The notes under the pieces are model-generated. The model was not told the origin of the DNA and searched no databases. It saw only the letters and a program-made list of their open reading frames with translations. A stretch of 64,000 bases of DNA from the NCBI RefSeq assembly GCF_006345805.1, contig NC_043023.1, forward strand, positions 9,114,001 through 9,178,000, given 5' to 3'. This DNA comes from Octopus sinensis (lineage: Eukaryota). The position numbers were made by a program, and so were the translations under genes. This document shows positions 1-64,000 of this stretch, in pieces (the stretch's first letter is position 1; each line of letters begins with the position of its first letter).

Positions 1-96
<96 letters not shown>
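1..96. repeat. (TA)n microsatellite; representative of more than 25 similar tracts (e.g. 11920-12140, 17870-17970, 29425-29595, 32950-33127, 39185-39430, 39780-40080, 50922-51050, 56520-56585)
   Basis: Directly visible. Confidence 0.98.
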
Positions 97-98
<2 letters not shown>

Positions 99-515
99 GC
101 AAGCGTTATCTTCAGCGGGTTGAGACACCAAATTCCTCTCACAATATTCTTGTCAACCTGAAGGTGTTGTAGAAATCACTTATCCCATGGTGAATATCCA
201 AGGACGTTGAACACAGGTAATGATATTTCTGTGACGGTGATAACCAAGAGACCTTCTTAAGTACACAGTCATACCAGCAACTTTTTTTGTTAACTGTTTG
301 GATGTAAAACCGAATTAACCGTTTCTTAAAGCTAGGACAATCTTCATCTGTGAATTTCCATCTAATATATATTGTGTTGATCTGTTGTACTGACTGAAGT
401 GATGATATGATTTAATGATGTCGAAGTACAACACCTCTGATTTCATGCTTTAACGATGTATTTAATAAACTTTTCTATGAAACTAAATACTTTATCTAAC
501 GGCTTCCCTTTACAG

Positions 516-650
516 GTACAACACAAATCTAATACCAAAGCAAATACTAAAATTAACAGCCATATTTTTGCTGTTAATATTCCTAACGTTCATGCCCCAG
601 TTACCAACCTTGATGAACCAATTAGAATATCACTCCATGTAACAGATCCG
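516..650 (+). CDS. adGPCR copy 1 exon: distal GAIN domain (VQHKSNTKANTKINSHIFAVNIPNVHAPVTNLDEPIRISLHVTDP)
   Basis: Acceptor ttccctttacag, donor gtaata, 45 codons; INS..I..NL.EP.I pattern typical of GAIN; homologous to 57098-57226. Confidence 0.88.
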
Positions 651-1294
651 GTAATAAATATCTATTTATTATTGCTGTTGTTGTTCTCGTTGTTTCTTTT
701 CATTTCAAGGATATACTTAATTCCTCCTGAAATAAACATGGACCACGGCGCTACAAATAGTACAAGTAGTAGTTGTAGCAGTAGTTGTTGTTGTTGTTTT
801 AGCTGTTGCAAGTGACAATTATAACTATATCTTTATAATGTGTGTCATGGACATGTTTCCAGTTATTTGTGTTGTATTTTAGTATCGCCAGTATATTATT
901 TTAATATGTATATTGCTTTCATTGATTGCGGCTGTGTATTTTAAATTTGGTTAATTTCTTTGGGATTTCGTTGACAGTTGTTGTTGTTGCTCTTCTTTAT
1001 CCTGTTCTTGTTGTTTACCTTCATGCCATGCTTGACCTTGTTGACCTATTATAAAACACATTACAATCGTGAACATCACGATATTTAGTTCATTTAACAT
1101 TTCTAGAACTACACTAACTAATCTCTTCTGTCATTGTTATAGTGATGCAATATAAATTAGGAGAATATACATAGATATATATATACGCTCACAGTGTCAG
1201 TAATAATTAAACATTTATAAACTTAGCTTAGTAATGATTCATTATATGTATTTTAATTACTTGATTAAAATATCAGAATTTATATTTTTTCCAG

Positions 1295-1435
1295 AATGCC
1301 ATCAACCCCCAATGTGTCTACTGGAATGAATCCTCCAAACATTGGGCGACAGAAGGCTGTAATATGTCCCGCTATGTACCTAGGAAGAAAGTATTTTGTT
1401 CCTGTAACCATCTTACAAGTTTTGCTATACTAATG
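1295..1435 (+). CDS. adGPCR copy 1 exon: GPS autoproteolysis motif and start of Stachel
   Basis: ttttttccag / gttggt; NAINPQCVYWNESSKHWATEGCNMSRYVPRKKVFCSCNHLTSFAILM. Confidence 0.95.
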
Positions 1436-2344
1436 GTTGGTAACATTATGGCGTGTTGTTAACTGCCTGTAAATTGGCAATTGTGTCTATGGATAAATAA
1501 TTTCAACGCCTATTAAATTTCATGTTGGTGGATAGTTCAGTAAATATGTGACATTGATATTTTGTAATAAGTCACTGTTGTTCTTGCTGCTACGGCTGTT
1601 GTTTATTACTTTAAACTCACGATGGGGTCCGTTAGGTGCACCAAGTCGCCATCCTCAATAAAATGCGTGAGGTTTCTTCCAACACGGATGTGAAGGACAC
1701 AGAAACAGTCATCTCTCCTGGAATTAATATCTATTGCTTTGAAACTCTCAGACTGTTACTCTAAGTGATAGATATTTAATAGCACAATAAACATGTTTGC
1801 AGCTTAGAATTTTAATCATTGGTCGTTTCATGATTCTCTTACAAGATCTCTCCTCTTATTTAACTGACAATTTGTGTCAATAATCCACATGTATCCAATA
1901 TTTATCAGTTTTTACAACACTCCTATTAACCATAAAAACCATATCCCTATATATTATAGATTATTTAAGCCTAAGCGAAGAGTTGAACTCACCCAATATG
2001 TTAGTACACTCCATACTGGTTCTATTATCATCTGACATCACAATGACGGAGATTAAATAATCAAGTCACGGATGTTGTTTCTATCATTATCAGTGTTTTC
2101 AGGAACACTACTGATTCAACTCGTCTTTATTACTGTTTTCGTTTCTATTGTTTTTATTACCAAAATGATTCCAATTTCACATTTTAAATGTATCTAGCTA
2201 ATTATTCATCTCATATTTCACGTCGTACATCGGTCCTCAGTTAACAGATCGTTTCAGTGATGCACCTTGAATTAGTTGTACTGATAACATAAGATACACG
2301 TTCAGTGAATTTGAACTCAAGGTTTAAACGCTGATGGTATATTG

Positions 2345-2754
2345 CAAGCTGGCAGAAACGTTAGCACGCCGAGCGAAATGCGTAGCCGTATTTCGTCTGA
2401 TGTTACGTTCTGAGTTCAAATTCCGCCGACGTCGACTTTGCCTATCATCCTTTCGGGGTCGATTAAATAAGTACCAGTTACGCACTGGGGTCGATATAAT
2501 CGACTTAATAACTATGTCTGTTCTTGTTTGTCCCCTCTGTGTTTAGCTCCTTGTGGGTAATAAAGAAATAGGTATTTCGTCTGTCGTTACGTTCTGAGTT
2601 CAAATTCCGCCGAGGTCAACTTTGCCTTTCATCCTTTCGGGGTCGATTAAATAAGCACCAGTTACGCACTGGGGTCGATATAATCGACTTAATAACTATG
2701 TCTGTCCTTGTTTGTCCCCTCTGTGTTTAGCCCCTTGTGGGTAATAAAGAAATA
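2345..2754 (+). mobile_element. SINE family A, head-to-tail dimer (full copy + 5'-truncated copy)
   Basis: gctggcagaaacgttagc..gagttcaaattcc (A/B-box-like); 9-bp TSD ggtatattg at 2336 and 2755. Confidence 0.85.
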
Positions 2755-2958
2755 GGTATATTGTACATGGAGTCAGATGTCGCTTACATACATTATATAT
2801 ATAGTAGTGCTTCATATTGTAATTAAGTATCATGTAACATGTAATAGGAGATGGTCCCCACGTATATGAACACTCATAATTTATATAAGTATTGACTTAG
2901 CATATAAAAAAGGAAGAGGAGGAGGGGGATAATACGTTGTTGTTTGTTTCTATTGCAG

Positions 2959-3080
2959 AACGTCTACCAGAATGAAGGAGATTTAAAGAATAGTCAACTC
3001 TTGTCTATTCTTTCTAATATTGGTTCCGGAATATCATTTGTCTGTCTCATTCTGACAGTAATAATTCATATTTATTCAAA
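2959..3080 (+). CDS. adGPCR copy 1 exon: TM1
   Basis: ctattgcag / gtaagc; NVYQNEGDLKNSQLLSILSNIGSGISFVCLILTVIIHIYS(K). Confidence 0.93.
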
Positions 3081-3519
3081 GTAAGCATTTCAATTTCTAT
3101 TTCCTTTTATAAACTATTCAAATACATTGAGACAGTGTCCATCAGTTAGTGGGTCTCTCGCACATTGGTAAGCATGACGTGGTTGATGTCTGCGGGAAAA
3201 TCATGGATGTGAAGAGAATTCCAAGGTCAACAACTACACTATAAGAGTAAAAACAATAACCAGAATTGCATGTGATTTCTCATTACTAACCGGAAGATAG
3301 ATGGGGAAACCTAGACCACTGTAAAGAAATTAGACTCATTCCCGAGGTTTTCTATTACTTTGCAAAAAGGAAACGTCTACCTTTTCATATATCAGCTCAC
3401 TAATCTATGTACTGTGTTCGACTCACATTTGTTAATTAGTTATAAAAATAACAATGGAAATACCATCAAACATAATAACCTATACAGCTGTTCAGAAAGT
3501 CATATTTAACAGCAGGCAG

Positions 3520-4500
3520 TGTGCCACAGATGTGGTCAGTCCCTCCGGAAGAGGAAGCGCTCCAAATTGGTCAGCCACGAAACAGGGCAGGCGGTAGGTG
3601 ATAACAGAAGCTATGTACATCTGTGTCGCCTCCGCCCGTCCTAGCAGAGATAACGCCCTTCCAGACCAGGTCCGGATTAAGGCAGTCTTCTTGTTTGTGA
3701 TGTCATAACAATTCTTCTCTATCTGAAGGTCAGGAAACAGGCCCCTAGCGTTTTAACAGGATCTTCCGTTCAACTTTTCGCTCCAGGTGCCGAGTTGCAA
3801 GCCGAGTGACTTATTGTGGCTTATTTCTGCTCATGCCACCGTTTCGTATCGTTTGATGGCGTTTCCTACACAAGGTAGCTGCCATTCATCAGACACGATT
3901 ATGGAGATGCCACCCGCATACGCGGTAGGCGTTCTTCTACAACTCAGATTACGCGGAATGCCCCTAAAGTCTCCATCCTTCGCAGTAATGGCTCATTCAA
4001 AAGCTGAGACAGGGGACATCCCTAGCGAACCAATCGCCTGATGTTGAACATTTCGAGAAGAAACCGTTCATTCATACGAGGGACTGGATGTTGACCATAG
4101 AAGCTATCCAGCCGCGGAAAGTTAATTTTATCCTCCCTGGAAAAAAGCTATCCAGCCGCGGAAAGTTAATTTTATCCTCTCTGGAAAGAAACAGTGCTGC
4201 CACCACCCAGGCGATATCTATCTCTGGTGGTACTTTTTATCCGGGACGTTCTTCACCCCATATATGAAGGCAGAACTACCACCTCATTTGTTTTTAAGGT
4301 CTGCATAGAGTTCTCACGAACTTTCTCCTCAATCACAAAATGTACCTCTACTGAGGCAAAATTTTTGCCTCGAGCCACCTATGCGACATCCTTCCATATT
4401 GGCCGGAGGCATTTCTCAATTTTCTCCTTGGGTAAATTTTCAATTCTTTAGTTTTCTGCATTATGCCATTTGTGAACAATTGTTTTGCTCCTCGTTTCTA
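3520..4500 (-). mobile_element. Degenerate Tx1-like ORF2 fragment in adGPCR copy 1 intron
   Basis: Reverse-strand translation gives VR*GCPL, TAYAGG, KSLGLQLGTW and RAEATQMYIASVI, matching the ORF2 at 45324-48188; contains a 44-bp tandem duplication at 4101-4187. Confidence 0.72.
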
Positions 4501-5282
4501 TGGTAATGTCACTAGGTGGGCCAATGTTCGCATCGCCCTGTTCATCGTCAACATTCCATAATATGTCTGGTACTCAGACCGTGGAATGTTTTCTTGGTGT
4601 ACCGCGACCGCTGCCGCAAAATGTCTGGCAGCCATACTTGCCGCACTTGTTTTTGGATTTTCTTTAGATACAGCCATTCGTTCTTTAATAATTTCAACTG
4701 TCATTTTTTTCCGTAAGAGAAAAATACAACAAATATTTTTTCCAAATGAATTCTCTCTGAAGAAAATTTAAACCAATTTTTCTCCTGCGAGAGAGACAAT
4801 GTTTCACATCGTCCCCCGTCGAATGAGGACAGTTAAAAACAAAAACAAAGACCTGTAAACAAGCTGTAAACAAGTTCATGAAACTAATCACACAGGTTTA
4901 AATCTTTCCCCCGTCGGCGGAAAGCACATGATTTCAGCAAAAGCCTGCTAAGCAGACAATAGTTCTTAATGAACACGCAGTAACAAGTAATCACAACAAT
5001 ACCTTCACGGTCCTATTAGCGTTGAAAAACAAAACTTCTCTAGAAATTGGCGCATATGACACCTCTTATCAGACTGTTCTGCGCATGCTCATTTATACTA
5101 ACTAGTATTGTTCACTTAGCCAATCACGGGGTGTACAGATTCCTCATACAACAATAAACTAAATAATAATCGAACTAGCTTCTAAGAATGTATTCTACAC
5201 GAAGAATGGTCAAGCAGATGTCCTTAAACTTTTAGCGATAGCTGGCTTACAACTCTCTCCGTGGAGAGTTAAAGAAATTATC

Positions 5283-5328
5283 CAGTCGCTGATGAAATCC
5301 CAACATAAAATTGAAACTAGTCCGGCTG
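5283..5328 (+). ncRNA. Type-I hammerhead ribozyme motif (minimal, palindromic stem III)
   Basis: cagtcg-CUGAUGA-aat(11 nt)att-GAAA-cuag-UC-cggctg; stem I 6 bp; GUC cleavage triplet. Confidence 0.75.
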
Positions 5329-5794
5329 ATTCTTACTTTTATTGCTACAAAGATATTGTAATGTAATTCCTACAACTGTACATCGAATCTATCACCGACT
5401 AAAACCTACAAATATAATATAGCATTGCTACGAATGTACCAACAATGTATATTATGTGTGTACAGCATCGCGTCCTACGTTTAATGTAACATGTACAGAT
5501 ACCTGACTTGTTCTTTGACTATAAAGAACTACCATCATAAACAACCAGACCTTCCCAGTCAGCACAATAAACAATAAACATAATGTTTTATATCTCATAC
5601 AGATCATTATACACAGCTATTTTACACATGTCTATATACAAATTCTAAATAAATATTTCATATATCATTTATATTTCGAATGACTATCACCAATATACGC
5701 AGTTGTAGTTAACTTTTGATTCATTGAGCAATTTCTTTTAGGTTTATGTTAATTAAATACAATATTATTATTTCTTTTTTTTTCATTATCTCAG

Positions 5795-5918
5795 AACCCT
5801 ATGGAAAGTAATGGCTTCAAAGATTTTAGTAAATTTGTGCATTTCTTTAGCTGCCACTTATCTTACCTTTCTTGCCGGGTTCCAAGCATATAGCACAGAA
5901 ATAACAGCTGTTTGTAAG
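5795..5918 (+). CDS. adGPCR copy 1 exon: ICL1-TM2-ECL1
   Basis: ttatctcag / gtaagt; TLWKVMASKILVNLCISLAATYLTFLAGFQAYSTEITAVCK. Confidence 0.93.
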
Positions 5919-6069
5919 GTAAGTGAAAACACATTTAAACCAGTACATATTTTGTTTTATATAAAAAAAATTATGAAAAAAAGTCTATAACTTAAATAAA
6001 TTTCATTCAGTAAAAGTCCATGTTGTAGCTATTTCCAAAGTCTTCTAACATTTCTATAAATATTACATT

Positions 6070-6360
6070 TGACCAGTGAGGGAGCGTGGATAAGTGCTTT
6101 CGTATTTTCGACGCACCATCGTAAGGACCTGAGTTCGATACCTTAGGCCAGACACTTTTTCACGCTACTAGAATCCATACAGCTAGAAAATAATGAGTGC
6201 TACCTGTATTTTAATAGGGCCAGCTTTGTCACATTCTGTGTTACGCTGAATTTTCTTGACAACTACATTAATGGAAGCAGTTCCGGGCGGATTGGCATCA
6301 AAAGGGTTAATCGGATCGACAAAACCCCTCATCGCCATAACCGACGGTGAACCTTTTCTC
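6070..6360 (+). mobile_element. Old degenerate C1-like SINE; an orthologous copy begins at ~63955 in copy 2
   Basis: gagttcgatacc B-box-like motif; tail cccctcatcgccataaccgacgg; shared start tttgaccagtgaggg. Confidence 0.6.
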
Positions 6361-6959
6361 ATTTGACCATGATTAATTGTCAGATGATAACATTATGATC
6401 AGAAATACCAAGTAATAAGTGATCAATTTTTAATTGGTGTAATCGTATTTTTGTAAGACATCTTCTGCGTCTCCTAATGACTTTATATAAAATGTTTTGC
6501 TCCCTCCATATGTCTATGCTCGCTTCCTGTTCATATTAAAACACTTTTATGATCAAAAATACCAAGTAATGAGTGGTCGATTCTTAATTCATATTTTTGT
6601 AATTGTAATTTTGAATCGTATTTTTGTAAAACATCTTGCAAACCTCCTCTCGCCTTTATATAAAAAAACATAGCTCACCCCACATGTCTATACTAGTTTC
6701 CTCTTCAGCATGCATTCAATTTTATTCTATCTCCTCATCTAATCAGCCATTTTTAGGAAGAGGCAAATGAGTCGATGCCATAGTTCCTGATACTTGATTA
6801 GTACTTTGATGTATGGATGCCCATGAGGGATGAAATATAAAGTTGAACCCTGTCTTCCCTCCGAAGTCGATAAGTTAAGGTAACAATCGAGTAATGAGAT
6901 CGATAGTATAGACTAACATCGCTTTCTCTCTCTCGCTCTCTCTCTCTCTCAAACTTGCG

Positions 6960-7115
6960 CAACTTGCCACGGAATCGTTAGCGCGCCGGACAAAAGGCTT
7001 AGCGGCATTTCGTCTGTCTTTACATTCTGTGCTCCAATTCCACCTCTCAAATTTCGTGATCAATAACATAAGTACCAGCTTAGCACTTTGGTCAATGTAA
7101 TCGACTAACCTATTC
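6960..7115 (+). mobile_element. SINE family A, degenerate
   Basis: gaatcgttagcgcgccggacaaa..catttcgtctg..aagtaccag..aatcgactaa. Confidence 0.55.
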
Positions 7116-7144
7116 ACCAAAATTTCAAATCTTGTGCCAATAAA

Positions 7145-7200
7145 ATAAAGAATTATTATTATTATTATTATTATTATTATGATGATGATCATCGTCATCA

Positions 7201-7235
<35 letters not shown>

Positions 7236-7271
7236 GTGACTATTATTATTGTGATTATTGTGATTATTGTG

Positions 7272-7333
<62 letters not shown>

Positions 7334-7595
7334 TATTATTGTGATTATTATTATTATTGTGATTATTATTATTGTGATTATTATTATTATTATTATTATT
7401 ATTGTGATTATTATTATTATTGTGATTATTATTGTGATTATTATTATTGTGATTATTATTATTATTATTATTATTATTAATATTATTATTATTGTGATTA
7501 TTATTGTGATTATTATTATTATTATTATTATTAATATTATTATTATTGTGATTATTATTATTATTATTATTATTATTAATATTATTATTATTGAG

Positions 7596-7647
<52 letters not shown>

Positions 7648-7675
7648 GTAGTAGTAGTAGTAGTAGTAGTAGTAC
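7145..7675. repeat. Long (ATT)n/(ATTGTG) then (AGT)n microsatellite
   Basis: Directly visible; source of the poly-I and poly-N ORFs. Confidence 0.97.
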
Positions 7676-7913
7676 ATAATGGTAATGTCGTGAATTGGTA
7701 AAAACATGAAACGAAATACACTTTTATATTGAATGACGTTTTTCTGAATTTTCTGTCGATTTTTCAGTAAGATCTGTTTAAAAATTTATCCCCCTGGGTC
7801 ACTAATATAAAATATCAATCAAGGCCTGGCATCTATACGCCACCTCTGCAAAATAATACATATTCAATGCCTTGTGTGTGTGTTACGTATCATTAACTTT
7901 GTTGTTTTTGTAG

Positions 7914-8058
7914 GCAGTGGCTGCTCTGTTACACTACTTCCTTCTGACATCTTTCATCTGGATGGCTGTAGAAGCACTTCATATTTTCCTGGGCGTCGTT
8001 GTTGTATTCAACATATATCAGTCATCTTTTATTAAGAAGTGTTCAATTTTGGTCTGGG
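7914..8058 (+). CDS. adGPCR copy 1 exon: TM3-ICL2
   Basis: tttttgtag / gtatgt; AVAALLHYFLLTSFIWMAVEALHIFLGVVVVFNIYQSSFIKKCSILVW(G). Confidence 0.95.
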
Positions 8059-8749
8059 GTATGTATGGCGGCTTTCTGTCTTTCTGTCTCTAATTCCATC
8101 TCTCTCTATCTCACACATTGTTTTCCTTCCTTTCTTTTCTCTTTCATTCTTTCATTCTTTCATTCTCCCTTTATTTCTCTCCCTCTCTCTCTATCTATTT
8201 TCCCACACACTCTGTGTTAAAGTTTTGTATTGATAATAGTTGATTGGAAAAGGTTCACTTATTGATTTCATTGACCCGAAAATGGTGAAAGAATAAACTG
8301 ACTTCCATGGGATTCGAACCCTGAGTACTGAACTAAACACTTTAAATCATGTCTTTTGGAATTATGTAAGTGGGTGCTACCCAGTAAGGGGCTCAGTTTA
8401 TTTTTCTCCGTTATACTCTTCTAATGTTACAGAAAGCATTGAAAATTATTGCTGTAAAGCATTTAGGACAGTGCTTTATAGCCTCAGTCCTCTACATCGT
8501 AATCAATCTTGCAATATCTAAAAACACTTGTGAGACACGAAATTAAATTTCTGTTACTTAAAAGCAACCACAATCTAGGTTACCGCTTAGTCTCACAGTA
8601 AAATCCAGATTTATAAACCCAGAAGCATTAAATCCTTAGTGAAAATATCACTCCTATGGCACACTCGGTCAGCAGTGAACAGGCAGACCTATAATTGAGG
8701 ACATTCTATTTATGACCATCCTGTCAATACAGCAAACACTACAGTGTCC

Positions 8750-9020
8750 AAACTGAAAAGAAGCCCGTCGTATATATGTATATATATATATATATATATG
8801 TATGCGTGTGTGTGTTTGTGTGTCTGTGTTTGTCCCTCTAGCATTGCTTGACAACCGATGCTGGTGTGTTTATGTCCCCGTTACTTAGCGGTTCGGCAAA
8901 AGAAACTGATAGAATAAGTACTGGGCTTACAAAAGAATAAGTCCCGGGGTCGAGTTGCTCGACTAAAGGCGGTGCTCCAGCATGGCCGCAGTCAAATGAC
9001 TGAAAGAAGTAAAAGAGAGA
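8750..9020 (+). mobile_element. SINE family B, 3' part
   Basis: aaactgaaagaagcccgtcg-(TA/TG)n-ctagcattgcttgacaacc...ccagcatggccgcagtc. Confidence 0.82.
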
Positions 9021-10268
9021 GTATGGGCTGAGACGTTTCGTGGATTCACATCTGACGATGAACATTCTTAGAAACCGATTCCTATTTATAAGTTAGGTGA
9101 AATAAAGAGATAATAAAGTAGACTTAAAGACACCAACAAATAATCATATTTCTTATTCACCCGACCTTCTCACTTCTATAATTTGATGGAAGTTGGAGAT
9201 GCTATATCTTGGTTTAACTAAATAAGAATTTAGTTAAGGCTGAAGTTAGTTGACCAAATATCATATTAAGACAGAACCACCATAAGATATGTTGTTGTGG
9301 TGGTGGTCACTGTTTGACTTTAGATCAGTTCTACAGATTTATGAACAGAAACATTCTTGACTTGGCAAGTTCCTCATTCCAGAGATGGTTGTATTATATA
9401 ATCCTGCCTTCTTTTTTAAAGAGAGTAAGGTATTATTCCCTCGTGACAATATTTGCTCCTCTTTCATGACTGTAGAAAATTTGAACATAAACCATATCTT
9501 AGAGAGAGCCATGTCTTAATATAATCAACTTGGAACAGGAAATATGCTAAATAACTTAATTGATAAGTGGTCGAATTAGATATTAATTTTGACTTAGTCA
9601 AGATGATAGCTCAACCAACAATAAATGCAGATGATCAATTTGATTATATCAGAAAGCTAGCAGGATAAACAGTGGTGACCTTCGCTTGAACAGATTGGTA
9701 AATTGATAAGATGAGAAAGTAGTTGAAGCGAGATGTAAATATCTATACATGTGTAAGAAGATTATCCTTAAATCCTTAAATCCTTAAAAGTGTTTCAGTC
9801 CGATGGCCGCGGCCATGCTGGGGCACCAGGGTAAGCTATTAGAGCAGCCTAAAATTACATTTTCCTTCAGACAGTTTCACTTCGATCTCATCTCTAAGAC
9901 TTACTCATTTTGCACTTTCACCTGATGCACCAAGTAATGTGTGAAGAGGTTTGTGAGAGTGAACTTTTGTTGTCTTCTGTGTAATTTGATCTTTACACCA
10001 TTGTCCAGAACGTCCAGTATTTTTTCACTTTTTGTTTCCCACTAAAACACATATTTGATAGAATCGAAGTTCTATGTTAGCCGTACATATTCTTGAGACC
10101 AAAGGATCAAATGTCTAGGTGTGGCCTGTTTGAGATACGAAATATATTATTAATTTCTTTTGGGAAAAACATAATCAACTATATCGATTCAAATTTCATA
10201 TGTTTATTATTATAAATTTTCATTAACATCTACATATGCTTATTCCTTTCTGTAAATATCGTTGTCAG

Positions 10269-10341
10269 GTCTCCCAGCTGTCATTGTCATAATTACTCTG
10301 GCAATTAACAACACAAACAATTACATCAAAAGTGATCAAGT
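10269..10341 (+). CDS. adGPCR copy 1 exon: TM4-ECL2
   Basis: gttgtcag / gtaagt; (G)LPAVIVIITLAINNTNNYIKSDQ(V); phases fit both neighbours. Confidence 0.9.
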
Positions 10342-11037
10342 GTAAGTATTTATGTGTTTTATTGCCCTAATTTTATGTTGTCTTCGCAATTAATATTACT
10401 CGATTTATTTATGCGTTGAATAATGAAGAAGCTACCATCAAGATGAAGCCAAGGATCTGATCCCTGGTAGCTACACACTGATACTGTTTTTGCTTTCTTT
10501 CTTTGTGGATGTCTGTCTTCTCATCTGCTCCGCCTTTCAATTCACTAAGACTAAATATCTATTAGGACATAGCTTCAAAAATATGGATGAAAGTAATATA
10601 CAAAAATAAAACAAAAACATGTACATCAAGGCAGATGTGAGCAACTTCGCAACGGCACTTCGGGCGATTGTTCAGTAAAATCGAAAGCGGCAGTGAACTT
10701 TTAGTTCCTATCTTGTTGGGCTACTGCGGCCTTCGGCGGCTGATGCAGAATGCTGCGAAAACCTATAACGGCAGTCGAGATACCAGAAACATTGAGCGAC
10801 TGTAAGACGCGTAAATCGTCTTTTGGGGCTGGTCTACCAAACAAGTTTTATATATATATATGCCAGACGTATTCGCCGATGTCTACTCCAACGGAAAACA
10901 AAATGGGATAATTCCCAGTTTTTTTAGTAATTCCGATGAAGGAAAGCGCAAACAGGGGCGGAGACGGAACTCAAAATCCCCAGCCCATACCTCTACTCCA
11001 CACAGAGATTAATGATTGATTTTCTATTTCTTTGTAG

Positions 11038-11429
11038 CTGTTGGTTATCCAGCACGGCTTTCTATGCTGCCCTCCTGGCTCCCGTGGCGCTCATCCTCCT
11101 CTTCAACATTACTATGTTTTCTCTCGTTATGAGGAGTCTTAACTCAATGCAAAATGACAAGAAATTTGAACACAAACCAAAAAAAGTACGTGTTTTTGGC
11201 ATCGTTGGATTGTGTTTCCTGCTTGGATTTCCCTGGCTCTTACCATTCTTTGGTTTTGGTGAAGCAGCTGAAGTGTTTCGCCTTCTTTTTGCTATATTCA
11301 CTCCCCTTCAAGGAATGTTTATCTTCCTATGCTACTGTATATACAAAAAAGATACCAGAGACGTCATTTGCCTGTTCGTATGTAAACGAAAAACATGGGA
11401 GCTGTGGGAAGATCCGAAGAATATAAAAA
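11038..11429 (+). CDS. adGPCR copy 1 exon: ECL2-TM5-TM6-TM7-helix 8
   Basis: tctttgtag / gtaagt; CWLSSTAFYAALLAPVALILLFN...GLCFLLGFPW...LQGMFIFLCYC; lies within ORF-track 11012..11518. Confidence 0.95.
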
Positions 11430-11596
11430 GTAAGTGTAATTTGGTCTCTTTAATTGCTAGAGTCACAAAAACCAATATTGTCATGATGTTACAATCAATA
11501 TCATCACTTTTAGGATAGACTTCGTCATAAATATCAACACCACTGTCATCATCATCATCATCATCATTATATACAAGTATATATCCTCACTACGTC

Positions 11597-11660
<64 letters not shown>

Positions 11661-11689
11661 TGTGTGTGTGTGTGTGTGTGTGTGCGTGC

Positions 11690-11905
11690 GTCATCTACCC
11701 GTACTCATGTAAACGAAACAAAGTAGATATGAAGCAAGCTATGAAGGATATAAAAAGTAAGTGTGATTTTGCGTCTCTTATTCCTTCCACCAACAAAACC
11801 AATTCTGTCATGAGGGAAATAATCATAATCTTCATTTCTCAAAACTCCATCACTACCAACGTTACAACTCTTCATCATAAACATCAATTTCGCTGTCATC
11901 CTCAT
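11690..11905 (+). pseudogene. Diverged remnant duplicate of the 3' end of the TM5-7 exon plus donor site and following intron
   Basis: [22 protein letters not shown]|a-gtaagt (donor 11757) aligns without gaps to VICLFVCKRKTWELWEDPKNIK|a-gtaagt (donor 11430); ~150 nt of downstream intron also aligns; 5' side ends in a (TG)n tract with no acceptor. Confidence 0.75.
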
Positions 11906-11915
11906 CGTTCTCAAC

Positions 11916-12048
<133 letters not shown>

Positions 12049-12085
12049 TATACATACATACGTGTACATACATACATACACAGAC

Positions 12086-12140
<55 letters not shown>

Positions 12141-12419
12141 ATAATATTGGGGAGTAAATCCAAACTTACCGCGAAGAATTAGATTTAGTATTAAATCTAA
12201 TTTTACAGTATAAATATATATATATATATAAAATTAGAGATAAAACTACTATTAGGCAAATCAAACAGTGAAAAACATAAACCAAAACAGAAATAAAATT
12301 AATTAATATAATATACAAAATATATAAAATATAAAATTCAAATTTAAATTATTTAAATTTAAAGCTAAAAATTAAAAATTTAAAAAAATTATTAATTTAT
12401 ACTTATAAATTTATATATT

Positions 12420-12491
<72 letters not shown>

Positions 12492-13162
12492 TTTATTATT
12501 ATTTTTTATTTTTATTTTTATTTTTTATTTATTTAATTATATATTTATTTACATTTTTTATTATTTTTTTTATTTATTTTTATTTTTATTTATTTTTTAA
12601 TAAAATATATTATATTAAATATATATAACTATCAAAAAGTATCAAAAATTTAATAAAAGGTAAAAAACAAGTTATTTCGTGTGTGTGTTTGGTGTATGCA
12701 TGTATGTGAGTGTGCTCACGTGTGTGTGCCTGTGTGTGTGTGTACGTGCGTAGTAAACATTAAAGAACAGATATCCTAAAACATCACTATACGTGTTTCA
12801 ATAGCATGTTATTTCTCTCTAATATAATGTGTATTATATGTTACATTATGTAAACTCACATATAGGTGTGAGTGGATTTGGTAGACAGAAACTGAAAGAA
12901 GCCCGTCGTATATATGTTTATATATTAGCAATTGAGGATAAAATCTTTAAAATAAATTATCAGTAGTTAGCGTAAAAAACCTCGTAAGAGAAGAAATCCG
13001 TAAATTTTTCCACTTTGAAAATATTTATTTATATTATATTGAGGGTACTACTATTCGTAGATACCATACGCTAAGAGGGACCAATGCGGTCAAAACTACT
13101 AAAATAAACAAAATTTTACCGAATGCAAAACTTCAAAGCAAATCATTTACAAAAAGAATTTA

Positions 13163-13226
13163 GTTACATATCACCTGTGATTTCGCAATTAATGCAGAAT
13201 ATGCATTCCATGTTCATCAGTGCAAC
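13163..13226 (-). ncRNA. Type-I hammerhead motif (left arm of 13031-13651 fold-back)
   Basis: Reverse complement of 13456-13519. Confidence 0.78.
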
Positions 13227-13455
13227 AAACTCAAGATATATAAGAAAAAACATAACGTTACGAGCTCGATAGCCAACGGAATAGTTCAATACTGAATTTT
13301 TATTCCGAGTAAGCAATTTGTTATCGAAATGCATTGCGAATAAGCCCGCCATTTTCATAGATATGTAAAGATAAACATTCGTACATGCTACGACGAATTC
13401 TGCGGTTGGCTATCGAGCTCGTAACTTTATGTTTTTTCTTATATATCTTGAGTTT

Positions 13456-13519
13456 GTTGCACTGATGAACATGGAATGCATATTCTGCATTAATTGCGAA
13501 ATCACAGGTGATATGTAAC
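13456..13519 (+). ncRNA. Type-I hammerhead motif
   Basis: gttgca-CUGAUGA-..aatgca tattc tgcatt..-GAAA-tcac ag gtga-UA-tgtaac; stems I, II and III all pair; AUA triplet. Confidence 0.8.
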
Positions 13520-13662
13520 TAAATTCTTTTTTTAAATGATTTGCTTTGAAGTTTTGCATTCGGTAAAATTTTGTTTATTTTAGTAGTTTTGACCGCATTG
13601 GTCCCTCTTAGCGTATGGTATCTACGAATAGTAGTACCCTCAATATAATATATATATATATA

Positions 13663-13985
13663 GGCGCATGGTTCCGGGTTCAATCCCACTGCGTGGCACC
13701 TTAGGCAAGTGTCTTCTGCTATAGCCTCGGGCCGACCAAAGCCTTGTGAGTGGATTTGGTAGACGGAAATATATGTGTGTGTGTGCGTGTATGTAGGTGT
13801 GTCTGTGTTTATCCCCCTAGCATTGCTTGACAACCGATGATGGTGCGTCACTTAGCGGTTCGGCAAAAGGGACGGTAGAATAAGTACTGGGCTTACAAAA
13901 GAATAAGTCCCGGGGTCGAGTTGCTCGATTAAAGGCGGTGCTCCAGCATGGCCGCAGTCAAATGACTGAAACAAGTAGAAGGAAA
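13663..13985 (+). mobile_element. SINE family B
   Basis: Shared body with the copies at 33128, 35392 and 61203. Confidence 0.82.
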
Positions 13986-14392
13986 AGGAAGGATATCTAC
14001 ATTGTCGTGAATTCGATCCTTTATCTCGGATGATATCCAGCCATCGGGTAAAATAGAATCAATGTACGAAAAGAGAGATATTTATAAACAAACAATGAAA
14101 TAGGAATCTTCGAAATGGAATGGGGAGGTTAATGCCGGTGACGAATCAAACTGCATGATTTTAAAGGCAAATCAATTTATTTTATGATCAGTGAACGTCT
14201 TGTAGTAAACAGTACAGCTTCCAAAGGGACTGGCACCAAGGCGCCCACCAGAACACGTCTGCTCTTAAGATAACTGATCAGAAATACAATTCGTAGATTT
14301 TAGTGGCATATGTGAAATATATCGTACATATCCATATATATATATACACACACATATGCCAGATAGATATCCATTTAGCAATGTAGAAAATA

Positions 14393-14613
14393 AAGGCGGC
14401 GAGCTGGCAGAAACGTCAGCACGCCGGGCGAAATGCGTAGCCGTATTTCGTCTGCCGTTACGTTCTGACCTCAAATTCCGACCAGGTCGACTTTGCCTTT
14501 CATCCTTTCGGGATCGATAAATTAAGTACCAGTTACGCACTGGGGTCGATGTAATCGACTTAATCCGTTTGTCTGTCCCCTCTATGTTTAGCCCCTTGTG
14601 GGTAATAAAGAAA
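14393..14613 (+). mobile_element. SINE family A
   Basis: Matches 2345-2570. Confidence 0.88.
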
Positions 14614-14680
14614 CAAAAATGTAGAAAATGAAACCACAAAGATAATGCATAAATATACATAAAGCTATAGACCCACGTAC

Positions 14681-15161
14681 GGAGGCGCAATGGCCCAGTG
14701 GTTAGGATCTGAAGATCGCGGTTTCGATTCCCAGACCGGGCGTTGTGAGTGTTTATTGAGCGAAAACACCTAAAAGCTCCATGAGGACCCGGCAGGGGAT
14801 GGTGGTTACCCCTATTGTACTCTTTCGCCACAACTTTCTCTCACTCTTATTGAACGAAAACACCTAAAAGCTCCATGAGGACCCGGCAGGGGATGGTGGT
14901 GACCCCTATTGTACTCTTTCGCCACAACTTTCTCTCACTCTTATTGAACGAAAACACCTAAAAGCTCCATGAGGACCCGGCAGGGGATGGTGGTGACCCC
15001 TATTGTACTCTTTCGCCACAACTTTCTCTCGCTCTTTCTTCCTGTTTCTTGAGTAACGCTGCGATGGACTGGCGTCCCGTCCAGCAGGGGGAACACATAC
15101 GCCACAGAAACCGGAAAACCGGGTCCATGAGCCTGGTTACGCTTAAAAGGGCGACGTACGT
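14681..15161 (+). mobile_element. tRNA-Arg-like SINE (family C2) with internal 94-bp triplication
   Basis: 15-bp TSD tatagacccacgtac (14666 and 15162); repeat units start at 14756, 14850 and 14944. Confidence 0.87.
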
Positions 15162-15495
15162 TATAGACCCACGTACAATATATACACAACCGTGCAAACC
15201 TTTGACTGAAATGGAACTAAACAGTTCATCATTTTATATAAAGTTTCCTAGTTGCTCTGGAAAATATTCTTGAACCGCATTTGCTAATATCTTACAATAT
15301 ATCCCCGATAATCAATCACTTACAGCTAGTTTGTATATAAATTGCGTTGTTTATACTTCCTTCTTATGTAGTAATATTTTTCATGTGTGGAAAACCAGTT
15401 GATGACAATTGTTGCTATTTTTAAATTTTAAGTGCCAAAAATTATTTGTGTTTAAAAATCAATATTTTATATAATTGTTCTCATTATGTTTCTAG

Positions 15496-15548
15496 GTCCA
15501 AGCACCAGTAAGGAAACAAGAAATAAAACAGCAGAAACGGACTTATAA
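15496..15548 (+). CDS. adGPCR copy 1 probable terminal exon (S)PSTSKETRNKTAETDL*
   Basis: gtttctag acceptor; phase 1 matches the donor at 11430; Ser/Thr-rich tail ends at TAA; AATAAA hexamers downstream near 16455 and 16516. Confidence 0.7.
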
Positions 15549-16605
15549 ATGAAAATCAAGAAAATATCTTCAAGATTATATTTTGCGTCAAAAATCTAAA
15601 TGTTCTTATTAAGCATTTCTCCATTTAACTTAGCTTTATTTTTACCTCTCAATACAACACTATGTAATTAAGAGACTGTATAATCCGCAATAATATAATT
15701 TTCAACATGCTTACTTGTATGACTATGCAGAAAACCTGAAGAACTTGCTTGATTTCAAAGGCAGTAACTATACTCTAGCAGCCAATTTCATATTTACTAT
15801 TTTACATTCTCAATATAATCTATAATATACAATATAATATATAATATAATATACAATATATATAATATAATCTATAATATACAAAGAGTCTCCTTTGTTC
15901 CCAATTTTCTTCAAAAAACTAAATTTACTTCTTATATTACATTAAACAATTTTCAATATTTATACATTTAACCTTTATTGATAATACAATACCGTTCAGC
16001 TAAAATACTGTATAATCCGTAATAATGTTATTTTAAACAAATCTAAGTGCATAACTCTTGGCTGAAACGCAGAAAACCTGAAAAACATGCTGCATTTCAA
16101 CGGCAGTAAATATATTCTAGCTACCAATTACATATTTACGTTTTTACTTTATCGGATATTCTATAATGTGTGTGTCTGTCGGTTCACGATTCACCTTTGA
16201 TCATATTTTGCTTCAAAACACTAAATTTTCTTCTAATATTATATCAAACATACTTCCATCTAACGTAGCTTTATTTTTGCCTATTGATACAACGCTACGC
16301 AACTATGAGATTATAATCTGCAATGATGTAATTTTAAACGAGGCTACGTACCTGACTTTTGAAAATCTTCCCGCAATTTAAAATCTTTCCATATTTTCTA
16401 GTTGTAACATTCATTATTGCCTTCCTTTTCAATGTAATATTTAAATTCTTCTGAATAAAGTGGTTTCTTACTACAACTTTTCGGAAATTCAGCTTTATCT
16501 ATAACTATAAAACTAATAAATTTAGATTTAATATGAATCTGTCTTACAATGTTTATTTCTCCTGAATAACCAAGTTATTTTTGTACATTTTCCCTATCAT
16601 TATCT

Positions 16606-16862
16606 TTTATCGTTGACTGGATTCAGTCATCAGACTGTGGCCATGTGTGGGCATGCATGAAAGACATTTCAACGAACGAATCGACCGAATAACAACTTTC
16701 ATTAAGACTGGCACTTCTAACAGTTTATGTTTGCCAAACCTCAAATTTATGGGGCCATAAACACACCAACACCAATTCTCAAGCTCTGGCCAGGGCAGAA
16801 ACACATAAGCACGCACACAGACATACATACACACACACAGACACACACACAAACATACACAG

Positions 16863-16904
<42 letters not shown>

Positions 16905-17062
16905 ATGCAATTAGTTTGTTTCGGCTTCCATCTACCAAATCTGCTCCGAAGGCTTTGGTCGGCCGGGGGCTATAGAAGAGAGTTGTCCCCAAAACTGCCG
17001 TGGGACTGAACTCGACACCGTGTGGCTGGGAAGCAAACTTCTTACCACACGACCACACCCTG
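16606..17062 (-). mobile_element. SINE family B-related, degenerate
   Basis: Reverse head (ggtaagaagtttgcttcccagccacacgg..gagttcagtccc) and internal (CA)n. Confidence 0.7.
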
Positions 17063-17251
17063 GCTTCTAAACGAAATATTAATTAATGCTGCATTACCAA
17101 ACTTCACTAATTTAGATATACTACGCTAATTAGACCATCTATGAAGACGTAGAGAGCCAAATACATAGAGATACAAAAAGGGGAAAAAAGAGAGAGAACA
17201 GATAAAATATTAGATAATCTGATCGGTAACCAGATATACAGAGAGACAAAT

Positions 17252-17322
<71 letters not shown>

Positions 17323-17556
17323 TTATATATGAGGATAATATCGATATTTAAATATCCATATTATCAAGTGGCCAGCATGGGAAAAATACCGTACAAAGGT
17401 AATAATTTTTAACAATTAAAAATGAGGGTGTCTAAGAGACACCAACATGCCGAAATAGCAGTCGAAACTCTGACTATAAAAACCACGTTAAGGGTTCGTG
17501 TCGCACCATGAGATAAGACAGAGGGACAAAATATACAAGCAAAAATTATTGAATAA

Positions 17557-17613
17557 TTCAAGATCCAGGATTTCTGGTTTTGCTTTAAATAAGCTTTACC
17601 GTCATCGGTTGAA
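17557..17613 (-). ncRNA. Type-I hammerhead-like motif, U4C core variant (left arm)
   Basis: Reverse complement of 17670-17726. Confidence 0.65.
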
Positions 17614-17669
17614 TATATCAAGAGTACATAAATATTTATTTATTTATGTATTTATGTACTCTTGATATA

Positions 17670-17726
17670 TTCAACCGATGACGGTAAAGCTTATTTAAAG
17701 CAAAACCAGAAATCCTGGATCTTGAA
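17670..17726 (+). ncRNA. Type-I hammerhead-like motif, U4C core variant
   Basis: ttcaa-CCGAUGA-cggt..gctt attt a aagc..acca-GAAA-tcctgga-UC-ttgaa. Confidence 0.65.
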
Positions 17727-17861
17727 TTATTCAATAATTTTTGCTTGTATATTTTGTCCCTCTGTCTTATCTCATGGTGCGACACGAACCCTTAACGTGG
17801 TTTTTATAGTCAGAGTTTCGACTGCTATTTCGGCATGTTGGTGTCTCTTAGACACCCTCAT

Positions 17862-17972
<111 letters not shown>

Positions 17973-17974
17973 AT

Positions 17975-20585
17975 TATGTCAGGTCGCTCTAGAGTGCTAC
18001 TGGTAACATGTAATCCAGTACAACCTGTTGCATGGTCGGGACGTCGGCGACTAAACTGACAACCCCACCAGGCCACCCTCAAGATTGTCCAGACCTATGC
18101 TCCCACAAGTGCCAGCGACGACGACGAGGTGGAAGAATTCTATCGACAACTAGACAAAGGGCTGGCTATGAAGTCCACTTACACTGTCGTGATGGGAGCC
18201 TTCAACGCAAAGGTTGGACATGGACAAGGAGAGGAATACGTCGGGAGATTTGGCATGGGAGAGAGAAACGAGAGAGGAGAACGTTTGGCTACCATTGCAG
18301 AGGCGAGGCAGCTCTACATGGGAAAAAGCCTATTCAGGAAGAGGGAGAGGAAGAGATGGACTTGGATATCGCCGAACTCTAAGCACCGAAGCGAGATCGA
18401 CTACATCCTGGTTGATAAGCGACGCATATTGCATGACGTCTCCGTCGTGACGCCATTCAACACCGGCAGCGATCATCGTCTGGCAAGGGCGAGGGTCGTC
18501 ATCGACGAGAAGAGGGAGAAGATGGCGTTATATTTGGCGTCGAAGGGAAAACGTGTCCGAGTCTACAACGAGGCAAAGCTGCAGGAAGCCATCATGCAGG
18601 AAGACTGGTGCCAAGGAGACGACATAGACGATGACTACAACTCACTGATAGGGAAACTAAAGGAGTGTTTAAGGAAGGCTAAGGGCGTATGCCCAAGAGA
18701 AAAGAAGGGAAGAATCTCGGAAGAAACTACGAAGTTACTCGAGAATAGGAAAAATATGAAGAGGACTATTGAAGATCACCTTGAATATTCCATTCTCAGC
18801 AGAGTGATTCGTCAGCAACTAAAGAAAGACTTTGAGGCATACCGGATGGAGAAGCTCTTGAAGGCCGCAGAAGAAAAGAAGAGCCTCAAGAAATGCAAGA
18901 GGGACATGGTACTATATAGATCGGAGGTGACGGCCCTGAAAAACACAGATGGAATACCGGTCAACGAGAAGAGCGAGATGGAAAAAGTTTGTGAAGACTT
19001 CTACACCAAGCTCTTTAAGTCTGCCAGAAATGTCCAGCCGTTACCACCACTCCAACAGGAAGAAAACGTGCCACCTATCCTTGTCAGTGAGGTTGAAAGA
19101 GCCATCGGCTCGATGAAAAACGGAAAGGCTCCAGGGAAAGACAGTATAACATCGGAGGAGCTAAAGTCAGGCAGAGAGCAGGTCTGGAAAATCCTCGCTG
19201 AGCGATTTGCGCACTATCTAGACGAGGGAAAAATTCCCTCGCAGTGGAAAGAGTCAAATACCATCCTGCTGTATAAGAAGGGCGACAGAGAAGATCTAAA
19301 GAACAACCGACCCATATGCCTGCTGTCTCACGTGTACAAGCTGTTCACGAAGATAATTCTGAACAGGTTGTCACGTCGTCTCGACGAACAACAACCGAGG
19401 GAGCAAGCAGGCTTCCGGAAGAACTACAGCACAATGGACCATATATTTGCTCTAACGCAACTGCTTGAGCGAGCAAATGAGTACAAGCTGCCTCTTTGCG
19501 TTGCGTTTATAGATTATGAGAAGGCCTTCGATAGCGTCGAAACCAACGCAGTGCTGAACTCGCTGCAGAGGCAAGGAATCGAAGCGCAATATGTGCAGCT
19601 GCACAGAGAGGCAAATTCCGGATGCACCACCGACATAGCTCTACTGTCATCACCCATACGAGTGTCGGTCGAGAAGGGAGTGAAGCAAGGAGATACAATC
19701 TCCCCAAAACGTTTCACTGCATGTCTCGAACGAATCATCAGAGGCATCGAATGGCAAGGTGGTGTCAACATCAATGGCGAGCTCCTCACTCACCTCCGTT
19801 TCGCTGACGACATCGTACTCATCGCTGAAAACATGGATCAGCTTCAGACCATGCTGACGGAGCTCGACATCAAAAGTTCTGCAGTAGGTCCCAAGATGAA
19901 CCGCATGAAAACAAAGTTCATGCGGTCAGACAATGTACCAACAGATCGAATGGTGATCGGCAGTGATGAAATAGAGGAGGTGAGAGAATATGTCTACCTG
20001 GGACAGGAAGTAAATATGTGCCGGGATATCAAAAAGGAGATCTCACGGAGAGTAAGGGCCGGATGGAAGGCGTTCAATGGCATAAGGGATGTGCTCAAGG
20101 GAAGGTTGGACAGAACCACCCGCGCCAACCTCATTAACAGTGCAGTACTGCCTGCAATGTTATATGGTACTGAAACAAGGGCTACCACAAAGAGAGAAGA
20201 GCAAAGACTGGTAACGGCTCAAAGAGCCATGGAAAGGTCAATGCTTGGTATCTCGCTGAGAGAGCACATACGTAGCAAGATCATCAGAAAGAAGTCCTGC
20301 GTGAGGGATCTCATCGCAAAGTATACACGCAGCAAGTATAGATGGGCTGGACACGTCGCCCGGCTCACCGATAATCGGTGGACGCACGCAGTTTCCGAGT
20401 GGTAGCCGCGTGAGCGGAAAAGACCACCCGGAAGAGCTCCACGACGGTGGAGTTACGATTTCAGGAGGACGATTGGGATCACGTGGATGAGAAAGCCGCG
20501 ATCCAGAGAGGAGTGGACAGCTTGCTGTGACCAGCGGTGTCAAATGGACGTCTGACGGACTGGTCAGTCAATTTGATCAAAGTGA
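17975..20585 (+). mobile_element. RTE-clade non-LTR retrotransposon, 5' endonuclease region deleted or truncated
   Basis: ORF 18129..20405 carries the APE C-terminal half (YAPT just upstream in frame, GxFNAKVG, EIDYIL, GSDHRL) and RT (KAPGKD, EQAGFRK, DYEKAFDSV, GVKQGDTISP, LRFADD, YVYLG). The frame continues past one TAG to 20555 (KRPPGRAPRRW); short gatcaaagtga tail. Confidence 0.92.
18129..20405 (+). CDS. RTE endonuclease/reverse transcriptase ORF (758 aa, partial, premature TAG near C-terminus)
   Basis: ORF track; APE and RT motifs as listed for the element. Confidence 0.88.
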   Translation: MEEFYRQLDKGLAMKSTYTVVMGAFNAKVGHGQGEEYVGRFGMGERNERGERLATIAEARQLYMGKSLFRKRERKRWTWISPNSKHRSEIDYILVDKRRILHDVSVVTPFNTGSDHRLARARVVIDEKREKMALYLASKGKRVRVYNEAKLQEAIMQEDWCQGDDIDDDYNSLIGKLKECLRKAKGVCPREKKGRISEETTKLLENRKNMKRTIEDHLEYSILSRVIRQQLKKDFEAYRMEKLLKAAEEKKSLKKCKRDMVLYRSEVTALKNTDGIPVNEKSEMEKVCEDFYTKLFKSARNVQPLPPLQQEENVPPILVSEVERAIGSMKNGKAPGKDSITSEELKSGREQVWKILAERFAHYLDEGKIPSQWKESNTILLYKKGDREDLKNNRPICLLSHVYKLFTKIILNRLSRRLDEQQPREQAGFRKNYSTMDHIFALTQLLERANEYKLPLCVAFIDYEKAFDSVETNAVLNSLQRQGIEAQYVQLHREANSGCTTDIALLSSPIRVSVEKGVKQGDTISPKRFTACLERIIRGIEWQGGVNINGELLTHLRFADDIVLIAENMDQLQTMLTELDIKSSAVGPKMNRMKTKFMRSDNVPTDRMVIGSDEIEEVREYVYLGQEVNMCRDIKKEISRRVRAGWKAFNGIRDVLKGRLDRTTRANLINSAVLPAMLYGTETRATTKREEQRLVTAQRAMERSMLGISLREHIRSKIIRKKSCVRDLIAKYTRSKYRWAGHVARLTDNRWTHAVSEW

Positions 20586-20717
20586 TATATATTAATAAAA
20601 GGGATTCTAACCTTGTCTGATTTTCACGTTTTATTTACAATCTTATAATGATATAATAAAATAAAATAATATAATATAATAAAATAAAATAATAGAATGT
20701 TAAATGTTCATTCTGAT

Positions 20718-20762
20718 TGAACTAGTACTTTCATGCATTAAATTCTGCAATCTTCAGGTTCA
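20718..20762 (-). ncRNA. Hammerhead motif in 3' pLTR of left PLE arm
   Basis: Identical core to 25062-25106 on the reverse strand. Confidence 0.78.
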
Positions 20763-23700
20763 TGTAGTAGTGGTGACAGTTATGCTTCACAATTTTTGAC
20801 TGTAGCGAGATGATTAAATCTGTGCCTTAAATACAGCTGTGTAGGTTCCAGATTGCTAGGTTTTGATAACTGTATTCTAACCAATCAGTGTGTAGTATCA
20901 CTCAATTACTTAAGCTGATTGGTTGGTTGAGCTGATTGGTTTAGGCGTCACGCTTTGTTGAACATGTCAAGAGTCCTGTATCTTAACCCTGGCCGAGGCA
21001 GCAATTGTTGGGCTATTTTTAGAAATGTTGTAAATAGCCTTTGTCAGGGATTTCTATATTTCAATTGTCATCATTATCTTCGTCAGCACCTTAATTATTG
21101 TTGCTAGTGGTGATGGTGGTGGTAATAGAACTTTTAACCCTAAATAAGATAATTTTCCTGCTATCTTCATCTTGATCACCTTTAGTATTGTTGTTGTTGT
21201 TAGTGGTCATGGTCGTAGCAGTAGAAGTAGTACCTCTAAGTATTATTATTACTGCTTATTTAGCTTGGGTTCGAATTTATCAATAAAATTCTTTTCTCTG
21301 ATTTTCCTCTCGATTTCACTTGGGCTGTGTAATTTGTAGAATGGAAATATTATATATATTTTCCGACCACATGTTGCTAGGTGGTTACTCAAAGGTATCT
21401 GACGGAGCTCTGGGTCTCTAATCTGTTGTCGGTGTACACGTGAGCGTTCTGATAGTGCATTTCCCGTCGGACCTACATATATTTCTTCACAATTTGGGCA
21501 TTTGATGCAGTAAATTAAATTTTTGCTTTTGCAGTTCATATTCGCGTTTCTGAATATTTTCCCGGTTTTTGTGTTTATATGTTGGCCGGTATGTATGAAT
21601 TGACATGTGCTACATCGGCTATCATTGCATTTAGATACAGTGAATGTTTGGTCTTTGTTGCTAAGGTCAAATTTTGCCTTTGTTAGTAATTGTTTCAAGT
21701 TTTTAGGCTGTCTTTTACTAAGAACAATAGCTCGATCCGTGATTATATCTTTTAATTCATTACTTTGAGCAATGATTGGTAGGTTTGCTTTGGCAATGTT
21801 GAAGATATTCTGGTGACATGGGTTGTGTGTCACTATGAATGGTATGACTTGTTCTTGTTTTCCTCTTCCTTGGGTTGTCCTAAGTTGTTGTATGGGTATT
21901 TTTATAGCCCGCTGTATGCCATTTTCTATAAGTAGAGATGGGTATTTTTGTTTGAGCAAAAATTCTCTTAGTTCTGTTAGGCGTTTGTTCCTGATATTTG
22001 CATCTTCTACAATGGTACAAATTCTTCTGGTTAGGCAGTATGGGATGTTACGTTTTGTATGTGGTGGATGTCACGACTTAAAATTCAGTTATTGATGTGT
22101 GTCTGTGTGTTTATAGTATATATCTGTGGTGATGGTGGTGTCCTTTTTAATTACCATTATATCTATGAATGGTAATTTGGTACTACTCATCTCCTTTGTA
22201 AATTGGAGAGATGGGTGTAGGTTGTTCAGGAGGATATTGAACTCTTCCAGAGTATTTAGAGATTCTGTCCAGATTATGCAGCAGTCGTCAAGGTATCTCT
22301 TCCATGCCTTTTCAATATACTTTCTAAATCCAGTGCCATAGTTTACCTCCACCTCTTGGTAGAGTTGTTGTTCTAAGTATCCAATTACAGAGTTGGCGTA
22401 AACGGGAGCAAACCTCGTTCCCATCGCCGTGCCTCTAATTTGGATGTAATTCTTTCCATTGAAGAAGAACGTGTTGTTTTCTAGAATAAGTTTGACTGTG
22501 TCTAATATAAATGGCACTGTGAATCTGCTGGGAATCACTTCTCTATGTTTTTCTAACCAGTATTTAATCGCCTTTATTCCTAAATCGTGTGGAATATTGG
22601 TGTAGAGGCTTACCACATCAAAACTTAGTAAAACTGAATTTGTTTCTGTTGTTTTGGGAAGATGGGACAAGAAGTCGATGTCATCCCTGATGAAACTGGG
22701 TAAGTACATAGTGGTTTCAAAACAATGTCAATAAAATTGATTAGACGGTGGGTAGGGCATGCTGGACCAGCTATGATAGGTCTAAGTTTTAGGTCTTTTG
22801 GATGTAGTAATTTTATGTACTCACTTTCTTGTTCTTTTACTGCCTGTTTAATATCTTTTGATTTATGTATTTTCGGTAAGCCGTAGAAGTTGCTGGGTTT
22901 TGGTTCGAAATTGGTGATGTAGTCTCTTTCATTATCGGTAAGTGAGTTGTAGTGTTTTGGAATCAGGTTGTTGATCTTTTTCATGATGTGGTGGTCTATA
23001 TTTGAGGGTATTTCACAATAGAAAGTTGTGTCCTTCAGTTGGTCCTCAACCAATTCCTTATAGTATTCGGTATCCATAATAACAATTGCACCACCTTTAT
23101 CTGCTTGTTTTATTATTATTGTTTGATCGTTTTGTATACGTTTACATGCAGACATCTCTGATTTGCTAATGTTTGGCCTAACATTGGTATTGCGTCTAAG
23201 GGGAAATTTAGACAGGATATCAATGTATTGGTCAAAATAGTTATTTCTTCCTTTTGGTGGGGTGAAATTTGATTTATTCCTTACTAGGGATTCATCAATC
23301 TCATTACTTTTGTTAGCGAAGAATTCTACAAGTCGTAATTTTCGACAGAATTTTTGGATAGCCTCCTTTAATTCTTGGTGGTTGGCTGTTGGTGTAGGTG
23401 TGAATTTCAGTCCTTTTGACAGAAGTTGGATTTCATCATTGTCAAGATCTCTTTTTGATAAATTAATTATTTTAGGATCTATACGTTCAGTTGTTTTGGG
23501 TATGTTTCCTCTTGGATTTTTTCTTTCTCCGGTGTTTGTTGTCCTGACGTAAAAAAATGGATTTTTTCCCGTTTATGATTTATATTCCTGTTGATGTTTG
23601 CTTGATGAATTTTGCGTTTTGGTTGTGGTATTTTACCTGGTTTCGTTATGTTTTCTGTCTTGCTTTTCGTATTATGTATATTATTTTATATTATTTTTCA

Positions 23701-24962
23701 CTTTCTTGTTAGTATTGTTTTTAACCACCTGGGGAAATGATCTGGGTTTACTTCCAGATCTAGATCGGTTCTTTGTCCAGTTTCTTGTGGGTAATCTCTG
23801 TTGAGGTCTTGAAAATGATCTCCTGTTATTTCTACTGCTAATGGTCTGATCAAAAGAATATCTATTTTGTTTGTGCTTTTTGTTCATGTTGTGTGCATTA
23901 GGGTGTTTGCATACAAAAAGGGAAGAGTTCTTACCGTAGTTCGTCTTCGATTCGTGGTGAAACGGGTGTTCATGTTGCCACGTATTCTGGCCTATGTTGC
24001 GTTGGTGAGGTTGTCCACTTTTAATGCTATTTCTCAGAGTTCTGGTGACTTTACCGTAATTTGTAGCATATTTGTCGAGAAATAATTGTTTCCGATGCCA
24101 AAACTTTCTTGATCTGCTTTCTTCTTTTGAGATATCTCTGGTCCATAGTTCTCGCATTTTTCCTGCTATATTGCCGGTCGCTAGTTTGGATATTTCGTCT
24201 CTGATTTGATCATCGATAGCTTCGTATTTGGCTTTGTAGCGGAATTGTTTAGACAGGGTAATGGAGATGTCGGTCCTGAATTTTATCAAACTAAGGTCCC
24301 ATCGAAGTTTTGTTCTTTCCTCTGGTTCTCCTGCAATATCATTAATTAGGTACTTCCGAGGAAGTATGGGTGCCGCTAAAGATATCCATTCCGAATGTAT
24401 TTCAGCATATTTTTCGCATTTATATGCCTTCCACAAGTTTTGTTTTCTTATGTTAAGGAGTTTTTTTCCATGTCTTCCGTATCTCTTCTCTTTTTCGGTG
24501 TGCCTCTTTTTCCAGATTTCTTCCGTTTATTTCTGACATTCAAGGAGGTTGTGGTAGGCTTTCTCTTGTTGGTATCATTTCAGCTAAATTCTTAATTTCA
24601 GAGTTTATATGTTCATTTCCAAGTTTTCCGCCTGTAGACTGTTTTTCTATTTCCTTTAGAATAGAGGATTGTGTGTCAATCATCGTGATGAGTGTTGATA
24701 ATTTCGATGAAATTTCCATTAGAATTCTTTCTGATTCTGTTAATTTTGTTTGTTGCTTTCCAGACATGTTGGCATATACACAATAGGAATATAGATATAT
24801 ATATATACGGGTGTGTGTGATTGTGTATAGAAGAATATATTAATAAAAGGAATTCCAACCTTGTCTGATTTTCACGTTTTATTTACAATCTTATAATGAT
24901 ATAATATTAAATAATATAATATAATAAAATAAAATAATAGAATGTTAAATGTTCATTCTGAT

Positions 24963-25007
24963 TGAACTAGTACTTTCATGCATTAAATTCTGCAATCTTC
25001 AGGTTCA
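24963..25007 (-). ncRNA. Hammerhead motif in 5' pLTR of left PLE arm
   Basis: Exact reverse complement of 25062-25106. Confidence 0.78.
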
Positions 25008-25061
25008 TGTAGTAGTGGTGACAGTTATGATATAATATAAGATAATGTCACCACTACTACA

Positions 25062-25106
25062 TGAACCTGAAGATTGCAGAATTTAATGCATGAAAGTACT
25101 AGTTCA
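25062..25106 (+). ncRNA. Minimal hammerhead motif in 5' pLTR of right PLE arm
   Basis: tgaac-CUGAAGA-u-tgca gaatttaa tgca-u-GAAA-gtac-UA-gttca; palindromic AGUACU stem III of the dimer-type PLE hammerheads. Confidence 0.8.
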
Positions 25107-26909
25107 ATCAGAATGAACATTTAATGTTCTATTATTTTATTTTATTATATTATATTATTTAATATTATATCATTATAAGATTGTAAATAAAACGTGAAAA
25201 TCAGACAAGGTTGGAATTCCTTTTATTAATATATTCTTCTATACACAATCACACACACCCGTATATATATATCTATATTCCTATTGTGTATATGCCAACA
25301 TGTCTGGAAAGCAACAAACAAAATTAACAGAATCAGAAAGAATTCTAATGGAAATTTCATCGAAATTATCAACACTCATCACGATGATTGACACACAATC
25401 CTCTATTCTAAAGGAAATAGAAAAACAGTCTTCAGGCGGAAAACTTGGAAATGAACATATAAACTCTGACATTAAGAATTTAGCTGAAATGATACCAACA
25501 AGAGAAAGCCTACCACAACCTCCTTGAATGTCAGAAATAAACGAAAGAAATCTGGAAAAAGAGGCACACCGAAAAAGAGAAGAGATACGGAAGACATGGA
25601 AAAAAACTCCTTAACATAAGAAAACAAAACTTGTGGAAGGCATATAAATGCGAAAAATATGCTGAAATACATTCGGAATGGATATCTTTAGCGGCACCCA
25701 TACTTCCTCGGAAGTACCTAATTAATGAAATTGCAGGAGAACCAGAGGAAGAAACAAAACATCGATGGGACCTTAGTTTGATAAAATTCAGGACCGACAT
25801 CTCCATTACCCTGTCTAAACAATTCCGCTACAAAGCCAAATACGAAGCTATCGATGATCAAATCAGAGACGAAATATCCAAACTAACGACCGGCAATATA
25901 GCAGAAAAAATGCGAGAACTATGGACCAGAGATATCTCAAAAGAAGAAAGCAGATCAAGAAAGTTTTGGCAGCGGAAACAATTATTTCTCGACAAATATG
26001 CTACAAATTACGGTAAAGTCACCAGAACTCTGAGAAATAGCATTAAAAGTGGACAACCTCACCAACGCAACATAGGCCAGAACACGTGGCAACATGAACA
26101 CCCGTTTCACCACGAATCGAAGACGAACTACGGTAAGAACTCTTCCCTTTTTGTATGCAAACACCCTAATGCACACAACATGAACAAAAAGCACAAACAA
26201 AATAGATATTCTTTTGATCAGACCATTAGCAGTAGAAATAACAGGAGATCATTTTCAAGACCTCAACAGAGATTACCCACAAGAAACTGGACAAAGAACC
26301 GATCTAGATCTGGAAGTAAACCCAGATCATTTCCCCAGGTGGTTAAAAACAATACTAACAAGAAAGTGAAAAATAATATAAATAATATACATAATACGAA
26401 AAGCAAGACAGAAAACATAACGAAACCAGGTAAAATACCACAACCAAAACGCAAAATTCATCAAGCAAACATCAACAGGAATATAAATCATAAACGGGAA
26501 AAAATCCATTTTTTACGTCAGGACAACAAACACCGGAGAAAGAAAAAATCCAAGAGGAAACATACCCAAGACAACTGAACGTATAGATCCTAAAATAATT
26601 AATTTATCAAAAAGAGATCTTGACAATGATGAAATCCAACTTCTGTCAAAAGGACTGAAATTCACACCTACACCAACAGCCAACCACCAAGAATTAAAGG
26701 AGGCTATCCAAAAATTCTGTCGAAAATTACGACTTGTAGAATTCTTCGCTAACAAAAGTAATGAGATTGATGAATCCCTAGTAAGGAATAAATCAAATTT
26801 CACCCCACCAAAAGGAAGAAATAACTATTTTGACCAATACATTGATATCCTGTCTAAATTTCCCCTTAGACGCAATACCAATGTTAGGCCAAACATTAAC
26901 AAATCAGAG

Positions 26910-28139
26910 ATGTCTGCTTGTAAACGTATACAAAACGATCAAACAATAATAATAAAACAAGCAGATAAAGGTGGTGCAATTGTTATTATGGATACCGAAT
27001 ACTATAAGGAATTGGTTGAGGACCAACTGAAGGACACAACCTTCTATTGTGAAATACCCTCAAATATAGACCACCACATCATGAAAAAGATCAACAACCT
27101 GATTCCAAAACACTACAACTCACTTACCGATAATGAAAGAGACTACATCACCAATTTTGAACCAAAACCCAGCAACTTCTACGGCTTACCGAAAATACAT
27201 AAATCAAAAGATATTAAACAGGCAGTAAAAGAACAAGAAAGTGAGTACATAAAATTACTACATCCAAAAGACCTAAAACTTAGACCTATTATAGCTGGTC
27301 CAGTATGCCCTACCCACCGTCTAAGCAATTTTATTGACATTGTTTTGAAACCACTATGTACTTACATACCCAGTTTTATCAGGGATGACATCGACTTCCT
27401 GTCCCATCTTCCCAAAACAACAGAAACAAATTCAGTTTTACTAAGTTTTGATGTGGTAAGCCTCTACACCAATATTCCACACGATTTAGGAATAAAGGCG
27501 ATTAAATACTGGTTAGAAAAACATAGAGAAGTGATTCCCAGCAGATTCACAGTGTCATTTATATTAGACACAGTCAAACTTATTCTAGAAAACAACACGT
27601 TCTTCTTCAATGGAAAGAATTACATCCAAATTAGAGGCACGGCGATGGGAACGAAGTTTGCTCCCGTTTACGCCAACTCTGTAATTGGATACTTAGAACA
27701 ACAACTCTACCAAGAGGTGGAGGTAAACTATGGCACTGGATTTAGAAAGTATATTGAAAAGGCATGGAAGAGATACCTTGACGACTGCTGCATAATCTGG
27801 ACAGAATCTCTAAATACTCTGGAAGAGTTCAATATCCTCCTGAACAACCTACACCCATCTCTCCAATTTACAAAGGAGATGAGTAGTACCAAATTACCAT
27901 TCATAGATATAATGGTAATTAAAAAGGACACCACAATCACCACAGATATATACTATAAACACACAGACACACATCAATACCTAAATTTTAAGTCGTGCTA
28001 TCCACCACATACAAAACGCAACATCCCATACTGCCTAGCCAGAAGAATTTGTACCATTGTAGAAGATGCAAATATCAGGAACAAACGCCTAACAGAACAA
28101 AGAGAAATTTTGCTCAAAAATACCCATACAACAACTTAG
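26910..28139 (+). CDS. PLE reverse transcriptase (frameshifted at C-terminus by a ~50-bp deletion)
   Basis: ORF track; PLE RT motifs ADKG, KIHK, DVVSLYTNI, GTAMG, YLDD, PFIDI. Confidence 0.85.
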   Translation: MSACKRIQNDQTIIIKQADKGGAIVIMDTEYYKELVEDQLKDTTFYCEIPSNIDHHIMKKINNLIPKHYNSLTDNERDYITNFEPKPSNFYGLPKIHKSKDIKQAVKEQESEYIKLLHPKDLKLRPIIAGPVCPTHRLSNFIDIVLKPLCTYIPSFIRDDIDFLSHLPKTTETNSVLLSFDVVSLYTNIPHDLGIKAIKYWLEKHREVIPSRFTVSFILDTVKLILENNTFFFNGKNYIQIRGTAMGTKFAPVYANSVIGYLEQQLYQEVEVNYGTGFRKYIEKAWKRYLDDCCIIWTESLNTLEEFNILLNNLHPSLQFTKEMSSTKLPFIDIMVIKKDTTITTDIYYKHTDTHQYLNFKSCYPPHTKRNIPYCLARRICTIVEDANIRNKRLTEQREILLKNTHTTT

Positions 28140-29238
28140 GACAACCCAAGGAAGAGGAAAACAAGAACAAGTCATACCATTCATAGTGACACACAACCCA
28201 TGTCACCAGAATATCTTCAACATTGCCAAAGCAAACCTACCAATCATTGCTCAAAGTAATGAATTAAAAGATATAATCACGGATCGAGCTATGGTTCTTA
28301 GTAAAAGACAGCCTAAAAACTTGAAAAAAATTACTAACAAAGGCAAAATTTGACCTTAGCAACAAAGACCAAACATTCACTGTATCTAAATGCAATAATA
28401 GCCGATGTAGCACATGCCAATTCATACATACCGGCCAATATATAAACACAAAAACGCGAATATGAACTGCAAAAGCAGAAATTTAATTTACTGCATCAAA
28501 TGCCCAAATTGTGAAGAAATATATGTAGGTCAGACGGGAAATGCACTATCAGAACGCTCACGTGTACACCGACAACAGATTAGAGACCCAGAGCTCCGTC
28601 AGATACCTTTGAGTAACCACCTAGCAACATGTGGTCGGAAAATATATATAATATTTCCATTCTACAAATTACACAGCCCAAGTGAAATCGAGAGGAAAAT
28701 CAGAGAAAAGAATTTTATTGATAAATTCGAACCCAAGCTAAATAAGCAGTAATAATAATACTTAGAGGTACTACTTCTACTGCTACGACCATGACCACTA
28801 ACAACAACAACAATACTAAAGGTGATCAAGATGAAGATAGCAGGAAAATTATCTTATTTAGGGTTAAAAGTTCTATTACCACCACCATCACCACTAGCAA
28901 CAATAATTAAGGTGCTGACGAAGATGATGATGACAATTGAAATATAGAAATCCCTGACAAAGGCTATTTACAACATTTCTAAAAATAGCCCAACAATTGC
29001 TGCCTCGGCCAGGGTTAAGATACAGGACTCTTGACATGTTCAACAAAGCGTGACGCCTAAACCAATCAGCTCAACCAACCAATCAGCTTAAGTAATTGAG
29101 TGATACTACACACTGATTGGTCAGAATACAGTTTGCAAAACCTAGCAATCTGGAGCCTACACAGCTGTATTTAAGGCACAGATTTAATCATCTCGTTACA
29201 GTAAAAAATTGTGAAGCATGACTGTCACCACTACTACA

Positions 29239-29283
29239 TGAACCTGAAGATTGCAGAATTTAATGCATGAAAGTACTAGTTCA
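29239..29283 (+). ncRNA. Hammerhead motif in 3' pLTR of right PLE arm
   Basis: Identical to 25062-25106. Confidence 0.8.
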
Positions 29284-29417
29284 ATCAGAATGAACATTTA
29301 ACATTCTATTATTTTATTTTATTATATCATTATAAGATTGTAAATAAAACGTGAAAATCAGACAAGGTTGGAATTCCTTTTATTAATATATTCTTCTATG
29401 CACAATCACACACACCC

Positions 29418-29571
<154 letters not shown>

Positions 29572-29774
29572 ATCTATATATATATATATATATATAATAA
29601 TAAATATTAGGGAATAAATCCAAATTTACCGGGAAAAAAACAGATTTAGGATTAAATCCAATTTTATAGTAAAATATTATATAATATTAATTAGTGACAA
29701 AACCACTATTTTGCAAAACAAACAAGGAAAGACTTAATCAATACATAAAATTTTAATAAAGAGTAAAAAAACCG

Positions 29775-29817
29775 CCACTACCATTGTTTCATGTCCTGAT
29801 CGACAATCTTCAGGTGG
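29775..29817 (-). ncRNA. Type-I hammerhead motif (left arm of 29684-32947 fold-back)
   Basis: Reverse complement of 32816-32858. Confidence 0.75.
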
Positions 29818-32815
29818 ATTTCCAATCTAAAATATCAATATTTTAAAATATAAGTATAAAAAATTATAATTTTAAAATAATTAAAGTATCAATGAAAAAA
29901 TATAAATATATAATCTATATATAACCTATATATAATCCATATATAATCAATATATAAACTAAAATAAACCTATCAACAATTAAATATAAAACAAAATAAA
30001 AATAAACTATATATACACCCAAACACATATAACTAATTATATATAACCATATCTAAATACATACACTAAATCACACACCTATATATATATATCCCTATAC
30101 ATACACATAAAAACGTCTAGGCAACGATAAATGAATAAAATAGCCAAATACTTCAACACAATACTTATTCATACTCCCTCACACACACATACAACCCACA
30201 TTCATAAACAATATACGTATACCCGCTCACACATACATATACAAACATACAGAACTCGATATATACACCAATATATTCACACCCACAACTATACAGATAA
30301 ATAAATTACGCAAATAATCCCCCCACACACACACCCATTCACACATACATAAACACTCAAAAGCAAAATAAATAATTATTTGCACGTGGTGATCGAACGT
30401 TTTTTTTTTAAATTATAAATGGAATAATATATAATCAACTTAAATATACAGAATCTACTACAAAACACCAATAAACCATCATGATAAATTAAACCCACAT
30501 ACATATTATGATAAAACTCCCCTAACCATACACAATTACACCTATATAGCAATCCCATATACACATTCACACAGAAATATACATACGTAAAACACACACA
30601 CACACAACATATACGTATACCCCCTCACATATACATATACATACTTACTAAACTCGATATATACAACAATATTTTCACACCCACACTCATACAGATAAAT
30701 AAATTACACAACTAAAATACGCACACACACACACATTCCCACATACATAAACACTCAAAAGAAAAACAACATTACTACTCATAATAAGATATATAAAATA
30801 CTTCATAAGTAACCAGAATATCAAAAGTAACAAGATTAACATAATGAGAAAAAATATACATACTTTCAAGTCAGTTTCAAATTATGAAGTGAAATTAAAT
30901 TCTAGGCGTTAAAAACGTCAAACAAAATTACGTTACCATAGGAACCTAACATATGTATAAAAAGTATTTCCGCTCTGGAAACGAACATCATTTAAAATTA
31001 TGAATGGAGAAATGGAATAAATGGAATTAAAAATTATATTCACGTGGTAAACGAACATTACTTAAAAATTATGAATGAAATAATGTAATAAAATAACAAA
31101 CATCGTAAAAAGACATAAATTACTTCGAATTCTTTAATAAAACTACCATGATAAACTAAAACTCATAAAAACATATAATGATAAAACCTCCCTTTACTAA
31201 ACTCTATAACATACCTATATAGGATTGCGCCTATTTTTGGGGATGTATGTGTTTATTTGTCTGTATGGGGTGGGAGTGGGTTTTTGGTGTATATATTGAG
31301 GTTTATACGTATGTATAGGTATGTGTGAGTGAGGTGGGTATTTGTATATGTCGTGGGTGTGTGGTTTACGTGTGTGTATTTGTGTGTGAATGTATAGGTT
31401 AGGGGGATTGCTATATAGGTATGTTATAGAGTTTAGTAAAGGGAGGTTTTATCATTATATGTTTTTATGAGTTTTAGTTTATCATGGTAGTTTTATTAAA
31501 GAATTCGTAGTAATTTATGTCTATTTACGATGTTTGTTATTTTATTACATTATTTCATTCATAATTTTTAAGTAATGTTCGTTTACCACGTGAATATAAT
31601 TTTTAATTCCATTTATTCCATTTCTCCATTCATAATTTTAAATGATGTTCGTTTCCAGAGCGGGAATACTTTTTATACATATGTTAGGTTCCTATGGTAA
31701 CGTAATTTTGTTTGACGTTTTTAACGGCTAGAATTTAATTTCACTTCATAATTTGAAACTGACTTGAAAGTATGTATATTTTTTCTCATTATGTTAATCT
31801 TGTTACTTTTGATATTCTGGTTACTTATGAAGTATTTTATATATCGTATTATGTGTAGTAATGTTGTTTTTCTTTTGAGTGTTTATGTATGTGGGAATGT
31901 GTGTGTGTGTGCGTATTTTAGTTGTGTAATTTATTTATCTGTATGCGTGTGGGTGTGAAAATATTGTTGTATATATCGAGTTTAGTAAGTATGTATATGT
32001 ATATGTGAGGGGGTATACGTATATGTTGTGTGTGTGTGTTTTACGTATGTATATTTGTGTGTGAATGTGTATATGGGATTGCTATATAGGTGTAATTGTG
32101 TATGGTAAGGGGAGTTTTATCATAATATGTATGTGGGTTTAATTTATCATGATGGTTTATTGGTGTTTTGTAGTAGATTCTGTATATTTAAGTTGATTAT
32201 ATATTATTCCATTTATAATTTAAAAAAAAAACGTTCGATCACCACGTGCAAAGAATTATTTATTTTGCTTTTGAGTGTTTATGTATGTGTGAATGGGTGT
32301 GTGTGTGTGTGGGGGGATTATTTGCGTAATTTATTTATCTGTATAGTTGTGGGTGTGAATATATTGGTGTATATATCGAGTTCTGTATGTTTGTATATGT
32401 ATGTGTGAGCGGGTATACGTATATTGTTTATGAATGTGGGTTGTATGTGTGTGTGAGGGAGTATGAATAAGTATTGTGTTGAAGTATTTGGCTATTTTAT
32501 TTATTTATCGTTGCCTAGACGTTTTTATGTGTATGTATAGGGATATATATATAGGTGTGTGATTTAGTGTATGTATTTAGATATGGTTATATATAATTAG
32601 TTATATGTGTTTGGGTGTATATATAGTTTATTTTTATTTTGTTTTATATTTAATTGTTGATAGGTTTATTTTAGTTTATATATTGATTATATATGGATTA
32701 TATATAGGTTATATATAGATTATATATTTATATTATTTCATTGATACTTTAATTATTTTAAAATTATTATTTTTTATACTTATATTTAAAAATATTGATA
32801 TTTTAGATTGGAAAT

Positions 32816-32858
32816 CCACCTGAAGATTGTCGATCAGGACATGAAACAATGGTAGTGG
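32816..32858 (+). ncRNA. Type-I hammerhead motif
   Basis: ccac-CUGAAGA-u-tgtc gatcag gaca-u-GAAA-caatgg-UA-gtgg; GUA triplet. Confidence 0.75.
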
Positions 32859-32942
32859 CGGTTTTTTTACTCTTTATTAAAATTTTATGTATTGATTAAG
32901 TCTTTCCTTGTTTGTTTTGCAAAATAGTGGTTTTGTCTCTAA

Positions 32943-33011
<69 letters not shown>

Positions 33012-33030
33012 CATACATATATATATATAT

Positions 33031-33127
<97 letters not shown>

Positions 33128-33129
<2 letters not shown>

Positions 33130-33298
33130 CGCAGGAGTGGCTGTGTGGTAAGTAGCTTGCTAACCAACCACATGATTCCGGGTTCAGTCCCACTGCGTGG
33201 CACCTTGGGCAAGTGTCTTCTGCTATAGCCCCGGGCCGACCAAAGCCGTGTGAGTGGATTTGGTAGACGGAAACTGAAAAAACCTCTCGTATATATGT

Positions 33299-33334
<36 letters not shown>

Positions 33335-33550
33335 AAGTGTTTGAGTGTCCGTGTTTGTACCCTAGCATTGCTTGACAACCGATGCTCGTGTGTTTATGTC
33401 ACCGTCGCCTAGCGGTTCAGCAATATAGACCGATAGAATAAGTACTGGGCTTACAAAAGAATAAGTTCCGGGGTCGATTTGCTCGACTAAAGGCGGTGTT
33501 CCAGCATGGCCGCAGTCAAATGACTTAAACAAGTAAAAGAGAAAAGAGAA
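33128..33550 (+). mobile_element. SINE family B
   Basis: ggcgcaggagtggctgtgtggtaag...gggttcagtcccactgcg tRNA-like head. Confidence 0.88.
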
Positions 33551-33705
<155 letters not shown>

Positions 33706-34105
33706 TCCATAGAGACAGAAAGAGAGAGAGAGAGACAGACAGAAAGACAGATAGATAGATAGATAGATAGAGAGAGAGCCCAACACAGAGAGACAGACGG
33801 AGTGTGAGAGAGAGAAAGAAAGTCGGAATTATCTCATCCTCTCTCCCATGAGTTAAGTCTTCGACTTGCGCTACCCACTCTGCTGTTTGCCGGAATTTTG
33901 TTTGCAACCATCAACTTGCATCTGACATAAGACACCTGCATCAATTACTTAAATATGTAGCAAACACTTGAGAAGTTCCGTTTTAAACAGCAATATATGT
34001 ACAACGGTTCCAGGAGTGAACTACTTGACAACAAAACCACTTGGAAAACAGTAGTTAAGTAGACATTTAATATAGAAAGTTAGAGAGATAGACGAACAGG
34101 CAGGC

Positions 34106-34138
<33 letters not shown>

Positions 34139-34141
34139 TAT

Positions 34142-34372
34142 ATACAAAATTGAAAGAACCGACCACTAAAAGTGGACGGTCAATATGCTAGATATAGACG
34201 TCAAAATCGCTATTTTCCTCGAAGAATGTGTTCTCAAGTAAAAACTCATCACAAACCAAAGTGTAAAAAATAAGCAAGACAAATGAAGATATACGAAATA
34301 ATAACAATTTTGACGTCTATATCTAGCATATTGACCGTCCACTTTTAGTGGTCAGTCCTTTAAATTTTGTAT
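34142..34372. repeat. Inverted duplication: 66-bp arms, 99-bp spacer
   Basis: 34142-34207 versus 34307-34372. Confidence 0.85.
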
Positions 34373-34495
34373 GTAAAAATATTTTAATCGACGGATTTCT
34401 TTAATATACTAGGCGACTGGTTTTAATTGATTAATATCAATTTCTACCCTTATTCAATTTTATAAATATATATATATATATATTTATACCTATTT

Positions 34496-34907
<412 letters not shown>

Positions 34908-34936
34908 GTTTCTATGTTGAATGTCTACTATATATA

Positions 34937-35245
34937 CAGAGCTTACGATCGTGAGGTTGTGAGTTCGATTCCTGGACCGGGCTGCGTGTTGTGCTATTGA
35001 GCAAGACACCTTATTTCACGTTGCTCCAGTTCACTCAGCTGTAGAAATCAGTTGCGATGTCACAGGTGCCAAGCTGTATCGGCCCCTTTGCCCATCCCTT
35101 CGATAACATCGCTGGCGTGTAGAGGGGAGCCTGGAATGAATGGGTTGCTGCTTGTCTTCTATAAACAACCTTGCCCGGACTTGTGCCCTGGTGGGTAACT
35201 TTCTAGGTGCAATACCATGGTCATTCATGATAGAAAAGCGCCACC
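34937..35245 (+). mobile_element. SINE family D
   Basis: Matches 39432-39775. Confidence 0.82.
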
Positions 35246-35261
35246 TTATATATATATATAA

Positions 35262-35374
<113 letters not shown>

Positions 35375-35391
35375 ATATACATACATATATA

Positions 35392-35558
35392 GGCGTAGGA
35401 GTGGCTGTGTGGTAAGTAGCTCGCTTACGAACCACATGGTTCAGGGTTCAGTCCCACTGCGTGACACATTGGGTTAGTGTCTTCTACTATAGCCTCGGGC
35501 CGACCAATGCCTTGTGAGTGGATTTGGTAGACGGAAACTGAAAGAAGCCCGTCGTATA

Positions 35559-35640
<82 letters not shown>

Positions 35641-35837
35641 CGTGTTTGTCTGTGTTTGTCCCCCCAACATCGCTTGACAACCGTAACTTAGCGGTTCGGC
35701 AAAAAAGCGACACATAAAATAAGTACTAGGCTTACAAAGAATAAGTCCTGGGGTCGATTTGATCGACTAAATGCGGTGCTCCAGCATGGCCACGGTCACA
35801 TGACTGAAACACGTAAAAGAGTAAAAGAGTAAAGAGT
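35392..35837 (+). mobile_element. SINE family B
   Basis: Same head and body as 33128. Confidence 0.88.
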
Positions 35838-36117
35838 ACACACACACACATATATATATATACATATATAGGTATATATGTGTGTGTGTAAAAATTTATA
35901 TGTATGTATGTCTCTCTCTCTCTCTCTCTCTCTTTCTATACATGCATACATACATACATATCTCCTCTCATAAGCTCGTCCTCCTAGCGTTCATGATAAT
36001 TTTTCTATCACCTTGACTTAACAGACCCTCGAACGAGGAGTAGATGAAACAGGGACGACCGATAAAGGCAAAAGAATTTTTCGATAGTATCTGCGCTCAA
36101 CTCCATTTATTTCCTTA

Positions 36118-36503
36118 CTAGCAGTATCGCCCGGCGTTGCTCAGGTTTGTAAGGGAAATAACTATAAAGCATTTTTAGAGAGTTATAGCCAAAAAATAGC
36201 AAAAAAATGGAAAAAAATGATGGTAAATTTTTTTTTGAGAGTTAAAAAAGGATGGAGTTGCATCCCCTAGACAGTTTGTGGTTCGTGTTTCTGATTCTCG
36301 ACCCCATGTCGAATTTGTCGATTTTTTTCAGAACTGGGGAAACTTTTCAAAATTTTGGCTGCGTTAGTTTTGAATTATGACATTGGGCTATGTGTGTGTC
36401 AAGTTTCATCAGAATCGGTTGAAAGCCGTGGTCAGGGTGACGGTACAAGCAAACAGACACACAGAAACACGCACAGACAAACTGCCGTTTATATATAGAG
36501 AGA
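36118..36503 (-). mobile_element. Non-autonomous Helitron
   Basis: Reverse strand reads A|TC...cccg-like hairpin...CTAG|T; 3' ~110 bp shared with the copies at 36724 and 50526. Confidence 0.78.
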
Positions 36504-36651
36504 TACTACACAAATTACTGCACATTAAGCCGGAGTTCCTACCTTTGAATAGGTCGCTACATCCTTGTTACTTGCGTGAATTTTGCTACCCTGGTAACTG
36601 TTTATTGAATTTTCCGTGTTAGCGGTAAACAAAGGATAATTCATTCATCCA

Positions 36652-36723
<72 letters not shown>

Positions 36724-36727
<4 letters not shown>

Positions 36728-37018
36728 TATATATAAAAGAGAGGTTGTGTGTCTGTCTCCTACGATTTAGATTCCTAACTACTCCCACATTTTGCGGTGC
36801 AGTTTAACTAAAAGCGGGTATCTTATAGTCGTGATTCATATCGAGACCTTCTGGGTATTAGCGCGCGTCTACAATGAGTCTACGATTTAAAAAAATTTAC
36901 CATAATTTGTTTTCCATTTTAATGCATTTTTTTTGCTATTTTTTGGCTATAACTCTCTAAAAATGCTTACATAGTTATTTCCCTTACAAGCCCGAGCAAC
37001 GCCGGGCGATACTGCTAG
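36724..37018 (+). mobile_element. Non-autonomous Helitron
   Basis: 3' cccgagcaacgccggg hairpin, then CTAG|T; body shared with 50526-50921. Confidence 0.8.
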
Positions 37019-37019
37019 T

Positions 37020-37077
<58 letters not shown>

Positions 37078-37238
37078 AATACGGTATTTAAAAAGGCTCT
37101 GTGGTGGTTAGAATGGACATTGATTTAATTCAGATATTCATTAAACTTGTTGTGTGGGGAATATATAAGGGAGAGGTTATATCTAAATTTGATGGATTAT
37201 TTGTCCTTCTTTAAGGAGGAAATACATAAACATATCTG

Positions 37239-37242
<4 letters not shown>

Positions 37243-37272
<30 letters not shown>

Positions 37273-37610
37273 TGTATGTATGTATGTATGTATGTATGTA
37301 TGTATGTATGTGTGCATGAATGTACGTATGTATGTATGTATGTACGTATGTATGTATGCATTTATGTATGTATGTATGTATGTATGTATGTATGTATGTA
37401 TGTATCTATGTATGTATGTATGTTTGTGTGTATGTATGTATGTATGCATGTATGTTTGTATGTATGTATGCATGTATGTATGTATGTATGTATGTATGCA
37501 TGTATGCATGTATCTATATATGTATATTTGCATGTATGTATACATCCATGCTTGTATGTATGTATGTATGTTGGTATGTATGTATGTATGCATGGATGCA
37601 TGTATACATG

Positions 37611-37644
<34 letters not shown>

Positions 37645-37665
37645 TGTATGCATGTATGTATGTAG
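37243..37665. repeat. (TATG)n microsatellite
   Basis: Directly visible. Confidence 0.97.
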
Positions 37666-37821
37666 GTATGTCACTGTCACTCCATTATTCAAATCATTCA
37701 TGTGCCATACCTTATCGTTCATCTATGCTCTTCCAGCGGTTATACGTATGCATAGTCTACAAATGGTTTGTTGTTCAAATTTAAACTTGCTAAGTAGATG
37801 GCACTCCATTCACTTATATTC

Positions 37822-38026
37822 CGCCGGGCGAAATGCGTAGCCGTATTTCGTCTGTCGTTACGTTCCGAGTTCAAATTCCGCCGAGGTCGACTTTGCCTTT
37901 CATCCTGTCGGGGTCGATAAATAAAGTACCAGTCACGGCACTGGGGTCGATGTAATCGACTTAATCCGTTTTTCTGTCCTTGTTTGTCCCCTCTGTGCTT
38001 AGACCCTTGTGGGTAGTAAAGAAATA
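37822..38026 (+). mobile_element. SINE family A, 5'-truncated
   Basis: Matches the family A body. Confidence 0.85.
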
Positions 38027-38150
38027 TATATTTACGTGTAGTATATGTGTTGTTTACTGTTTAAGGTCCACTCAAGAAAATCCGCTCCCTGTTCAAAATA
38101 TTTGCTTAGACAATCGTTGGAAATGTCTTCACTACTATACTTGCACTCAC

Positions 38151-38535
38151 GTGGTGGCGCAATGGCCCAGTGGTTAGGGCAGCGGACTCGCGGTCATAGG
38201 TTCGCGGTTTCGATTCCCAGACCAGGCATTGTGAGTGTTTATTGAGCGAAAACACCTAAAAGCTCCACGAGGCTCCGGCAGGGGATGGTGGTGATACCTG
38301 CTGTACTCTTTCACCACAACTTTCTCTTACTCTTACTTCCTGTTTCTGTTGTACCTGTATTTCAAAGGGCCGGCCTTGTCACTCTCTGTGTCACGCTGAA
38401 TATCCCCGAGAACTACGTTAAGGGTACACGTGTCTGTGGAGTGCTCAGCCACTTACACGTTAATTTCACAAGCAGGCTGTTCCGTTGATTCGGATCAAGC
38501 GGAACCCTCATCGTCGTAACCGACGGAGTGCTTCC
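38151..38535 (+). mobile_element. tRNA-Arg-like SINE (family C1)
   Basis: tggcccagtggttagggcagcggactcgcgg head (TCG anticodon-like loop); 12-bp TSD acttgcactcac. Confidence 0.9.
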
Positions 38536-39180
38536 ACTTGCACTCACACACATACACACATAGACACTACGCGCGCACACATACACACACTTATAGACAC
38601 TGGCGCAGTTTCTTTAATGAGACCGCTTCCTAACGGCGTGACGCCCCCAGACGATAAATAGGCTAGTCCAATACGTATAGTGGACGTGATAGCTAGTCGT
38701 CGAAGCGTCGTGTAGAGCGAGCCGGAGCTATCGGTAGACCAGGTGTCGAGATCCGTTGAGTCGAGTGATCGGAAGTGAGAGTTCGGTAGTTGAGAAGAGG
38801 TACGTTATTGGCGCATGCACGTCATCCGAACCTGCGATATAACAGTGACACATCGGGCAAATGAAATCCAGAATTTATCTGGATCGCAGATGGCCTTATT
38901 TGAGCCTAAACAAGCAAGATAAAGGGAAAAGAGGGGTCGTCAGTAATTATAGATCTAATATTTGTTAATCAATACTCTGAAAATTATTAACTCACTCTTA
39001 GTAACTGATGTATATAATTTTTTGGAAAATGGAAATATATCGGTAGAGGAGCGAAACGGATGTGGAAAGAAGATATATAAACTTTTGGAAAATGCATTCC
39101 GATGACAAACAATGAAAATATTGACAAGAAGACAATATATACACAAGTGTTGGCACTTACACATGTGCATTACACACGTA

Positions 39181-39255
<75 letters not shown>

Positions 39256-39297
39256 ATATATATATACATACATATATATGTATACATGTATATATAC

Positions 39298-39355
<58 letters not shown>

Positions 39356-39431
39356 CATATATATGTATACATGTATATATATACATATATTATATACATA
39401 TATTATATATATATTTATATATATATATATA

Positions 39432-39774
39432 TGGTGAAGGCGCATGCCTCAGTGGTTAGAGCGTCGAGCTTACGATCGTGAGGTTGTGAGCTCGAATCCC
39501 GGATCGGGTTGCGTGTTGTGTTCTTGAGCAAGGCACTTTATTTCACGTTGCTCCAGTTCACTCAGCTGTAGAAATGAGTTGCGACGTCACAGGTGCCAAG
39601 CTGTATCGACCTTTGTCTTTCCCTTGGATAACACTGGTGGCGTGGAGAGGGGAGGCTGGTATGCATGGGCGACTGCTGGTCTTCCATAAACAACCTTGCC
39701 CGGACTTGTGTCTAGGAGGGTAACTTTCTAGGTGCAATCCCATGGTCACTCATGACCGAAGGGGGTCTTTACCC

Positions 39775-39775
<1 letters not shown>
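39432..39775 (+). mobile_element. SINE family D (tRNA head + CORE/Meta-like central domain)
   Basis: cagtggttagagcg..ctcgaatccc; ttcttgagcaaggcacttt..gctccagttcactcagctgt. The domain name is an inference. Confidence 0.82.
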
Positions 39776-39827
<52 letters not shown>

Positions 39828-39838
39828 CATAAATGAAT

Positions 39839-39884
<46 letters not shown>

Positions 39885-39899
39885 TCATTTATATATATA

Positions 39900-39960
<61 letters not shown>

Positions 39961-39964
39961 GAAT

Positions 39965-40006
<42 letters not shown>

Positions 40007-40008
40007 TC

Positions 40009-40085
<77 letters not shown>

Positions 40086-40178
40086 CAACAATTGAGGGTA
40101 AAATTAATTAATTATTAATCAATTTCACCAAGTATTCAGTATGTAAAGGGACCATTATAGGCGAATTCAAAATATTAT

Positions 40179-40634
40179 ATTATATATAAGGGCTTAGTAA
40201 AATAAATTACTTTGCCACATACTGAACTCATTAGAAATAGCAGCTATCAGCTATTTCTAATACTTAAAGAAGATCTCTCTCAGATAGTGTTTGCCTAAAC
40301 CAACTCACAAAAGTATGGGGGAAAAACATTAAAAAATCAAGTGCAAAGGTTATTTGAGAACGTACGTTTCTAGATTAGTCAATTCAAGGAATTCTGAGCT
40401 GAAGAAAGAAATGTCGAATTGACTAATCTAGAAACGTACGTTCTCAAATAACCTTTGCACTCGATTTTTTAATGTTTTTTCCCCCATACTTTTGCGAGTT
40501 GGTTTAGGCAAACACTATCTGAGAGAGATCTTCTTTAAGTATTAGAAATAGCTGAAGAAATTTCTTTAGCTGCCATTTCTAATGAGTTCAGTATGTGGCA
40601 AAGTAATTTATTTTACTAAGCCCTTATATATAAT
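40179..40634. repeat. Inverted duplication: arms 40179-40385 and 40416-40634, 30-bp spacer
   Basis: Reverse complement with one ~11-bp indel. Confidence 0.92.
40395..40446 (+). ncRNA. Type-I hammerhead motif spanning the centre of the 40179-40634 fold-back
   Basis: tgag-CUGAAGA-(aga..gtc gaatt gac..tct)-GAAA-cgtacg-UU-ctca; palindromic ACGUACGU stem III. Confidence 0.7.
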
Positions 40635-40637
40635 GTA

Positions 40638-40721
<84 letters not shown>

Positions 40722-41114
40722 TCATTTATATATATATATATATATATATATTTCTAAATCTCTCTAAAGGAGACTACAGCAAAAGTACTGGATGTTAATA
40801 GTTATCGCCGAAATAACATGGCAGTCTTGGAAAATTGGACGAATGCTGCCGTTGATTAGAGCCAAGAGTCCATCGTCTCTAGCTAGCTATGTCACACATT
40901 ACAAACTTCCATTACGACATTCGAACAGGGGAGGTCAGCACCTTCCGCTTGCTGGTTCAACAACCACAGACTAGGTTCGGGTTATTTTGCCCCTTTTCAA
41001 TGTAGAGTAGCCGAACCTAACAGGCGTCGCTGCTGACCGTCTGTTCGAAGGTTTATTTACCTATGTTCAGTGGAATACGTCCACTGGTTTTCAAATATAT
41101 ATATATATAAATCT

Positions 41115-41228
41115 GCAGTAGTGCCTGTATGGTAAGTATCTTGCTTACCAACTACATGATTCCAGGTTCAGTCCCACTGCATGGTACCTTTTGCAAGTGT
41201 TTTCTACTATAGGCTCGGGCTGACCGAA
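41115..41228 (+). mobile_element. SINE family B, head fragment
   Basis: gtgcctgtatggtaagtatcttgcttaccaactacatgattccaggttcagtccc. Confidence 0.7.
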
Positions 41229-41229
41229 C

Positions 41230-43170
41230 ACTAAAAGCAATAAAATTGTCAAACTGTTACATAATAAAAAGAGAGAATTGTCATGCCTGTTGAGATATTC
41301 TGTAAGCGCTAGAAGACTGCTCATGGAAACAACATGATCAATGGTTTCATTTTGTTGTTGTCATACACGATATGTTGGGAAAACTGGCGTTCTTTAATAT
41401 GTTGGCCTGGTAGTTTCTTGTAGGTAGGCATTGATATTGGGCTGCTATGATAAATGCTTCTGTTTCTGATTTTAAGCCAGAAGCCATTAACCATTGATGG
41501 GCAATGGCTTTGTCAACATCGTCACTATTAGCTCTGTTTGGGTATTTCCATTGAGAAATCTTCTTTGCAATTTATCAGTAAGAATATCTAAGGCAGCAGT
41601 TGTAACATTAGCTTTTTTGTGTTTGTTTCTAGTACTTCTAATTCTAGAATTTGTTGTATTTGGAATTCACTTATATATTCCTTTGCCTGTTTTGCTACTG
41701 TACATGAAGCTTCCTGGCTGTCATGTTTTGAGAAAGTCTTAACATCCAGTAATCAGAGTTTTTCAGGTAGGTGTCTAGGTCAATATTGGCAATGTTCATT
41801 GTTAATTCCAGGTGTAAAAGTCCTCAGTCTCCCTCTTTTCTTGGCACTTCTATATTTGGGTGGTGCATTCTATGCATTGCCAACAATTTTCGCCTTTTTC
41901 TGTCAAGATTACGTATTTCAGTACTTGACTAGTTAATGATATTGAAACTATAAGTCACGACTCCTATGGTTAAAGAATAGATCGCTTCGATCCTGTTTCT
42001 TGCATTCAGCAATTACCCTGTGATAACATTCTCTTCTGATCCTTTCTCTCATCACTAAATGTTTGATGCCATCACGTTCAAATTACCCTAGGTATTTGTA
42101 GCTCTCCGCGTGTTATAACTCCTTTATGACATTCTACTGGTCAAGGTTAAAGTTAGATGTGTCAGTCATTTCTTTCTTTGATAAAGGTAGGTATTGCGCA
42201 TTTATCGAGGCCAAATTGCATCCTGTAGTATTATTTATCAATTGCTAGTAAGCCCTGTAGTTGTTGGCCATTTTTTGCAAAGAGCTTTAAATCATCCATG
42301 TAAATGAGATGATTTATATTTTTATCAAACATTTTATAACCGTACTGTGCATCATTGAGTAATTTCGAGAGAGGTATTAAGACTAGACAAATGAGGAGTG
42401 GTGATAGAGAGTCACCCTGGAAAATGCCATCTGAAATTCTTAGATCTCCAGGATTAAGAGATTCAATAACACTGTTCAGCATGGTTCTCCATGATCTCAT
42501 ACTTACAAGCAAAAAGTTTCGCAGAGTAGGTGCAATTTTATACATTTCCAGACATTTCTTAATCCAGCTATGTGGTAGACTATCAAAAGCTTTTTTATAG
42601 TCTATCCACGTTATTGACAAGCTTTTGTATCGTTTGAGACAATATTCCAAGATCATCTTATTGATGAGTAGCTGGTCTTTACAACCACAGGACCCACGTT
42701 AAAATCCTTTTTGCTCATTTGGGAATATGCCACTTTCTATTAAAAAAAACTATAGGTATATTCACTTAATACAGATGTTAGCATTTTGTACATTGATGTT
42801 AAGCAGGTTATGGGTCTGTAATTTTTCGGTACGTTTGTTTCTTCATTTTTTGGAAGTAGGAATGTTAAACCATTAACTAGCCAAGAGGGAATCATACTAA
42901 GATGTTGGAGAACATTGTTGTAAAGTTTTGCTAGTAGTTCAACACTTTCTGGGGAGGCATTCAACTAGAATTTAGGAATTTTATCCTTTCCTGGAGACTT
43001 CCATTTACTTGACTTCCTTATTATTATTATTATCATTATTATTGTTATTATTATTATTATTATTTCTTCCAACGCGGATGGACGTGTCTCCGGAAGCTCC
43101 GTGAGTTTTGTGACAATTTCATTGGAAATTTGCTGATAAGTGTTAATATTTTTGAATATTTTTGTAGCCA
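41230..43170 (-). mobile_element. Degenerate R4/Dong-like (restriction-endonuclease-type) non-LTR retrotransposon fragment
   Basis: Broken frames give KSSKWKSPGKD, NYRPITCL, GCKDQLLINK, WIDYKKAFDSLPHSW, GIFQGDSLSPLL, HLIYMDDLKLFAK. Confidence 0.82.
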
Positions 43171-46100
43171 AGCCGACTAACTTTTTACAGAGCTAGTTGG
43201 CTAGGCAAAATTTTACCCCTTTCGGGGTAAAATTACTGTTTATATTATTGACATTCACATTATTTTGCACACACACATTTCCAAAATGGCTTTAAAAAGA
43301 GCTGCTGGCTTTTCCCTCCTTGCAACAGCACCCCCTCCACAAGAAGAAAAAATTTCGTCAGCGGTTCCGAACCACCCATTTCAAGCCGTAGAAGGCGAAG
43401 TAAACATTACAATGGAACGTGCTGAAAAGCAAAGCGTTCCAAATAAGAACAAAAAAGACGGCGTCTCTTGCGACGTCATTTTAGATTTGCCCCCTCTACC
43501 TTCAACTAATGTTATAGTACCGAAAGGGGAGGAAGGGAATGATATGAATACGAGAGAAATAAACAAAGAAACAAAAATTGAAGAAAATGCCAAAGGTTTT
43601 GCTTCAGCTGCAAAGCAGATTTCGGAAGAGATACAAATTACGATGGAGGATATTAAAATGGCAAAAGAGTTGTTGAGAAAAGAGGGAAACAGTGTTTTCC
43701 TCAACACACCTGAACAACTCATACATGAGACCAACAAAAAAACAATATTCTACAAAGTTTTCGAAAAGAAAACTAAAAGACAGGTTAACGCCACACCCCA
43801 ACAGTTAGAAATGGCTCTGAAGCCCATTTGGGGCCAAAAGAGCTATGTGACAAGTGGGAAGCGATTTGGAACCGTGAAGGTTCGCTTCCCAACAGAGGAG
43901 CAAGCAAGGGCGCATGCCATTTCGCCCTTGCAAAATGAACATTTGTTCCTCGTTCCGATGTACCTCGGGCGTAAGGTCCAAAAAATAACAATAAATACAA
44001 TACCCCCCGAACTGAATATCTCATGGCTAGTGGCGGCTATCCTCTATGGCATAGAGGACACTGCCACTATCCTAAATGTTCGGAGGGTAAGAGAAAAGAA
44101 CTGGTCAGGTATGGGTATTGAACTGCTGGTACAGATCCAGCAGGAAAACATCAATGCCATACCTGACTTTGTCATCTTACTAGATGGGACCAGGCTAAAC
44201 GTTACTGTAGAGGGGCGAAAGCCAAAATGTTTCCTCAGCAGTAGCGAAAGCCACCTGAAGAGGGACTGCCCCATTCAAAAAAAGAGAATGGAGGCAGCAA
44301 CAACAACAACAACAACAGAAACAGCAGAAACAGCACGAAACACCAAAGGCTGCCACACCACCAACACCATCACCAGCACCAAGACGAACAACACTACCTC
44401 CAACAACAACAACCACCAAACCAACACCAACACCAGTACCTAGAAGGTCGACAGCAGCACCATCAACAGCAACAGGAGCAGCGGCACCACCGATACCGGC
44501 GGAACCAACAACTTTTCGTCCTGCTGCTGAAGCAGACCCCTCAACCATTCCTTTGCCGTATGAAGAGTACTCGGATTGTGCGAGCTCTGATTCCGACAAA
44601 GGAGAGTGGAACACGGTGCCTCCAAAAACGAAAAGGAGGAGAAAACAAAAAGACACACAGGGGAAGCGCGAACAAATAGTACTTCCCAACATCAACAACA
44701 ACATCAACAACAACACACACTCACAACAAACAACAACAACAACACTTTCGACACCACTACTGCCACTGCCAAACACACAGACACAATTACATCAATAAAT
44801 ACAAGGAACCAGGAACTGGTTGAGTATTTGAAAGACAGAACTAGTACAAGTATAACAGATTTTGTTATACCAAGACACAACACACCACCAGCACACATTC
44901 TCACAATAAAAATAAACAAAACAACATACAACGAAATTAAACAAATATTCCCTAATGATGTGGGATCGTTAGGGAAAAGTTTCTCTAAGAAACTGTACAA
45001 AAATATTTTGGAAGCACCCGTGCAAAAGCACAAGGGAGCCACCCCCACCACCAACAACAGTAAGTAGAGCCTTTTTCTTCTCCTTTTTTTCCCCCCTACT
45101 TTTGAAGCATGGCAAATCTTAGAATCGGTTGCTTGAATGTGAGAGGCCTCGGGTCACCTTGGAAACAGGGTCACCTGTTAAACGACCTGAGGTTTCATGA
45201 TGTGGATGTAGCAGCCATCAGTGAAACCAGGCTCTCCGACCCGCAGGAACTCGAGGCCTTTTCGGCGGATACGAGATATTTCTATCTTCGTGTCGGCCGG
45301 GAGCGGGCGGTGGTGGTACTGCGGTGTTGTTTCGGAAGGGCCTGGACTTGAAAATAAGGACAGTCTTCTTGGATCCGGAAGGTAAGTTGGTGGTCCTCGA
45401 CGTCGACGGTAGTGACGGCGGTGCTTTCAGACTGCTGGCTGCCTACGCTCCGACAGGAGCAGGGCAGTCGGATTATTTCAAACGTCTGGAAGTTTTCCTG
45501 GGAACGTCACGCACTCTAGTGCTAGTTGGGGATTGGAACGCTGTCTTAGACGAACGTTTCGATCGGGTGGGCAGGGGAGCGTCTGATAGGAGAGGGGGAG
45601 GGTGCAAGAGCCTCGCCAACCTACTCGGCCGCTTTCAGCTGTCCGACAGGTTTCGACTAGACAACCCGAATGTGCCAATGTGGACTTGGACCAATCGCAT
45701 CGGGTCGTCTAGATCGTACTTAGATAGAGTATTTTGTAGGCCAGCGGATAAGGACAGCGTAGGGTGTCCACAATTCCACCTAGTCGAATATACGGACCAC
45801 AAATTACTGATCTGTACGGTCGACTTAGATAGGCTACAAAGACAGGGACCCGGCTACTGGAAGCTGAACGCGTCGTTAACGGCGTGCAAAGCTTACAGAC
45901 ACCGGATTAGTTTACTAGTTAAGCGGGCGCTCACGGGGGCAATCATCAACAACAACTGGTGGTTTGCCCTCAAGAGAGCAATTAGAGTAGAGTCGATTAG
46001 GTATAGTAAGACTCTAGCTATTGAACGTAGGAAGAGAGAGCGGGATTTAGTTAAGAAACTAGACGAGGCTCTTGACACTGGCATCGCGACCGACGTGTTG

Positions 46101-48812
46101 GCGGCAAGGTTGGCCCTCGACCAACACTTCGACGCCAAACACGAAGGCTGCGTTGTCAGAGCTAAGGCACGTTCGCTAAGCGGGGAGGGGACTAGAGCCG
46201 CTCGATGGGTCCCTGTGGCGGAGGCGAAGCGAGGCAACAAAGCAACCATTCGGTCTTTGGTGGACCAGAACGGGCGCGAGGTTACCGAACCGAAGCAGAT
46301 GTGTACGGTGCTTCAGCGGCACTTTGCTCAACTGTTTGGGACGAGCGGTGGAACGGACACCAACGGTACAGACTTCGGTGTGTACCTGGACGGACTGCCG
46401 CAACTCTCGGACAGCGAGGCAGAGTGCTGCGAAGGACCGATATCTGCCTTGGAAGTGGAAGAAGCGATGAAGAGTTGCACGAGAGGTAGATCGCCGGGTT
46501 TGGATGGTCTGCCCTACGAGCTTTACTTTTCAATGCCAGACTTGTTTGCGGGCCTGTTGGCAAACGTCTACTGCAACTGGCAGCAAAACGGGAGAATTCC
46601 TGCTTTTGTCTGTCGAGGAGTGGTGGCTTTGCTGAAGAAGGACCCAAACAAGGGGGACGTTATAGGGAATTTCCAGCCCATCCCTCTGCTCAATACAGAG
46701 TTGAAGATTTTGGCCAAGGTGCTAGCCAAGAGATTGGCGCTTGTCGAGGACAAGCTGGTCGGCAAGACGCAGACATGCGCCGTGCCGACCAGGTCGATAC
46801 ACGACAACCTCCATCTCATGCGCTACATCATAGAGAGGGTGGGTAACGACGCTGGCGCGGGTGGGGCTTTGATCAACTTGGATCAGAGCAAAGCCTTCGA
46901 TAGGGTCGACCATCGGTACCTGGCAGCTGTCCTCAAGGCAGCCGGCTTCGGTCCAGTTTTCCGCGGGTGGATAGCTGCTTTATACAGCAACATCTGCTCG
47001 GTGATACGGGTGAACGGTCACCTTTCGAAACCGTTCGACATCTCGCGTTCGGTCCGCCAAGGATGCCCTCTCTCCCTCTTGTACATTTTGACTCTCGAGC
47101 CATTACTGCGCAAGTTGGAGGCTTTGAGGGGTATCCCGCGCGATCTAGGAGGCGGAAACAGCGTGTCTGCTTATGCCGACGACGTCACCGTGGTGGTGTC
47201 GAGCCACAGGCACATTGGCCTGATTGGCGAGACACTAAACCAGTACGAAGCGGTGACAGGGGCAAAGATTAACGCGGAAAAGTCTGTGGGCTTGCAACTG
47301 GGCACCTGGAGAGGCAAGCCCATGCCGTCCAACAGCGTCGTAGGGCGCTGGACAGACGGACCCGTTAAACTGCTCGGAGTCTGGTTCGGTCCGGACCTCC
47401 AGGTGGATAAGAACTGGGAAGAGGTGACGAGCAGGGTGGCACGTCTCACCCAGAAATGGGCCGAGAGGAAGCTGTCCCTGAAAGGTCGAGCGGAGGTGGC
47501 AAATGCGTACATCGCATCCGTCATCTATTACTGCTTGACCGTCGTCCCTTGTCCCGACCGCTGGCTGGCCAAGCTGGTACGCCAGCTCATCGACTTTTTG
47601 TGGAAGGGTCAGGTGCCACTGGTCAGGCGATCCATCTGCTGTCAACGACCGCTGAACGGAGGCCTTGGAATGCCGTGGTTGCTGTTGCGCAGACATGCGC
47701 TCAGGCTGCGGCATCTCAAGCGCTTCCTAGACGGTGAACAGGTGTGGTCGTCTTTTGTAAGACGCGATTTTCCGCAGCTCGTCTCTTTGACGGAGCTGCA
47801 GACCTCGATCAAACGTAGACCGAGAAAGGGCGCTTGGCACCTCGAGTGCCGTCAAGCCCTCTCCGCCCTCCGTCAGGCGGGCAATGCGATCGGTTACAGC
47901 TCCACTCTAGCGTTCTATAGAGGGTTAGTGGAGGAAAAATGCGACGACGTTCTCGGGGAAACTCTAGGCGTTGAAGATGACGAACTGTGCGGTCTGTTCG
48001 GGAGGACTTTCGGGCCGGGGCCGATGGATAATTTCCAGAGGTCGCTCGCCTGGCAGTGCTACCGAGGGGCTCTGCCTGTACGAGATAAACTCTACCGGCA
48101 CGGAAGTGCCGTCAGCCGGGCCTGCCCGAGGTGTTGCCAGGACGACGAAACCGTTCTGCACGCTCGTCCAGTGCCCGAGTATTGCTGAAATATGGGTTTA
48201 TGTCGAACAGCTACTGTCACGTGCGGGACGGATCCGACTATCGGCCGAATCCATAGTGAAGAATGCCCCGCCGACCTCATTTAACAAGGAGGGCGAGGCC
48301 GTTTTCTTGTGCCTAGTGGCTGTGGCGAAAGAAGTTGTGTGGTGGACTCGTTTGAAAGGGCTAAAGTCAGACACTTTCCTCTTTGGTCAAGGCCTCATCA
48401 ACTTTTTCAAGTTTCACTTGAAAAGGAAGATGAGGTTAGAGAGGAAAGTGCTGTCCGATAGCAAGTTTTATGAAAGGTGGGTGAATTGTGCGAGACTGGC
48501 CAGTATAAATGGACCAGTTCTCAGGTTTCGCCTGTGATTTCAAAAGGGTAATATAAAAGGAGAAAAAAGGGACTCTCTACACCCCCTTTTTTTGACCAGG
48601 CTCCCGTTGGCTTTTGTGGGGTTTTTTCCACCAGGAACCTTTCTTAGCGCCTCCCCCTTTTGGGAGATTTTCATTGTTAAATTTTTTAAATGTTATTAAG
48701 TTTTTACTCGATGTTTTTCAAAAACGGACAAAACCCTTTGTAACCTTTCGTCCTGTATTGTCCCTTCATGTTTCAAATCATGCGTGTCAGCCCTTGTGGC
48801 CAATAAAAAAGA

Positions 48813-48815
<3 letters not shown>
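43170..48815 (+). mobile_element. Near-full-length L1/Tx1-clade LINE
   Basis: ORF1 from ATG 43286 to ~45067 (degenerate zinc knuckle KCFLSSSESHLKRDCP; frameshifts in ACA repeats). ORF2 45109..48537 in three frames: LNVRGL/ISET, GDWN, LDRVF, DH; RT SPGLDG, DQSKAFDRV, VRQGCPLS, SAYADD; C-terminal CPRC..ETVLH..QC. AATAAA followed by (TAT)n tail. Confidence 0.92.
45324..48188 (+). CDS. Tx1/L1 ORF2 main segment (APE endonuclease + RT), 954 aa between two frameshifts
   Basis: ORF track; motifs as listed for the element. Confidence 0.88.
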   Translation: MLFRKGLDLKIRTVFLDPEGKLVVLDVDGSDGGAFRLLAAYAPTGAGQSDYFKRLEVFLGTSRTLVLVGDWNAVLDERFDRVGRGASDRRGGGCKSLANLLGRFQLSDRFRLDNPNVPMWTWTNRIGSSRSYLDRVFCRPADKDSVGCPQFHLVEYTDHKLLICTVDLDRLQRQGPGYWKLNASLTACKAYRHRISLLVKRALTGAIINNNWWFALKRAIRVESIRYSKTLAIERRKRERDLVKKLDEALDTGIATDVLAARLALDQHFDAKHEGCVVRAKARSLSGEGTRAARWVPVAEAKRGNKATIRSLVDQNGREVTEPKQMCTVLQRHFAQLFGTSGGTDTNGTDFGVYLDGLPQLSDSEAECCEGPISALEVEEAMKSCTRGRSPGLDGLPYELYFSMPDLFAGLLANVYCNWQQNGRIPAFVCRGVVALLKKDPNKGDVIGNFQPIPLLNTELKILAKVLAKRLALVEDKLVGKTQTCAVPTRSIHDNLHLMRYIIERVGNDAGAGGALINLDQSKAFDRVDHRYLAAVLKAAGFGPVFRGWIAALYSNICSVIRVNGHLSKPFDISRSVRQGCPLSLLYILTLEPLLRKLEALRGIPRDLGGGNSVSAYADDVTVVVSSHRHIGLIGETLNQYEAVTGAKINAEKSVGLQLGTWRGKPMPSNSVVGRWTDGPVKLLGVWFGPDLQVDKNWEEVTSRVARLTQKWAERKLSLKGRAEVANAYIASVIYYCLTVVPCPDRWLAKLVRQLIDFLWKGQVPLVRRSICCQRPLNGGLGMPWLLLRRHALRLRHLKRFLDGEQVWSSFVRRDFPQLVSLTELQTSIKRRPRKGAWHLECRQALSALRQAGNAIGYSSTLAFYRGLVEEKCDDVLGETLGVEDDELCGLFGRTFGPGPMDNFQRSLAWQCYRGALPVRDKLYRHGSAVSRACPRCCQDDETVLHARPVPEYC

Positions 48816-48875
<60 letters not shown>

Positions 48876-50336
48876 TATTATATAAGCCCCTAGGATCTTT
48901 TCAATTCTGAAGCCAGTTTTTTCAAATTTTTCCTACTGAACCAAACAATTTGAAACTTCGTATACTGGTAGAATGTGTCAAAAGTAAACTTAATTGTAAA
49001 CCAGAATGAAAACGGAATTGTAACTTCTAAGTTTAACGTTGTTTAATAATTAGAATTTTAACCAATGATATTCCGTCATTCGGCTTTATTTTATTTACTC
49101 CGTCTCGACCACCAATTTGGTGACGTATTAAACATCTTAAATGTAAACAGACCGCATCCTCCGTGAAATCTCCTTCTAATTATTTAAAGTACTCATGTTT
49201 CCAGGATCCTATAGTCAGCCACCTTCTAATAACAATATTTAAAACTAGTTAATAAGCCACATGTATTAAATTGAAAATGTTTCCATTCTGTTAGTACTTG
49301 CTTTCGTTTGCTATTAAGAAGTGGCATCTCAGTGACGAGGCTTCTAACAAGATTTCGTTTCTAAGCTAATGCGTTTCATTTCACTTATTGTATTTATTTG
49401 TGCAAAAGGCAAGAAATTTAATATTAAAAAAGCAAAGAGCTGGCAGAAACGTTAGCACGCCGGGCGAAATGCGTAGCCGTATTTCGTCTGTGTTTGTTTA
49501 CAGTTTTCAAACGAACGTTAGTACGTCACAAAAGCGCTTTCTACGTCACACTAATAGAATGCAGTCAAGTTTTACACATGAAAACAAACAATCTGATTGG
49601 TTAAAATTCGCAGTTTTAATCTACGATTAAAGTTATAAAATAGATTTTTCTCAAATAAACTAGTTCCAACCTGTGTCTTGTTTTGCTAGACTCTATCAGC
49701 ATACGAAGTTTCAGATTATTTAGTTAAGTAGAAAGATCTGTGGTCCTGCCTTCAGAATTGAAAAGATCCAGCCCCTACATTGTACACACACGCACACATA
49801 TATACATACATTCACTCACACGCACGTACACACACACACATTTACATATATATATACTATACACTCACACACACAAACACACGTACAAACACACACAAAC
49901 TCACATACACACCGACAGATATACATACACAATATACACCTATCCGCGCACGCACACATACACACAAACACATACAAACCCACACATACACGCGCACACG
50001 TACACGTACATACATACACTCTATAGCCCTTTGTTTTTATGACCCAGCTTTGACCTGGCTTGACACAAACGGCTAGTAGTCATCATGACAGCTGGCTTTG
50101 TCATTGCCCTTATTCACCAAAAATACACACACACACGCACGCACAAACACACTTGTCATCTTGCACACACACACACACACACACACAGGCATTCCTTTTT
50201 TTGGAACTGTCTTGCATTATAAAACCATATTTCAACTACCTCCAAATTCTGTTCTTTCAACATGTGATCTCTTAAGCACCACCAGCTCAAATATTGTCTC
50301 CTCTGTCTTCCCTCCTTGGGATCTTTCCTTCTTCTT

Positions 50337-50371
50337 GTTTCCGACGAAGAGCTCCGCTCGAAACGTTAAAC
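50337..50371 (+). ncRNA. Minimal hammerhead-like motif, U4C variant
   Basis: gttt-CCGACGA-a-gagc tcc gctc-GAAA-cg-UU-aaac; palindromic ACGU stem III. Confidence 0.6.
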
Positions 50372-50473
50372 CCTCCTTCCCTTCTTTCCTGAGCGTCAAT
50401 AATACTTTAATTGTTCCACGTCCTGCGTTGCTGTGTTTTTTCTCTTTTTTTCTGTGTTTTCTTGTTTGGATTA

Positions 50474-51052
<579 letters not shown>

Positions 51053-51059
51053 CGGCCGA

Positions 51060-51340
51060 TTGTTCACCACTGACAATGGCCACAAATAGTCAGAAAACGT
51101 GTGGTCTCGGGATGCCGTCGTCTGCTAGAGGGTAGTAAGGATTTGCTTCTCAGCTTGCAATATATTACGGGTGCAGACTGCATCGATAAACAACTGGAAG
51201 CGGATACTCCTGGTGTTTGAACGGTAGTAATATCGATTCCTATGGAACAGCCATGCTGATGTGGTGATAAATATTTCTTCTCGGTATAGTTACTACATTC
51301 ATCTCCTCTAGAGATTTTCTGACTTGCTACTTTGCTTGTT
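51060..51340 (-). mobile_element. Possible very old LINE RT fragment
   Basis: Reverse translation KKYLSPHQHG resembles the LSPxQHGF segment of CR1/jockey-like RTs; nothing else is clearly conserved. Confidence 0.3.
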
Positions 51341-51391
51341 TTATACACACTCACAGATACAGACACACTACAACACACACACACACACACA

Positions 51392-51469
<78 letters not shown>

Positions 51470-51479
51470 CAAAATGAGA

Positions 51480-52039
51480 AAATGGAGAAACATACCTAAA
51501 TCAATCATCAACCATCAGATAATACCCAATCAATACTTTATTAAACCATTACATAACAGCAATGACATTATACATAATATATTGCAAATATAACTAGACA
51601 TGGAAATAGAAATAGAAAATACAATTACATCATATCTGACAGCTGTTTCGGCCGTGAAGACAGGTATGTCTCATTAAACCTATTAGCCATATAAAGCAGG
51701 TATAACTGAGACATTAACAAGGATGTCTCACGGCCTCTTCAGAGAATTTAATATAAGTGTGAAAAAATTTACATATAAATATAAAAATATAAAATATAAA
51801 AATGTGTGCATAGACACTCATAATTCTACGCATATATATATACACATTAATACAATACAAACAAAATATATCAAACACAGTTATTTTCCATATTGGACTC
51901 ATAGTTCCATAACCAACATCAAGGAAATACATGTACACTCACATTTAAATTTAAAGCAGACATATATATATAGAACAGTCCAGTTCATTAAAATGTATAA
52001 CCCTACAAAAAAGTCAATAAAATTAATATTAATATTAAC

Positions 52040-52077
<38 letters not shown>

Positions 52078-55000
52078 CCATGATTGTACCATGTAAAGCA
52101 AGCGGGCATCCACATATATACTCAATGAGTCGAATCCATCTATCCGCTTGATATTGATTTTCCTAGGTAGATTCGATTGGCTTATAGTTTTAAATTTGAA
52201 TCACAATGGAAATTTTACGGTTAGTTAGCCAAGAAGCGCACATACGCACACGCACATCCACAGATCCTGCGCACATACATACATAATTATATGTATACAC
52301 ACACACATACACCCACACACATACACACATACATAGCCACATACACAGCCAACTCATAAATAAATAAATAATATAAGAGGTATACTCGTAACTATACACA
52401 TGGAAAAAACAGAGGAACCCAACCGATTGCACATACATGCATGCAGACATCCAGCCCCCCCAAAACGACACCAAGGCCGCGGTATTAACGAAGAAGATCC
52501 ACTCACATATTTCCATAAAACATTAAATGCAAAGATACATATAATTATATCATGATAGAGAATGTAATTTTTCATAAGGTACATAATTCATATGACACCG
52601 TATTTTTCGTAACCATAGTGTTTTATAACTAAAAGTCTGCTAACTTAACCGCTATATGCTATATTCAAACATACGCTAAATTATAAAGTATATATTAAAC
52701 ATTTCCGTTTGACTATCAAAAGACATAGAAATATATATATACTAAGTTAACATCGGTTTATAATAATTAAATTATAAGAGATTAATTGTAAGAAGTCAAA
52801 ATACGCTAATATTCTAGGATATATAAACAAAATAACTCCTTATAGTATAAATAGATATCATCTTTACGTAATAAATCCAATGTTATTATAATACTAATAT
52901 TTATCTATTAAAACCCTTACCAACGAACTAATAGAATTACACTCACATCTACATGCCCATATGTATACTCATGTGTAACAACAGACATACACATACACAC
53001 CATATATTTTCACATGTGATGTGCGTGTAAACATTCATAGTACTTATATATAAATATATTTTTGAGCATCAGTGGACACATAAATACAAATGTAATAATT
53101 AACAGGATTTGGCATTAAATAATATCAGTGGAGGACTTACCAATAAAATAGTATAAAGTAAATAACAAAAATTAAATTAATTATAAGTTAATAATTATAA
53201 TTACTTAAGATTAAAATGTAATAGAATAAAATAAGATGAAATAATTAAAATTAAAATGAAAATATAAGTACAAGCTAGTATACATGTATATATATTTTAT
53301 TATAATAAATAATGGATATATATGTATATATATATACATATAAATAAATAAATAAATGAATAAATAAATAGATAAATACCATAGAATACAAATTAAGATA
53401 AATACAAAGGTAAACCTAATATATAGTACTGCTAATATGTATATATCCACATATACATAAAAGAATAGATAGATAGATAAATAACATAAAATAAAATGAA
53501 AAATATACATTGAAAAAAGTACATATATAAACTTAGTATCCAGGCTACTATTATGTAAACATTTACCTATAGATAATGAATAAATAAATAGATAAATAAC
53601 ATAATGTACAAATCAAGATGAGTACAAATATAGACTAAATATATAAGACTGCTAATATGTATAAAGCCAAATGTAAGTAAATGAATAGGTTTATTAATAA
53701 ATAACATAAGATACAAATTTAGATGAGTACAAAGATACACTAAATATACAATATAGAAGCCTGCCAAAAACCCATATACTCATCCAAAACAAACAAAATC
53801 CAATATAGACTCACATTTATTACATATTAGTATTACAGTATCTAAAACCAGGTATCCAACTATGATACTCATACACACTCTGCAATTTTGGAAATCTCTA
53901 AGAATATCATATTACTGTGTATATACCAAAATGTATATATTCTTTCTTGCCGCAGTGTATTTCCCTTATAAACCAGGACAAAAAACCAAAAACAAAAAAC
54001 AATTAATACAGAACATATATATTTATATACATGTGTAGCTACAAAATTATAAAATTATAAATTTATAAGTTGCATGTTTTAAAATTGTAGAAGACTACTA
54101 GTATAATTAGATACAGAGGAGAGTTAAAATATTACTATTAGAAAAGCTAAGTTCTATTTAAATCTAGAGAAAGTGTACGGTAGTTTATGAATGCAAAAAA
54201 ATATTTTTTCATTAATATTATTAATAATAGGCCTACCAGCTTTGATAATGAAAAAAATTTCATTAATACATAGAGAGCATTTTTTATTTTTTCCATTATA
54301 TACAGGTGCAGAAGTTAGTATTTTCCAATTTAATTTAAAATCTAAGTTCTTACTTTTGAGTTCCCAAATATACGCACTTAACCCCGTAGAGTACATCCTA
54401 TTTTTATTTCTAAAAGTATATCTATGATAATTAAGTCTCTGTTTCATGCTATTCATAGTTGCTCCGATGTATACCCTACTACTAAATTGTGTATCCACAG
54501 TGCATTGATAAACTACCTCTTTCTTGAGGCATTAATTACCAAAAACACATTGATTTCTGTTTCTGAAATTACAGTTATCAACAGGTTGGGGTGATCTAAT
54601 ATTGGCCAAAATTTCTGTAACACTATTCCCATTAATAGTGTTACAATTATTTTTACTATCCAATCCCAAATTCAACGAATGATTTGATTTATCATTATTG
54701 GCGATATTCCTATCAATAGTAATAGTATTAGTGGTAGTGGTATCATCTATTACATTAATATTTTTCCTTACAGGTACGGTACCATCATAATTTGCAAGGG
54801 GGTTGTTCGTGTTAGCTCCAAAAGAAATATTGTTCTTACGATTATAGAGAGGCAAATTACTATTATCTAAATTCAACTTTCTATCATTATAGAAGTAATC
54901 CAGTTTCCTGTTATTAAATGAGGAGATGATGGTGGCTAAATTATGTGTAATGCTATATCCTATTCTAACAGTTCCATTGTTAATTAAATGACCAAATTTA

Positions 55001-56520
55001 TTCTTACCCTAACCAAAATGCCTAAATATTACATTGTGCAAAGCTCTAACTATGTCTGTTTTTATCTGCAATGCATATGGGATTATCAGCCATAGTGTAT
55101 CCTTATCAGTATTAGGGTTGCCTATCAAATTGTTATTTTTAGTAAAAACCTTGTTCCTCCTCCATCCCATATGTTTACTATCCTTAACAATGTCATTGTT
55201 ATGCCTATCATTATCAATATTCCCATAATTATTGCGTAAATAAACTTTACTATTATCATACCTACCATTAGTTTTGATATGCGTATTATTAATATTACTA
55301 CCATCACTTATGTGCGCTAATTTATTTAAACTAACGTCAACAGCTCCGAAATTACCAACACCTTTATAATTATCATATGTGTTTTTATATATCGTATTTT
55401 TCCTTATCCTACAGTTATTATTGTTTGTCCTAAATTTATTGGTGTTGTTCCTAATAGTTCCACCGGTATTTGAAGGATCATCCTTGGGTATATACCATAT
55501 TTTACTTTTGTAGCCTGCTTTCAGCAATGCTGTATTATATCTATCACAATGCTTATTAAAAATGTCCCCGTTTGAGGATAGATAAGAGATTCTCTGACTA
55601 ATGCAACGCACTAGTGATCTTTTAATTTGAGGGGGGTGATTGCTAGAACGGTTTATATATACTAAGTTAGAATTGGGTTTAATATAAGGTTCATGCATCC
55701 CATTAGTAAGGTTGCAATTGACATCCAAATAATTGGCAGAATAGTTTTCATTTTCAATAATTATGGATAGGCCAAAACTATTAAAAAATTCATTTAGTCT
55801 TTTTTTCAGTAGATCCAGTCTCCTATTTGATGTATTATTTACCAAAAATAAAGCGTCATACCTATATAGTCCTCCTTTTAATTCAGGGAATTCTCTACTA
55901 ATGTTATCTAGTAAGTACATCCCAACCAGATCAGTCACTTCCGCTGAATCCGGCGATCCCATGGTGATGTCGAACAAGTTGGGTGTCTTTTCTAGCCCAA
56001 AGTTTGTTATCAAACTCTATTAAAGTTTTCCTAGCTGTTAAGATAACCCTAATCTCTCCCATACTTAATTTAGTGTGTCGCCTAGCAAAAATTAAAGCCT
56101 TATTTAATATAATAGGGTTTATGGATGTGTAGTAATTTTGTATATCAAATTGGATGAATTTACTTCTATTATTATTACTGACCTTTATGGCAGAAAACCA
56201 ATCCAGTGCACCTTGAGTATTCTTCCAAAGGTTAAGTTTAATCTTGTTACGTATAGCAGGTAAATATTTATCCAGAATAAGTTTACTCAGTCTGCCTAAG
56301 TCAGATTTGGTAGGGCAAATCAATCTGACCTGCGTGTTACCAAGAAAGTTTTCTTTATGGTCCTTGAGTGTGATTCTCGGTCTAGTGGGGGTATAAGGTT
56401 CCGTTTTTTCTTCTAGGTAATAATCCAATATTATTTCTCTAATCTCAAGGTTCAGTTTCTAAGTGTGTTAAAAGGTACAATTTCATATTTCTTAGTAATT
56501 TCTTTGTGTAGTAATTCATG
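51480..56520 (-). mobile_element. 5'-truncated Naiad/Chlamys-type Penelope-like element with long AT-rich 3' region
   Basis: RT: ITLKDHKENF, RLICP.KS.LG, FDIQNYYTSI, FDITMGSPDSAEV.DLVG, GLYRYD, YINRSSNHPP. GIY-YIG: VVYQCTV..YIGAT...KQR..YH, CSLCINE. One frameshift (~56010) and in-frame TAG (55009-55011) and TAA (54532-54534). The 3' extent to ~51480 is inferred from the hammerhead at 51635. Confidence 0.8.
51635..51745 (-). ncRNA. Type-I hammerhead motif with 86-nt stem II region
   Basis: Reverse strand: tct-CUGAAGA-ggccgtga...tcacggcc-GAAA-cagctg-UC-aga; canonical G-C at 10.1/11.1, GUC triplet, palindromic ACAGCUGU. Confidence 0.8.
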
Positions 56521-56521
56521 G

Positions 56522-56589
<68 letters not shown>

Positions 56590-57097
56590 GATTCAGTTGA
56601 AATAGGCAATTAGGTTTAGACACCAAGCCAGTCCGGTATTATCCGCACAGCTCGAAGTGAATAGAAATCAAATAAATAACAGGACGCCAAGGGACAAATG
56701 TTGAAATTTGGGATCTCTTCAACAGTTTCAGCTACCAAATACATCTCTCAAAATTCTTGTCAACCACAAGCTGTTGTAGAAATCCCTTTTCCCAAGGTGC
56801 TATGTAAGAAGATTGAACAAAGGATACGTTGATTTTCAAGGAACTTTCTTAAGTACATAGACATAACAGCAGCTCTTAATATTTACAATTTAGATGTAAA
56901 AGCAATTTATCTATTCCTTAAGGCAAGGATAACCCTCAGTAATGAACTCAATTGTAATATATATTGTAATATATGTTGTACTGACTAAAATAATATTGTC
57001 GTGGCACAACTCCAATGTTTAATTCCATGCTTTAACGATGTATTAATAAACTCTTCTATGGCAATAAATATGTTTATCTAACGGCTTCCCTTTACAG

Positions 57098-57226
57098 GTA
57101 ATACAAAACTCAAGTGCCAAAGCAAATACGAAAATTAACAGCCATATTATTGCTGCAAGTATTCCCAATGTTAATATAACCAACCGTGATGAACCAGTTA
57201 CAATAGCATTCAATGTAATAGATCCA
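57098..57226 (+). CDS. adGPCR copy 2 exon: distal GAIN (VIQNSSAKANTKINSHIIAASIPNVNITNRDEPVTIAFNVIDP)
   Basis: ttccctttacag / gtaagc; 43 codons. Confidence 0.88.
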
Positions 57227-57324
57227 GTAAGCGCTATGTATTTTGTTATAGCTGTCACAGTTTATGTTTCGTTTCAGGGCCATACACCACTGCTCACAAA
57301 TGAAACACGGACCGCGGTGGAACA

Positions 57325-57651
57325 AGTAGTAGTAGTAGTAGTCGTAGTAGTCGTAGTAGTCGTAGTAGTAGTAGTAGTTTCAAGTTATAAATATCTTTAT
57401 AATACCATCTTTATAATACGCGCGGCGGATATGTTTCCAGTTATTTGTGTTGTAGTAGAAGTCGTAGTAGTAGTAGTAGTGGTGGTGTTGGTGTTGGTGT
57501 TGGTGGTAGTGGTAGTAGTAGTAGTAGTAGTAGTAGTTTCAACTTATAACTTATACTATCTTTATAATACACGCGACGGATATGTTTCCAGTCATTTGTG
57601 TTGTAGTAGAAGTCGTAGTAGTAGTAGTAGTGGTGGTGGTGGTGTTGGTGT

Positions 57652-57691
<40 letters not shown>

Positions 57692-57765
57692 TTCAACTTA
57701 TAACTTATACTATCTTTATAATACACGCGGCGGATATGTTTCCAGTCATTTGTGTTGTTTTTTAG
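57325..57765. repeat. Three ~155-bp units of unique sequence + (GTA/GTG)n; single-copy in copy 1 (~790-885)
   Basis: ttcaacttataac..atctttataatac..ggatatgtttccagt repeated three times. Confidence 0.88.
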
Positions 57766-58182
57766 TATTACCAGTGTATTTTCTTAATATGTTTGTCTAT
57801 TGCCTTCATTGATTGCGTCTGTGTATTTTAAATGTGATAAATTTCTTTGGGTTTCCGTTGACTATAGTTGAGGTTGTTATTGTTGTTTACCTTCATGTCA
57901 TCTCTGATCCAGTAGGCCTCTGATGAAACACATTACAGCCATGACCATCATGTCATTTTGTAGATCACTAAATATTTCAAGAACGACATCAGTTGTTAAT
58001 GTGATGGAGTAGAAATTATCATACTAAACATAGATTAAAAAACAAATTTGAATTGTCAGTTCAGCTACGTTACAAACAGTGATTTGGGGTTCACAGTGTC
58101 AATAATAACTAAACATTTATAACCATTGTTTGATATTTTGTTACTTTCGCAAAGATACATTACATGTATTTTAATTACAAAG

Positions 58183-58534
58183 TAGAGTGGTTGTATACTG
58201 TCAACTTAACGTGACAGTCCTGTAAGAGAATTACATCACCGCTGTTTAGCCCTAGGAAGCTACACGTTTGCATTATGTTATATATACAATAATAATAAAG
58301 GACGTTACCGTATACATTTTTTACAAACCAAGGACGTTATATACACCTTGACTCAAGTTAGAGGAGTGCGTATTATACACAAGGTTTAGGTTTTTCAGAG
58401 GTACAACCCCCTAAAAATCCCCTGCATATTATACTCAAGAGCGGAATATGCTCGATGCTTCCTAGGGCTAAACAGCGGTGGTGTAATTCACTTACAGGAC
58501 TGTCACGTTAAGTTGACAGTATACAACCACGCTA
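58183..58534. mobile_element. Element with 78-bp terminal inverted repeats enclosing a copy of the neighbouring MITE interior
   Basis: 58183-58260 is the reverse complement of 58457-58534; the interior matches 59237-59440. Confidence 0.75.
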
Positions 58535-58621
58535 TCGCTCCACCACCGTACATATCTCTATGAGATATTTAGAAATTTAATATTTCTAATTACAAAGTAA
58601 TTTGATTAAATTGTATTTTAG

Positions 58622-58771
58622 AATGCCACCAACCCACAATGTGTCTATTGGGACGAATCCCCAGGGCGTAATCCCCACTGGTCAGCAAAGGGCTGTGATA
58701 CATCCGACTATGAACCTGGAAAAAAAGTATTTTGTACTTGTAACCATCTTACAAGTTTTGCCATGCTAATG
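58622..58771 (+). CDS. adGPCR copy 2 exon: GPS motif
   Basis: gtattttag / gttggt; NATNPQCVYWDESPGRNPHWSAKGCDTSDYEPGKKVFCTCNHLTSFAMLM. Confidence 0.95.
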
Positions 58772-59098
58772 GTTGGTAACATTACGACAACCAGTTAATT
58801 GCCAGTACACTGGAAATCCTGTCTGTGAATAAATAATTTCAACACGTATTAACCATCATTTTAGTAAATATGTGAGGTTGGTATTTTGTAATAGGGCACT
58901 GTTGATCGTGCTCTTATTGCTGTTTATCAGTTTAAACTCAGAACGGTGTCTACTTGATGAACCAAGATACCATCCTCAATTAAATGCATGAGAATTCCTC
59001 AAAGGTGAATGTCATGGGACAGAGAAAAACAACCATTTTCGCTGAATTTAAAATCTATTGGGCTAAAACAATCTGAATGACAATCTAAGTAAGAGATA

Positions 59099-59451
59099 CC
59101 GTAAATCCTCGAGTATAATCCGCAATTTTTTCCAAAAATTTAAAGGTCAAAATCCCTAGAGCGTACTATATACGCGGTAAAAATGAAAAATATTTCCTAA
59201 GCAATGTCCGAGTCTCTATTTGCTGTCAAGTACAAAGAAGCTACACGTTTGCATTATGCTATATATACAATAATGATAAAGGACGTTACCGTATACATTT
59301 TTACAAACCAAGGACGTTATATAGATCTCCTTGACTCAAGTTAGAGAAGGAGTGCGTATTATACACAAGGTTTAGGTTTTTCAGAGGTATAACCCCCTAA
59401 AAATCCCCTGCATATTATACTCAAGGGCGGAATGTACTCGAGGATCTACGG
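59099..59451. mobile_element. MITE, Tc1/mariner-pogo-like
   Basis: 19-bp TIRs (ccgtaaatcctcgagtata versus ccgtagatcctcgagtaca), flanked by TA on both sides; absent from the homologous copy 1 intron. Confidence 0.85.
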
Positions 59452-59737
59452 TACTTATTTAGTATACAATAATTCTCTAAAGCACAAAAGCCATGTTTGT
59501 AGCTTACAAGTTAAACATTTGGCCTCTTCATGATTCTGTTACAGGGTCTCTCCTCTCATTTACATGAAACTTCTGTGTCAATAATGCAGATATATACAAT
59601 ATCTGTCAGTTTCAACAACACATCTGCTACCCGTAAAACTAAAACCTACCCCTATCTTCTGTACATATTTTAGCTTAAAGGAATAGCTGAAGCAATGCAA
59701 TAAGTTAGTTCACTCAATACCAGTTCTACTATCATCT

Positions 59738-59970
59738 TATTTCTTTATTGCCCACAAGGGGTTAAACATAGAGGGGACAAACAAGGACAGACAAAGGGGT
59801 TAAGTCGATTACATCGACCCCAGTGAGTAACTGGTACTTAATTTATCGACCCCGAAAGGATGAAATGTAAAGTCGACCTCGGCGGAATTTGAACTCAGAA
59901 CGTAACGGCAGACGAAATACGCAAAGCCTTTCGTCCGGCGTGCTAACGATTCTGCCAGCTCGCCGCCTTA
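59738..59970 (-). mobile_element. SINE family A with 16-bp TSD
   Basis: TSD agttctactatcatct at 59722 and 59971; the empty site is present in the copy 1 intron (~2017-2033). Confidence 0.9.
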
Positions 59971-60401
59971 AGTTCTACTATCATCTGACATCATAATGGC
60001 AGTGTTGTTAGAACATTACTAAATAACTTCACTTCTCTTTATTACACTATCTGGATATTTATTTATCACATATTTTAAGCCATACGTCCGCCCTCAATTA
60101 ACGGTTTAGGTCAAACAGCTTCAATTATTTGTACTGATAACATATAATAAGATATACCTTCAATGAATTTGAACTAAAGATTTATAGGACGGTGGTATAT
60201 TCTAACTTGACTCAGATATCTCATATACATCATAACGACAGTGAAACGTCACACTGGGGTTAAATATCATGTAACATGTAATAGAAGATGGCACCCGCCT
60301 ATATTAACCCTCATAATTTATATAAGTATTGACTTAGCATATAAGAAAGAAATAAGATAAGAAAGGAGGGGATAATATGTTGTCGTTTGTTTCTATTGCA
60401 G

Positions 60402-60523
60402 GATGTCTACCAGAATGAAAGAGATGTAAAACATAGTCAAATCTTGTCTATTCTTTCTAACATTGGTTCCGGAATATCATTTGTCTGTGTCATTCTGACA
60501 GCAATAGTTCATGTTTATTTCAA
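60402..60523 (+). CDS. adGPCR copy 2 exon: TM1
   Basis: ctattgcag / gtaagc; DVYQNERDVKHSQILSILSNIGSGISFVCVILTAIVHVYF(K). Confidence 0.93.
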
Positions 60524-61202
60524 GTAAGCATTTCAATTTCTATCTTATTTTGTAAACTGTTCAAATACAGAGAGACAGTGTCCAACAGTTTGTGGAATTC
60601 TCACAGATTGGTAAGATCAATAGTTGATGTCTGCAGAAAAATCATGGATGTGAAAAGAATTCCAGAATGTTGTCAATTTGATGAAATTGTTGACTGGACA
60701 AATATTTTAGTGCAGGTTTTGTAAGCGACTCACATTAACGATGACATGCGAAAAAGAGGAGTGAGGGGTGTTCTGTGTGTTTAAGTAGAGTTAATTCAGA
60801 GAAGTATGGCTTTACTGTTACTACTATATCGGTCTCTATCATCTTTATACAATATGTCTGTGACCGAGTTGTAGCTTGTTGACGAGTTTATATTCGCTAT
60901 CCAACCAGATTAGCTTCCTTTGGGTGTGATCGAGAATATGTGTGTGCGGTGTGTATATATGTATGTATGGTATATGTTTTGCTGGAATGTCAATATTTGT
61001 CTAACGCTGCTCCGTATTCCCTGATCTTAATCAGAAATCTATGTCTTTCTGACAGTGTTTATACATGCATACATATAACTTACATACATACATGAAATTA
61101 GGCTTCTCAAAACCAGAAAGGGGAAAGCTAAATCAAAGACTACAGAGCCAATCTATCACTGAAACTGTAAAAATCTGTAAAACTTTCCAGAAGTTCATCA
61201 TA

Positions 61203-61575
61203 GGCGCAGGAGTGGCTGTGTGGTAAGTAGCTTGTTTACCAGCCACATGCTTCCGGGTTCAGTCCCACTGCATGGCACCTAGAACAAGTGTCTTCTACTA
61301 TGGCCTCGGGCCGACCAAAGCCTTGTGAGTAGATTTGGTAGACGGAAACTGAAAGAAGCCCGTCGTATATATGTGTGTGTTTGTGTGTTTGTGTTTGTCC
61401 CCCTAGCATTGCTTGACAACCGTTACTTAGTGGTTCGGCAAAAGAGACTGATAGAATAAGTACTGGGCTTACAAAAGAATAAGTCCCGGGGTCGAGTTGC
61501 TCGATTAAAGGCGGTGCTCCAGCATGGCCGCAGTGAAATGACTGAAACAAGTAAAAGAGTAAAAGAGTAAAGAGT
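61203..61575 (+). mobile_element. SINE family B
   Basis: Same head and body as 33128. Confidence 0.88.
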
Positions 61576-61984
61576 ATTTAAATATATAAGAGCACATCTA
61601 GATAAGAATACATATATAAAGCATACAAATCTTCACATAATAATACTCAAAATAATTAATAATTGAGCATTTTATACGCAAATTCGTTAAGCAGATTTCC
61701 TTATACATTTTAGGAAATCTAGTTTACAAACTGTGTATCCGTGGAGACCTAGCGAGTTGTACTCTAACACAGAATTTAAACGAGTCCGGCTGATTCTTAC
61801 TCTTATGGACAAGGAGACACTCTGTGTAATATGATACCTGCAAACTGCATGTTGAATACAGGGTTGACAAAAACTTACAGTCGTAGTCTATTGTACAGTG
61901 TAGCATTGCTGTTAATGTATTAACAACATATATGTGTGTACGTTGTGTGCTTGCGTGCGTCAGCGTATTCTACGTTCAATGCGT

Positions 61985-62348
61985 GGTTAGGGCAGCGGAC
62001 TCGCGGTCATAGGATCGCGGTTTCGATTCCCAGACCGGGCGTTGTGAGTGTTTATTGAGCGAAAACACCTAAAAGCTCCACGAGGCTCCGGCAGGGGATG
62101 GTGGTGATCCCTGCTGTACTCTTTCACCACAACTTTCTCTCACTCTTACTTCCTGTTTCTGTTGTACCTGTATTTCAAGGGGCCGGCCTAGTCACTCTCT
62201 GTGTCACACTGAATATCCCCGAGAACTACGTTAAGGGTGCACGTGTCTGTGGAGTGCTCAGCCACTTACACGCTAATTTCACGAGCAGGCTGTTCCGTTG
62301 ATTCGGATCAATCGGAACCCTCGTCGTCGTAACCGACGGATTGCTTCC
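61985..62348 (+). mobile_element. tRNA-Arg-like SINE (family C1)
   Basis: Matches 38151; 13-bp TSD acgttcaatgcgt. Confidence 0.9.
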
Positions 62349-62429
62349 ACGTTCAATGCGTCATGTACGACATCTATCATGAACAACTATCAATGCGTCA
62401 TGTACAGAACTACTATCAACAATCAAACC

Positions 62430-62730
62430 TGTTTGTTCCTTCTCGAGCCATGCCTGGCTTATAAGGGCCGGTTTCCCGGTTTCTTTGGCGTATAGGTTCC
62501 CCACCTGGACGGGACACCGGTCCGTCGTAGGTGAGCTGCATGATGCTGGAGGAAAGACTGAGAGAAAGATGTGGCAAAAGAGTCAGCAGAATTTCGCTAC
62601 TCTTTTCTGCCGGAACCGCGTGGAGCTTAGTGTTTCGCTCATAAGCATACACATTGTCTGGTCTGAGATTCAACCCGCGTTCCCTCGACCGCGAGTCCGC
62701 TGCTCTAACAACTAGGCCACATACCTCCAC
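62430..62730 (-). mobile_element. tRNA-derived SINE (family C2-related)
   Basis: Reverse head gtggcctagttgttagagcagcggactcgcgg; body resembles 15050-15150. Confidence 0.8.
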
Positions 62731-62969
62731 CTACCCAATGAACACAGTCAACAATAAGCACAATGCTTTATATCTAATACATCCTATTACACACAGCTAC
62801 ACTACACCATGTCTAAATACATATTTTAAATGCATAGTCAACATATCATTTATATTTCGAATAACCATCACCTATAAACATAGTTGTAATACTATTTTGT
62901 GCTTTGAACAATGCATTTTATATTTGTGTTAATTTAATGCAGTATTATTTCTTGTTTTCGTTATTTCAG

Positions 62970-63093
62970 AAATCTATGGAAATTAACGTCTTCCAAGGTT
63001 TTAGTAAACTTGTGCGTTTCTTTAGCTGCCACTTATTTTATCTTTCTTGTTGGGTTCCAAGAATATAGTACAACAATAACAGCTGTTTGTAAG
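62970..63093 (+). CDS. adGPCR copy 2 exon: ICL1-TM2-ECL1
   Basis: ttatttcag / gtaagt; NLWKLTSSKVLVNLCVSLAATYFIFLVGFQEYSTTITAVCK. Confidence 0.93.
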
Positions 63094-63353
63094 GTAAGTG
63101 AACACATATTTAACATAAAACACGATGGGTCCCGATCGTCGCCGTAAGGCACAGGACTAGAGACAAAAATCGTGGCCCAGATAGATACATTTAATTTACG
63201 GGCGTTTGTTGGGGTCTAATATCACTCAAACGCTCTGATACCCCCCAGAATGCCAGAGGACTAATAGTTCAACTAATGACTTTTGAGATGATGTAAAACT
63301 TGCCCCCATTATATACTAAGAAGTTATTTAAAGTATTTTTTGTGTGCATGGCA

Positions 63354-63757
63354 CTCTTTTACTCTTTTACTTGTTTCAGTCATTTGACTGCGGCCATGTT
63401 GGAGCACCGCCTTTAGTCGAGCAAATCGACCCCGGGACTTATTCATTGTAAGCCCAGTACTTATTCTATCGGTCTCTTTTTGCTAAGTGACGGGGACGTA
63501 AACACACCAGCATCAGTTGTCAAGCAATGCTAGAGGGACAAACATAGACACACAAACATATACACACATACATATATATATATATACATATATACGACAG
63601 GCTTCTTTCAGTTTCCGTCTACCAAATCCACTCACAAGGCTTTGGTCGGCCCGAGGCTATAGTAGAAGACACTTGGCCAAGATGCCACGCAGTGGGACTG
63701 AACCCGGAACCATGTGGTTGGTAGGCAAGCTACTTACCACGCAGCCACTCCTGCGCC
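63354..63757 (-). mobile_element. SINE family B
   Basis: Reverse complement of family B. Confidence 0.88.
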
Positions 63758-64000
63758 TATTGTCTCATTTTCGTAAAAATATGCTTATCAGTCCATGCTA
63801 TGTAAGTGCAAATCCCTCATTGTGAAAGAAAGTCTACTAAACAGATTTCATCCAGTAAGAGAGCCCATGTTGTGGCTCTTTCCAAATTATTTCCAATATT
63901 TCTATTGATATTACATTTAATCTTTCCGTTGTTCGTTCTTACATTCTTTCATTTGACCAGTGAGGGTGCGTCGCTAAGTGGTTATGTCACTTTGCTCAAG

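What the first reader, a model, noticed from the sequence alone, without database searches (positions are those of the whole stretch)
20586..29391. ~8.8-kb palindrome made of two complete Neptune-type PLE copies with a 22-bp spacer
Seen: both arms have 5' pLTR, N-terminal ORF, RT, GIY-YIG and 3' pLTR, giving four hammerheads in total. They meet at 25023/25046 across gttatgatataatataagataa. The arms differ by scattered substitutions and indels, which argues against a simple assembly fold-back. Inverted partial pLTRs are described for Penelope; I am not aware of a full-length head-to-head doublet being typical. Palindromes of this size are generally unstable, so its persistence is notable.
Basis: partly seen in the sequence, partly recalled or inferred. 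Interest (0 to 1): 0.8.

Follow-up and report, generated by a model that had tools for sequence, protein, structure and literature searches.

The report
Head-to-head Penelope-like retrotransposon doublet
The 8.8-kb palindrome is real: it is two dead, full-length copies of one Penelope-like retrotransposon joined head-to-head, the largest example found here of an arrangement already known to be typical of this class, so it is a neat specimen and not a surprise.

Summary
Arms 20586-25023 (element on the - strand) and 25046-29391 (+) are 98.8% identical (51 substitutions, 9 indels) across a 22-nt AT-rich centre. Each arm has a 5' pLTR, an ORF1, an RT plus C-terminal GIY-YIG ORF and a 3' pLTR. Each of the four pLTRs holds an identical minimal hammerhead motif. 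Rfam misses this motif, but it covaries in mollusc relatives.

Both copies are dead, each through its own private frameshifts, deletions or stop codons.

The palindrome ends exactly at the element's 3' termini, with no flank duplicated. One end stops at ...TTAATATAT. The other runs 26-33 nt further (an AC-rich "tail") into (TA)n. That is the published signature of a single PLE insertion unit.

Six of nine chromosome-scale bivalve relatives are also head-to-head, with truncated partners of 200-1,437 bp. A second, non-autonomous PLE-type doublet lies next door in the same microsatellite.

Best reading: one integration event in which both target strands primed reverse transcription and both cDNAs reached full length, followed by neutral decay. 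Head-to-head PLE structures are already described; only the full-length partner is unusual. Assembly fold-back is very unlikely. Interest is modest.

The parts
20587..25029 (-). Left PLE copy, full length: 3' end at 20587, 5' end at 25029. It has no 3' tail.
   Evidence: Arm alignment, four-way pLTR alignment, reading-frame map.
20587..20784 (-). Left copy 3' pLTR. It ends at ...TTATTAATATAT, which I read as the upstream of the two RT start sites.
   Evidence: Direct repeats D4/D7, alignment A1, sequence.
20718..20763 (-). Hammerhead-like motif in the left 3' pLTR.
   Evidence: Descriptor scan, chance control, covariation.
21252..23572 (-). Left RT-EN ORF remnants. Private lesions: +T at 23557, a 4-bp deletion at 22703, and in-frame stops near 22089 and 22071. 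The thumb/linker/GIY-YIG part (22070-21252) is uninterrupted. CNDSRCSTC linker at 21603-21629; GIY-YIG core at 21471-21518.
23684..24771 (-). Left ORF1 region: a 75-aa ORF plus the main ORF1. Private +A at 23687.
   Evidence: ORF1 relatives. The upper bound 24771 is my estimate by symmetry with the right arm.
24835..25029 (-). Left copy 5' pLTR. Positions 25024-25029 (rc CATAAC) continue the template sequence into the 'spacer'.
24963..25008 (-). Hammerhead-like motif in the left 5' pLTR.
25030..25045 (.). AT-rich filler between the two 5' ends (ATATAATATAAGATAA). The last 4-5 nt may be right-copy template with a 1-nt gap. Origin undetermined.
25046..29417 (+). Right PLE copy, full length, including the 3' tail.
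25046..25234 (+). Right copy 5' pLTR.
25061..25106 (+). Hammerhead-like motif in the right 5' pLTR. The predicted cleavage site after GUACUA is at 25101/25102.
25300..26578 (+). Right ORF1 region: a 75-aa ORF at 25300-25527 and a 345-codon open frame at 25541-26575. No Pfam domain. It overlaps the RT frame, which lies in the +1 frame. Both arms share this layout.
26487..28752 (+). Right RT-EN ORF remnants. Motifs: LSKGLKF 26643-26663, DKG 26961-26975, YLDD 27774-27785, linker CNNSRCSTC 28391-28417, GIY-YIG 28483-28743. Private lesions: 50-bp deletion at 28115, +A at 28324, 19-bp deletion at 28451.
29223..29391 (+). Right copy 3' pLTR, with a private 20-23-bp deletion.
29238..29283 (+). Hammerhead-like motif in the right 3' pLTR.
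29392..29417 (+). One-sided AC-rich 3' 'tail' (TCTTCTATGCACAATCACACACACCC). It may extend to 29425. It matches the sequence that follows the 5' pLTRs and is homologous to the Mytilus tail.
   Evidence: literature.
29418..29596 (.). (TA)n microsatellite, the presumed target. A target-site duplication cannot be read.
18129..20584 (+). LINE (APE + RT ORF and about 180 nt of 3' UTR) forming the left flank. The doublet sits at its 3' end.
29597..32960 (.). Neighbouring non-autonomous PLE-type head-to-head doublet. Arms 29674-31233 and 31400-32960 (98.2%). Outward-facing hammerhead cores at 29787-29813 (-) and 32820-32846 (+). One-sided 77-nt extension at 29597-29673.

Best explanation
The palindrome is one insertion unit of a two-ORF, Neptune-like, endonuclease-bearing Penelope-like element in what is most likely a cephalopod genome. 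It has the head-to-head arrangement known for this class, but here the inverted partner is full length instead of 5'-truncated.

Most likely mechanism (inferred):
1. The element's GIY-YIG endonuclease cut both strands of an AT-rich (TA)n target at the 3' end of a LINE.
2. Each exposed 3'-OH primed reverse transcription of a PLE RNA, so the two cDNAs grew towards each other.
3. One cDNA started at the upstream RT start site (...TTAATATAT, left copy). The other started at the downstream AC-rich site 26-33 nt further on (the 'tail', right copy).
4. Both cDNAs ran to within 6 nt or less of the same 5' template position. They were not cleaved at the 5' hammerhead.
5. They were joined across about 10-16 nt of AT-rich filler.

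The two copies were near-identical at birth. They have since decayed neutrally to 1.2% divergence, and each has acquired its own disabling lesions. Today the structure is an inert fossil. If it is transcribed through (for example from the upstream LINE), it would give a 4.4-kb hairpin RNA.

Shown: anatomy, boundaries, tail asymmetry, lesions, and recurrence in relatives. Inferred: both-strand priming, the single event, and any RNA-level effect.
For: - Identity: RVT_1 + GIY-YIG; DKG, YLDD and CX2-5CxxC motifs; more than 1,400 relatives, the best being bivalve PLE proteins of about 750 aa.
- pLTRs and hammerheads: four pLTRs, each with the hammerhead. Hits are 4 against 0.1 expected. Helix II covaries in relatives.
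- Boundaries: the arms end exactly at the element's 3' termini and no flank is duplicated.
- Tail: it is one-sided. It is homologous to the Mytilus tail and equally one-sided in L003, L005 and L006.
- Literature, tail: it lies between two RT start sites and is found at one end of inverted pLTRs (PMC11167929; PMC3846280).
- Literature, mechanism: a PLE protein cleaves and extends both strands and is predicted to be dimeric.
- Recurrence: 6 of 9 chromosome-scale relatives are head-to-head with partners of 200-1,437 bp. Their junctions are not mirror-symmetric, which fits two separate cDNAs. A second PLE-type doublet with an asymmetric centre lies next door.
- Single origin: the four pLTRs are roughly equidistant, 0-2.7%.
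- Neutral decay: 33 transitions to 18 transversions, evenly spread, no conversion tracts. Coding changes are compatible with neutrality. Disabling lesions are private to each arm.
Against: - No reads or population data were available, so neither the single event nor the assembly could be verified directly.
- No target-site duplication can be read because the target is (TA)n. The left flank shows only 2 nt of AT.
- The mirror-like coincidence of the two 5' ends (within 6 nt or less) is also what DNA-level or cDNA fold-back copying would give.
- Both-strand extension has been shown in vitro only for a Poseidon element of a lizard, and that paper does not itself link it to inverted copies.
- The origin of the central filler is unexplained.
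- None of the nine relatives sampled has a demonstrably full-length partner.
- Both arms lack an ATG where relatives start the RT-EN ORF. The template may therefore have been non-autonomous or translated unconventionally.
Confidence: 0.6

Rival explanations
1. Inverted duplication of a single inserted copy. This could happen at the DNA level (replication template switch or fold-back repair at the 5' end), or by the first cDNA snapping back and copying itself during integration.
For: The two 5' ends coincide within 6 nt or less and the centre is a short AT-rich quasi-palindrome. The arm differences look like neutral decay from identical copies. Arkhipova et al. 2013 discuss self-priming for palindromic PLE junctions.
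Against: - A DNA-level duplication is not expected to stop exactly at the element's 3' terminus on both sides, nor to leave one end 26-33 nt longer at a known alternative RT start site.
- No flank is duplicated.
- Upstream of TGTCACC the template has no inverted repeat that could prime a snap-back.
- In relatives and in the neighbouring doublet the junctions are not mirror-symmetric, so snap-back cannot be the family's general route.
Confidence: 0.15
2. Two independent insertions of the same family. The second homed to the AT-rich 5' edge or pLTR of the first, in the opposite orientation.
For: PLE endonucleases prefer AT-rich DNA and can nick their own pLTR region. The 16-nt AT-rich centre could be residual target. 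RT-EN shows a mild, non-significant excess of synonymous differences (pN/pS 0.40, P=0.10).
Against: - All four pLTRs are about equally diverged, which argues for one age.
- Exactly one tail per unit is seen, as in single units of relatives.
- Both copies are full length to within 6 nt and lie only 16-22 nt apart.
- The same plan recurs in 6 of 9 relatives and in the adjacent doublet, which points to a concerted product.
Confidence: 0.12
3. Assembly artefact: a chimeric fold-back read or an inverted haplotig join.
For: PLE tandem/inverted structures are known to trouble assemblies. In L008 a contig ends inside an inverted partner. No reads were available to me.
Against: - The flanks differ: a LINE on the left, (TA)n plus another element on the right. 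An artefact would mirror them too.
- There are 51 transition-biased substitutions and 19-, 23- and 50-bp indels, not homopolymer noise.
- The boundaries fall at biologically meaningful RT start sites, with the published tail asymmetry.
Confidence: 0.04

Closest known systems
Complex tandem/inverted insertion units of EN+ Penelope-like elements (e.g. Pen2a_Av and Pen3/Pen4 in Adineta vaga; Penelope, Neptune and Naiad units of Craig et al. 2021)
   Same: pLTRs with hammerheads, an inverted copy abutting the 5' end (head-to-head), a short palindromic or AT-rich junction, a 30-40-bp tail at only one outer end, and an AT-rich/(TA)n target with an unreadable target-site duplication.
   Different: In this window the inverted partner is a complete 4.4-kb copy with its own 5' pLTR and ORF1. 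Published partners, and the relatives sampled here (200-1,437 bp), are 5'-truncated fragments.
LINE-1 twin priming (Ostertag and Kazazian 2001; cited from my own knowledge)
   Same: Both strands of the target prime reverse transcription, the two cDNAs are joined internally, and the result is an inverted structure.
   Different: L1 twin priming uses one RNA. It yields a 5'-inverted, internally truncated single element, not two copies that each carry a 3' end. The PLE case here needs two templates or a multimeric RNA.
Rearranged Penelope copies with long inverted repeats in transformed Drosophila melanogaster, which give rise to siRNAs (PMC3681739)
   Same: Long inverted repeats of PLE sequence that could form dsRNA.
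   Different: No RNA data exist for this window. Both promoter-proximal ends point outwards from the centre, so a hairpin RNA would need read-through from outside.
Large genomic palindromes maintained by arm-to-arm gene conversion (e.g. human Y ampliconic palindromes; cited from my own knowledge)
   Same: Kilobase-scale arms separated by a short spacer.
   Different: The arms in this window are 1.2% diverged. The differences are evenly spaced and there are no conversion tracts, so there is decay and no maintenance.

Membership tests
EN+ Penelope-like element (PLE) | Reverse transcriptase with PLE N-terminal motifs (including DKG) and YxDD | tested here: met
   RVT_1. LSKGLKF, ADKGG and YLDD located. 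48-65% identity over 90-100% of the query to about 750-aa mollusc PLE proteins.
EN+ Penelope-like element (PLE) | C-terminal GIY-YIG endonuclease with two Cys inside the core | tested here: met
   PF01541 in both arms. Core LIYCIKCPNCEEIYVG with downstream His residues.
EN+ Penelope-like element (PLE) | Pseudo-LTRs (direct terminal repeats from a partial tandem) | tested here: met
   About 190-bp direct repeats in each arm.
EN+ Penelope-like element (PLE) | Optional 30-40-bp tail at only one end of the insertion unit | tested here: met
   A 26-33-nt AC-rich extension at the right end only. It is identical to the sequence after the 5' pLTRs. It is homologous and equally one-sided in Mytilus and Tegillarca units.
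EN+ Penelope-like element (PLE) | AT-rich or microsatellite target, with target-site duplication | tested here: inconclusive
   The right flank is (TA)n. The left flank has only AT before LINE sequence. No target-site duplication is readable.
Head-to-head PLE insertion unit as published | An inverted copy immediately adjacent to the 5' end of the direct copy | tested here: met
   The 5' ends face each other across 16-22 nt.
Head-to-head PLE insertion unit as published | The inverted partner is 5'-truncated | tested here: not met
   The partner is full length, 4.35-4.44 kb, with its own 5' pLTR. This is the one departure from the typical unit.
Neptune clade of PLEs | CX2-5CxxC Zn-finger-like linker between RT and EN (shared with Nematis) | tested here: met
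   CNDSRCSTC (left 21603-21629) and CNNSRCSTC (right 28391-28417). Definition from PMC8557442.
Neptune clade of PLEs | Phylogenetic placement of the RT with reference Neptune elements, and not with Nematis or Penelope/Poseidon | not tested
   No reference clade sequences were on hand. Neptune is also reported as paraphyletic.
Type I hammerhead ribozyme (metazoan/PLE form) | Conserved core (CUGANGA, GAAA, A15.1-U16.1, H17) with helices I and II and a 1-2-bp helix III capped by a small palindromic loop | tested here: met
   The core is complete. Helix I is 5 bp, helix II is 4 bp, and loop 3 is GUAC. In relatives loop 3 is GUAC or GCGC and helix II covaries, with 3 of 5 pairs changed on both sides. 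Helix I pairing was required by my descriptor, so it is not independent evidence.
Type I hammerhead ribozyme (metazoan/PLE form) | G10.1-C11.1 closing pair of helix II | tested here: not met
   The window has U.U at that position. Saccostrea relatives have G-C.
Type I hammerhead ribozyme (metazoan/PLE form) | Match to a curated Rfam hammerhead model | tested here: not met
   No hit at gathering threshold or at E<=10. The fold energy is not better than shuffles (z=0.07).
Type I hammerhead ribozyme (metazoan/PLE form) | Self-cleavage | not testable with these tools
   This needs an in vitro assay of monomeric and dimeric transcripts.

The most novel reading that the evidence does not exclude
In this (probably cephalopod) lineage, complete head-to-head doublets are a regular product of a symmetric, dimeric PLE integration complex and not a rare accident. 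Such doublets then matter biologically, either as divergent twin transcription units or as hairpin-RNA sources that seed small-RNA silencing of the family. Two full doublets of different PLE-type families lie side by side in one microsatellite within 64 kb, which at least hints at regularity.
Probability: 0.12. Interest if true: 0.55.

Novelty: new member of a known kind. Interest (0 to 1): 0.3.

Why it matters
PLE integration is still poorly understood. Both-strand cleavage and extension, two RT start sites and a predicted dimer have been shown only in vitro, and for one lizard element.

This locus is a natural product in which both half-reactions went to completion. One copy ends at each RT start site and both 5' ends are intact, so it gives a clean genomic read-out of that model. 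It also shows that the template RNAs were not cut at the 5' hammerhead.

Practically, it is a reminder that kilobase palindromes in mollusc assemblies can be genuine PLE units and not errors, and that such units can break contigs. It does not reveal a new kind of element or mechanism.

Tried and rejected
- Rfam, at gathering threshold and at E<=10: no hammerhead. The only hits were trivial miRNA-like matches to the palindrome centre and to (TA)n.
- Thermodynamic support for the hammerhead: none (z=0.07). I relied on the motif, the chance control and covariation instead.
- Gene-conversion tracts between the arms: none. The largest difference-free stretch is 487 bp (P=0.16).
- Pre-insertion divergence of the two templates, tested by dN/dS: not significant and underpowered.
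- Other copies of this PLE or of the flanking LINE in the window: none. No empty site or family census was possible.
- cDNA snap-back as the general mechanism: rejected for the relatives and for the neighbouring doublet because their junctions are asymmetric. It is not excluded for the main doublet.
- Hammerhead in the 13-kb palindrome: there is a CTGATGA...GAAA string, but no helix I or II adjacent to the core, so I treat it as chance.
- ARAGORN on the SINE-like repeats: nothing.
- Pfam on ORF1: nothing.
- Exact host species: not identified. The only evidence is two Octopus bimaculoides paralogue hits at 57-59%.


Full report

Yes. Repeat finding shows one large inverted repeat, broken only by small indels, between about 20587-25023 and 25046-29391. 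A gapped alignment of the reverse-complemented left arm to the right arm gives 4,341 aligned columns. There are 51 mismatches (98.8% identity, Jukes-Cantor distance 0.0118) and nine indel events of 1, 1, 1, 1, 2, 4, 19, 23 and 50 bp. The arms meet across the 22-nt GTTATGATATAATATAAGATAA. ORFs lie on the - strand in the left arm and on the + strand in the right arm. The two elements are therefore head-to-head, with their 5' ends at the centre.

**2. What are the arms?**

- The PLE-typical motifs are present: LSKGLKF, ADKGG and YLDD. So is a CX2-5CxxC linker (CNDSRCSTC) just upstream of a GIY-YIG core that contains two cysteines.
- A protein search found more than 1,400 relatives. The best are about 730-780-aa RT-EN proteins from bivalves (Mytilus, Saccostrea, Solemya, Ylistrum, Tegillarca) at 65% identity or less.
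- Upstream of the RT-EN frame both arms carry about 1.2 kb with a 75-aa ORF and a 345-codon ORF1. ORF1 has no Pfam domain.
- ORF1 has relatives. In an ENA contig (L004) and in Tegillarca (L005) it sits upstream of an RT-EN ORF. This is therefore a two-ORF PLE lineage. Craig et al. 2021 note that ORF1 can be separated by a frameshift in some PLE types.
- Each arm is bounded by direct repeats of about 190 bp, the pLTRs.

The linker motif is the published hallmark of the Neptune and Nematis clades. I could not run the phylogeny, so 'Neptune-type' is supported by motifs only.

The only host-gene-like ORF in the window is a 7tm_2 exon. It hits only Octopus bimaculoides adhesion GPCRs, at 57-59%. 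The host is therefore probably a cephalopod; the species is not identified.

**3. The hammerheads**

Rfam reports no hammerhead, either at gathering threshold or at E<=10. The motif's fold energy is no better than that of shuffled sequence.

A simple descriptor (CUGANGA, 6-40 nt, GAAA, and a 5-bp helix I) finds exactly four hits in the window. There is one in each pLTR and all four are identical. First-order Markov simulations give about 0.1 hits.

The motif is UGAAC-CUGAAGA-U-UGCA(8 nt)UGCA-U-GAAA-GUAC-UA-GUUCA. All core nucleotides are present. Helix III is one base pair capped by a palindromic tetraloop, which is the metazoan/PLE design described by Cervera and de la Pena. Helix II is closed by U.U instead of the usual G10.1-C11.1.

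The same motif sits downstream of the EN in relatives, with different helices:
- Helix II is UGUU/AACA, CGUCU/AGACG, UGUC/GACA, GCC/GGC or GCCG/CGGC.
- Loop 3 is GUAC or GCGC, both palindromic.

References.

On a seven-sequence alignment, 3 of 5 helix II pairs change on both sides and the slid-partner controls collapse. Helix I pairing was imposed by my descriptor and is not independent evidence. 'Four hammerheads' therefore stands at the level of motif and comparison. Activity is untested.

**4. State of the copies**

Neither copy is intact, and the lesions are private to each arm.

- Left arm: +A at 23687, +T at 23557, a 4-bp deletion at 22703, and two nonsense changes near 22089 and 22071.
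- Right arm: a 50-bp deletion at 28115 that removes part of the thumb/linker, +A at 28324, and a 19-bp deletion at 28451.
- Shared by both arms: the frame change between the 75-aa ORF and ORF1, the +1 overlap of ORF1 with the RT frame, and the lack of an ATG where relatives begin the RT-EN ORF (window IINGKKSIFY versus P0082 MANGKEEKSFF). I cannot tell whether those shared features are defects of the template or its normal layout.

The substitutions are 33 transitions to 18 transversions and are evenly spaced. The largest clean stretch is 487 bp (P=0.16), so there is no sign of arm-to-arm gene conversion. Coding differences are compatible with neutral change: RT-EN has 11 synonymous and 17 non-synonymous (P=0.10), ORF1 has 1 and 8, and both together give P=0.25. 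The four pLTRs differ by private changes only and are roughly equidistant at 0-2.7%.

All of this fits copies that were near-identical at birth and then decayed. With a generic 1-5 x 10^-9 substitutions per site per year, 1.2% divergence would mean roughly 1-6 million years. This is my inference; no rate for this host was consulted.

**5. The boundaries are the key evidence**

On the left, the element ends at ...TTATTAATATAT (20587) against LINE 3' UTR sequence, with only AT in between. On the right, the arm homology ends at the same nucleotide (29391). The right copy then continues with TCTTCTATGCACAATCACACACACCC (29392-29417, perhaps to 29425) before (TA)n. That extension is exactly the sequence that follows both 5' pLTRs.

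The literature describes this feature:
- A 30-40-bp 'tail' is present at only one end of a PLE insertion unit.
- It is now explained as the stretch between two alternative internal RT start sites, the downstream one lying in an AC-rich region.

In the Mytilus units L003 and L006 the tail (TTCTATACACAAGAAC...) is homologous to the window's tail. It starts at the same pLTR-end position and is present only at the outer end of the inverted partner. The Tegillarca unit L005 behaves the same way.

No flanking DNA is duplicated in inverted orientation. The palindrome is therefore delimited by retrotransposition landmarks. This argues against a DNA-level duplication and against an assembly fold-back.

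**6. The centre**

The left copy's 5' pLTR continues 6 nt into the 'spacer': rc CATAAC, as upstream of the 3' pLTRs. The right copy may continue 4-5 nt with a 1-nt gap. That leaves about 10-16 nt of AT-rich filler.

Both cDNAs thus stopped within 6 nt or less of the same template position, about 56 nt upstream of the predicted hammerhead cleavage site. The templates were therefore not cleaved at the 5' hammerhead. [quoted passage not shown]

**7. How typical is it?**

Arkhipova et al. 2013 call head-to-head 'the most frequently observed' inverted arrangement and report palindromes at the inverted junction. They also report families (Pen3/Pen4) that form long tandem/inverted structures which break assemblies. 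Craig et al. [quoted passage not shown]

| Locus | Host | Head-to-head partner |
|---|---|---|
| L006 | Mytilus | 200 bp |
| L009 | Ylistrum | 276 bp |
| L003 | Mytilus | 563 bp |
| L005 | Tegillarca | 821 bp |
| L007 | Saccostrea | 1,437 bp |
| L008 | Saccostrea | at least 291 bp; runs off a contig end; could reach about 2.6 kb |
| L001 | Mytilus | none |
| L002 | Mytilus | none |
| L010 | ENA assembly (host not named) | none |

So six of the nine chromosome-scale relatives I fetched are head-to-head. In the relatives whose junctions I examined (L003, L005, L006), the 5' end of the direct copy abuts an internal point of the partner. That arrangement cannot arise by a cDNA copying itself.

The window's 4.4-kb partner is the longest seen. 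It is the only one that is complete, so it is the extreme of a known continuum.

**8. A second doublet next door**

The 3.3-kb palindrome at 29674-32960 (98.2% identical arms, 166-nt GT-rich asymmetric centre) has no ORFs and no nucleotide similarity to the PLE. Each arm nevertheless carries an outward-facing PLE-type hammerhead core: CCAC-CUGAAGA-U-UGUC...GACA-U-GAAA...UA-GUGG. The core lies about 100 nt from the outer end, which is the same geometry as in the main doublet.

Its left end has a one-sided 77-nt extension before (TA)n. A diverged copy of the family at about 12.14-12.3 kb carries the same extension next to another (TA)n, so the extension is element-derived. It is most simply a non-autonomous PLE derivative, again a head-to-head doublet with one tail in the same microsatellite.

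**9. Mechanism**

The best-supported model is that both strands of the AT-rich target were cut. Each 3'-OH primed reverse transcription of a PLE RNA, one from each of the two start sites. The two cDNAs met 5'-to-5' and were joined with a little filler.

The in vitro work on a Poseidon element shows cleavage and extension of both strands, two start sites and a predicted dimer. The link to head-to-head units is my inference.

It resembles L1 twin priming, but it needs two templates because both products carry a 3' end.

Rivals: fold-back duplication or snap-back (0.15), two sequential insertions (0.12) and assembly artefact (0.04). These are weighed in their own sections.

A present-day function is unlikely, because both copies are dead. 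Read-through from the upstream LINE would give a long hairpin RNA, as reported for rearranged Penelope copies in transformed flies. That is speculation for this locus.

**10. Verdict**

The finding is a real structure and was correctly identified as a PLE doublet. It belongs to a known architectural class and has an unusually complete partner. Its persistence is not remarkable in a region that tolerates several palindromes. Novelty: new member of a known kind. Interest: about 0.3.

Noticed in passing
window 29597-32960: A second, 3.3-kb head-to-head palindrome (arms 98.2% identical, 166-nt GT-rich asymmetric centre). It has no ORFs, but each arm has an outward-facing PLE-type hammerhead core, and one end has a 77-nt extension. 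It is probably a non-autonomous PLE derivative inserted in the same (TA)n tract.
   Followed up: partly
window 12143-12300: A diverged (about 70-84% identical) copy of the 3' end of that non-autonomous family. It includes the 77-nt extension and also abuts a (TA)n tract.
   Followed up: partly
window 13021-13661 and 17414-17869: Two small near-perfect palindromes (267-nt arms with a 107-nt spacer; 221-nt arms, 100% identical, with a 14-nt spacer). Their termini read ...TGAGGGT and they lie next to (TA)n. They look like MITE or foldback elements. A similar 'aaaaatgagggtact' string flanks the Mytilus locus L003.
   Followed up: no
window 33129-33260, 13664-13700, and several other sites (e.g. 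2350-2765, 34570-34790, 63544-63760): A multi-copy SINE-like repeat beginning GGCGCAGGAGTGGCTGTGTGGTAAGTAGCTTGCT...GGGTTCAGTCCCACTGCGTGGCACC, often directly after (TA)n. From memory it resembles an abundant octopus repeat; this is untested. ARAGORN calls no tRNA.
   Followed up: no
window 18129-20584 and 45324-48188: Two unrelated LINEs with APE + RT ORFs (the second also has zf-RVT). The PLE doublet sits exactly at the 3' end of the first.
   Followed up: partly
window 11012-11518: An exon-like ORF with a secretin-family 7TM domain. Its only database relatives are Octopus bimaculoides adhesion GPCRs (57-59% identity), which points to a cephalopod host.
   Followed up: partly
window 26484-26495 and 23560-23572: Both arms lack an ATG where relatives start the RT-EN ORF (ATC ATA AAC GGG directly after a stop). 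The RT frame overlaps ORF1 in the +1 frame across a GGGAAAAAA run. This could be a template defect or unconventional translation.
   Followed up: partly
L008 1-291 (Saccostrea cucullata contig end): The contig ends inside an inverted PLE partner that would be about 2.6 kb if complete. It is an example of PLE palindromes breaking assemblies, and possibly another near-full-length doublet.
   Followed up: no
protein hits P0008, P0019, P0041, P0085, P0118: Several close PLE relatives are deposited as proteins of bacterial symbionts (Solemya velum gill symbiont, Candidatus Thiodiazotropha). They sit on 3-5-kb contigs and are almost certainly host-mollusc contamination of metagenome bins.
   Followed up: no
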